64,000 nucleotides of DNA from Octopus sinensis (taxonomy: Eukaryota): assembly GCF_006345805.1 (NCBI RefSeq), contig NC_043011.1:42296464-42360463 (forward strand). The letters run 5' to 3'. Under the pieces are notes generated by a model. The model was not told where the DNA came from. It saw nothing but the letters and a program-made list of their open reading frames with translations, and made no database searches. Of this stretch, positions 1 through 64,000 are shown in pieces (within the stretch, counting starts at the first letter, position 1; the number at the start of each line of letters is the position of its first letter). Both the position numbers and the translations under genes were made by a program.

Positions 1-359
1 TGAACTCATGTGCATGCAAACATATGATGGAAGATGTGATTACAAGTGCACACAGTAAAATGCAAATCAGTGCACACAAACATGCATGCATTTGCTTGGG
101 TATGCTGGTGTGCATGATCTAGCATTTGTATTTGTGCATGTGTATGCACGTGTGTGGGCATGTTTTTTTGTGTGTTTCGTGTATATGCCTATACATACAT
201 GTACATACATGGTTATACGTATTTGTATTTATATGTATGTTATGTAAAAAAGAAACAAACACCTCATGCCCACACACAGAGGTCTATATGCATGCATACA
301 TGATTGTATGATACCTGTATGCGAACAGCTATGCTACATGGCAGTGAAACATGGGTTAT

Positions 360-1190
360 GACAGCTGAGAACATGTGTAGGCTTGAAAGAAATTAAGCCA
401 GTATGCTTCGCTGGATGTGCAATGTCAGTGTGTATACACGACAGAGTGTAAGCATCTTGAAAGAAAAGTTAGGCATAAGAGGCATCAGATGTGGTATGCA
501 AGAGAGACAACTGCGTTGGTATGGTGATGTGATGCGTATGGACAAGGACAGCTGTGTAAAGAGAAGCCGATCCCTAACTGCAGAGGGAACCTGTGGAAGA
601 GGTAGACCCAGGAAGACATGGGATGAGGTGGTGAAGCATGATCTTAGAAATTTTGGACCTCACAGAGGCAATGACTGGTGACCAAGACCTTTAGTGATAT
701 GCTGTGCTTGAAAAGAGCCATCAAGCCAAATGAAATCACAGTTGTGACTGATGCTGGTATCATGTAACTAGCACCCATAACAGTGGCACATAAAGAGCAC
801 TTTTTAAGCATTGGGCCTCATGAAGGCAAAGTGGCTGAATTCCTCCCTAGTGTTGGGCCTCACAGAGGCAAAATGGCTGAGTTCTTTTGGAGTGTTGTGC
901 CTCTCATAGGCAATGACCCAGACCTTTGGCATTATGTCATGCTTGAGAAGAAAACGCATCAAGCCGAGCAGAATCACAGTCATGGCAGATATTGATGTCA
1001 TGCAAATGGCACCCGTGCCAGTTGTACTTAAAGACACTCATTACAATTTCAGAATGGTTGGCATTTGGAAGGGCATCCAGCCATAGAAGCCATGCCAAGT
1101 CAGACTGAAGTCTGGTGCAACCTTCCAGCTTGCCAGCCCTGGTCAAATCGTCCAACCCAAACCAGCATGGACAATGGACGTATGATGATG
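360..1190 (+). mobile_element. RTE-clade LINE 3' fragment with 3' UTR and (TGA)n-type tail
   Basis: LRWMCNVSV...LRWYGDVMRM...GRGRPRKTWDEVVKHDL is the RTE ORF C-terminus. It is followed by the shared 3' UTR (gaagggcatccagc...ccagcatgga...gatgatga). Confidence 0.9.
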
Positions 1191-1441
1191 ATATATACCC
1201 ATTTACGTAGGATACATTGATGGCTGCTTTACTCTGATAAGGCATCTATCGCATATAACAAATACAGACATATATATATATATATATAATAAATAGATGA
1301 GTGTATTTTTACCTTGTTAACAATTAACACGGAAAAAAAAAATAAATAGTTACCAGGGCAGCAAAATCTCACAAGTAAAGGTGTTGTAACTCCTTGTTTA
1401 TAAAGGTAGAAACTTCGTGTTTACGTTGAATATTTTGAATA

Positions 1442-1775
1442 ATATGAATAAAAAATGGAGTTAACGCAGGTGTAATCAAATATTTTTACTTTCGACACAT
1501 GTTTCGAAAATTCCACTGATACTATTCAAAAGAATGAATGGTATAAACAATGCAATCTTCTCCTCAGGAAAGTGAAAAAAACGAAACTCGTCAATAAGAC
1601 TTTTTTTTTTTTTTTTTTGCTAAAATGTCTTATTGACGAGTTTCGTTTTTTTCACTTTCCTGAGAAGATTGCATTGTTTATACCATTTATTCTTTTGAAC
1701 AGTATCAGTGGAATTTTCGAAACATGTGTCGAAAGTAAAAATATTTGATTACACCTGCGTTAACTCCATTTTTTA

Positions 1776-1782
<7 letters not shown>
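1442..1782. repeat. Inverted repeat (about 155-bp arms, about 26-nt spacer); Penelope-type pLTR-like
   Basis: 1442-1600 is the reverse complement of 1627-1782 apart from a few substitutions and one 3-nt indel. Each arm carries a hammerhead motif. Confidence 0.95.
1488..1573 (-). ncRNA. Minimal type I hammerhead ribozyme, intact core, GUC cleavage triplet
   Basis: Minus strand reads ACUUUC-CUGAGGA-GAAGAUU...AAUUUUC-GAAAC-AUGU-GUC-GAAAGU: 6-bp stem I, CUGAnGA and GAAA core, 7-bp+ stem II and short stem III. Confidence 0.8.
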
Positions 1783-1821
<39 letters not shown>

Positions 1822-1822
<1 letters not shown>

Positions 1823-2146
1823 GAGCACTCTGTCAGTTATGACGACAAGGGTCCCAGCTGATAAGATCAACAGAACAACTTGCTTGTGAAATTAACATGC
1901 AAATGGCTGAACACTCCACAGACACATGTACCCTTAAAGTAGTTCTCAGGGATATTCAACATGACGCAGAGTGTGACAAGGCTGGCCCTTTGAAATACGG
2001 GTACCACTCATTTTTGCCAGCTGAGTCGACTGGAGCAACAGGAAATAAAGTGTCTTGCTCAAAGACACAAAGCGTTGCCAGAGATTGAACTCATGACCTT
2101 ACAATTGTAAGCCAAATGCCTTAACCACTAAGCCACATGCCTTCAC
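1822..2146 (-). mobile_element. tRNA-derived SINE, family A (other copies at about 24190-24512 -, 20400-20530 -, 27490-27595 -, 4380-4460 +)
   Basis: Minus strand begins gtgaaggcatgtggcttagtggttaagg with A-box- and B-box-like (gagttcaatc) motifs. It is near-identical to 24190-24512. Confidence 0.85.
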
Positions 2147-2147
2147 A

Positions 2148-2258
<111 letters not shown>

Positions 2259-2543
2259 GCAAAAGGAAAACTTTTTTGTGCCAATATGCTGAAAAATAGA
2301 CTTTAGACTGTCTAACCACAAACAATATTTTTCACTATAAATATGGCATAATCATCATCATCATCGTTTAGCGTCCGCTTTCCATGCTAGCATGGGTTGG
2401 ACGGATAATGAGAAAGAAAATTTTTTTCTTTTGCCCTTATTTATAATTGTTTATAATTTTCACCTTAAAAGGTATTTTAATATGCTGCCCACTGATAAAA
2501 ATTTTTCAAAAAAATTTTATTCTTATATTATAAGTAAATTTGA

Positions 2544-2580
<37 letters not shown>

Positions 2581-2718
2581 ATATACACACACACACATTT
2601 AAATACACTGATATATTCTCATACAAACACATGAATACACACACACACACTTTGAAGGGGTTAATTGCCAATTTAGTAGGAAATAAAAGTTTTAAGGTGC
2701 ATAAAGCTTTGTTCTTAC

Positions 2719-2867
2719 CTTCAGGATTGCCATCAGCTTTTTTGCCTTCTTCTAAATACCAGATTGAGTGATGGTTGTCATGTGAAAGTGTGGTCCAGTT
2801 GCTTGGCTTTGTGTTTGAAACCATCAACCAAATACGGAAATCATCCACAAAAATACAAAAAGCACAC
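2719..2867 (-). CDS. Coding exon 4 of the same gene; gene continues with a phase-1 exon not confidently located
   Basis: Acceptor ttttctctttaccag|G (phase 2, compatible with exon 3 or the repeat exon) and donor GAA G|GTAAGA (phase 1); 149 nt. Encodes CAFCIFVDDFRIWLMVSNTKPSNWTTLSHDNHHSIWYLEEGKKADGNPE. Confidence 0.75.
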
Positions 2868-2899
2868 CTGGTAAAGAGAAATAATAATTACAACCATGA

Positions 2900-3700
2900 T
2901 AATCCCTTTTACTGTTGGCACAAGGCCTGAAATTTTGGTTGAGGGAGCTAGTCGATTATGTTGATCTCAGTACATGACTGGTACTTATTTCATGGATCCT
3001 GAAAGAATGAAAGGCATAGCTGACCTCAGTGGAATTTGAACTCAGAACATAAAGGTGAATGAAATGCTGTGAAGCATTGTGTCCAATGTGCACAAGGCCT
3101 GGAATTTGTGGGGAGGGGGATAGCTGATTACATTGACCCCAGTATTTGACTGGTACTTAATTTATTGACCCCCACCCCCCCAAAAAAGGACAAATGCAAA
3201 GTCGACCTTGGCGGAATTTGAACTCAGGATGTAGTGGCAGATGAAATACCACTGAGCATTTCACCCAGTCTGCTAATGATTCTGTCAGCTCACTGCCATA
3301 ATAATGCTTTCTATATAGGAACAAAGCATGAAATTTTGTGTGGAGGGTCTAGTCAATTACATTGCTCTGAGAACACAACTGGAGCTTATTTTATTGACCC
3401 CAAGAAGATGAAAAGCAAAGCGGACCTCAGCAAAATTTGAACTCAAAACATAAGCACTTTGCCTGCCATGCTAATGGTTCTGCCAGCTCAATGCTTTCAT
3501 AACAACAATGTTAATGGTCCCAAATTTTAGCACAAGGCCAGTAATTTGGGGGTGGGGGCAGACACTAATTGATTACATTGACTCTAGTATACAACTGGTA
3601 CTGATGTTATCAACCTTGAAAGGATGAAAGGCAAAGTCAACCTTTATGGAATTTGAACTTAAGATGTAAAGGTGAACGAAATGCTGCCAAGCATTGGCGG
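2900..3700 (-). mobile_element. Cluster of four degenerate tRNA-derived SINEs, family B, all in the same orientation
   Basis: Four repeats of gaaaggatgaaaggcaaagtcgacct...ggaatttgaactcag...ctgccagct, the reverse complement of the copy at 18220-18450. Confidence 0.85.
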
Positions 3701-4454
3701 TGCCCCAGCATGGCCACAGCTCATAAGCTGAAACTAGAATCAATCAATCAATCAAGCACTTTGTCTGACATGTTAATACTTCTGCCAGCTTGCTGCTTTA
3801 ACAACAACAATAATAATGGTTTCTGAATTGAGCAAAAGGTTTTGAATTTTGAGAGGAGGGGGTATCATTCTGTAAGAGAAACCCAAACACAACAAGCTTT
3901 ATTCCATTGACCCCTGAATTGACCTCAGTGAATTTGTAGAACGAAAATGTTTTTTTCTGTTTACTTGCTGGTTCTGGAAGAACGGGCAGAGCCCTTGGCT
4001 TTTTGCAGGCCCTTCCTGGTTGGTGAGATGTCAATGCTATTAATGTTGCTCTCATCAAGACATGAATAGAGGCAGTTCCAGAAATGGACATCCTGCGGAA
4101 CCAAGTGCAAGGATAAGTGAGGGACATGGTGCAGTTGGGATTAGATACAAAATGGGTGATGTGAGGAAGAAGTGAGTGGGGCAAAAAGTCATCAAAATTG
4201 CTTTAATGTTCACTTTTCTATGCTTGAATGGTTTGGATAGAATTCGTTGAGACAAATATTCTGTGGCCTGACATATTTTTCATGGAAAAGTGGAAACAAA
4301 CAACACCATTTGAATGACTTCATTTACAACTATCACAAGATGTCAAAACAAGGTGATACACATACACATGAGTGTGTGTGGAGGCACATGGCTTAGTGGT
4401 TAGGGCCTTTGATTCATGACTGTAAGATGGTGGTTCCTTGAGCAAAACACTTCA

Positions 4455-4640
4455 CTTCCGGGTTGCGGATCCGTGGAATAGGCTGCCGGACGAGATAGTG
4501 AAGATGCCAAAGACTGCTCGGTTCAAAGTCTCCCTTGACCAGAAATGGCCTGAACTCTTTGCATGAACACCACCCTGTACATAACTCCATGTCCCCCTAC
4601 ATGGCCTTGCTTTTTTGCTTTTTGAGCCAAAAAATTAACT
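4455..4640 (+). mobile_element. CR1-like LINE extreme 3' end
   Basis: Reverse complement of 47575-47765 (same family), which there adjoins a CR1 RT C-terminus. Confidence 0.8.
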
Positions 4641-5024
4641 TAACTTCACATTGCTCCAGTCCACTCAGCTGGTGAAAAGGAGTAACTCTGCGATAGACCA
4701 GTGTCCCTTCTGGGGGCGGGTATATGCCAGAGAAACTGGGAAAGTGGTCCTGTACTCCTTACAAAGTAATGTAGACCGACCAACCATCATCATCATTTAC
4801 TGTCCACTTCGCATGCTGGCATGTGTTGGACGGTTTGACAGCAGTTGGCCAGCCAGGGAGCTGTCCGGACTCCAGTTGCCTGTTTTGGCATCGTTTCTAT
4901 AGTTGGATGCCCTTTCTAACACCAACCACTTCGCAAGGTGTGTGTGTGCTGGGTGCTTTTTACATGCCACTGGCATGGGTGCATTTATGCAGCATTGGCA
5001 TGAGTGCAGTTTATGTGGCACCAG

Positions 5025-5082
<58 letters not shown>

Positions 5083-5996
5083 ATGGGCTTATTTCAGTTC
5101 TTGTCATCCAAATCCACTTTAGTCAGCCCAGGGCTATAGTAGAAGACACTTGCCTAAGGTGCTGTACAGTGAAACTGAACCTGGGACCATGTGGTTTGGG
5201 AGGACACTGTGAAAACAGAAAAAATACTACAATCCCATTAATATGCATAAAAAGTGCAGTACTCTAGGAAAAGAAAGTCTTACATTAATTATATTGGCCT
5301 TAATTACAATAATTAGCTTAAAACATGATGAGGGCATCTTCAAGCAAAACATCTGACAGAGCCATTTAAAGAGGAAGGGACAATACCATCGAATGACACA
5401 CCAACAATGAAATTCAGGAATTATAATAATAATGATAATCCTTTCTACTGTAGGCACAAGGCCTGAATATTTGGGGAAGGGGTCAATTACTTTGACCCCG
5501 GTGCATAACAGGTACTTATTTCATCAACCTCAAAAGGAAGAAAGGCAAAGTTGACCCCCGACGGAATTTGAACTCAGAATGCAGCGGCAGACGAAATACT
5601 GCTAAGCATTTCATCCAGTGTGCTAACAGTTCTGCCAGCTCACCATCTTAATAATAATAATATTTCCTAATTTTTGGCACAGGGTCATTAATTTTAAGAA
5701 ATGAGGGAAGTTGATCGAATTGACTCCAGTGTATGACTGGTATTTATTTTATTGACCCTCCAAAAGGATGAAAGGTAAAGGTGACCTTGGTGTGATTTCA
5801 GCTCAGAACTTAAAGAGTTGCCGATTACTGGGACTGAACCCCAAACTAAGAAATAAACTTGTTGGCTGCACTATCATGACCACATTAGGATATTAGACGA
5901 AATATGTTGGAGACAAGTTATTGTTAAAACATAAATATTTGTAAAAAGGGTTTATATAAAGGAGAATCATGGAGTCTGCAAAAGATGAGAATGGAT

Positions 5997-6420
5997 CATC
6001 ATCATCATCATCATCATCATCGTTTAACATCTGTTTTCCGTGCTAGCACTGGTTGGACGGTTCGATCAGGGTCTGGGAAGCCAGGAGGCTGCAGCAGGCT
6101 CCAGTCTGATTTGGCAGTGTTCCTACAGCTGGATGCCCTTCCTAATGCCAACCACTCCGTGAGTGTAGTGGGTGCTTTTTACGTGCCACCAGCACAGGTG
6201 TCAGGGGAGTCTGGCAGCGGCCATGATTGGCTGGTGCTTTTTACGTGCCACCGGCACAGAAGCCAGTCAAGGCAGCGCTGGCATCGGCCACGTTCGGATG
6301 GTGCTTTTTACGTGCCACCGGCACAGGTATCACAACTACTATTTCCATTGATATTTATTTCGATGTTCATGTACTTGACTCAATAGGTCTCCTCAAGCAC
6401 AGCAGGTTGTTCTGAAATCC
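5997..6420 (-). mobile_element. RTE-derived 3'-tail element (short truncated RTE or RTE-mobilised SINE); similar copies at about 4790-5030 -, 7750-8140 +, 11064-11310 -, 20590-20808 +, 26520-26715 +, 35348-35780 -, 36490-36745 +, 45265-45655 +, 46224-46600 -
   Basis: Shared terminus (CAT)n-cgtttaacgtccgctttccatgctagcatgggttggacgg is the same tail found on the RT-containing RTE copies at 32880-32905 and 40372-40410. Confidence 0.9.
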
Positions 6421-8138
6421 AAGGACGTACATTGATAAAGACTTCTAACTGAACATTGAAGGCACAAACGGTATTCTAGCAGGAATGGCAAAACAGAAAT
6501 GGTGCCAAAATAGAAAAAAATTGCACATCAACGTGGAATGTAATTTGTATAATTAAAAGAGAAAATAATAGTAGAAAATTGAAGGAATAATCAATATATT
6601 AGGGTTGTAGAAGACTAAATAATAAAGCTGACCCAGACATCAACATAGTATGGCTTTGTTTAATCTTTTGTTTCAGTCATTGGACTGTGGCCATGCTGGG
6701 GCAATGCCTCAAAAGAATTTAGTCAAATGAACTGACCCCAGAACCTTTTTTCACTTTAAAACCTGGTACTTATTCTAGTGGCCCCTAAAAGGGTTTTAAT
6801 CAAATTGACCCCGGTGCTTATTTTTTTAACGTCTGGTATTTATTCTATTGGTATCTTTTGTCGAACTGCTAAGTTATGGGGATGTAAACAAACCAATACC
6901 TATTTCTTTACTACCCACAAGGGGCTAAACACAGAGGGGACAAACGGATTAAGTCGATTACATCGACCCCAGTGCGTAACTGGTACTTATTTAATCGACC
7001 CCAAAAGGATGAAAGGCAAAGTCGACCTCGGCGGAATTTGAACTCAGAACATGGCGGCAGACCAATACCAGTTGTCAACTGGTGGGGCAGGGAGGTGGGG
7101 ACAAACACAGACTGAAACACACACACACATACAATGGGCTTCCACACAGTTTCTCTCAACCAAATTCACTCGCCAGGCACTGGCCAGCATGCGGCTTTAA
7201 TTGAAGACGTTTGCCCAAGGTGTTGGGTCAAGGGTTTGCACTCAATACCCACATGGTTGCAAAGCAAACTTCTCAACCACACAATCATGATTTCACCTCT
7301 GAACCAAAATCAACATTGACAAAACTGGAACCCAGAATGTAAGCACGCTGGATTTTGGCCAACACAGGCACCTTTCTGATAATCCACCACTCATTGAACA
7401 TGCATCAGTGATTTCACTGATAAGAGTGTCTCTACGTTTAGCTTAGAAATGCAGGTTCCTAGTTCAGTTGCAGTCTGGTATTGTGTATATGTGTTGGTAA
7501 CAAAAAGCTCCCTCATAATGTCCAGAACAGGTTCATTACTGAGGACGATTATAATTCTAAAAATCATTTGTTGCCTCTTCGAATGTCCTAGGTGCAAGTG
7601 TGGCTGGGTGGTAAGAAGTTTGCTTCCCAACCACATGGTTCTGGGTTCAGTCCCACTGCATAGCACCTTGTGAATGGATTTGTTAAACAGAAACTGAAAG
7701 AAGCCCATCATGTGTGTGTGTGTGTGTGTGCATATATATATATATATACCCCTTTGCTTGCGAAGACATGTTGGGGCAAGCGAAATCAAATTGAAATGAA
7801 CCAGCCAGGATCCCTGGTCTGGTGGTACGTAAAAAGCACTATCCGACTCGTGGCCGATGCCAGTGCCACCTCGACTGGCTTCCGTGCCGGTGGCACGTAA
7901 AATACACCAATCCGACTGTGACCGTTGCCAGCCTCGCCTGGCACCTGTGCAGGTGGCACGTAAAAAGCACCCACTACACTCACGGAGTGGTTGGCGTTAG
8001 GAAGGGCATCCAGCTGTAGAAACATTGCCAGATAAGACTGGAGCCTGGTGCAGCCTTCTGGCTTCCCAGATCCCCGGTCGAACCGTCCAACCCATGCTAG
8101 CATGGAGAACGGACGTTAAACGATGATGATGATGATGA

Positions 8139-8182
<44 letters not shown>

Positions 8183-8598
8183 CTATGAGTGTGTGTGTCT
8201 GTGTTTGTCCCCCACCACTGCTTGATAACCAGTGTTGGTATGTTTATGTCCCTGTAACTAAGCAGTCTGGTAAAAGATCCAATAAAATAAGAACCAGGCT
8301 TTAAAGAAAAGAAAATCCTGGGGTCAATTCCTTCAACTAAAAGGACTTCAAGGCAGTGCTGCCCCAGCATGGCCACAGTCAAATAACTGAAACAGATAAA
8401 AGATTACGTATGTAAAAGACAACGAGGCTAAACAAAACAGCAATTTAATTAACAACACTATTGTATAAAGATTTGATGGTTAAGGCCAAATTTAGAATTT
8501 GAGCCAGTTTCGTGCTGTCAGTGAATCTCTCAATATATTGATCACATAGATCTATAGACCTAGGGCTAAAATATAACAACAAAAACATTGATCATTAC

Positions 8599-10108
8599 CT
8601 TGGGTTGTTTTTATGTAAACTTAGGGGTTTCACTTCAGAATTGATGTCGCTGCTGCTGTTACTGTTGTTTTCTTGCTTACTGTTATTGCCATGGTTACTG
8701 TTGAGGCTTTCATCACTGATGTTGCCTTCACTAGTATTGTTGCACTGATTCTGGCCTTTTCCTTGGCTCTTGCACTTATCTTTACCATCATCACTGTCCT
8801 TCTTTTCATCCTTACAATCACCTTTATCCTTCCCATCACCCTTACATTTTTCTTTATCCTTATCATCTTTACCCTTACAGTCGCCCTTACTCTTCCCTTC
8901 ACCCTTACATTTGTCTTTGTCCTTATCATCTTTATCCTTACAGTCGCCCTTACCCTTCCCTTCACCCTTACATTTGTCTTTGTCCTTATCATCTTTATCC
9001 TTACAGTCGCCCTTACCCTTCCCTTCACCCTTACACTTGTCTTTGTCCTTATCATCTTTATCCTTACAATCGCCCTTACCCTTCCCATCACCCTTACATT
9101 TGTCTTTGTCCTTATCATCTTTATCCTTACAATCGCCCTTCCCCTTCCCGTCACCCTTACATTTCTCTTTGTCCTTATCATCTTTATCCTTACAATCGCC
9201 CTTCCCCTTCCCTTCACCCTTACACTTGTCTTTGTCCTTATCATCTTTATCCTTACAATCGCCCTTCCCCTTCCCTTCACCCTTACACTTGTCTTTGTCC
9301 TTATCATCTTATCCTTACAATCGCCCTTACCCTTCCTTCACCCTTACACTTGTCTTTGTCCTTATCATCTTTACCCTTACAGTCGCCCTTACCCTTCCCT
9401 TCACCCTTACACTTGTCTTTGTCCTTATCATCTTTATCCTTACAATCGCCCTTCCCCTTCCCTTCACCCTTACACTTGTCTTTGTCCTTATCATCTTTAT
9501 CCTTACAATCGCCCTTCCCCTTCCCTTCACCCTTACACTTGTCTTTGTCCTTATCATCTTTATCCTTACAATCGCCCTTCCCCTTCCCTTCACCCTTACA
9601 CTTGTCTTTGTCCTTATCATCTTTATCCTTACAATCGCCCTTACCCTTCCGATCACCCTTACATTTGTCTTTGTCCTTATCATCTTTATCCTTACAATCG
9701 CCCTTCCCCTTCCCTTCACCCTTACACTTGTCTTTGTCCTTATCATCTTTATCCTTACAATCGCCCTTACCCTTCCCATCACCCTTACATTTTTCTTTAT
9801 CCTTATCATCATCATGCACCTTCTTAGCCTCAACTTTACCATTCTCCATGACTTTATTCGTATCATATCTATTCTGGTGCTTGTTGCACAACTTCCTCCA
9901 TATGGAAAACCGGAAACTATGTTTATCTCCATTAATGCCAGCCCCTGTAATGTTCTTACACAGGGTACTGGAGTTGCCTTGATAATTGTTGTCACCTTGG
10001 TTAGTGCTGTTACCTTGGTTACTGTTGTCAATGTTGTTAGTACTGTTACCTTGGTTACCATGGTCAACTTGGTTAGTGTTGTTATGTGAATTAACATCAC
10101 TTGTTATG
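8599..10108 (-). CDS. Candidate large symmetric (phase 2-2) exon encoding 16 x 21-aa KDKDDKDKDKCKGEGKGKGDC repeats flanked by Asn/Ser-rich segments
   Basis: Acceptor ttccttgttttcatattgcag|C at 10108 and donor CCA AG|GTAATG at 8599. Length is 1510 nt, or 1512 (divisible by 3) if two 1-nt homopolymer deletions at about 9310 and 9336 are repaired; the K/D frame is otherwise stop-free. Confidence 0.6.
8815..9825. repeat. 63-bp coding minisatellite, 16 units
   Basis: Unit atcatctttatccttacaatcgcccttacccttcccttcacccttacacttgtctttgtcctt, directly visible; unit count taken from the translations. Confidence 0.97.
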
Positions 10109-12334
10109 CTGCAATATGAAAACAAGGAACATTTTGAGTGAGGGGTGGTTGGTGGAGAGAAAACTGGGGTTTAAAAGGAAGATTTAAAAGTGTGTCACTA
10201 GGACAGATGGCTGGAAGTATTGGTGGATCAACTGTTGTACTGAAGCTGGGTCAGACAGGGACAGCGATGGGATTGTAGTGGGATGGTAGCAAGACTGTGG
10301 GGGGTTGTGATGGCACTATTGACTTCAGACATCTCCCTTGGGGGAGGGGCAAAACATCAGCAATGATTTTGAGGAAAAACTCAAGTGAATTTTGCAATGG
10401 TATTGAAGCAGCAAGAATGAATAACAGATTATCAATATTATCCCCAGATTACCAATGGCATTATCATCAAATCATCTGGAGAATATCATTGTTAACACTT
10501 TAGGTGATTAAGGTCATGTCGAATATAGTGTTTTGCCTACAGTTGTCTTGGACACTCATCCTGTGTCTTAGCAAATCAATACATTAGTCATCCACTCATA
10601 TCATCTGCCCTCCTCCCACCAAGTTTCTATACTGGTAATGGGTTGGGCAGTTCTTTATAATCCAAGACATTTGGTGCCCTCTCAGGTGAACTGAAGGTCC
10701 ATGCTGCATCTGATCATCTTTACAAAGTTTTGGCAGTTTCAGGGGTGAAAGGCTCTTCTGTAACATCAACCACATTACAGAGCAAAACTGGGTGGGGGCA
10801 GTTTCTTTAGACACCAGCACTGGAGAGGTTGCCCTACTTTCAGCAATACTAAAGAATCCTCTGCTCAATTCGCCAACCATTTAACAGAGTGCACTAGGTG
10901 CATTTCATCATGCCGTCAGCACGCACTGCTGAAGTCACCAAGTAACTCACAGAGTGAATAAAAGAGACATGGTGATATTATACACACACACACATTTATA
11001 CATACACACACACACACACAGACATATATATATATATATATTATATATATATATAAATGTCATCATCATCATTTAATGTCCGTGTTAGCATGGATTGGAT
11101 GGTTTAACCAGGGCTGGCAGGCTGGAGGGCTGCACCAAACTCCAGTCTAATTTGGCATGGCTTCTATGGCTTGATGCCCTTCCTAACACCAACCGCTCCA
11201 AGAGTGTAATAGGTGCTTTTACGTGCCACCAGCACGGGTGCCACTTGCATGACCTCAGTATCTGCCATGACTACAACATCACTCAGCTTGATGGATCTTT
11301 CTTCTCAATACTTGGCTTAAAAGTCATTTTCTAAAACACCCATCACACATGGACAATATTTTACAGTCGGATTCACGAAAAAGCTAACTGGAATCTTGTC
11401 AAAATACACAAAAAAGTTGAAGGTTTTACTTCATATGATTGGAAGAGATGATTCAGTTGGACAGCATATATACATATGCACACACACACACACACAACTA
11501 TTAATCTAGTTAACAGCTGCTTATGTAACTAACTATTGGGCTGTTAACTTTTTCCCCCCTGTTAAAGGTTTTCCCCCCAAAATTGAAATGCTCATAGTTA
11601 TAGCTCTATATACATCAAGCATATATATATATATAATACAAATAAGAAAATGGAGAAACAAATTTAGTTTGTTCATAAACTTACGGATATTATAATGTTG
11701 GATTATTTATTCATTTTGCAAATGAGAACATCAAAAGCATACAAAAAATATTATATAAATAAATAGATAATAATACAAATACAGATTTTAAAAGTCATAG
11801 TATAAATTAATGAAATCCTAAAGATTACTTCTTTCAGCTGTTTCAGCCTATGGTCAAAAGTAAATTTAATTTTCATTGCCTATAGATGTCAACATACTAA
11901 GGTTGTAGGCATTTAAAAAAAAAATACTTATATATTAAAAAAACCATAGGCCTCGTCAGAACTTTAAAAATATTAATATACTGAACATGATACACATATT
12001 ACTTAATATATAAAAAATAAACAATAAACAAATATCCAAATATACATATATATATATACATACAAATACATATATACACACATATACATAAGCAAAGCGT
12101 ATATACTATTCACATGCACAAAACACATTAATGAACACAATTAAACAATATATTCCAGTGGATATACCATATGTCATATACGTATATAAATACATTAGAA
12201 CATATAAACACGTCTATGCTTATCAGTAACAACAATATTATTGTATTAACAGTAATCTTCAACAGATCTTACATACTATAATAATGTCTACTAACAAATC
12301 AAAAATTCACGATACAAGATTCAATATATATATA

Positions 12335-12452
12335 TCACCGTGATCACCGTGACCGACCAGGCTATCAGATTTTGTTACACATCGCTGGTCACAATGCGCT
12401 TTGCATTGTTTTAGCCTTCAAATGATGCCACCCCGCTGGCTAAGCGAGCAGG

Positions 12453-12457
<5 letters not shown>
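12335..12457. mobile_element. Short GC-richer interspersed repeat nested between (TA)n tracts
   Basis: Abrupt composition change (tcaccgtgatcaccgtgaccgaccagg...gcgagcaggccaa) bounded by TA runs; family identity not verified. Confidence 0.5.
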
Positions 12458-12490
<33 letters not shown>

Positions 12491-12491
<1 letters not shown>

Positions 12492-13413
12492 GACCGCATC
12501 AGTGGTCCTTTGTTTTCTTCTCACTTATTTGTGTCTCTCCTTACTAACCGTCAGCCATTTTGTATTTCTATTGTATGTCTTCATTTGCGCATGCTTATAT
12601 CTCTATGTGCGTTTATGTTTATTTAGTGTGTGTATGTGGGGTATGCCTGTAATATTTGTATCTTCTGTTTATATATGTTCATGTAATTTGTAATTTTATA
12701 TGTTCATGTAATTTGTATTTTGTATTTTTTTTTGTTTTTTTTGTTTGTTTTTTGTTTTTGTTTTTGTTTATTCTTATTTTGTTCATGTGTTTACATCCAC
12801 CCATTATTATCATTACATATGCTTGTATGTATGTATGTATGTATAACAACAATACTAGTAATAATAATAATAAATTGAATTGAAAAAAAAAAATATTCTG
12901 ATTGTCTGGTTTATATGCTTATACACATGTATTTTTGTATGCATACATACATATATATATGCATACAAAAATACATGTGTATAAGCATATAAACCAGACA
13001 ATCAGAATATTTTTTTTTTCAATTCAATTTATTATTATTATTACTAGTATTGTTGTTATACATACATACATACATACATACAAGCATATGTAATGATAAT
13101 AATGGGTGGATGTAAACACATGAACAAAATAAGAATAAACAAAAACAAAACAAAAAACAAACAAAAAAAACAAAAAAAATACAAAATACAAATTACATGA
13201 ACATATAAAATTACAAATTACATGAACATATATAAACAGAAGATACAAATATTACAGGCATACCCCACATACACACACTAAATAAACATAAACGCACATA
13301 GAGATATAAGCATGCGCAAATGAAGACATACAATAGAAATACAAAATGGCTGACGGTTAGTAAGGAGAGACACAAATAAGTGAGAAGAAAACAAAGGACC
13401 ACTGATGCGGTCA
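12491..13413. repeat. Near-perfect palindrome, about 455-bp arms, about 12-nt loop
   Basis: 12491-12945 is the reverse complement of 12958-13413; the only differences seen are homopolymer lengths. Confidence 0.97.
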
Positions 13414-14223
13414 CAGAAATGTGATGAAAGAACTCTGGCCGAAATAAGATTAAGATTAATGTAAAAAATAAATAACACTGAAGCAAAGTAACACCAAATA
13501 TATAGTGCGTGTGTTTTTATTGGCTAAACTGGCAAAATGACCATTCCGAAATATAACAAAATCAGAATATAGTTATCATTTTATACATCCACATAAAGCA
13601 AACAAATTCAATTGTAAAATCCAAAAGAGTAATTCCTAACTTTTTGTCAAAGCTGAATTTAATCCACAATATTTATGCTTATATTATATGTATATTAAAG
13701 ATTTTCAAAATTATTAGGGGTTAGGGGGCGGTTATTTTAAATCAAGCTATTTCTAATTGGCTAATTCATTTGAACTTATCCGCTTGATCTGTTGTAAAAA
13801 ATAGGAGGTCAGATTATTAGTTAAATAAATGTACTCAAGTGGGTTAGTACATTCACACATACTTTATACATAACTATATACTAAATAACAAGTGTAAATA
13901 TATATCAATATACATAAATATATGGATATATCTACAAACAAATACAAGTACATAAAGAATATACAAATATGTACACACAAATAAACACTTATATATATAT
14001 ATATATATATAGTTTTTGCTAGAATATATATATATATAAATAGAATATATTTATATATATATAAACATATGCACTTACATATACATATATTACACACATA
14101 TACATACATATACAAATAACAATATGCCCATAACCCATTACAATTTCTGTACTCCTAAATATAATAAAGTAAAAGTGCTCATTATAACTAGTTGCATTTA
14201 TTTCAAAGGGTATTTTATAAGTA

Positions 14224-16915
14224 CTATTTATATCTGGAGAAAGTATACCCAATTTTATGGAGACATGAGGCATTACGTTCCTTAAAATTGTTAATAATCG
14301 GTAAATTACTCCTAATTATAAAGAAAATCTCGTTAATGCATAATGAGCGTTTTCTATTTTTCTGGTGCAGATATAAGTATTTTCCATTGTAAATTATAAT
14401 TTATTTTTTTATCCTTAAGTTCCCATATATATGCACTTAACCCTGTAGAATTACTCCTATTTCTATTTCTAAAAGTATATCTGTGCTAATTAAGTCTCTG
14501 TTTCAAATTATTCTTAGTAGCCTCGATATAGACTCTCTTATCAAATTGTGTATTTACTATACATTGATATACTACCTCCTTCCTCTTGCAGTCATTCTTA
14601 AATACACAATTTTTTCTAATCCTATAATTGCACCTATTAATTTGTTGTAGATGCTTTACTTTATTATGGTTAATTGTTACTGCATTATTATCATTATTTT
14701 AATGATTAATATTGTTATCATTATTACTTACTATTCCCATATCCACCGGCAGATTATTATTGGTATTATTGTTCTTATTTCTGTTATATTTTATGTTATT
14801 ATTACCTATAGTGTTATCATTACTAATTCTATTAATATTGTCCATGTTATTATTACTCGTTATAGTATTTCTATTAATATTATTGTCATTTCGATTAATA
14901 TTATTTATTCGCCAGCCTCGTCTGGCACCTGTGTCGGTGGCACATAAAATCACCCACTACACTCTCGGAGTGGTTGGCATTAGGAAGGGCATCCAGCTGT
15001 AGAAACACTGCCAGATCTGACTGGCCTGGTGCAGCCTTCGGGCTTCCCAGACCCCAGTTGAACCGTCCAACCCATGCTAGCATGGAAAGCGGACGTTAAA
15101 CGATGATGATGATGATGATGATATTATTATTATTATTATATCTTATGGTATTGTAAGACACATTTGTGTTACCTAAATTATTTTTTTCTATTTAGATAGA
15201 AATAATTAAGTTTTTTTATTGTTAATTGAGGATATGATGGTGGCCAGATTATGAGTTAGACTATATCCTATTCTTATAGTTTTATTATTAATTATCTCCC
15301 AATATTTGTTCTTTCCTTTTCCAAATTGCTTGTTTATTAAATTGAAAATATTTTTTACTATGTTATTTTTTATTTGCATAGCATAAGGAATTATTAACCA
15401 CAGTGTATCTATTACATTATTTTGATTATAAGGTTTTTCTATATTATCTATCATTTCCCTATTCTTATTATTTCTTCTATAATTTCTATAATCAATAGAA
15501 TTTTTATTATTATAATTTTGACTAAATGCTTTATTGTAGTTATTGTTATTATAATAACTCTTATTAACTTTATTATTTCTATTATTATTATTATTATTAT
15601 TATTTAATATATGATCTCTAATCCTATTTATACTATTACTAGTATTATTTTTATTCATATTTATATCATTTTTGTGATTATTCTTTTTATTTGGATTATT
15701 GTTATGCATGTCTAATCAGTGTTTATTAGTAGTTGTTAATTTATTCCTAGTATTAAGGTTGTTATTGGGGATAAATTTTATTTTACCACTATAACCTGCC
15801 CTATGTAATGTGGAGTTATACTTTTCACTATGTCTATTAAATATCTCTTCATTCAAAGAAAGGTTAGAAATCCTTTTACTTATGCTTAGTAGTAGTAGTG
15901 CTTTTTTAATTTGTGGAGGGTGATTACTAGAGCTATTTATATATCTTAAATTGGAACTTTGTTTCACATAAGGTTCATGGAGACCAGTATTAGGGTTACA
16001 ATTAACATCGAGATAATTAATAGAATAATTTTCATTTTCTATAGTAATGGATAGGCCAAAACTCTTTAAAAATTTATGCAAGCATTTCTTGAGTATTTCT
16101 AGTCTTCTATTTGATAGTTTCCTAACTAAAAATAAAGCGTTGTCTCAATTCAGGGAATTCTCTACTTAAATTATCTAATAAATAAATCCCAACCAAATAC
16201 GTCGTTTTCCGCTGAATCCGGCGAACCCATTGTAATGTCAAATAAGTCAGGCGTATCCTTTCTAGCCCATAATTTATTATCAAATTCTATAACAGTTTTT
16301 CTTGCCGTCAAAATTACCTTAATTTCCTTCATGCTAATATTAGTATATTTTCATGCTTTGTTAAGTATTATTGGGTTAATTGATGAATAATAATTTTGGA
16401 TATCAAATTGGATTAATTTATGGTTATAACCGTTATCAACCTTAATACTGGAAAACCATTCCAATGCACCTTGTGTGTTCTGCCATAAATTAAGCTTAAT
16501 TATATTTCTAATAATAGGTATATATTTATCCAGAATTAATTTACTTAATTTGCCTAAGTCCGATTTATTTGGACAGATACTAAACTGTGTAGTATTAAGG
16601 AAATTATCTTTTTGGTCCTTAATCGTTATCCGTGGTATAATTGGAGTAAAAGGTTCTGTTTTATCTTCTAAATTATAATCATACGTAATATTTCTAGCTT
16701 CCAAATTCAATTTTCTAAGTGTATCAAAAGGTACAACCTTATATTTTTTTGTAATTTCTCTGAGTAATAGTTCATGGTAAGTTTGAGTGTCAATGTTGTA
16801 TATAATACTAGTTTTATCCGAATGAGTTAAGATACCATCTTTACTCTTAAGAGTTCTGATAATTTCCTTCAGTTTTCTCTGGTATGTATTATGCCTTAGT
16901 GGATGATTCTTGAAA
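14224..16915 (-). pseudogene. Penelope-like RT-GIY-YIG polyprotein pseudogene
   Basis: Multiple frameshifts and stops. The catalytic YRDD region is reduced to agacaacgct, and an RTE-tail insertion at 14906-15120 interrupts the ORF. Confidence 0.88.
14906..15120 (+). mobile_element. RTE-tail element inserted into the Penelope-like ORF
   Basis: Close match to the reverse complement of 38822-39015; ends in (GAT)n. Confidence 0.9.
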
Positions 16916-17000
16916 ATTTGTTTATTGTTTATTTTTTATATATTAAGTAATATGTGTATCATGTTTAGTATATTAATATTAATATTTTTAAAGTTCTTTA

Positions 17001-17142
17001 TAATCTCTGACGAGGCCTATGTTTTTTTTAATATATAAGTATTATATTTTTTAAATGCCTACAACCTTAGTATGTTGACATCTATAGGCAATGAAAATTA
17101 AATTTACTTTTGACCATAGGCTGAAACAGCTGTAAGAAGTAA
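17001..17142 (+). ncRNA. Minimal type I hammerhead with intact core (GUA triplet), palindromic stem III and long loop II
   Basis: UCU-CUGACGA(17007)-GGCCUAUG...CAUAGGCU-GAAAC-AGCU-GUA-AGA; ACAGCUGU is self-complementary. The twin at about 11830-11965 (-) has GUA>GAA and an 11-nt deletion in stem I. Confidence 0.7.
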
Positions 17143-17191
17143 TCCTTAGGATTTCATTAATTTATACTATGACTTTTAAAATCTGTATTTG

Positions 17192-17230
<39 letters not shown>

Positions 17231-17569
17231 CATCTAAGATAGGATAAAATTTTTCGAAAAAAATTTTATCAATGGCCAGCATATTAAAAAATACCTTTAA
17301 AGGTTAAATTTATAAATAACTTACAAAACAAGGGCAAAAGAAAAAAATTCTAATGCCAAATATGCCGAAAATAGACAAATTGTCAATAACCATTATAATT
17401 TATCACTATTAACATGTGTCTCGAAACTAGCCGACAGAAATTTCTAAAAAATTCCGTTATTACCGTATTGGTCCCAATTTCAGAGTTAATTCATAAGAAT
17501 TTTCTCCTCGTCAGCGATAAATACATAAGACATAAATGAAATACTTACTCATACCCATGGAAAGGGTGG

Positions 17570-17900
17570 GCCATGTTGTCTGAATGAGTGGTGAAAGAAT
17601 ACCTAAAATCCTTGTGTACAACCAGCTTAAGAGTGGGCACAGGAACGCTGGTCGACCATGGCTCAGATATAAGGACAAGCTGAAGAGTAACCTCTTAGCA
17701 GTGAAAGTAGCACACAATGCCTTTGAGTGAATAGAATGGAGACCACTGTGTCAAAATGATATAAGAAACTTTGCCGGAACTAGCATTAACAGACTTTGGG
17801 GGGCAAAGCAAAGGAGAAAAGTGGCTGCAAATATATCACCTGCACAGACCTGTAATCCTAATACTTGCAGGATCTGTGGCCGTTTTTGCAAATAGTTGGT
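17570..17900 (+). mobile_element. Old RTE/BovB-type LINE 3' fragment
   Basis: GHVV*MSGERIPKILVYNQLKSGHRNAGRPWLRYKDKLKSNL, then a CRICGRFC-like zinc-finger remnant. Confidence 0.75.
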
Positions 17901-18219
17901 GGGATTTAAATGTCACGTTCGACATAAGCATTGTGACTGACAAAGAAAGAGTAGGTTGTCAGAGCCTCATACAGGAGAGCCATCATATATACAATCATCA
18001 TTTGCATGGATGGGATAAAATTTGTTGAGGTAGATTTTCTGTGGTTGAATACCTTTCCCACTGTCAACCCCCATCTGTTTCCAAATAAGGTAATATTTTC
18101 CCAGACATTTTTATGGAACTTGGAATTGAAGGACACTGCTTTCATAATAGTAGCACTTGTTTACAGTTTTGCAAATTCAAGGCAGAGTAACACACACACA
18201 CATATACATATATGTGACA

Positions 18220-18450
18220 GGCAGCGAGCTGGCAGAATCGTTAGCATGCCGGGCGAAATGCGTAGTCATATTTCATCTGCCGTTAGGTTCTGAGTTCAAA
18301 TTCCGCCGAGGTCAACTTTGCCTTTCATCCTTTCGGAGTCGATAAATTAAGTACCAGTTACGCACTGGGTCGATGTAATCGACTTAATCCGTTTGTCTGT
18401 CCTTGTTTGTCCCCTCTATGTTTAGCCCCTTGTAGGCAATAAAGAAACAC
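18220..18450 (+). mobile_element. tRNA-derived SINE, family B, well-preserved copy (others at about 5450-5650 -, 6900-7075 -, 27070-27210 -, 37510-37735 -, 51550-51680 +)
   Basis: Pol III A box (tggcagaatcgtt) and B box (gagttcaaattcc), then a conserved body and an A-rich end. Confidence 0.9.
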
Positions 18451-18567
18451 ATATACATATATGTGACAAGCTTCTTCCATTTTGCATCTCCCAAATTCAC
18501 AGAGTTTTGGTTAGCCTGGAACTATGATAGAAGACACTTGCCACACTGCGGGATTGAACCTGAAACT

Positions 18568-18780
18568 ACGAGGGAGATTCCTGACTTTAAGAGTATTACA
18601 AAAGACCTGGTTGGAGGCTCAAACTTCCAAGATCTTTTACAGGGCTTAGAAGAATTGACAGACCATTGCAATGAGTGTGTGAATCTGAGAGGGGAACATG
18701 TTGAATAAAATCATAATTAACTGATCCTCTAGAATTTTCTTTTATCCAAAAAACAAGATCTCTTCAGCACCCTCCTGTAT
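18568..18780 (+). mobile_element. Mariner-derived MITE (also once per 617-bp unit at 29440-29660 etc., and at about 44740-44897 -)
   Basis: Imperfect TIRs; internal DHCNECVNLRGEHVE* resembles the mariner transposase C-terminus. Confidence 0.75.
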
Positions 18781-18868
18781 GTTGTTGGGGAGCCATGCCT
18801 GTGCCCATGTGTGTGTACATGTGTGCGTGCGTGCATAAAGCTATGATTCAAAACCAGTTGTAACTCAC

Positions 18869-19032
18869 TTATAGACAATATCCATCTTGTATGTTGTATT
18901 GTCTGGTGGTAGATCAGACCAAGGAGCAAATTTTAGTTTGGGACCAGAAAACCAGTTGCTGATGTTGGTGTTGGTGGCTGCAAACTTCAAGGTGAGGACA
19001 TCTTTATCAGCTTTTCTCAGAACTATTTTCAC
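18869..19032 (-). CDS. Coding exon 3 of the same gene
   Basis: Acceptor tttctctctttcttctccaag|GTG (phase 0, matches exon 2) and donor AA|GTGAGT (phase 2); 164 nt. Encodes VKIVLRKADKDVLTLKFAATNTNISNWFSGPKLKFAPWSDLPPDNTTYKMDIVY. Confidence 0.8.
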
Positions 19033-19541
19033 CTTGGAGAAGAAAGAGAGAAATTGAGATGATAAAGTTATGGTGAGACCCATGATGCAGGGGGTAGGGT
19101 GGAGAGTATTCGAAAATAGATTTCCTTCTTGCTTGCTTTCTTTCTTTACTGTATCTCTATCTCTTCACTCCCCACTCTCTTTTCTTATCCTTGTTTGTTT
19201 GTGTTTCTCTCTTATTCTTGTTTTTATTTATTTATTTCTTTTACTCCCTGGTTCACAAGGAAGGGTCAGTACCCCATGGTCCTTCACAGGTTCCCCATAT
19301 TAGTGACACCATTAGTGTTCCTCTTGAGCCATTGTATATTAACCTCTGCAAGAAACAAAGGCAAGGGGAGAATTCCAGTGGGAGGACATTCTGGTGAAGA
19401 AGGACCAGACTGGTTTTCCACCTAAGTCTCTCCATGCCCCCCCCATATATACTATTTTTTCTTGATCCCTTCTTGTGTCTATATTTCTTTCTTCCTTCTT
19501 GCAACCCTCCCCCATAAAACGGTGGGAATTTAGTTGTCAAC

Positions 19542-19585
<44 letters not shown>

Positions 19586-20124
19586 ACGGGCTTCTTTCAG
19601 TTTCCGTCTACCAAATCCACTCACAAGGCTTTGGCTGGCCCTAGGCTACAGTAGAAGACACTTGCTCAATGTGTCACATAGGGGGACTGAACCCAGAACC
19701 ATGTGGTTGGTAAGCAAGCTACTTACCACACAGTCACGCCTGTGCCTACCCACACAGCCACACTTTTAAGAGATTTGAACTCAAGACCTGTCATTTACTT
19801 ACTCAATACTTTATTCCTATACACACATCATTCACTTCTTTTATTTGTTTCAGTCAATGGACTGTGGCCATGCTGGGGCACAGCATTCAAGGGTTTAATC
19901 GAACTAATTGATACCAGGACTGCTTTTTTTTTCAAAGTCTGGTCCTTATTTTATTAGTCTTTGTTTCCTAACTTCTAAGCCATGAGGATGTAAACAAACT
20001 AACACTGGTTGTCAAGTGGTGTGGGGTGTAATACAAATACACACACATACATATACACACATGTATGTATGTATGTATATATACATACTCACACACATAG
20101 ATACATATTTTATACATCTGTATA

Positions 20125-20155
<31 letters not shown>

Positions 20156-20548
20156 TGTGTGTGTACACACACACACACACAAACATACATATTTATATAT
20201 ATGCAAATGTATACATGAGAGAGTGACCCCCTTCGGTCATGAATGACCATGGGATTGCACCTAGAAAGTTACTCTTCAAAGCACAAGCCTGGGCAAAGTT
20301 GTTTTTATGGAAGACTAGCAGTCACCCATGCATACAAGCCTACCCTCTCCCTACAAATGATGTCATCCAAGAGAAAGGCAAAAGGCAACTCATTTCTGCA
20401 GTGGAGTGAACTGGAGCAACGTGAAATAAAGTGTCTTGCTCAAGAACACAATACACAGCCCTGTCTGGGAATCAAACTCACTGTTTCGTGATTGTGAGCC
20501 TGACACCTGAACCACTGAACCATGCACCTTTGCTAAATGTATGTATGT

Positions 20549-20581
<33 letters not shown>

Positions 20582-21401
20582 TGCATGCGTGGGTCGTTGC
20601 CAGCACCGCCTGACTGGCTACCATGCTGGTGGCATGTAAAAGCACCCACTACACTTTTGGAGTGGTTGGTATTAGGAAGGGCAACCAGCTGTAGAAACAT
20701 TGCCAGATCAGATTGGAGCCTGGTGCGCCTTCCTGGCTTGCCAGTCCCCAGTCAAACCATCGAACCCATGCCAGCATGGAAAACGAACATTAAACGATGA
20801 TGATGATATATAATTAATTCATTTAAAAAATAGAAAAAAAAGACAAGAGAAAAACAACAACGTGAGGATGTGAAGATAACTAATGAAAGATGAAGGAAAT
20901 GAAATAAGAAAAACGAAACCCTTGAAAGAAGAATTAATAAAAATAAATGGTGTTGCAGAGTGGAAGTGAACTCAGAACCATGTGATTGGGAAGCAAAGTG
21001 CTTAACCATATTATACATACACACTGGGAACTCTATTATTATAATCACTTAAGTTATCAAATAGTTATTATTATCATATTTAGTCTCAAACAAGCTCAAG
21101 TTATCCTTATAACACCAACTTAATGTTATCAGCCACTTATTGTTATCGAAAAGGTTCTGCCAGAAACTGATTATAAGAAGTGGCTCAGCTGCCCCTTTTT
21201 AGGTGCTAAACATGGTTGACCTTAACCAGAGTCTCCTTTTATCTGATTGTAGTGAGTGAGTTGAGGGAGATTTGACTACTATTTCTGGCAAGTTTAGAGA
21301 TTCTTTCCCATTAGTTCGTTTCCACCTCGTTACAGACACTTGATGCTGCTCAGTCCACAGTGAGGTATGAGTGGCTCAAAAACCTGGATATTAAATTAAC
21401 T

Positions 21402-23698
21402 CATACAGGGCCTTCAATATTAGAAACTGTACTGCAGCATCCCTCCACAGAGTTACTCAACACGATAGGCGCTATAGTGTCCTTCCTTGGGGGGATCACT
21501 CAATTTGATAGAAATAGCATACAAATCTCCGTAAGATCCCTCCTTACAGTATTAAAATTGGAAGGACTTATTGTAAGGCATCAATTATTTCTTAGTAGCC
21601 TCGATATAGACCAGTTACGTTGGGATGATCATGGCTGGAACACTTTTGATCACAAGTCTGTTCAATAAAAGCTGCCCTAGGACTGAACAATATGTGTGAC
21701 ATGCATTTTAACTTGGGTTGCTTTGAAATGCATACAGGGCCTTCATATTAGAAACTGTACTGTAGCATCCCTCCACAGAGTTACTCAACACGATAGGCGC
21801 TATAGTGTCCTTCCTTGGGGGGATCACTCATTTGATAGAAATAGCATACAAATCTCCGTAAGATCCCTCCTTACAGTATTAAAATTGGAAGGACTTATTG
21901 TAAGGCATCAATTATTTCTTAGTAGCCTCAATATAGACCAGTTACGTTGGGATGATCATGGCTGGAACACTTTTGATCACAAGTCTGTTCAATAAAAGCT
22001 GCCCTAGGACTGAACAATATGTGTGACATGCATTTTAACTTGGGTTGCTTTGAAATGCATACAGGGCCTTCAATATTAGAAACTGTACTGTAGCATCCCT
22101 CCACAGAGTTACTCAACACGATAGGCGCTATAGTGTCCTTCCTTGGGGGGATCACTCAATTTGATAGAAATAGCATACAAATCTCCGTAAGATCCCTCCT
22201 TACAGTATTAAAATTGGAAGGACTTATTGTAAGGCATCAATTATTTCTTAGTAGCCTCGATATAGACCAGTTACGTTGGGATGATCATGGCTGGAACACT
22301 TTTGATCACAAGTCTGTTCAATAAAAGCTGCCCTAGGACTGAACAATATGTGTGACATGCATTTTAACTTGGGTTGCTTTGAAATGCATACAGGGCCTTC
22401 AATATTAGAAACTGTACTGTAGCATCCCTCCACAGAGTTACTCAACACGATAGGCGCTATAGTGTCCTTCCTTGGGGGGATCACTCAATTTGATAGAAAT
22501 AGCATACAATCTCCGTAAGATCCCTCCTTACAGTATTAAAATTGGAAGGACTTATTGTAAGGCATCAATTATTTCTTAGTAGCCTCGATATAGACCAGTT
22601 ACGTTGGGATGATCATGGCTGGAACACTTTTGATCACAAGTCTGTTCAATAAAAGCTGCCCTAGGACTGAACAATATGTGTGACATGCATTTTAACTTGG
22701 TTGCTTTGAAATGCATACAGGGCCTTCAATATTAGAACTGTACTGTAGCATCCCTCCACAGAGTTACTCACACGATAGGCGCTATAGTGTCCTTCCTTGG
22801 GGGGATCACTCAATTTGATAGAAATAGCATACAAATCTCCGTAAGATCCCTCCTTACAGTATTAAAATTGGAAGGACTTATTGTAAGGCATCAATTATTT
22901 CTTAGTAGCCTCGATATAGACCAGTTACGTTGGGATGATCATGGCTGGAACACTTTTGATCACAAGTCTGTTCAATAAAAGCTGCCCTAGGACTGAACAA
23001 TATGTGTGACATGCATTTTAACTTGGGTTGCTTTGAAATGCATACAGGGCCTTCAATATTAGAAACTGTACTGCAGCATCCCTCCACAGAGTTACTCAAC
23101 ACGATAGGCGCTATAGTGTCCTTCCTTGGGGGGATCACTCAATTTGATAGAAATAGCATACAAATCTCCGTAAGATCCCTCCTTACAGTATTAAAATTGG
23201 AAGGACTTATTGTAAGGCATCAATTATTTCTTAGTAGCCTCGATATAGACCAGTTACGTTGGGATGATCATGGCTGGAACACTTTTGATCACAAGTCTGT
23301 TCAATAAAAGCTGCCCTAGGACTGAACAATATGTGTGACATGCATTTTAACTTGGGTTGCTTTGAAATGCATACAGGGCCTTCAATATTAGAAACTGTAC
23401 TGTAGCATCCCTCCACAGAGTTACTCAACACGATAGGCGCTATAGTGTCCTTCCTTGGGGGGATCACTCAATTTGATAGAAATAGCATACAAATCTCCGT
23501 AAGATCCCTCCTTACAGTATTAAAATTGGAAGGACTTATTGTAAGGCATCAATTATTTCTTAGTAGCCTCGATATAGACCAGTTACGTTGGGATGATCAT
23601 GGCTGGAACACTTTTGATCACAAGTCTGTTCAATAAAAGCTGCCCTAGGACTGAACAATATGTGTGACATGCATTTTAACTTGGGTTGCTTTGAAATG
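21402..23698. repeat. Tandem array of seven 327-329-bp units in intron 2 of the minus-strand gene
   Basis: Unit starts (catacaggg) at 21402, 21731, 22058, 22387, 22714, 23041, 23370. Units differ by single-base deletions and a few substitutions. Confidence 0.98.
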
Positions 23699-24901
23699 GC
23701 CTGGATGGATTATAAGAGAATAAGGTGAGTTAAGAACCCCCAGGTTAAAGGTGGCAAAAAAATAATAAAATATTAATGTTTAGTTATAGTTGGGGATGGT
23801 CACATTTGTTTTGTCAGTTAACCACACACACACACTATATTCTTGGAATTCACTTTACTTTTATTATTATTATTATTATTATTATTTTAATGTCCGTCTG
23901 AAATCCTTCATCACACACCCTGTGACCTCTTCAATGACTCTCCATCCCATGTGTTTCCTCCTGACTCCCTAACACACACATGCATGCACACACAGACCCT
24001 CCACCCAAATAATTTACTGAATAACCTTACAGTTGGAAACCATAGTTATTAATTCTGAATTCATGTAAAACAAACACAAAATATAGCTTTCAGCTTTTAC
24101 TTGTTAAATCATTGGTCTGTGGCCATGCTGGGGCACTGCCTTTAAGAGTTGAGTGAAACAAATCAACTTCAACATTTACTTTTTATCATGGAGCACTCCG
24201 TCGGTTACGACGACGAGGGTCCCAGCTGATACGATCAAAGGAACAGTTTGCTCGTGAAATTAACATGCAAGTGACTGAGCAATCCACAGACACGTGTACC
24301 CCTAACATAGTTCTCAGGGAGATTCAGTGTGACACAGTGTGACAAGGCCGGCCCTTTGAATCCAGGTACTACTCATTTTTGCCAGCTGAGTGGACTGGAG
24401 CAACGTGAAATGAAGTGTCTTGCTCAAGGACACAACGTGTCGCCTGGAATGGAACTCACAACCCTACAGTTGTGAGCCGAATGCCCTAACCACTAAGCCA
24501 CATGCCTTCACAAGCTTTTTATCAAGTGTAGTATTTATTCTATCATTCTCTTTTGCTGAACCACTAAATGACAAGGATGACAACAAACCAACACCAGCTG
24601 TCAAGTGGTGATGGGAAAAACAAATACAAATATACGATAGGTTTCCACATCGTTTATGTCTATCAAGTTCATCACAAGGCATTTGGTGGCTCAGGGTAAT
24701 AGTAGAAGATGCCCAAGGTGCCACACACGAGGAACGAACCCAAAACCACAGGGTTGCATTTGAATGCAAGCTTCTTAATCCACACAACCAAAATATCTAA
24801 AAACAAAAAAAAAAAATAGGGAAAATCTAAAAAGACAACAGATGAAGGATGAGGGAAATAAAAAAAAAATCCTTTTGAAAGAGGACTTCATAAAGGTTTA
24901 C

Positions 24902-25053
24902 CTCATTAATATTAAGAGAATCCCAGACATCAAGGATAGAACTTCTGTAGAATTCAGAATGAGGGCGACTTCGATTATGTTTGCCAAAGAATACATCAGC
25001 AGGGCTAGACATGGAATTGGTGTTGAATGAGAAGGCTTTATACCACGAAGAGT
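24902..25053 (-). CDS. Coding exon 2 of the same gene (start of Trp-rich uncharacterised domain)
   Basis: Long pyrimidine tract ending ttctcttcaag|AC, phase 1, completing G|AC = Asp with exon 1. Donor GAG|GTAAAC, phase 0; 152 nt. Encodes DSSWYKAFSFNTNSMSSPADVFFGKHNRSRPHSEFYRSSILDVWDSLNINE. Confidence 0.8.
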
Positions 25054-25501
25054 CTTGAAGAGAAAAGAAAAAAATTCTAAGGAGACAAATAAAAGAAAAA
25101 ACAAAAAGCATACAATTGATGAGATTACTTAGTGTACACATTATTGTAATTATTGTTTTAACATTCTATTCTCCATGCTTGCATGGGTCAGACAGAATTC
25201 ATTGATACTGATTACCTACAGCTGGATACCTTTCCTGTTGCTAATGCTCACCTGTCACCAAGCAAGGTAATATTTTCCTATTGTGGTTATATTTTTTTTA
25301 AGGGAGATTGGAAATAAAGGACACTGCTTCTACATTGGTAATGCTCATTTTACAAGCATTGCAGAGATCAGATTGGAGTCTGGTGCAGCCTTCCAGCTTG
25401 CCATCCCTGGTCAAACTGTCCAGCTCATGCCAGCATGGACAACGGATGTTAAATGATGATGATTATGCACAATGTCAAGTCAAGGAGACACACTATTCCC
25501 A

Positions 25502-25561
<60 letters not shown>

Positions 25562-26031
25562 CTCCTTCTATATAATAAATTAATTTTACTCTACTATGTA
25601 TTGAGTACCTTATTTACTGTGGTTAACCCCGAATCAACCCGGGACCTACATATATATATATATATATATTTGTTATTATTTTATTTATTTATTTATATAA
25701 ATAAATAAATAAATAAATAAAATAATAAAAATACATATATATATATATATTTAAAATTTATAAGTTTAATTTATTAATTTAAATAATTTTTTAAAATTTT
25801 AACTTTAATTTAAATATTTTAATTGGATTTTTATATTTTATATTTTTTATATTTTTTATTTAATTTTATTTCTATGTATTGGCTGTTTGATTTGATTTGA
25901 TTTGCCTAATTGTGGTTTTATCTCTAATTTAATATAATATATATTTATACTATAAAATTAGATTTAATCCTAAATCTAATTTTTCCCTGTAAGTTTGGAT
26001 TTACTCCCTAATATTTTATCAGTTTCCTTAC

Positions 26032-26392
26032 CGTAAGTCTGTATGTAGGAAACATCTTTCCATGAAGACGAGGTGGTAATCATTTGCCAATCGGAGAACC
26101 TCTCACATTTCCTCTTCCTCCAAAAGGTGAAAAAGGTGCAACTCGGTGATTCCATGCAAAATACGCTGCACTCAATAACACTGCGCACCCTCCTCTCTTG
26201 ACGATGACGGCTTCCATTGATGCCAAAGGAACGTCTGAAATTCTTGGTGGGAATCTTTCTGTAAGTTACATTTCGAACCATGTTGGATTGTGAAATTGCA
26301 GCCTGTTGACAAATGGTGCAAAAAACGTGCAGAAACAACAACAGTCGCAACAGATGGTCAGCCCTTTGTATGAGTTTCTCTAGAAGTTTCAT
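26032..26392 (-). CDS. Coding exon 1 of a spliced minus-strand gene: signal-peptide-like N-terminus + PAN/apple-like module
   Basis: Acceptor ttgcctttatctttcag|TA ATG (exon starts 26394, ATG 26392) and donor TAC G|GTAAGG at 26032/26031 (phase 1). Translation MKLLEKLIQRADHLLRLLLFLHVFCTICQQA...RSVIECSVFCMESPSCTFFTFWRKRKC. The C-x3-C-x5-C-x-F-x-F-x5-C pattern resembles the 4-Cys PAN core (recognised by eye, no HMM run). Confidence 0.8.
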
Positions 26393-29220
26393 TACTGAAA
26401 GATAAAGGCAAACATCCATCACTGCTTTCAGTTTACAACTGTCAACATGAAAAAGATGTAAATAACATATTTTATAAATAATTCAGGATGATGATGATGA
26501 TGATGATGATGAATTACGATGATCTCTGTCTGGCACCTGTGCGGGTGGCACGTAAAAAGCACCCACTACACTCACGGAGTGGTTGGCGTTAGGAAGGGCA
26601 TCCAGCCGTAGAAACACTGCCAGATCTGACTGGGCCTGATGAAGCCTTCCAGCTTCACAGACCCCAGTTGAACCGTCCAACCCATGCTAGCATGGAAAAC
26701 AGACGCTAAATGATAGAGATGATGATGATGAAAAACAACCAAGTTTCAGAAATTTGTTGGAGAAATTGGGATTGAGATGAAGGTAGAAGATGCTCAGAAA
26801 AATGCTTTATTGGGGGACAGCAAGGATTTTGGAACTGGTGCTTGGATGTTAAGTATCCTGAAAAGAGACTCTGTGAAATCCTTGACAACAGGTTGTTGTC
26901 CCCTCTTATGGAATTGAACCAGAGCAAGTAGAATCTGAGAAGTACATTGACCAGAGGGCACTTGAAAAATAGGGGGTGTTACCGCAGTCCATTGATAATG
27001 AACACTGACAGTGACCCCATCCTCCTCCTTTGTTAGAAGCTGAGCAAAGGAAACATAATAATAATAATAACCATTACTATGATAAGCACAAGGCCAGTAA
27101 TTTCAAGGGAAACAAAAAGTCAATTACATTGACCCCAGTGGTCAACTTGTATTTATTTTAGAAAGGGATGAAAAGTGAAGTCAACCTCGGCAGAATTTGA
27201 ACTCAGAACACATACTATAAAAGTATTTTCCCCCGAACCCTGATGATGATGGTGATTTCAGTCTTTAGTGGACTGTAACAAAGTTGACTGGTTTGGCCCC
27301 AGTGTATGTCAGGTACCTATGAATTTCAAGGGATTTGAACTCTGAACAGAATCATCATTATCGACTCCTGGACATTTCTGTCTCAAGTCCGAGGACCCAT
27401 AGGGCCAGTTACCCAGTTCCCATGGAGCAGAAGTAAATGGGGCACAGGTTTGTAGTGGGGTCAGTCATTTATGACTGATTGGACTGGACCAACACGAAAT
27501 GTTTTACTCAAAAACACAACACACACCCTGGTCCAGGAATTGAAACTGTGATCTGGGAGCCATGAGTACAACACCTTAACCACTAGGCCACAGGACTTTT
27601 CTTGAACATAGTGGATGGAACTAAATATTGGAAAAAAAGAAAAGAGAAAGAAGAACAAGAAAAACCATAATGTTAACCCTTTAACTGTGAAACTGAATTC
27701 CAATGTTATTCCAGAAATGATCTTAAATATCCATCAAAAAATAGAATTGGTATTTTCTGCAAGTCATGACCCCTCAATAAACTGGACATATCACAACAAA
27801 AATTACTATCAAACATAATATTCCTCAAGAAAAGATAGATTCACATATAAAACTGCTTCTGTAGTTAAAGGTAATGAAATTTTAAGTGGATTTTATCTGA
27901 TTTCTGCAGTAAAAAAAGTTAAATCATATTAAATAATATTAAATATTATATTTCCATACCTTTTGGTTTAAAATATGAATAACAATACTGATAACAAAAT
28001 AATGGTAACTAATATTAATTGTATCCAAATATTTTTGTGATTAAATCATATTGTCCGGTCCTGTCACTTTAAATTGGTAAAATAATTAGAATGTGACCAC
28101 TTCAAATTGTTGGAAATGTTTTGGAAACTGGATTAAAAGATTTTTAATAAAATCAGGAAGAAATAAACTGGTCAGAAAATATTCACAAGAAAGTTGGCAT
28201 CATGAGAGAAGGTTGGGTTGACATTTCATTCTTGGAGTACGTCTGTCTGTGAGAAGAACATAAATTGGCAGTTTCACTGGGAATGGTGGAGAAGAGTCTT
28301 GGCATCAAAACTGACTTAATTCTTAGTGAAAAGTTGAGTGGAAATAACTGGAAAAAAAACAGAGACGTCATTTGGTTGTAGAAGAAATATGTGAAGTTGA
28401 CCAGAAATTTGACTGAAAAGCATCCAAGAGATTTTAAACAAGTTGACTGGATGACTGGAAAGAAATTACTGCAAGGCTGAAATGAAATGTTTATATGTGT
28501 GTGTGTATATAGAGAGAGAGACAGACAGACAGACAGAGAGAGTAATTTAACTAACCTTTATACCAGTTTCCAATTAAGACAAAGCTAAAATAGAGAGATT
28601 TAACAGTGAATCTATTTTCTGGTTGAATGCACCTGAATACAGGTGCAGATGGCTCAAAGCCCTTGTGGTGATGGTGGGAGTATAATTAGTAGTGTTAGTA
28701 AGTAAAAGGAAAAAAAAAAGAGCAAGAAAAACAATGATATTTTGTAATCAAAAGACAGGTTTGTTATGTTTACAAGGAACTAACTTTGCACAATCCAGTT
28801 ATTTAAGATACCTGTCGAAACAATTGAATTTACAATAATCATTATTGATATTGATAATCATTATTGATACAAAAATATTGACGATGATGGAGTTGGTTGT
28901 GGTGGTGAGATAACGAGAGTGATCACACGTGTGGTGTTTGCAGTGATGGGAATGGAGATGGTGGTGGTGACAGGGATGTTTTCAGTGGTTGTAATGATGA
29001 TGATGATGGTGCCGTTACCACAGAAAAACAAGCAAAACTATTTCCTGTGAGGATTGTGTTACACTGTGTGAGGATGCACACACACACATACATACTAATC
29101 TTCTATGCTGGTATAGCTCTCTCTCTCATGTATATATATTACATATACATACATGTACATCTATATACATATACATACATGTACATCTATATACATATAC
29201 ATACATGTACATCTATATAC

Positions 29221-29342
<122 letters not shown>

Positions 29343-29355
29343 GTATATATATATA

Positions 29356-29902
29356 GGGAGAGTTTACAAAAAAAACAAAAGACGAAAACAGGTTGTGTAC
29401 AAAACAAACAGATGTGTGTATATATATATACACACACTTACATACAAGGTGTTGAAAAATTCTTGGCTTTAGGGGTATCACGAAAGATCTGGTTGGAGGC
29501 CCAACCTTCTGTGTTCTTTTACAGGGCTTAGAAAAACTGAAGGACCGCTGCAATAATTGTGTGAATCTGAGAGGAGAATGTTGAATAAAATCATAATTAA
29601 CTGATTCTCTGGAATTTTGTTTTATCCAAAGCCAGAAACCTTTCAGCAACACCTCATGTGTGTGTGTGTGTGTGCTAGAGTTTGAGGTAAATGGACAGTG
29701 AAAGTGAGGTAAACTGTGGAAAATCTGGAGAGGACAGGTGGAGGAGGAGGAGGTTGGGAGGGTTGGCTTGAGAAGGTAGGATGCCCAAAACCAGGCAAGA
29801 TGGGGAGATGGTGGGAGGGTGATTGCTATGGCATTGAAGTAGATCCAGCCACCCCCGTTAACAGGGACAAAACCCAAATTCAAAATGATGGATGATGATG
29901 TG

Positions 29903-29972
<70 letters not shown>

Positions 29973-30521
29973 GGGAGAGTTTACAAAAAAAACAAAAGAC
30001 GAAAACAGGTTGTGTACAAAACAAACAGATGTGTGTATATATATATACACACACTTACATACAAGGTGTTGAAAAATTCTTGGCTTTAGGGGTATCACGA
30101 AAGATCTGGTTGGAGGCCCAACCTTCTGTGTTCTTTTACAGGGCTTAGAAAAACTGAAGGACCGCTGCAATAATTGTGTGAATCTGAGAGGAGAATGTTG
30201 AATAAAATCATAATTAACTGATTCTCTGGAATTTTGTTTTATCCAAAGCCAGAAACCTTTCAGCAACACCTCATGTGTGTGTGTGTGTGTGCTAGAGTTT
30301 GAGGTAAATGGACAGTGAAAGTGAGGTAAACTGTGGAAAATCTGGAGAGGACAGGTGGAGGAGGAGGAGGTTGGGAGGGTTGGCTTGAGAAGGTAGGATG
30401 CCCAAAACCAGGCAAGATGGGGAGATGGTGGGAGGGTGATTGCTATGGCATTGAAGTAGATCCAGCCACCCCCGTTAACAGGGACAAAACCCAAATTCAA
30501 AATGATGGATGATGATGTGAT

Positions 30522-30589
<68 letters not shown>

Positions 30590-31160
30590 GGGAGAGTTTA
30601 CAAAAAAAACAAAAGACGAAAACAGGTTGTGTACAAAACAAACAGATGTGTGTATATATATATACACACACTTACATACAAGGTGTTGAAAAATTCTTGG
30701 CTTTAGGGGTATCACGAAAGATCTGGTTGGAGGCCCAACCTTCTGTGTTCTTTTACAGGGCTTAGAAAAACTGAAGGACCGCTGCAATAATTGTGTGAAT
30801 CTGAGAGGAGAATGTTGAATAAAATCATAATTAACTGATTCTCTGGAATTTTGTTTTATCCAAAGCCAGAAACCTTTCAGCAACACCTCATGTGTGTGTG
30901 TGTGTGTGCTAGAGTTTGAGGTAAATGGACAGTGAAAGTGAGGTAAACTGTGGAAAATCTGGAGAGGACAGGTGGAGGAGGAGGAGGTTGGGAGGGTTGG
31001 CTTGAGAAGGTAGGATGCCCAAAACCAGGCAAGATGGGGAGATGGTGGGAGGGTGATTGCTATGGCATTGAAGTAGATCCAGCCACCCCCGTTAACAGGG
31101 ACAAAACCCAAATTCAAAATGATGGATGATGATGTGATTATATATATATATATATATATT
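29356..31160. repeat. Tandem triplication of a 617-bp unit bounded by (TA)n
   Basis: Unit starts (gggagagtttac) at 29356, 29973, 30590. Each unit contains a mariner MITE and a purine-rich segment. Confidence 0.97.
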
Positions 31161-31168
31161 TAACTTGT

Positions 31169-31290
31169 TTGTTTACGTATTTCATATTATTTGTACTGTT
31201 GGTGACGTCCTATACCCATATATATATATATATGCATATACGGGTATAGGACGTCACCAACAGTACAAATAACATGAAATATGTAAACAA
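31169..31290. repeat. Miniature foldback element (about 50-bp arms, TA spacer)
   Basis: gtactgttggtgacgtcctataccc / gggtataggacgtcaccaacagtac and flanking arms. Confidence 0.9.
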
Positions 31291-32905
31291 CGAGTATAGT
31301 GAAGAACGTGTATAGTGAAGAATTCCAGGTAGAAGTAGGGGTCCACCAAGGTTCAGCCCTTAGTCCCCTTCTATTCATCATAGTCCTCCAAGCAATAACA
31401 GAGGAATTCAAGACGGGTTGCTCCTGGTAGCTCCTCTATGCTGATGACCTGGCCCTCATAGCAGAATCACTACCGGAACTAGAAAAGAAATTTCGGGTGT
31501 GGAAGCTAGGTTTAGAATCGAAGGGCCTTAGAGTAAATGTAGCAAAGACCAAAGTTATAGTAAGCAGAAAGGCGAACTCATCACACTTGGGCAGGTGGCC
31601 CTGCTCGATCTGTAGAAAAGATGTAGGTAGAAACTCTATAAGATGTATCCAGTGTAAGATATGGATGCATAAGAGGTGCAGCAACATCAAAGGAAAATTA
31701 ACTGAGAAGATAGCTTTCATGTGCAGCAGATGCACAGGGGCAATAAACACCACAGATTCTCAGAAAACAGATTCCATCACACTCCAGGGGAAGAAGCCAG
31801 AAGTAGTTGATAGTTTCCGCTACCAAGGTGACCAAGTTAGTAGTGGAGGTGGATGCTCAGAGAGTGTCACCACTAGAATACGAATAGCCTGGGAAAAGTT
31901 TAGAAAGTTCCTACCCCTACTGGTGACAAAGGGTCTCTCGCTCAGAGTGAAAGGTAGATTGTACGATGCATGCGTGCGAACTGCCATGCTTCACGGTAGT
32001 GAAACATGGGCTGTGACAGCAGAGGACATGCGTAGACTTGAAAGAAATGAAGCTAGCATGATCTGCTGGATGTGTAATGTCAGTGTGCACGCACGACAGA
32101 GTGTAAGCACTCTGAGAGAAATGCTGGACATAAGAAGCATCAGATGTGGTGTGCAAGAGAGACATTTGCGCTGGTATGGTCATGTACTGTGGATGGATGA
32201 GGAGAGATGTGTGAAGAAGTGCCACTCCCAAACAGTTGAAGGTATCAGGAGGAGAGGTAGACCCAGGAAGACATGGGATGAGGTAGTCAAGCATGACCTT
32301 CGAACGTTGGGCCTCACAGAGGCAATGACGAAAGACCAAGATCTCAGGATATATGCTGTGACTGCAAAGACCCGGGCTGCTTCCTGCACCAGTCTTGCAT
32401 AGCCCCAGCCCATTCAAAGTGCCTTGGATTGCAGAATGACCTGCCTTGCTTACCTTGGATCATAGGGTGACCTGCTGTGCTTGAGGAGACCTACAGAGTC
32501 AAGTACATCAATATCAAAATAAATATCAAATGGAAATTGTAGTTACGATACCTGTGCTGGCGGCACATAAAAAGCACCATCCGAACGTGGCCGATGCCAG
32601 CGCCGCCTTGACTGGCTTCTGTGCCGGTGGCACATGACCTGCTGTGCTTGAGGAGACCTATTGAGTCAAGTACATCAACATCAAAATAAATATCAAATAG
32701 AAATTGTTGTTGTGATACCTGTGCCAGTGGCACATAAAAAGCACCCACTGTACTCACGGAGTGGTTGGCATTAGGAGGGGCATCCAGCTGTAGAAACACT
32801 GCCAGATCAGCCTGGAGCCTGGTGCAGCCCCTTGGCTTCCCAGACCCCAGTTGAACCATCCAACCCATGCTAGCACGGAAAACGGACGTTAAACGATGAT
32901 GATAA
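31291..32905 (+). mobile_element. 5'-truncated RTE LINE: RT C-terminal half, 3' UTR, (TGA)n tail
   Basis: VHQGSALSPLLF, LYADDL (stop just upstream), 301-aa ORF 31497-32402 with Cys-rich insert and LRWYGHV...GRPRKTW. Confidence 0.95.
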
Positions 32906-33344
32906 TGAAACGAGTTAGATATGTAAACAACAAAAAAATGGAAAACAGGGCAAATAAACAGAGAGTAAAGACCCTTCATCAGCTTTCTGCTGTCTGTCTA
33001 CTACTCATTTCGAGCATCCAACAACAATATGAAACTTCAAAGACATGCATCCAAAATGTGTGTGTGCGTACATTCCATAGGGAACGTACACACACACAAA
33101 CTCTGTTTTATTATATAATATATATATTAAGGATTAATCTTCAATACATATACTCTATGTGCACCCTGGAATTCCTGGAAGTTGATCCAACGATGAATGC
33201 AAAATATTACTGATGACACCTGGTGGACACACAACTTACTCTGAAACAAGGTTTGGATATTGTGTTTAATGCATATTTTCTAAACCTTAATCCTTTCAAC
33301 TTTAAAACAGACTTTATATATATATATATATATATCTATATATA

Positions 33345-35322
33345 TCTATATATATAAAACTCTAGTTGTGTGAGTGTCTGTCCCCTTCGATTTAGATTCC
33401 TAACTCCTCCCACATTTTGCAGTGCAGTTTAACCAAATTCGGGTATCTTATAGTCGTGATTCATATCGAGCCCGTCTGACTATTAGCGCGCGTCAACGAT
33501 GAGTCTACGATTTTAAAAATAATTTAACATCATTTTTTATTCCATTTTAATGCATAAAATGCATCGTATGTCGATGGCGGCGGAGTTGGCGTCCACGCTC
33601 ACAGCTGCACCTGTTTGCTTCTCCCCCTTCCCTCCCTCGTGAAGCTGTGGGGAAGGGAGTGTAAAGAAATCAACGTCGTAATGCGTTGTGAAGGAAACCA
33701 GCGTTCTTTTAGAACAACAACTTCATGGCTTGAAGACACCAAAACAAAAATGGCTAAGAAAGCCCGAATTTATAAGGGAAGTAACTCTCTAAAAATGCTT
33801 ATATAGTTACAAACCCGAGCAACGCCGGGCGATACTGCTAGTATATATATAAAAGTAAAGTTGTGTGAGTGTCTGTCTCCTAGGATTTAGATTCCTAACT
33901 ACTCCCACATTTTGCGGTGCAGTTTAACCAAATTCGGGTATCTTATAGTCGTGATTCATATCGAGACCGTCTGGGTATTAGCGCGCGTCTACGATGACTC
34001 TACGATTTTAAAAAATAATTTAACATCATTTTTTTCCATTTCTTCCAAATTTTTCGTGTGTCGATGGTGGCGGAGTTGGCGTCCACGCTCACACCTGCAC
34101 CTGTGTTGCTTCTCCCCCTTCTTCCCTCCCTCGTAAAGTGTGACTACGCAGTCACACTTTCGCGCATGCGCAGTCACACATTCGCGCATGCGTAGTCACA
34201 CTTCGCGCATGCGCAGTTACACATTCGCGCATGCGCAGTCACACGTTCGCGCATGCGTATTCACACGTTCGCATATACGTAGTCACACTGGGGCATGCAT
34301 AGTCACATATCCGCGCATGCGCACTCATACTTTCGCGCATGCACATTCACACTTTTGCGCATGCGCAGTTACACGTTCGCGCATGCGCAGTCACACATTC
34401 GCGCATGCGTAGTCACACTTTCGCGCATGCGCAGTCACATATCTGCGCATGCGCTTGTTCGCGCATGCGCAGTCAAATTTTCGCGCATGCGCAGTCGAAC
34501 GTTCGCGCATGCGCAATCACTTTCGCGCATTCACACTTTCACGCATCCGCAGTCGAACGTTCGCGCATGCGCAGTCACATATCCGCGCATGCGCATTCAC
34601 ACTTTCGTGCATGCGCAGTTACACTTTCGTGTAGCCACACGTTCGCGCTTGTGAGGTCACACTTTCGCGCACGCGCAGTAACGTTCGCGCATGCGCAGTC
34701 ACACGTTCGAGCATGCGCATTTAAACTTTCGCGTAAGCGGAGTCACACGTTCGCGCATGCGCAATCACACATTCATGCATGCGCAGTCACACTTTCGCGC
34801 ATGCGCAGTCACACGTTCACGCATGAACTCGTTCGCGCATGCGCAGTCGTACCTTCGCGCATGCGCAGTCGTACCTTCGCGCATGCGCAGTGACACGTTC
34901 GCGCATGCGCAGTCACACTTTCCACAAATCTTTATATATAAAAGTGAAGTTGTGTGTCTGTCTCCTACAATTTAGATTCCTAACTACTCCCACATTTTGT
35001 GGTGCAGTTTAACCAAAACCGGGTATCTTATAGTCGTGATTCATATCGAGCCCTTCTGGGTATTAGCGCACGTCTACGATGAGTATACGATTTTCAAAAT
35101 AATTTACCATCATTTTTTTCCATTTTAATGCATTTTTTGCTATTATATAAGGGAAGTAACTCTCTGAAAATGTCTCCGATGAGTCAACGATTTAAAAAAA
35201 AATTACTATAATTGTTTTTCCATTTTTAATGCATTTTTTTGCTATTTTTGGCTATAACTCTCTAAAAATGCTTTATAGTTATTTCCCTTACAAACCCGAG
35301 CAACGCCGGGCGATACTGCTAG
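33345..35322 (+). mobile_element. Head-to-tail cluster of non-autonomous Helitron-like elements (three 5' ends, two 3' ends)
   Basis: 5' ends TC(T/A)TATATATAAAA at about 33345, 33843 and 34929. 3' ends have hairpin CCCG-agcaacgc-CGGG followed by CTAG|T at 33838-33841 and 35319-35322. Confidence 0.8.
34140..34920. repeat. CpG-rich about 22-bp minisatellite with GCGCATGCGC core, inside the Helitron-like cluster
   Basis: Unit approximately ttcgcgcatgcgcagtcacac(g/a/t); about 20 intact GCGCATGCGC cores counted by eye. Confidence 0.95.
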
Positions 35323-35943
35323 TATATATATATATATATGTATGTATCATTATCATCATCATTTAACATCCGCTTTCCATTCTAGCATGGGTTGGACAAT
35401 TTGACTGAGGACTGGCGAACCAGATGGCTGCAATCTGATCTGGCAGAGTTTCTACAACTGGATGCGCTTCCTAACCCCAACCATTCCGACAGTGTAGTGG
35501 GTGCTTTTACATGCAACTGGCACGAGGGCCAGTCTGGCGGTACTGGCAATGGCTATGCTCAAAATGGTGTTTTTTACGTGCCACCTGCACAGGATTCAGT
35601 CCAGCAGCACTGGCAACGACCTCGCTCGAATGTTTTGTTCACGTGCCAGTAAGGCGATGCTGGTAACGATCATACTCAAATGGTGCTTTTTACGTGCCAC
35701 CGGCACACAAGTCAAACAGCTGCTCTGGCAGTGATCCCGCTCGGATGGAGCTGTTAGCACTCCACTGGCACAGGTGCCAATAAAATGTACACAATATATA
35801 TATATATAAGCACACTCACTCACAATTTTAATCATTCTGTTTCCATCTACCAAATTCACTGGGATGTAAACTTCTTAACTAGCTGTACCTACTCCTCTGT
35901 ATGTGCGTATACTTAAGAGTGAGTGAGTGTGTGTGTGTGTGTG

Positions 35944-36299
35944 GGCGTGGCTGTGTGATAAGTAGCTTGCTTCCCAACCACATGGTTCCAGGTTCAGTCC
36001 CACTACAGGTCACCTTGGGTAAGTGTTTTCTACTATAGCCTCTGGCCGACCAAAGCCTTGTGAGTGGATTTGATAGACGGAAACTGAAAGAAGCCTGTCA
36101 TATATATGTGTGCGTCTGTGTTTGTCCCCCCACCATTGCTTAACAACCGATGTTGGTGTGTTTACATCCGCATAACTTAGCGGTTTGGCAAAAGAGACCA
36201 ATAGGATAAGTACTAGGTTTACAAAGAATAAGTCCTGGGGTCAACTTGTTTGACTAAAGGCGATGCTCCAGCATGGCCGCATTCAAATGACAAACAAAA

Positions 36300-36300
<1 letters not shown>
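35944..36300 (+). mobile_element. tRNA-derived SINE, family C (others at about 7600-7710 +, 19585-19745 -, 44300-44665 -, 63545-63680 +)
   Basis: ggcgtggctgtgtgataagtagcttgcttcccaaccacatggttccaggttcagtccc head with A/B boxes; the body is shared among copies. Confidence 0.85.
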
Positions 36301-36344
<44 letters not shown>

Positions 36345-38579
36345 CTATAGTAGTTATAACGATTGTAGTGGCGGTTTTTTTGACTATTTATTAAAATTTT
36401 ATGTATTGATTAAGTCTTTCCTTGTTTGTTTTGCAAAATAGTGGTTTTGTCTCTAATAATATTTTATATATATATATATATATATACTGTACTTGAGGAG
36501 ACCTATTGAGTCAAGTACATCAAAATCAAATGGAAATTGCAGTTGTGATCCCTGTGCCGGTGGCACGTAAAAAGCACCCACTACACTCGCGGAGTGGTTG
36601 GCGTTAGAAAGGGCATCCAGCTGTAGAAACACTGTCAGATCCGAGTGGAGCCTGGTGCAGCCTCCTTGCTTCCCAGACCCCAGTTGAGCCATCCAACCCA
36701 TGCCAGCATGGAAAATGTACGTTAAAATGATGACGATGATGACACACACACTCAAGCACACATGCATGTGTGTGCATGTTGATCTTGTAAATATATTTAC
36801 ATACATTGAGTAAACATATTTTAGTCACACTAGATCCTGTTACATTTCCTGACTAAATGTGCGTCTATTTAACATACCTAAATAAATTTATTTGCACCTA
36901 ATGTACACAAACATGTTAGTGTAACGCTTGACACACTTTTGCATTTTTAATCATTTTCCGATAAACTCTCCTCTAGCTGTTGACATTTGTTTATAAAAGC
37001 TATATTTTGCCATTAATTAACCAGCAGAGGGCGTGGAGTTTGCAGACACACCCACAGCCTCCTTTTAGGACAAGGAGAAGGAGACAAATCCTTAATGAAC
37101 TGGGACGTTCAAAACCCTCAGGTGAGAATGAATTCAAAACCACACAGTTTTTTTAACTGATGAGACTCCTCCTCCTCCTCCTCCTCCTTTTCCTGGCTTT
37201 GTCAACAACATTAGAGATGTTGTGAGAAGTGGAGGGGTGGGGGAGGGAAATATTGATGGCATTTCTTTTTACCTTAGTCTGTGATGTGTAATAACTCGTC
37301 GATATTTTCACAGATATGTTATTGCATCGTTACAAAAACAAAACTAAACAGCCATTGATTTGACAATTAATTTCATTCATTTTGAATTCATTGATTTACT
37401 TAACTCTTGGTTTTGATCACTCATCATCATCATCATCATCATTTAACACCCGCTTTCCATGCTAGCATGGGTTGGACGATTTGACTGAGGTGATTAATAT
37501 TAATTTCTTTATTGCCCACCATGGGCTAAACATAGAACGGACAAACAGACACACAAAGGGATTAAGTCAATTACATGGACTCCAGTGAGAAACTGGTACT
37601 TATTTAATTGACCTGAAAAGGATGAAAGACAAAGTCAACCTTGGCGGAATTTGAACTCAGAACGTAAAGGGCAGATGAAATACCGCTTAGTATTTTGCCC
37701 GGTGTGCTAATGATTCTGCCAGCTTGCCACTGAGGTGATTAATATTATGTGGTTAAAATACATTAGGGAGGCACCCCACCAGAGGAGTTTCGAACATTAG
37801 AAAGGAAGAAAAATAAAATGAAGATGAGGCAAACCATATAAACATACATACAAACACACTAATATAAAAGATGCATGCATATATATAATTCAGTTTTCAT
37901 CACAACTGACGAATAAGAATGTGAAACTAAGTAATAATTCTGTGCTAATTTTGTAGCTTTAATAAAAAGTATATTACTCTACTTTTGGTATTTGAGTACT
38001 ATTTTTTCCACTTTGTTTTGTACCTATGTGCTCAACTGTATGTATGCATTGTGTGTGTACCATTGGCAATTTTTTTTTTCCTCTGTCTTCCCTTCTCTGG
38101 ATCTTTCCTTCTCCTATGTTTCCGCCGAAGAGCTCTGCTCGAAACGTTAAACCCTCCTTCTTTCCTGAGCATCCAATAATACTATATTTGTTCCACGTCC
38201 TCGCGTTGTTGTGTTTTTTTGTGCTTTCATGTTTGAATTAACTATATATCTATATATATATTTATGCAGGAGACTGACTGGGAAAGCAATGCCTGTCACT
38301 GCCACAGATGGAGGAAGCATGCTCAGGATGGGATCTCCACCTTTGAAAGAGCACGTATTCTTCATGAAGAACTTAAACATGCTGCTCAAAAGCACACTAC
38401 TAGGATGGTGAATGGAGAAAGCTTGGTTTGCAATGTTTGTGGTTGTGTATGCTTGTCAAGAGCAAGGCTCATTAGCCAACAACGGAGCCGCAAATGCAAA
38501 ATATAAGTTAGTCCTAGAGCGCACAATGTCCTTCAAAGCCTTTCTCGGTCATGAGTGGACGGCCATCATATACAAACAT

Positions 38580-38640
<61 letters not shown>

Positions 38641-38809
38641 TATATAAACACACACACACACACATATATATATAAACACACATACACATATATATATAAA
38701 TGCACATATATATGTGCATATATATACATATATATATATAAACATACATATATACACATACACACACACACGTATATACATATACATGCATATATACATA
38801 CACACACAT

Positions 38810-40060
38810 ATCATCATCATCATCATCATCATTTAACGTCCGCTTTCCATGCTAGCATGGGTTGGACGGTTCAACTGGGGTCTGGGGAGCCCGAAAGCTG
38901 CACCAGTCCAGTCAGATCTGGCAGTGTTTCTACAGCTGGATGCCCTTCCTAACGCCAACCACTCCGAGAGTGTAGTGGGTGATTTTATGTGCCACCGACA
39001 CAGGTGCCAGACGAGGCTGACAAACGGCCACGCTCGGATGGTGTTTTTTATGTGCCACCGACACAGGTGCCAGACGAGGCTGGCAGACGGCCACGCTCGG
39101 ATGGTGTTTTTATGTGCCACCGACACAGGTGCCAGACGAGGCTGGCAGACGGCCACGCTCGGATGGTGTTTTTATGTGCCACCGACACAGGTGCCAGATG
39201 AGGCTGGCAAACGGCCACGATCGGATGGTGCTTGTTACGTGCCCACAGCACGGAGGCCAGTCAATGCGGTACTGGCTACGGCCACGTTCGGATGGTTTTC
39301 TTATGTGCCACGTGCCACCGGCACTGGTACCACAAAGATACAAATTCCATTGATGTTCATCTATTTTGATTTGTTTTGATTTGATTTTCACTTGCCTCAA
39401 CAGGTCTTCACAAGTGTCACAAGAAGGAGGTATGCACAGGTGGACTGACTACGTCCCAGGTAGGGGCCATGGGTTATGGCCTGACTAGTCTTGCCGGGTC
39501 TTCGGATGGTGTTTTTATGTGTCACCGACACAGGTGCTAGATGAGGCTGGTGAACGGCCACGATCGGATGGTGTTTGTCATGTGCCCACCGCACTGACTA
39601 CGGCACTGATGGATTTCTTGTGTGCCACAGGCACTGGTACCACAAGATACAAATTCCATTGATGTTCATCTATTTTGTCTATTTTGATTTGATTTGATTT
39701 GATTTTCACTTGCCTCAACCGGTCTTCACAAGTGTCACAAGAAGGAAGGAAGGTATGCACAGGTGGGCTGACTAGTCTTGCCGGGTCTTCGGAAGGTGTT
39801 TTTATGTGCCACCGACACAGGTGCCAGATGAGGCTGGCGAACGGCCATGATCGGATGGTGTTTGTTACGTGCCCACAGCACGGAGGCCGGTCGATGCGGA
39901 ACTGGCTACGGCCACGTTCGGATGGTTCTCATGTGTGCCACCGGCACTGGTACCACAAAGATACAGATTCCATTGATGTTCATCTATTTTGATTTGTTTT
40001 GATTTGATTTTCACTTGCCTCAACAGGTCTTCACAAGTGTCACAAGAAGGAAGGTATGCA
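38810..40060 (-). mobile_element. RTE 3' UTR with internal about 61-bp minisatellite and larger about 290-bp block duplications
   Basis: (CAT)n tail at 38812-38831; repeated atggtgtttttatgtgccaccgacacaggtgccagacgaggctgg units; repeated cacaagtgtcacaagaagg blocks at about 39410, 39730 and 40030. Confidence 0.9.
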
Positions 40061-40371
40061 CATAAACATACATATATACACATATATATACACACACACA
40101 TATATACATATACACACTCATAAATATACATACATATATACATACACACATATATACATATACACATGTATACACACACGCACATATATACATATATATA
40201 CACACACATATATACATATACGCATACATAAATATACATACACATACATATATGTATACACACACACACACACACATATATATATACATACATACATACA
40301 CACATATATATATACACACACATATACATATATATAGACACATATATATATATATGCACACACACACATCA

Positions 40372-42412
40372 TCTTCATTTAACGTCTGCTTTCCATGCTA
40401 GCATGGGTTGGACGATTTGACTGAGGTCTGGCGAACCAGATGGCTGCATCAGACTCCAATCTGATCTGGCAGAGTTTCTACAGCTGGATGCCTTTCCTAA
40501 TGCCAAACACTCTGAGAGTGTGGTAGGTGCTTTTACATGCCACCGGTACAAGGGCCAGCCAGGCGGTACTGGCAACGGTCGTGCTCAAATGGTGATTTTT
40601 ATGTGCCTCCTGCACAGGAGCCAGTCCAGCGGCACTGGTAACGACCTCGCTTGAATGCTTTTTTTCACGTACCTCCAGCACAAGTGCCAGTAAGGCGATG
40701 CAGGTAACGATCACACTTGAATCATGCTTTTTACATGTCACTGGCACAGAAGCCAGTTTGCCGCTCTGGCAATGATCACGCTCGGATGGTGCTCTTAGAT
40801 CTCCACTAGCACGGATGTCAGTCATAAAATTTGATTTTGATTTCACTTGCCTCAACAGGTCTTCGTAAGCAGAGTTTAGTGTCCAATGAAGGAAAGGTAT
40901 GCATAAGTGGGCTAGTTACACTGCTGGTATAAACCACGGGTTATGGTCTCACTTGGCTTGCAGGGTCTTATCAAGCACAGCATATTTCCAAAGGTCTTGG
41001 TCACTAGTCACTGCCTTGGTAAGGCCTAATATTCAAAGGTCGTGCTTCAACAATCATCCCAGGTCTTCTTGGGTCTACCTTTCCCACAGGTTCCCTCAAC
41101 CACTAGGGTGTGGCACTTTTTCACACAGCTATCCTCATCTATTCTTACCACATGACCATACCAGTGCAGTTGTCTCTCTTCCACACCACATCTCATACTT
41201 CTTAGGTCCAACTTTTCTCTCAAGGTACTTACAATCTGTCAAGTATGCACACTGACATTACACATCCATTGGAGCATACTGGCTTCATTCCTTGCAAGCT
41301 TACGCATGTCTTCTGCAGTCACAGCCCATGTTTCACTGCCATGTAGCATGGCTGTTCGTACACATGCATCATACAGTCTACCTTTTACTCTGAGCAAGAG
41401 GCCCTTTGTTACCAGCAGAGGTAAGAGCTCTCTGAACTTTGCCCAGGCTATTCTTATTCTAGCAGCTACACTTTCAGTGCACCCTCTCCCGCTACTGTCT
41501 TGGTCACCGAGGTAACAGAAGCTATCAACTACTTCTAGTTGATAGCTGGAATGTAGCAAAAGTTGTTCTCTGCACATTTTCAGTACTTATTGCGCCTGAG
41601 CATCTGCCACATACAAAAACTATCCTCCCAGATATTGCTACACCTCTTATGTATCCATAGCTTCCACTGGGTACATCTTATAGAGTTTCTACTTGTGCCT
41701 TTTCTACAGGTCAAGCAGGGCCATCTACCTGAATGCATTTGTGGTTTGTCTGCCTTCCTACTTATTAGGACTTTGGTTTTAGCTAGGTTGACTCTAAGGC
41801 CCTTTGATTCTAATCATTGTTTCCACACTTGAAACTTCTCTAGTTTTGAGAGTGAATTAGCAATTAGAGTAAGGTCGTCAGCATAGAGGAGCTCCCAGGG
41901 GCATCCTGTCTTGAATTCCTCTGTTATTGCCTGGAGGACTATGATAAATAGGAGGGGGCTGAGGACTGAGCCTTGGTGGACCCCTACCTCTACCTGGAAT
42001 TCTTCACTGTACTCGTTGCCAACCCTCACCTTACTGACAGCGTACCTGTACATGGCTTGCGCAGTTCTCACTAACCATTTATCTTTCCTTAGTTTCCTCA
42101 TTGACCACCAGATAAGAGATCAGGGGACCCTGTCAAAGGCTTTCTCCATATCAACAAAAGCCAGGTACACAGGTTTATCTTTGGCTCGATATTTTTCCTG
42201 CATCTGTCTTACCAGAAATATAGCATCAGTGGTGCTTTTCCCTGGCACAAACCCAAATTGCATCACATCTAAACTGACTCTCTCCCTAAGTAGTTGGGCT
42301 ATGACCCTCTCCGCAACCTTCATTACCCGATCAAACAACTTGATACCTCTGTAATTATTTGTATTTAAAGCGTCACCTTTACCTTTGTAGCAGTTGACTA
42401 TGGTGCTGCTAC
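40372..42412 (-). mobile_element. Decayed RTE LINE (RT region to 3' tail)
   Basis: QFGFVPGKSTTDAIF, AFVDMEKAFDRVP, VHQGSVLSPLLF, ELLYADDL, YLGDQ; frameshifted. Confidence 0.95.
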
Positions 42413-42427
42413 ATATACATACATACA

Positions 42428-43860
42428 TATCATTATCATCGTTTAACGTCCGTTTTCCATGGACGGTTCAAGTGGGGTCTGGGAAGCCAGGAGGCTGCAC
42501 TAGCTCAAATCTGATCTGGCAGTATTTCTACAGCTGGATGCAATTCCTAATGCCAACCACTCCGAGGGGGCTGGCAATGGCCACTATCGGTTGGTGCTTT
42601 TTACGAGCCATCAGCATGGAAGCCAGTCAAGGCAGTGCTGGCATCGGCCACCTTCGGATGGTGCTTTTTACGTACCACCGACACAGGTATCACAACTACA
42701 ATTTCCATTTGATTTTCACTTTGATGTTGATGTACTTGATTCAATAGGTCTCCTCAAGCACAGCAGGTTGCCTTGCAATCGAAGGTCCTTTTGAATGGGT
42801 TGGGGCTGGTTATGCGAAACTGGTGTAGGATACAGCCGTGAACTCACTTTATTTGCCGGGTCTTTGCAGTCACAGCATATCTCCAGAGGTCTCAGTCTTT
42901 TGTCATTGCCTCTGTGAGGCCCAATGTTCGAAGGCCATCCCATGTCTTCCTGGGTCTACCTATACCCTGGATTCCTGCAACTGTTTGGGAATGGCATCCA
43001 TCTGTTGTACATGGCAATACCAGCACAAACGTCTCTCTTCCATGACACATCTGATGCTTCTTATGTCCAGCATTTCTCTCAGGGCGCTTACACTCTGTCA
43101 TGTGTGCACACTAACATTACACATCCAGCAGATCATGCTAGCTTCATTTCTTTCGAGCCTATGCATGTCCTCTGCAGTCACGGCCCATGTTTCACTGCCA
43201 TGAAGCATAGCAGTTCGCACACACATATCGTACAATCTACCTTTCACTCTGAGCAAGAGGCCCTTTGTCACCAGTAGGGGTAGAAGCTTTCTAAACTTTG
43301 CCCAGGCTATTCTTATTCTAGTGGCAACACTCTTGGAGCATCCACCTCCACTACTAACTTGGTCACCTTGGTAGCAGAAGCTATCAACTACTTCTAGTTT
43401 CTTCCCCAGGAATGTAATGGAATGTTTTCTGAGCATCTGTGGTGTTTATTGCCCTGGTTCATCTGCTACACACGAAAGCTATCTTCCCAGTTAATGTACA
43501 CTGGGTACATATTATGGAGTTTCTACCTACACCTTTTCTACTGATCGAGCAGGGTCACCTACCTGTGTGGGTGTGTGATGTGTTCACCTTCCTACTTACT
43601 AGAATTTTGGTCTTTGCAGCATGATCCTAAGGCCCCTCGATTCTAAACCTTACTTCCACACCTGAAATTTCTTTAGTTCTGGTAGTGATTTTGCTATGAG
43701 GGCCAGGTCATCAGCATAGAGGAGCAACCCATCTTGAATTCCTCTGTTATTGCCAGGAGGATTATGATGAATAAAAGGGAACTGTGGACCCCTACTTCTA
43801 CCCGGAATTCTTCAGTATACTCATTTCCAATCCTAACCTTACTAAATGCCTCTCTGTATA
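42428..43860 (-). mobile_element. Second decayed RTE LINE 3' half
   Basis: EEFRVEVGVH, LEVVDSFCYQGDQ, GRPRKTW remnants; 3' UTR at 42428-42860. Confidence 0.9.
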
Positions 43861-44663
43861 GGGCCTGGGATCTTTTAAAAGTTTGTGGCACATTGAAAGC
43901 AGATCGAAACACAACATTTCCTGCATTCAACCCATCTATTTCGGAAAGAATTTTCTAGTTTTGTGCATAGATGACAGATGTGATTTGCCGGGCAACGCTC
44001 TATTTTCGGACAGCGACCAGTTTTGTTGCACAGCTCAGCCACGGATGATACCGTGGCAGTTTTGTTCTGTCTACCCATCCATACCGTAGTACAAAGGTAA
44101 ACAAAGCAAAAGAAGAAAAAAAATGGATGTGAAGATATAGCACACTTGTTAGGGAGATAAATAATATGTTTTATTTTTTGTTGTTATTGTTGTTAACTGT
44201 TTCCGCTTTCCTCATTGTATGTGGAATATTATTTGATAATATTCAACAGAGATAATTATAATTATTGCACTGAAAGAAGTCCATTGAACTTGTTTCAGTC
44301 ATTTGACTGTGGCCATGCTGTAGCACCACCTTTATTTGAACAAGCCGACCCCAGGACTTATTCTTTGTAAGCCTAGTACTTATTCTATCAGAGTCTTTTG
44401 CCGAACCGCTAAGTTACGGGGACATAGACACGCCAACATCGGTTGTCAAGTGATGTGGGAGGAGACAAACAGAGACACACGCATAATATATATACATATA
44501 TACGACGGGCTTCTTTCAGTTTCCGTCTACCAAATCCACTCACAAGGCTCTGGTTGGCTCGAAGCTACAGTAGAAGGCACTTACCCAGGATGCCACACAG
44601 TGGGACTGAACCTAGAACCATGTGGTTGGGAAGCAAGATTCTTACCACACAGCCACTCCTGCG

Positions 44664-44706
<43 letters not shown>

Positions 44707-47574
44707 GAGGTGTTTGAGTAAAGGAAAATACAGGAGGATCAGTAAATTATGATTTTATTCAACATATTCCCCTCTCAGATTCACACACTTATTGCAGCAG
44801 GTCTTCAGTTTTTCTAAGCTCTGTAAAAGAAGGTTGGACCTCCGGCTAGGCCTTTCACGATACCTTTAAAGTCAGAAACTTTTCAGCATCCCACATGTGT
44901 ATGTGTGTGTGTGCTTTCTTTTTGTTTTGGCATCAGATAATGCCTGTTAATGAGTCATACATGCAAAATATTGTTTGTTTCTAGTCTTCCATGAAAAAGA
45001 TCTCCAGCAGGTGAGGGTGAGTGACAGGAAAGGCACCCAACCATAGAAAATTTGCCTCAACAAACTCCATTTGGCCCATGCAAACATAGAAAATGAAGTA
45101 CATATACATCACCATGGGATCAAAGAACTGACAGAAAAGTGGCTTCAGACAGTGCAACAAGATGGCCTCTACTTTGAACACTTGGCTGCCTTTGTTGTGC
45201 CTTTATGAATAAAGCAAATAAGTTACCAAAACTTTTGACTGAACACTATATATATATACCCGCTGTTCTTGAGGAGACCTATTGAGTCAAGTACATCAAC
45301 ATCAAAATAAAAATTCAAATGGAAATTGTAGTTAAGACACCTGTGTCGGTGACAATGTAAAAAGCACCGTCCGAACGTGGCAAATGAAAGCGCCACCTGA
45401 CTGGCGTCTGTGTCGATGACACGTAAAAGCACCAACCGATCGTGGCCGTTTGCCAGCCTGCTCTGGCCCCTGTGCCGGTGGCACGTAAAAAAACACCCAC
45501 TACACTCACGGAGTGGTTGGCATTAGGAAGGGCATCAAGCTGTAGAAACACTGCCAAATCTGACTAGAGCCTGGTGCAGCCTAATGGCTCCCCAGACCCC
45601 AGTAGAACTGTCCAACCCATGCTAGCATGGAAAGTGGATGTTAAATGATGATGATACATACATACACAAACATACGTGTACATACAGTGATTGGTTTCTC
45701 GATAGACTTGGCAGGCTGAAACTGAAGGTCACAATATCTAAGAAGCCTCTAACGAAGGTGTATATCAATGTCCACAATGTCACTGTCCCCACCTACATAT
45801 TCTCTCGTAATACACTGTAGTCTCCAAACATTTTCCCTGCCCTCCATTTCAGAATAATATTGATTTAAGCCAATAAAATGGCACTAGCATTGATTTTTGT
45901 ATTGATCTTACACTTCTAGGAAAACAGTAAGATCAATATTTTGAAAAAACAGCCGTGCAAGTAGCAGGAGATTACTGTATCTATTTTCTGATTATCGTCA
46001 GATTAAAAGATTTTAAGATGGTGCTTGTAGAATGGTGAAAAGTCAAGACGAATCTGTGTTTTCTTGTATCAGCCATGGACGGAAACAAGTGCCAGCAGTG
46101 AAGCAGAGACATTGATACTAATACAGGGAAGCCAGTCTGGTGGAGATACCCAGTGCCATCCACTAGTTTCCAACCAGAAGAACAACCTCTCAGAAACGGA
46201 AACAGAATTACAGGATGTGGAACATCATCATCATCATCATCATCGTTTAACGTCCGTTCTCCATGCTAGCATAGGTTGGACGGTTCGACCGGGGATCTGG
46301 GAAGCCAGAAGGCTGCACCAGGCTCCGGTCTTATCTGGCAATGTTTCTACAGCTGGATGCCCTTCCTAACGCCAACCACTCCGTGAGTGTAGTGGGTGCT
46401 TTTTACGTGCCACCTGCACTGGTGCCAGGCGAGGCTGGCATCGGCCACGGTCGGATTGGTGCATTTTACGTGCCACCTGCACGGAAGCCAGTCGAGGCGG
46501 CACTGGCTTCGGCCACGATTCGGATGGTGCTTTTTACGTGCCACCAACACGGAAGCCAGTCGAGGCGGCGCTGGCATCGGCCACGATTCGGATAGAGCAA
46601 TGAACTGATTATGAAGTGGCAACCATGATGGCTCAAACTGAAAATATAGAATTGAAAAGTCACTTACCAGATGTGGAGAGATTTAAAGAACCATGAGAAG
46701 ATATCATAGGTCATCAGAATTTCCATTTCACAATAGGTATGATAGGCCAAGTCCAAAGTATTCCTTGTACAGCTCAGCCGATGCTAAATACAGACTTACC
46801 TTAACAGATGTTAGTTTGCCAATGGGATTATTACATCATAAAGTACCTTATTGAATAGAGAAGAACCCCCTCTTGTGTTTGTCATTGTTGTGGTTTATCT
46901 TTAAATTCCAAGTGAATGCATGAAAAGTATGCCAGGTTTTGCATAAAAGCTCTATTAGTCAACAAAATTCAATGGGGAACCACACAGACAAATGGTTTGT
47001 TTATTTCTCTTTCATAAACTACGGGCATTCAAGGACAACAGTTTGTATCTGGATTTCAGATGGCAATGATATACAGGAGATGGTTGATTGTTCTTGTTTA
47101 GTTACCCATGATTTTTGCATTGCCAGTTATTGTGGGTGCAGTTTGCTCAGACCAACTGATATCCCTTATCCATGACTCACCAGACTTGATGAATTTCCAT
47201 ATTTGCCCTTCATCGCGTAGGTTTATTGTTTTGTTTGTAAATTCTTTCCTAACTTTGCATCTTCTGCTTCAGTTATAGATTCTGAAGGGTTTTGATGACA
47301 GTTGAAATTTATGCCCTATCTAAATTCATGGAAACTCAGGAAAACACAGGAATGTCATGTTGAGCAAGCTAACAAAGGAGGGAGGGCAAATGTTGACTTC
47401 AAAGCTAGAGAAACCTATAAAAACAAAACAGGGGCAGCGATGGCATTCATAAAGAGACTTATTGTTAGAATATGCAGTCTTGAAGAACATGGCTTAATCT
47501 TTTAAAACTAGCAGCAAAATTTGATTGATTTTTTTTTTCTGGCTCATAAGAATCAATATGGAAATTATAGTTTG

Positions 47575-48200
47575 TTAGTTAGTTAATTTTTTGGCTCAAA
47601 AAGCAAAAAGCAAGGCCATGTAGGGGGACATGGAGTTATGTACAGGGTGGTGTTCATGTAAAGAGTTCAGGCCACTTGAGGTCAAGGGAGACTTTGAACT
47701 GAGCGGTCATCGGCATCTTCACCATCTCGTCTGGCAGCTTATTCCACAGATCCGCAACCCAGACAGAGAAAGCCCCTCTCCTTCGATTGAGATGAAATGG
47801 TTGCAGATAGAGCTTTTCGGAATGACCCCACAGCTGACGCTCTGGAGCAGGAGTGAAGAACAGCTCTTTCGAGAGGTTACACTTTCCGCTTATGATGTTG
47901 TGAGCAAGAATGAGACCTCCACAGCGTTGTCGTTTTTCTAGAGAATAAAGGTCGAGCGTCTTCAGCCTTTCTTCATAAGACAAATTCTTGAGACCAAGAA
48001 CCATGCGGGTAGCCAGCTTCTGGACTTCATCGAGATGCTGTATGTCTTTGAGGAGATAAGGAGAAGAGGCTTGAATCCCGTACTCCAATATGGATCTCAC
48101 CAGCGTGACATAGAGCGGTAGGAATAGGCTGCTGTGAGCATTCCGAATGACTGTCAAATCAAGAACAGAATTCCGCGTGCTTTGTTGGCAGCATGATCAC
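47575..48200 (-). mobile_element. CR1-clade LINE 3' fragment
   Basis: LYVTLVRSILEY, QKLATRMV.GLKNLSYEERLKTLDLYSLEKR, RRGAFSVWVADLWNKLP. Confidence 0.93.
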
Positions 48201-49469
48201 ACTGATCAACCCTTGACCAAAAATGTTAACAATGCAACTTTTGCAGACATGAAGAACGCTGGACATTTCAGCTGATCAATAGATTCCATACTTGATATTT
48301 CACATATTGATAAGTTGTCTTCAACTATTAGGAAATATCTGAAAATGGTTTACCAAATTTACAGTGATGTTGCACAAATGGTTTTCTTTCTTGCTAATCT
48401 GACATCAGAAAGAGATTCAGCAAGTTGTTGAAGTTTTGATAGAATCCAGATGTTGACCTGAAAATTACTCCTGAATGTTTGTGCGGTCCTTTGTACAAAA
48501 GGCAAAGCCAAACACTGACAGCACAGCAATCTCTGCCTCAAACATATCTTTATCAAATTACATACAAGGTAGAGCAACAACAAAAAAAAAAATATCAGAT
48601 GGCTCTCCATAATGTGGAAGCATTCATGTGACTAATTCTTAGTTTAATTGTCACTGTTTGGGAGAGAGGTCTTTTCCATGAGTCAAAAATGAATTTGAGG
48701 CCACAATGTTTCACAAGGAGTGTTCTGCACAGTAAAAGACGAATTCTGATGGACTTTTGAATCATCTTTCTATGAAGAAAATCAAAGAAAAAAAAAAAAC
48801 AAGAACAAAACTTTTAGTTTTTTATTGTAGTTTATTTTAAAACCATTTAACAACACATAACAGGACCTCAAAGTATCATACTGTCAATGTCAGTTTGTTG
48901 TGACCATCCTACTGACATTGTCCACAAAATAAAATGTATCTGCACAAGAGTTCTTTAAAGAATATAACAGGAAAATTTTTAAAAAGTATTTTCTTAAAAA
49001 TTCCTGCTTTATTCCACAAAGTTTTTACAGAGTTTAGTTGTTGCGAAAGATTTACAAAATTCATTTCAACATTCAGTTGTTCCAATCACCCTTGCAAACA
49101 CACCAGTATTTACACATTTTATGCCATTCAGAGGACAAATTGTCAAGTGTTGAATTTTACCCACCCTTGATCATTGGCTTTATTCAGTTTTAAGATAATC
49201 TTCCATATTTTTTGTAGTAGATAATACAATATGAATGTATCGACCAGTATCAGCAGCTGCAAGCAGATTTACTAAAGAAAACATGAATTCTTATCGTAAA
49301 TGTTTTCTTTCTCTTTCTCACTAAAAAAAAAAAAAAGAAAAACTTCCCTTTTCTCCTTCCCATCTATGAAACTCATCACTGAAGATGACTGCTTAGAAAG
49401 AAAAAAAACCCTCAAAAAACAACAAAAACTTGGTTTCATTCCTGCCCCTACCCCAAACTTTTCCCTTGT

Positions 49470-49750
49470 TAAGGAGAGCAGTCTGTGCAAATGTGGAAAA
49501 GCTGGAACAATGAGACACATACTCTCCAAGTGGCCACTAGGTGTGGAGGGCAGTGATACAGGGTGTCATAACCAATCACTCAGAGTACAGATTGATGCAG
49601 TGGCAGAGAGCATAAAGTGACTGAACAATGGCAAAAGGCCACAAGAAGAGGTGTATAAGAAGAAGTTTTGCAGAGAAAGTGAACAGTGCAAGCCAGCCAC
49701 CATAAGACAGAAGAATGCTACAAAATAGGATGGGTGTTTGGAGGCCCTAT
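49470..49750 (+). mobile_element. Possible remnant of an RLE-type (HERO/NeSL-like) non-LTR element C-terminus
   Basis: LCKCGKAGTMRHILSK...CHNQSLR resembles the C..C...T..HIL..C...HNQVL zinc-finger region; short and degenerate. Confidence 0.4.
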
Positions 49751-50159
49751 TCACATTCAGAGTGAATATTACTTCTGTAGCGAACTCTCTCTCTCATATA
49801 TACATGAGTACGGACGCAGTAGATAACACCTAGCCTTCGGCTACCCTTTTGCGTCTACTACTCTGATTGGTTGGTATTGGCACACATTTTTCTGTTGCTG
49901 TTACACGCCAATGTGCAACCGAACCAATTGTAGCCTTCTGATAAGGTCACGTGAGACAGTCTCTTCCGAATATTCTGGTGAGCTGATAGTATGGTATAAG
50001 ATGGTAGCTTCAACATCGAGTCGATGTCTTTCGGTTCCAGACTTTGTTTACGTGAGTTAATGCTGCAATTTTTATTGAATTGCTAATTGACTTGTTGCCA
50101 CTGTTGTTCAAATTGTTACCATTGTTGATAATTTAACTGTTGTTTTGCTTCCCATTGTG

Positions 50160-51330
50160 GGAAGATGGAGAAGGCGCCAGAAGGAGGCCTAAGTTATGCG
50201 GCCGCAACTGGAAAGGGAGTAGATGTGCAAGAGTTGGAGGTCTGCGAGATAAAAATAGAACTTTGAAAGATGAAAGAGTGTGAAAAATTGATAACAAAGG
50301 AAGGAAACACACTGAAGCTAACGCTACCGGAGGAGTTATCGGTCAATATGACAAAGAGAACAGTGGTGTATAAAACCATGAAGGCAGCTACAAGAAAAAT
50401 AGAGATTGCCTCTATAGAGGCAATACAAGAATGCATCAAGGACATCAAAAGATTTACAACATTCACAACAAGAGGGAGAAGATATGCCACTGTGGAGGTG
50501 CGCTTCGCAACAGAGGAGGAAGCAGTAAAGCAATCCACAGAGGCAATAACGTCAGAGAAATGGGTGCTTTTGCTTTCATACTGTGGCAAATGTGTAGCCA
50601 AAGTGCGAGTGGGTAAGGTGCCATCCAAACTGAAAGAAGCATGGCTAATGACAGCCATAACGAATAACATGAAGGATGGGAAGATTTTGAAGGTTACAAT
50701 GACCCAGAAGGTTAACTACTGGGGATACAGCATAGAATTGACAATTCAGGCAACAAGGGGGACTTGAACAGTGTGGTGGATGAGATTGTGCTCCCAGAAG
50801 ATGTGAGACTGAGAGTTATAGTGGAAGGCAGGCTGCCGATATGTTTTTCATGTGGAGAAAAGGGCCACATGAAGACATGGTGCACTCAGAAGAAGCAACA
50901 AGCAGAGCAGGTGGAGAGACAAGATGGAGTGGACCAGGTAGAACAGGTTCTACATGAAAACGACACATTTAAAATGGGGAAAAGTGGATCTCAGACAACT
51001 CGTGTGGCTCACGGTTTGGAAACCATATATAGAGAAATTTGTAAGCAATGAATATTTCCAAATATAACATCCCAATAAACTCAAATGAAGTTACAGATAT
51101 ACAGTCACTGAAGCAGACACTATTACCTACCAAGGAAAGAAAACTTGTCAACGCCAGAACTGAACACATCAGGAGATTAGAATCGTCATCCCGTGTAGAT
51201 ACGACTTATCACAACTAGCACAAGCCTGTATCGCACATGGTAACAACTTTGATGAATGCAACATGGAACAATTTAGCAAGCACCAGCAATGACGCCAAAT
51301 GGAGTCAACTACCCAGGTACCCAGTAACTC
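50160..51330 (+). mobile_element. Decayed ORF1 (gag-like, CCHC knuckle) of an L1/Tx1-like element
   Basis: SYAAA N-terminal motif; VIVEGRLPICFSCGEKGHMKTWC = CX2CX4HX4C; frameshift at about 50760. Confidence 0.75.
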
Positions 51331-52559
51331 CTGATTTATGACTAAGAAACCCTTTCTGGATTATACAGAACTGCCAACATACCCCAACCCTTTTTAAATT
51401 TCACGACCCCTACTTTAATAACTTGGCAAATTTAAATCTGCATCAATTCATAAATTTGATGCTCTAAACTCTGTACTATTCCAGTTTTGCATGTGGCGAG
51501 GCTTAAATAAAACAATTTAATTGTCATAATGTCTCGGTATTTTTTGGCGTGTGCATGTTTCCATAACTTTCATCCTTTCAGGGTCAAGAAATTAAGTACC
51601 ATTTGTGTACTAGGTCAATCTAATCGACTGGCCCCCCCTCCCCACAAATTCAGGGCCTTGTGCCTATGGTAGAAAAGAATAATAAAGTGGCTAGCAATTT
51701 TATACCTTTAAAGGTATATATTTGCATGCCACTTTATTCTCATCATCATTATTATTATTAATAATGGTAATGATACATAATTAATTCTATAGATACTGGC
51801 TCATTTTTATGTTTGCTTTTGAATGTCAAGGGGGGCATTCAAAGGAAAGAACATACACAGAATAATGTGATGAATATTTCAGAAATAGATGCTTGGCGTT
51901 AAATCTGGCTGAAGAGCTTCTGTAGTTCATACAAGGTGAAGCCTATTTCTGTTATGCTTGTTGCGTTCTCCATGTGTGTTTTAATAGTGAATAATTTGTG
52001 GTTTTAAGGTGATAGCAAATGGCATTTTAATACCCTACTGCATTTCATAAAACGTTTGCATGAAAATAGAAGTAAACAGAACAGTTTACCTTTCTTTTTA
52101 ATCTGTTCTTGTATAACCAAGAGTCAATAATGATAAAATGGGAGAAGGCATTGACTGAATGAGGGGGGATACCATTCATGCAGTTCCTTTACTCCGTTAT
52201 AACAAACAAGGAGGTGAGCAGTGAGGGAGAAGGAGGATTACTTCTTTTGCTACCAAGTCACATGGGATTATGAACAAAATGATTACATTCAAATGCATTT
52301 TATGTATGTATACAGAGAGAGAGAGAGGCCATGCACATAATAATACAATCTCTGTTCATTACCACCTACAATGATAAAATGTTTCCATGAAAATAGAAGT
52401 AAATGGAGCTGTCTACAGGTATTTCCAACATGTTCTTGTAGGCTGGAACATGGAAACGCATTTGCCAATCAATTTTGTGTATACAACCCCACATCAGAGC
52501 AAAATGCTATTCAAGCAGTTCCTTTACTTTCACATTTGGCAGCTGCATTAATAAGACTA

Positions 52560-55212
52560 ATATATATACGTCAAAAATATTGACCCAGATTTCATCAGTC
52601 ACAGAAACATGGGCACATTCTGCACTTTGTGATGGAGTTTTCAGCGTAGCCGGCTACAACCTGTTCCGCAAAGACCACATTAATCTCTGTGGTGGGTGTG
52701 TGATGGTCTACATTCGTTCAAACCTATCGGCAATTCCTTGTGATGATTTGAACCAATCTCAACAGGGAGTATTTTTCTGCAATATACACATGACCATGTC
52801 AACACTTCCACTTGGAGTTGCGACGCTCAAACTGGCTTGAATTTTATGTCTATGGAGATGTGAACACTATGCTTCAGAACATTCTGACCGCAGCAGTCCG
52901 ACTTGCCAGGAAAGAACGCCGTAATGCTGAACAGGAACACAAAATGCACAAATCAGAAATCAACAGGTAAAAGTGCAATAGATCAGCCAACCATCTCAAG
53001 CAGGTGACAAAAAAGGCAGTGCTTGAATTCGAACAGCGCATAGCAACCAACCCTGACAGCAAAGTGTTCTGGAAGTATGTACATTCAAAGCAGAGACCTC
53101 ACTCTCCAGTTGGTCCCCTTCGCAATCCCCACACAGGCCAGATTACTGACAATCCCAAAGAATGTGCAAAAATCATTGCTGGATGCTATGCAAGCATCTT
53201 TACTGTTGAAGATCAAAATGTTCCATCTCTATCACCTCTGACACCGGACTCTATAACTACTATGAAATTTACACCAGCAATGCTACAACACCACCTTAAG
53301 AATAAACATAACTCTGCCTCTCCTAGTGTTACATACCTACTTCTCAAATGCAGTTGGTACTTTCTTCTAAACCAACTTTCACTATTCTTTCAATTCTGTC
53401 TTGACAATGGTGTTACTCCAGGGCAGTGGAAAACTGCCAGTGTTATCCCTCTGTTCAAAAAAGGTGACCGCACATCGCCTGTCAACTATCACCCCGTTAG
53501 TCTTACTAGCTGCATCGCCAAACTAGGGATCCTGTGTCACAGAAACCCTCTGGAACTTCTGGAAGTCTCACAGCCTCATCCAGCCGTCACAATTTGGATT
53601 TATTCCTAACTCCAGCTGCTATAATCAACTCATTGAGTTTCTTGAGGACATTACTCGAATCACTGATGGTGACTCTTGGGTGGATGTTGTTTCCCTGGAC
53701 TTTGCTAAGGCTTTTAATTCTGTGCCACACAAAAGACTTATGGTGAAACTCTCTGCAATGGGTGTAAGAGATGATCTCTATAACTGGTTAAAGTCCTTCA
53801 TTATCGGCCGAAAAGAGGTTGTCACAGTTCTAGGACAGCACTCTTCACCCTATGAGATGACATCTGGTGTACCACAGGGATCTGTTCTTGGCCCCCTTTT
53901 ATTTGTTGCATATATTAATGACATAGATGCTAACTTAAAGAATGCCACAGTGCTGAAACATGCAGATGACATCAAGCTGTACCTCGAAATAAAGAGGACA
54001 GATCTTGTACACTATAGATCTTTATTGCAATCAGACCTGGACACAATGCAGCAGTGGATCATGGACTGGCAACTCAAGCTGTCTGTGGACAAATGTACCA
54101 CCATGCATTTTGAGAGGAAAAATCCCAGTGTCTACTTACTCCCTCCACAACACTAATCTGAAAAAGTCTTCTTGTGAACGTGACCTGGGCATTATTGTCG
54201 ACAGCGATTTGCGTTGGACAAAACACATTGCTAAAATTGCCAAGAAGGCTGAGGGTGTCTTGGCATCACTCACCAAGTCCTTTGTGAGCCGCTCTCCGGC
54301 TATCTATAGCTATGGTGCGACCTCACCTGGAATTTGCATCACCAGTCTGGAAGCCGTTCAGCTATGTGCAACCAAGAGTATACCCTCCATCAGGCATTTG
54401 CCATATTCTGAATGCCTTACTTCCCTGGACATGGATACATTGAAACTCCGACGTCTGGCAACTGACTTGGCAGACACCCATAAAATTATTAACTATCTTA
54501 CAAACAATAACTTTGAGCACCTTTTCAAACTCCATCTGTCTGACACCCATGGACATGTTTACAAAGTCCTTTATGAGCTGCTCTCCAGCTATCTATCTGA
54601 GGCTTTATACAGCTATGGTGCGGTCTCACTTGGAATTTGCATCACCAGTCTGGAACCCCTATCTTGCCCAGGATATTAATTATCTGGAAACTGTTCAACG
54701 ATGTGCAACCAAGAGAATACCCTCAATCAGGCATTTGCCATATTCTGAACGCCTTACTTCTCTGGGCATGGATACATTGAAACTCCGTCTGGCAACTGAC
54801 TTGGCAGACACCCATAAAATTATTAACCATCTTACAAACAATAACTCTGAGCATCTTTTCAAACTCCATCTGTCTAACACCCGTGGACTTGTTTACAAAA
54901 GTCAGAAAACAGCACAGCTCCCATGACTTTTGGAAATATTTTTTCACGCTGAGAGTTGCTGAAGTATGGAACAAACTGCCGGCATCAGTTGTTAGTTGTC
55001 GGAGCACTGCATCCTTCAAAACTTCCATGCTTCCTGAGATTCACCAACACTACACCTGATTTTCTCCCCTCCATACACACACACAAGCATGTATCTGACT
55101 CATACACTGTTCACTTTCCAGACATTTATGCATTACTGCATATGCTTTATACACACTTGACAAGTTGTAGTGCACCTGAGCACTGTATACAATAATTTCA
55201 TTATTATTATTT
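52560..55212 (+). mobile_element. Decayed CR1-clade LINE ORF2 (APE remnant, RT, 3' end with (ATT)n)
   Basis: SVTETW..., WKTASVIPLFKKGDR...PVSLTS, DVVSLDFAKAFNSVPH, SGVPQGSVLGPLLF, HADD (YADD variant), AEVWNKLP. Confidence 0.95.
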
Positions 55213-55259
55213 ATATACAGAAGAGATGTGGTTCAACACGAACAGCATTGAGGAAGCAA

Positions 55260-55600
55260 AATGTATATTCGAAGAACCAAAAATAAAAATGAATTTTGCC
55301 GCCACTGTCAGTGGACTTGAAACCATCACCTTGAAAAAAGATACACGAGCATAAATGAAATATTAAAAGAATGTCTTCTGTAGAAGAACCACAAAGAAAA
55401 ATGAATTTTGCTGCCGCTGTTGCAGACTTGAAACAATTACTTTGAAGATGGAAGATATTCAAGCATACCATGGTATGATCACCGAAGAAAATGGTAAAAG
55501 TAAAATAACACCCCCAATTGAAATAAGATGAAGGAAAAAGACTATTATTTACAAAACATGAGTGATACAAGAAGATAGAATAAATATTGGGAGACCAAAC
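55260..55600 (+). mobile_element. 5' fragment of the same ORF1 family as 58690-59518
   Basis: MNFAAAV...IQAYHGMITEENGKSKITPPIEI aligns by eye with MNFAAAV...IQTYFGLITEKDGESRITPPNEI. Confidence 0.65.
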
Positions 55601-56513
55601 TGGAGGAAACAAGAGGAAGAAAAGACCAAAAGAGTAAGAACAGGACCCATTTTATTGCAAGTACCAGTAATACCAGTGGTCAGGGTTGTGCTACCATTTG
55701 GAGTATACAACCACACATCAGAGCAAAATGCCATTCGTGCAGCTCCTTTACACCATTATAATAAAAAAAAGGAGGCGAGTGGTGGGTATTACTTCTGTTA
55801 CCAAATCACATTGGATTATGACCAAGAATATCATAGTGGAATGTGAACAGAAGGAGGTTATGCATTTAATTATAAAATCTCAGTTCATTACCACTTACAA
55901 TGATAAAAATGTTTCCATGAAAACAGAAGCAAATAGAGCTGTCTACAGTTATTTCCAACATGTTCTTGTACACTGGAACATGGAAACGCATTTGCTGATG
56001 GATTTTGTGATGGACAAATATTTCTCCCTGTAGACTGTGTATAATAAACACATCAAACTGAGTTCCAGAAAACATCAGATGACTACAAAACAGACTATTT
56101 GGGTATGTTTTGAGCTTCTTTGCTGGATGAAACCAGGCTGGAATTTATGATCCTGTATAGAAAATAGCAAATACCATATTTCTTAATGAGTGCAGAGACT
56201 TGCCTATATGAATTTAATTTAGTAGGAGCACACGAAACAATGAGGATTAAAATAATGACGGGTACATTGCTTTTTAATATGTTCTTGAACACAAGAATGT
56301 GAAAGGCATTTGCTGCCAGATTTTGTCTTTGAGAAAATTTCGTCCCATACAGCTTGTATGTAAAAAACACATCAAGCTAAGCTACGAATAATGTCAGCAG
56401 ACTACAGGCATGATTCTTATCATACAATGAAAGAGAAAATGAAGCAGTCCTGCCATGATGCATGCAAGTCATCTTCAATACTGCATTTAAGAATTGTCAT
56501 TTCATTACTGCTT

Positions 56514-56880
56514 TTGTTCAATGAAAGGAGCTGTGTCACAGTGAGTCACAGTGTATCTCAGTTGTGCCATTGTTCAATGAAAGGAGCTGTGTCACAGTGA
56601 GTCACAGTGTATCTCAGTAGTGCCATTGTTTAATGAAAGGAGCTGTGTCACAGTGTATCTCAGTAGTGCCATTGTTCAATGAAAGGAGCTGTGTCACAGT
56701 GAGTCACAGTGTATCTCAGTTGTGCCATTGTTCAATGAAAGGAGCTGTGTCACAGTGTATCTCAGTAGTGCCATTGTTCAATGAAAGGAGCTGTGTCACA
56801 GTGAGTCACAGTGTATCTCAGTAGTGCCATTGTTCAATGAAAGGAGCTGTGTCACAGTGTATCTCAGTTGTGCCATTGTT
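56514..56880. repeat. Minisatellite, seven units of 56 or 46 bp
   Basis: ttgttcaatgaaaggagctgtgtcacagt(gagtcacagt)gtatctcagt(t/a)gtgcca; order L-L-S-L-S-L-S. Confidence 0.95.
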
Positions 56881-57719
56881 CTATACCAGAACATTACTCA
56901 AACAGGGACAAAATGACAATTCTCAGAAAAATAAATTGAAATCTACTTCCTATGAAAGGAAAATTTTTGTCATAGTCGGAAATGACAAAAAAAGAATACA
57001 AAAAAAAAAAAAAGAAGCTATTGCTAAACTGTATATTTGAGAGGCAAGTGGTAGCTGAAGAAAGATATGAATAAAAAGAAAACATCAAAGGAATGTCTAA
57101 GAAACAAACCAATCGGCTAAAACAACTGAGTTTGTTAAAGCTGGTCATTGTTTGACGCAACAAAAATAGCATCAGCTGAGCTAAAATTGAGTAGATTCAT
57201 GGCTGGGTACAATCATGCCATTAGTGTTTCAGCCTAGTTTCATTATATAAGGTATGTCCTGATTCAAAAACTACCAAAGACATTAAATGCACAAGAACTA
57301 AAGAAATAAGCACTGTTTCTAATGTGATTGGTTCACATGTTTTGAATAATTTGCCATCAAAACTAAACCCAACATAGTTCTTTGCTATTTTAGATGAAAC
57401 AAGATATTTCTACCTGCAAGCAACTTGTTTTCACAGCTAAATATTACAACACTGATATTCAAAGAAAAAAAAAAAAAAGTGATAAGCAAGTCATTTTTAT
57501 AAACATTTTTGAAAATTGAAGGCTGCACCGAGTATTTAAAATTGTCTCTAATCATTTATCAATGATGATAATTGATGCTACTTTAGCGTGCGATCTACTG
57601 CAGTATCTTGTCTATGCTGTGAAATTACTTTTAGTGTTTGTCTACCTTTTCTTACCCTCTTAACCCGAGTTAATTTTAACCATTACAATGCTGTTAAAGG
57701 ATTTCTATTGACAGGCTGG

Positions 57720-58508
57720 AAATGATGTCAGGTCGGAAGTGAGAACAGATGAAACATGCCTAAAAAACGAATACGACAATCTCCCTCTTCTTTTCAGGTA
57801 CTCAATAACATCTCTCCTCCCCAAGCCTCACCCCACATTCCTTTCCCAGTTTTCAGAGTTGGCACAGTCAATGTAGGCACACTGAAAGATAGGTCTAGTG
57901 AGATTGTACAGATGCTTGAAAGGAGATATGTTGATGTATGCTGCATACAAGAGGTAAGATGGAGAGGAGCTTCAGCTAGGGTCCTCTCAGGTACAAAATC
58001 TTCTGGCAAGGTAACACGGATGGAGTGGGGGGTGTAAGCATACTCTTTGTGGAGAAATGGGTAGATAAAGTCATAGAGGTTGTCAGCGTATGCTTAAGCT
58101 TAGGCTAGTCCAGCAGAACAGCACAGCTACAATTATCTCGACCTGCTGTGCTTGAGGAGACCTATTGAGTCAAGTACATCAACATCAAAATGAAAATTGT
58201 AGTTGTGATACCCGTGCTCGTGGCACGTAAAATGCACCTTCTGAACGCGGTTGATGCCAGCGCTGCCTTGACTGGCTTCCGTGCTGGTGACATGTAAAAA
58301 GCACCAACCAATTGTGGCCATTGCCAGCCTCCTCTGGCCCCTGTGCAAATGGTATGTAAAAAGAGTGGTTGGCATTAGGAAGGGCATCCAGCTGTAGAAA
58401 CACTACCAGATCAGATTGGAGCCTGGTGCAGCCTCCTGGCTTCCCAGACCCCGGTCGATCCGTCCAACCCATGCTAGCATGGAAAATGGACGTTAAATGA
58501 TGATGATG
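57720..58508 (+). mobile_element. Internally deleted RTE: APE N-terminus joined directly to the 3' UTR/tail
   Basis: RVGTVNVGTLKDRSSEIVQMLERRYVDVCCIQEVRW to about 58140, then gacctgctgtgcttgaggagacc, which is the 3' UTR seen at 32470. Confidence 0.85.
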
Positions 58509-58609
58509 GTATAATTTTTACAGAGGAAACAGCAGTTGCATTCTTACAAGACAACAATCTTCTGGATACATCACAAGAAGCAGACCTTTGTCATCAATGT
58601 GGTAGCGTC

Positions 58610-60020
58610 ATGCAAGAAGAATTTTGGGTAATTGATAATATTTCGCTGTTTACGTTAAAAATGTTTTTGATAGAAGAGAGTTCAAAAATGAATTTCGCTG
58701 CAGCCGTGAACTCAAAGATAAAAATTGAAGAGATTCAAACCTATTTTGGATTGATAACTGAGAAAGATGGTGAATCAAGAATAACACCTCCAAATGAAAT
58801 AAAAAACAAGATAAAAGAAACGACTATTGCCTACAAAATATACAATGTGGAAACAAAGAGATTCGAGCACTTGGAAGAAAGCACCATAGAGAAGTGTCTT
58901 GGTGCGACAATGCAAGAAATTAAATACCACACCAGAGGCGGTAAATTTGCCACAATAGAGGCAAGGTTCGAGTCAATGGAACGTGCAAGGGACTATTCGA
59001 CTCAAACCTTGCAAAGTGGCAATATTCTATTTCTACCATTATATCTGGGATGTAGGATGTCCTGGATAAAGATTAAAAATGTCTCCCCAGAAGAAGAGGT
59101 AGGCTGGATTTTGGCCACACTTTTATGCAAAAGTGAGGACAAAATCCAATTAATCGAGATCGCAAAAGATGGACCTCAAAATTGGCGGGACCAGACACTT
59201 GAGATCTTGGTCCAAGTCACGGCCAATGATCTAGAAGAACTCCCAGAAGTTATAGTTATGGAAGATATAAGTCTGCCCATACACATAGAGGGAAGAAGGC
59301 CTCGATGCTTCAAATGCGAGAAGAAAGAACACATAAAGGAGAAGTGTCCTAAGAATAATAAAAAAGAAGCAAACCAAACAGTCATTATCCCCTCGAAGGA
59401 AGTGGACCCCCAGCAGGGGACTTCTAAAACCAAAAAGTCAAAAAACACACAGGAAAAAGTGGCCGCACCCGCGGCCAGGGAGGCTGTTACACAGAGCACA
59501 ACCTTGGTAGGAAACTAAGAAGGTGCACTCCCAGGAGTGCATCTACAAAAGGGGCAGCACTCCCGGCCAAGGAGGCTGTTACCCAGGGGATGACCGCCTC
59601 AACAAGTGCAGAGGAAACCAACATTCAGGATACCAGACATACACACGGAAACGTTCCAAAAAAATGGATTCCCCCACAAAACAGTTTCAAAAGCCGAAAC
59701 AGTAGAAAAGAAAAAAAAGAAAAACCCCTTCAATCCCATCCTCATAGATATCCCCCCCAACAAAAAGACCCAGTAACTGTAGCTTACAAAGCAAAAAATA
59801 TCTATCTAGATGGGGTCTAATGACCTCAGGTCACACAGTATAGATGTTATGGTTGCTACAGAAACCAGGCTGGGCAAGCTGCAGGCCTTCTCAGACCTCC
59901 TGAACGACTATGAGAAGATAATTTCTCCTAGCCAGGAAGGATCACAGTCTTGATCTGGAAAAGCCTGGTCATGCAGACACATACAATCTTCGTGGACCTG
60001 GAAGGTGAGTTGGTCACATT
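58610..60020 (+). mobile_element. L1/Tx1-like element 5' half: nearly intact ORF1 with CCHC knuckle plus start of APE
   Basis: Open frame 58610-59518 with IEGRRPRCFKCEKKEHIKEKC; downstream SIDVMVATETRL (APE motif) at about 59840-59875. Confidence 0.8.
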
Positions 60021-60399
60021 TTAAAAAATTTATTATTAGTGTTGCTAAAATTGCTGTTTCTTTTCAGATATCATCAGAAAATGGTAATTAAAATTCATTA
60101 AAAATGACAGATCTACCAGAGTTTCAAAGAGGTTAAATTGTTGGTGCTCGTATGGCAGGCATTAGCGTTAACGTAAACAGCTGAAATGTTTGGTGTATCA
60201 AGAAGTACTGTCTTGGAAGTAATGACAGCCTTTGAGAAAAAGATAAAAACCTCCTCGTCGAAACAAAACTCAGGAAGAAAACCAAAACTTTCAGATAGGG
60301 TTCAAGGACCATATAGTATAAACGCCAGGATTGAGCAACCATAAAAAGAAACATCACTGCAAGACCTTATGGTTTGCTCCCTGTTTCTCCCTAAACGTC

Positions 60400-61330
60400 T
60401 GGATATGCGTAGGTAAGATTTTTTCATAGGTTGACTGATGAGCATTTCACGCGATCACACAAATATAGAATGATCTTTAACAGACATAATTTTTAAATAT
60501 CTCTTTCAGTTGTGCACACAATGTTAAGAAAAAATTACTTAGCACTCCTAAACCACAGACAGAGGCAGGTTGTTCATGTAGGATTAGAAATGAATGCCCA
60601 GTGGACGGCCAATGTAACACCAAGACTACTACAGTGTACCAAGCAAAAGTAGCCTCAAACAGGAGCAGCACAAATATCAGTAATATCAATGCCAACATAG
60701 GGATACACATTAAAATTTATGTCGGATCTTGTGAATCCAAATTTAAAATTTGCCTGAACAACCACAGATCTTCTTTCAGGGTACCGGAGAGATGCAACAC
60801 AACACTTGCAGCATACATATGGTGCCTAAAGGATGATCATATGACCTTTAACATAAAATGGAAATTACTAGAAACTTGTGGACCCTATCGCAATGGAACA
60901 GGACTATGTAAATTGTGTATGGCAGAAAGACATATAATCCTTATGAACTCACTTGAGCCAGGAGGCTACCTGAACTTCAGGATGGAAGCCATGGGGAGTT
61001 GTCCACATCTTTGGAAATTTTTACTTCAAAATTGGAAAACCTAGCTATCAAGTGAAGGAAGACAACTTACCCAGCCATAATTTTTTAAGAGGAATATTTT
61101 TTTAACTATCACCAGCGTTCTTGTGGTTTTAAAAAACATTCTTTGCAGAGAACAGTTATCGTTTACAGAAACTGAAGATATGCCTAGTTCACGCTAGATA
61201 TGAAACCGATGGTTTTTTTCTAAAACTGTTACTTTACACATACAAATATATAAATTTAACCTTGAGCTATAATAGAACTTGTGTTTAAACCACATGACTT
61301 TCACCTCAGAACAGATTAAAGAACAACTTG
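60400..61330 (+). mobile_element. Penelope-like 3' fragment: linker + GIY-YIG endonuclease, hammerhead-like motifs on both sides
   Basis: IFNRHN..SFSC, CSCRIRNECPVDGQC, VYQAKV...YVGSCESKFK..NHRSSF..TLAAYIWCLK..CKLCMAE..LN.RME..CPH. Confidence 0.88.
61166..61220 (+). ncRNA. Probable minimal hammerhead ribozyme downstream of the GIY-YIG ORF
   Basis: GAAA-CUGAAGA-U-AUGCCUAG-uucacg-CUAGAUAU-GAAACC-GAU-GGU-U-UUUU; stem II has one mismatch and the cleavage triplet is GUU. Confidence 0.5.
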
Positions 61331-61459
61331 GCTAGTTTTACTTGGTCATTACTAGCTCATCAAGAGTGTTTCCTTCATCTCTGAAAGAGAGAGAGAGATG
61401 TAGCTTATGGATACTTATGAGAGATATTCAGCAATGCTACTTTGGAGTAAAGATTGTTT

Positions 61460-61817
61460 GCCAACACAACATGGCAGTCCTGGTTTAGGACGAATGTTGC
61501 TGTAATTTAGCTCCAAGAGACATTGTCTCCAGCTGGCTATACGACACGATCTGTGTCCTTATAATTTCGAACAAGAGAATCTAGCACCCACATTCAGCTC
61601 AAAGCAATATCTGTGTATTGCAATTTCTGGATGAAGGGAAATAACCCAGAAATTGTGATACACAGATATTGTTTTGAGCTGAGTGGGAGTGCTAGATTCC
61701 CTTGTTCGAAAAATGTAAGGACACAGATCATGTTGTATAGCCAACTGGAGAAGATGTCTCCTGGGGCTAAATTACAGCAACATTCATCCTCAACCAGGAC
61801 TGCCATGTTATGTTGGC
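61460..61817. mobile_element. Foldback (palindromic MITE-like) element, about 170-bp imperfect arms
   Basis: gccaacacaacatggcagtcctgg... / ...ccaggactgccatgttatgttggc; 14-nt central loop at about 61631-61644. Confidence 0.9.
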
Positions 61818-62188
61818 TAACAATCTTTACTCCAAAATTTCATCTGTTTTGGATAATTTTTCATGAAATTATTACAAGTCTTTCTTTCTTTTAACTCCCC
61901 TGGCTAAAAAATGGTTGTAGGGCTATGTACACACAAAAATACACAAATCTGCCTTGTTTTGGATTGGAATACCTCTTTATTGAAGTAGTTTGTTAATTTT
62001 CAGGAACAAATATCATCTGTTAGTAAACAAATACAAAATATGGGGAAGATTGAGATTTAGTGATATTCATGCCCTTACCAAGAGTGTTAAATATATTTAA
62101 AGAAATTTAATTACATATTTTGTTGTATCTTAGGAAGGTCATTATGCTAATAATAAACACACTGGTTCTATTTCACTTCTTTAATATT

Positions 62189-62270
62189 TATTAGTCAATT
62201 GGTTAATCATTTGACCAACTAACTATTTTATCAGTTAATTGGTTAAATAGTTAACCCAATTGACAAATAA
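62189..62270. repeat. Small imperfect hairpin, about 35-bp arms
   Basis: gtcaattggttaa..ttgaccaactaact / agttaattggttaa..ttaacccaattgac. Confidence 0.7.
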
Positions 62271-64000
62271 TAATGAACTGAAATGTAACCAGTGTGTGTT
62301 TGCTATTGGCATGATCCCCACAAGAGGCAACAAAATATGCTTTAGCACACAAGTTCACATCAAAAATTTTGCAAACCAAATGAATTATAAATACTGTAAA
62401 GATATTCAGATTGCTAACAAAATTGTCCTATATTTGAATGCGTTATTTGAATATTATTTCAACAAACAAGTTTATGAGTTCAATCTTAACTTCAAGAATC
62501 AATTTTTTTCTCTTAAAGACAAAAAAACAAAAAGAAAAAGGGGAGAGGTTGACAGCAGAAGATAACCAAAGATTTATGGAGTGTAAAGAAAAATGTCAAC
62601 ACTATATTAGAATTTTAATGATTGATATGTTTAAAAAAATGGTTAATTAACAACATCTGTGCAGTAGGTGATCGAATTTGTGAAGCAGAACAACAGAAAA
62701 CAGGGATAAGAAATCATGTCAAACAATTCACCAGGAGCTCACCAACCTAAATAAGTGAATTTCCAATATCAACAATGGAAATGGCAGCGTCTACCTTGTG
62801 TACAAGGCCATCAAGTTGCAAAGATAGGCTGTAAATAAACAAATCAAAACACTTCCCTATCCCTCAATACATAACTAGTATGAATTTTATTGTTCCCTGA
62901 AGGATTAAAAAACATCTAATTTTGGCAGGATTTGAACTTTGGAAAATATAACAAAACCAAATACCACAAGACACTATCACTTTCCCCCACCTCACTGTCC
63001 TACATGATTTCTCAGAAATTCACTAATTTTAAGAGGAATGTAATAATTTACATCCTTACTTTTTTACTGGTTTTAGTCAATGGACTGTGGCCATGCTGGG
63101 GCACAGTCTTCATCAACACCAGAACCTATTTCACTTCAAGAGTATGAGGCTTGAAGGGACACAGCAAATAAACACCCCCTACACACACCTCATGACTAGC
63201 TTCTCAACAGATTCTAACATCCTGATTCCATCCACAAGAAACATGAAAGTTTTAATAGAAAAACCACTCACCTAAAGTGCTGCACAGTAGGACTGAACCT
63301 GAAGCCACTAGGTTGTGAAGCATTACCATTTACCATCTGAGGCATTGTCATTCACGCTTTGTGGTCATTATAACCTGACCATTCCCGTGCTCTACAGTCT
63401 GTGGCTTACAAATTCATAGTCATAAGCTGTATCCACCCAAAGATTACTTCATTGCTAAAAACAAACACAGTTCACATTAATTAGAGCTAATTAACTTTCA
63501 ACGAGCAAAAGAGTCCAACTTCCACACACTGAGGACTGTAGGTACTTCCTAACCGTATGGTTGTGGATTCAATCCCACTGCAAGGCCATTAGACAAAAGT
63601 GTCTTCTACCAGAGTCCCAGGTTAAGCCAAAACTGTGTGAGTGCAATTTGGTAGAAGGAAACTGTGTGGAAGCCTACCAAGGAGATTGATCCTGTTCTAG
63701 TGGTGGTGGTGTTGATTTAAGTTAACATCACCATGAGCTGGCCCTTCAGCAGAGAACACTCTCTTGCAAGTGCTAGGATTGAACCTTCAGCCTGGAGATA
63801 ACCCCATCCTACTTGTCTTGGAGCCTTGAAGACAGCCACACAGACACCACCCTTCTTCCACTTTCTAGGCACACGTGCGCAAAAAAAAAAAAAAAAAAAA
63901 GACGGCATTTGACTGATATTTTATCACCATCCGAAGGATGATAGGAAAAGTCAACCTTGGCAGGTTTTAAACTTCAAAACAAAGTAAACCAAATAAGGCA

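Follow-up and report, generated by a model that had tools for sequence, protein, structure and literature searches.

A 64-kb stretch of Octopus sinensis DNA (the window, by which we mean this whole stretch) carries on its reverse strand a cysteine-periodic tandem repeat that is broken by two single-nucleotide deletions and lies between two exons of a PAN domain gene. An earlier note, made from the letters of the window, proposed this segment as a cassette exon that would place a charged repeat in the middle of a globular domain. Here, we ask whether the segment, called exon X below, is coding, to which gene it belongs, whether its reading frame is truly broken, and how it is spliced. Taken jointly, the evidence makes it likely that exon X is truly an internal coding exon in a gene of the octopus lineage, born within an intron and grown as a minisatellite, with frameshifts that are long-read errors.

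Architecture of the host gene

We mapped the host gene with the Octopus bimaculoides protein and found five exons plus exon X, which is located between exons 3 and 4. All of the exons found in the window lie on the reverse strand. Exon 1 (26032–26392) starts with an ATG at 26392, encodes a hydrophobic, signal-like N-terminus and a PAN/Apple domain, and ends in G/gtaagg at phase 1 (slashes mark exon boundaries). It shares 80% amino acid identity with O. bimaculoides XP_052830469.1 by tblastn. Exon 2 (24902–25053), placed by tblastn and by reading its splice sites, contains the start of a C-terminal domain of ~170 amino acids. Exon 3 (18869–19032; VKIVLRKADKD...KMDIVY) ends in AA/gtgagt at phase 2; no other exon of the family is as well conserved, and >40 relatives match it. 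The C-terminal domain resumes in exon 4 (2719–2867; CAFCIFVDDFRIWLMVSN...GNPE), which begins with ag/G and ends in G/gtaaga at phase 1. Exon 5 falls beyond the start of the window and has 16 codons in O. bimaculoides. Exons 1–4 are 92.4% identical to those of O. bimaculoides, the flanking intron is 92.5% identical, and both exons 1–4 and the ~500 nt of non-repeat exon X are undamaged. No further members of the family were found within the 64-kb window, and none of the protein searches returned a protein from the species of the window. Elsewhere the window is made up of repeats and fragments of transposable elements.

The assignment of the PAN/Apple domain is solid. The Pfam family PAN_1 matches residues 61–105 of the window protein at 23.2 bits, relative to a gathering score of 21.4, and it also matches 15 of 60 relatives, the best at E = 6.8e-8. 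A Foldseek search matched PAN modules (the HGF N domain, Eimeria and Sarcocystis PAN, and AMA1) at probabilities of 0.97–1.00 with E-values of just 0.03–0.1, and the target-normalised TM-score reached 0.69. For the C-terminal domain, no Pfam family beyond PAN was detected in the window protein or its orthologue. Fibrinogen_C was detected in 4 of 60 relatives at E ≤ 0.01, with a best E-value of 4.6e-5, and Foldseek listed intelectin-1, fibrinogen fragment D, FGL1, and Angptl3 at probabilities of 0.3–0.6, all with E > 0.01 and a large rmsd. A lectin-like or fibrinogen-related C-terminal domain is a tentative lead rather than a finding. This applies to the “compact lectin-like isoform” of the earlier note as well, since the fibrinogen/intelectin-like signals are weak.

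Structure of exon X

Exon X (8599–10108, reverse strand) is 1510 nt long as assembled. The acceptor reads ...ttcatattgcag/C, with the first exon base at 10108, and the donor reads ...CCAAG/gtaatg, with the last exon base at 8599; the phase is 2 at both the 5′ and the 3′ end. The exon opens with a non-repeat, Asn/Ser/Gly-rich head (9811–10108, reverse strand) containing six N-x-S/T sequons. It continues as a coding minisatellite (8808–9810, reverse strand) of 16 copies of a 63-bp unit, each encoding CKDKDDKDKDKCKGEGKGKGD, and closes with a degenerate last unit and an Asn/Ser-rich tail (8599–8807, reverse strand) that carries another six sequons and ends in AG/gtaatg. Tandem Repeats Finder reports the array at 8808–9810 with a period of 63 bp, 16.0 copies, and 95% matches. 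Translation gives 15 near-identical CKDKDDKDKDKCKGEGKGKGD units and degenerate end units between the head and the tail.

Two adjacent units of the array are 62 nt each, with a 1-nt contraction apiece. The first is at 9335–9336 (reverse strand), where GG replaces the GGG of the other units, and the second is in the next unit at 9309–9310 (reverse strand), where AA is found in place of AAA. The assembled length of 1510 nt is 1 mod 3, and inserting one unknown base at each contraction site yields 1512 nt, or 504 codons. These codons comprise 29% Lys, 22% Asp, 15% Gly, and 7% Cys, the 36 Cys residues being separated alternately by 9 and 10 residues. The repeat core has a charged-residue fraction of 0.55, in which Lys and Asp alternate and the net charge is small and positive, and all 12 N-x-S/T sequons are in the two arms. 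We compared the repeat with Pfam and obtained no family at E ≤ 10, including EGF, thrombospondin type 3, and metallothionein types, and a comparison with PDB sequences returned just the Lys-rich ribosomal protein eL29 at E ≥ 0.3.

The description of the exon in the earlier note is thus borne out. The splice sites and the phase of 2 at both ends can be read directly in the sequence, the 16-copy Cys-periodic repeat is flanked by Asn/Ser-rich arms, its Cys residues alternate at 9 and 10 residues in the translation, and two 1-nt homopolymer deletions break a frame that is a multiple of 3 again once both are repaired.

The orthologous exon in Octopus bimaculoides

A search of 5.8 billion proteins with the exon X translation recovered a sole homologue, the 601-aa O. 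bimaculoides protein XP_052830469.1. A two-species profile trimmed of the repeat again recovered just this orthologue. Clustered with it are three older O. bimaculoides models: XP_014773361.1, XP_014773369.1, and UniProt A0A0L8IDZ1, named “Apple domain-containing protein”. All four of the O. bimaculoides models (4/4) contain an orthologous exon with the same boundaries (N/ITSDV... and ...KNNP/R), and both exon X splice sites are conserved in the O. bimaculoides genome. Isoforms X1 and X2 differ solely at the N-terminus, and the exon is included in both. These gene models are predictions, and they may share a bias toward open frames. The exon is already present in public O. bimaculoides gene models, under misleading names: “probable serine/threonine-protein kinase clkA” and “GATA zinc finger” are composition artefacts, and a Pfam search found no kinase or GATA domain in the orthologue. 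We found no paper on the exon X protein or its family by accession or keyword.

The two proteins share their exon order, the Asn/Ser-rich arms, and a repeat core of Lys, Asp, Glu, Gly, and Cys, and outside the insert they are 85% identical in amino acid sequence. The O. bimaculoides repeat is an irregular and shorter one, in which CKDEEKDKEKCKGNGKGKGD, CKDEEKDKEKCKGD, and CKDEEKCKGKGKGD are among the units. Its units measure 42, 54, or 102 nt, 3, 5, 7, or 9 residues separate the Cys, and Glu is found where the window species has Asp. Protein length and copy number also differ by assembly (557–579 aa versus 601 aa), and the newer chromosome assembly has a 79-N gap inside the orthologous array.

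The orthologue uses exactly the boundaries of exon X, and this places exon X in the same gene as exons 3 and 4. A separate gene, offered in the earlier note as an alternative, can be ruled out, since the sister-species models join exon X to both of its neighbours and the frame fits.

Coding potential and the two frameshifts

We aligned exon X with its O. bimaculoides counterpart and compared the indels with those of the upstream intron. The head is 84.5% identical in nucleotide sequence, with indels of 3, 9, 3, 24, and 3 nt, and the tail is 88.5% identical, with indels of 18 and 27 nt. Therefore, all seven indels in the non-repeat part of exon X (7/7) are multiples of 3. The upstream intron has indels of 3, 1, 1, 1, 12, 13, 1, and 56 nt, only two of which (2/8) are multiples of 3 (Fisher p = 0.007). 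Conservation of the frame in other octopus genomes was a check named beforehand, and the alignment with O. bimaculoides shows it for this species. The nucleotide identity of exon X (84.5–88.5%) is below that of the adjoining intron, as is expected for slippage-prone, low-complexity sequence.

The array carries a frame signal of its own. Of the 14 variant types seen among the 15 core units, 10 sit at third codon positions when read in the CKDKDD frame, as opposed to 2 when read in either of the others (binomial p = 0.004), and the frequent variants are synonymous or Asp/Glu swaps. Furthermore, the ~500 nt of non-repeat flanks are open in one common frame in both species. The pN/pS is 0.60 for the head and 0.72 for the tail of exon X and 0.60 for exons 1–4, so that exon X evolves under weak purifying selection, like the remainder of this fast-evolving gene. 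Three independent signals in the sequence indicate that exon X is a genuine coding exon.

As an internal control for the two contractions, we used a tandem array that lies outside the coding sequence of the gene, in intron 2 (21402–23698, no strand assigned), which Tandem Repeats Finder describes as seven copies of a 329-bp unit. It contains six singleton 1-nt contractions (AA to A three times, AAA to AA twice, and GGG to GG once), two substitutions, and zero expansions, a deletion-to-substitution ratio of 3:1. This corresponds to ~3 contractions per kb, compared with 2 in 1 kb for the exon X array. A one-directional excess of homopolymer indels over substitutions typifies consensus errors of long reads left uncorrected where short reads cannot polish, and differs from what mutation leaves behind. 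The frameshifts of exon X are of the same contraction type as those of the control array and are therefore most likely assembly errors. The long-read error reading of the earlier note fits both the type and the rate seen in the control. The error signature is not uniform among the repeats of the window, as no 1-nt contractions were found in the 617-bp (three copies), 102-bp (three copies), and 62-bp (four copies) repeats. An exact look-up of the frameshift-truncated ORF (9304–10125) in public assemblies gave no record.

Two other readings would deprive exon X of a working frame, and each has some evidence in its favour. One holds that exon X is a non-coding intronic minisatellite whose chance open frame misled the O. 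bimaculoides gene predictors. Two of three sense frames and all three antisense frames are open over the purine-rich array, five of six in total, so openness alone is no proof of coding. In addition, exon X is without a Pfam or PDB relative, and its sole homologue is an O. bimaculoides model. However, a non-coding minisatellite would not account for indels that are in frame in every case, for variants biased to the third positions of one specific frame, for non-repeat flanks that share one open frame between the two species, or for conserved splice sites, and we consider it extremely improbable. The other holds that both deletions are real, so that the exon is broken in this species or haplotype and is either a young pseudogene or part of a gene that functions through skipping alone. 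Both deletions are in the given assembly, in adjacent units and 26 nt apart, a spacing that independent random errors would rarely produce; three other repeats of the window are free of contractions, and the gene is weakly constrained (pN/pS ~0.6). Nevertheless, the 2.3 kb of coding sequence are otherwise undamaged, and homopolymer contractions, with no expansions in the control array, fit an error process better than mutation. Real deletions are quite unlikely. With an intact coding exon as the preferred reading, the two frameshifts should be flagged as probable assembly errors and give no ground for a pseudogene call. At least one further long tandem array of the window suffers from the same type of error.

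Probable origin of exon X in a conserved intron

With the skipped isoform, in which exon 3 is joined directly to exon 4, as the query, we ran HMMER over the full set of 1.84 billion representatives and identified 76 relatives. Many of these are ~210–300 aa long, share the architecture of the window protein but have no insert, and their alignment is continuous over the exon 3/exon 4 junction. The five-exon paralogues share the signal peptide, the PAN domain, and the ~170-aa domain with its FFR..ILD.W, VKLVLYK, NWFS, and SPW.DL motifs, and they are without an exon in intron 3. Unlike the paralogues, the window gene has lost the GC..D.GWL and C.W motifs of the family after the insert. Paralogue P0008, on O. 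bimaculoides chromosome CM046628.1, has five exons and a phase-2 intron 3 that lies exactly 18 residues after an invariant PW, the same point as in the window gene. Because this phase-2 intron is at the identical residue, exon X was probably born inside a pre-existing, conserved intron.

We then located this point in AlphaFold models. In the P0008 model (mean pLDDT 87.5), residue 225/226 is in a loop between the strands at 218–220 and 228–235. The O. bimaculoides orthologue was modelled with a pLDDT below 50 for insert residues 224–538, 80–94 for the preceding parts of the domain, and 93 for the last strand. The insert is thus predicted to be disordered, and the modelled hairpin-like loop appears to be a site that can tolerate a long disordered excursion. 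An insertion into the middle of a globular domain, as the earlier note had it, is upheld by the relatives that align without the insert and by the paralogue with a phase-2 intron at the same residue.

Splicing of exon X

Beyond inclusion of exon X as a regular internal exon, we considered two other modes of splicing. In the first, exon X is a regulated cassette, and tissues switch between a compact isoform with the PAN and globular domains (skipped) and a long polyampholyte isoform. Both junctions are in phase 2, so skipping is in frame (...DIVY-K-CAFC... at the direct join of exons 3 and 4) and restores the ancestral architecture of the relatives, and recently born exons are often alternatively spliced. 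However, equal phases are no evidence of alternative splicing, as they are required of any exon born within an intron. The exon is present in all four annotated O. bimaculoides models, its 1.5 kb are far above the typical length of a cassette exon, and the adjoining intron sequence does not exceed the ~92–94% identity of the intron background. Three constructed skipped isoforms were not found by exact look-up in a collection of 15 billion proteins. A query with the skipped isoform likewise found nothing; such absences are weak evidence, as the lossy word index missed the orthologue too. We regard regulated skipping as unlikely. In the second mode, exon X is a terminal exon or retained intron: the donor is read through (AGG TAA), the transcript ends at a nearby ATTAAA, and the last two exons are absent. 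Read-through would give ...NNPR followed by a stop, and an ATTAAA is found ~150 nt downstream at 8449–8444 and also in O. bimaculoides. The argument from AGG TAA in the earlier note is weak, however, since every phase-2 donor of the form AG/GTAA reads this way; chance ATTAAA motifs are common in AT-rich introns, and exons 4 and 5 are conserved, intact, and joined to exon X in all models. A terminal exon X is very unlikely.

Proposed product and role

As a regular internal exon, exon X would contribute to a product that is probably secreted and has a hydrophobic N-terminal signal, followed by the PAN/Apple domain and the ~170-aa C-terminal, beta-rich domain. We propose that the exon arose inside the conserved phase-2 intron 3 of the family and subsequently grew by expansion of the 63-bp coding minisatellite. 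Its inclusion would insert ~500 residues as a loop that leaves the C-terminal domain between two beta-strands, with glycosylatable Asn/Ser-rich arms on either side of a well-mixed Lys/Asp/Gly polyampholyte core that has two Cys per 21-residue unit. The interruptions of the frame would most likely be uncorrected long-read errors within the near-identical tandem array. Selection appears to have preserved the reading frame, the mix of charges, and the occurrence of Cys rather than an exact sequence or spacing.

Well-mixed polyampholytes stay expanded and solvated. If the protein is secreted, the two Cys per unit would be oxidised to local loops or inter-chain cross-links. A role as an extracellular spacer or a cross-linkable matrix, or in adhesion or ion binding, is plausible from these properties. 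Because O. bimaculoides does not keep the 9/10 spacing of the Cys, a module for precise metal binding or structure is unlikely, and any mechanism that depends on exact Cys spacing appears doubtful. A more elaborate proposal is an octopod-restricted extracellular material protein in which a disulphide-cross-linkable Lys/Asp polyampholyte is carried on a loop of a carbohydrate- or protein-binding domain and splicing switches between a soluble binder and a matrix, adhesive, or ion-binding form; we consider this speculative and very doubtful as a whole.

For annotation, exon X should be retained in the gene model of O. sinensis. The encoded segment, with 55% charged residues and 7% Cys, has no relatives found outside octopus and would be a candidate biomaterial protein if expressed in secretory tissue. 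The locus also offers a clear, datable case of exon birth: a conserved intron that splits a folded domain gave rise to a new exon, which a coding minisatellite later inflated.

Comparison with known systems

The C-terminal domain has a weak and tentative likeness to fibrinogen-related domains, such as those of ficolin, intelectin, FGL1, and angiopoietin-like proteins. A comparison for exon X itself is provided by the PTS-repeat exons of mucins, which are coding minisatellite (VNTR) exons of secreted proteins. Like these exons, exon X consists of one large, in-frame tandem repeat with a unit that is a multiple of 3, is homogenised within the species, and differs in unit and copy number between species. 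It also resembles them in its predicted disorder, its glycosylation-rich flanks, and the difficulty of its assembly. Unlike mucin-type exons, exon X is composed of Lys, Asp, Gly, and Cys rather than Pro, Thr, and Ser, and it is found inside a folded domain rather than between domains. Exon X is a lineage-specific coding-minisatellite exon that was exonised within a domain-splitting intron.

Reliability of coding calls within tandem arrays

Intron 2 of the PAN/Apple domain gene carries a tandem array of seven copies of a 329-bp unit (window 21402-23698). Differences among the copies amount to just two substitutions against six 1-nt homopolymer contractions, each of them a singleton. This looks like uncorrected long-read error, and the pattern is a caution for every coding call made within long arrays of the O. 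sinensis assembly.

The orthologous repeat exon of O. bimaculoides has a 79-N gap in the chromosome-level assembly (positions 13356-13434 of the orthologous locus on CM046618.1), which the RefSeq protein spans. The protein is 557, 579 or 601 aa long, varying by assembly. Because of this gap and the assembly-dependent protein length, the number of repeats in O. bimaculoides is uncertain. Negative results of the word-indexed protein search should also be treated with caution, as it missed an orthologue at 85% identity that was recovered by a full HMMER scan (E = 2e-151).

Repeats and mobile elements across the window

A unit of ~617 bp, repeated three times in tandem and bordered by TA/TG microsatellites, occupies window 29300-31160 and explains why GC skew is strongly positive at 28-32 kb. 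The copies are mutually 99.2-99.6% identical, and the sole differences are substitutions and one 2-nt microsatellite indel. A GC-rich minisatellite (window 34147-34922) comprises 37 copies of the 22-bp unit CGCAGTCACACTTTCGCGCATG and contains an open frame of 184 aa, which is probably accidental.

A shorter unit of 62-68 bp, GGTG(C/T)TTTT(T)A(C/T)GTGCCACC...GGCCACG.TCGGAT, forms short tandem arrays at window 6171-6327, 38978-39311 and 46395-46593 and is also present as dispersed copies. The unit is found repeatedly across the window as well as in O. bimaculoides loci, and appears to represent a SINE-like family of the sort that is typical in octopus genomes. Retroelement fragments lie at window 31497-32402 (+), 47654-48157 (-) and 53680-54156 (+). 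They comprise an ORF carrying a PHD finger and a reverse transcriptase (RVT_1, E = 3e-25) whose neighbouring ORFs are frameshifted. No host gene appears to lie in the second half of the window.

Expansion of the gene relative to O. bimaculoides

The intron upstream of the 1.5-kb repeat exon includes a very AT-rich block (GC 26-30%, window 14000-17000) with long Asn/Lys/Ile-rich ORFs on the minus strand (15206-15709, 15719-16144 and 16354-16935). A Pfam search of these ORFs returned no matches; the block is possibly a mobile element of foreign composition that has decayed. Insertions of repeats and transposable elements account for the difference in intron and gene length between the two species. 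The introns on either side of the repeat exon (window 18868-10109 and 8598-2868) are 8.8 and 5.7 kb in O. sinensis, whereas the same two introns in O. bimaculoides are just ~0.9 kb each, and the gene as a whole covers over 26 kb in the O. sinensis window compared with 6.5 kb in O. bimaculoides.
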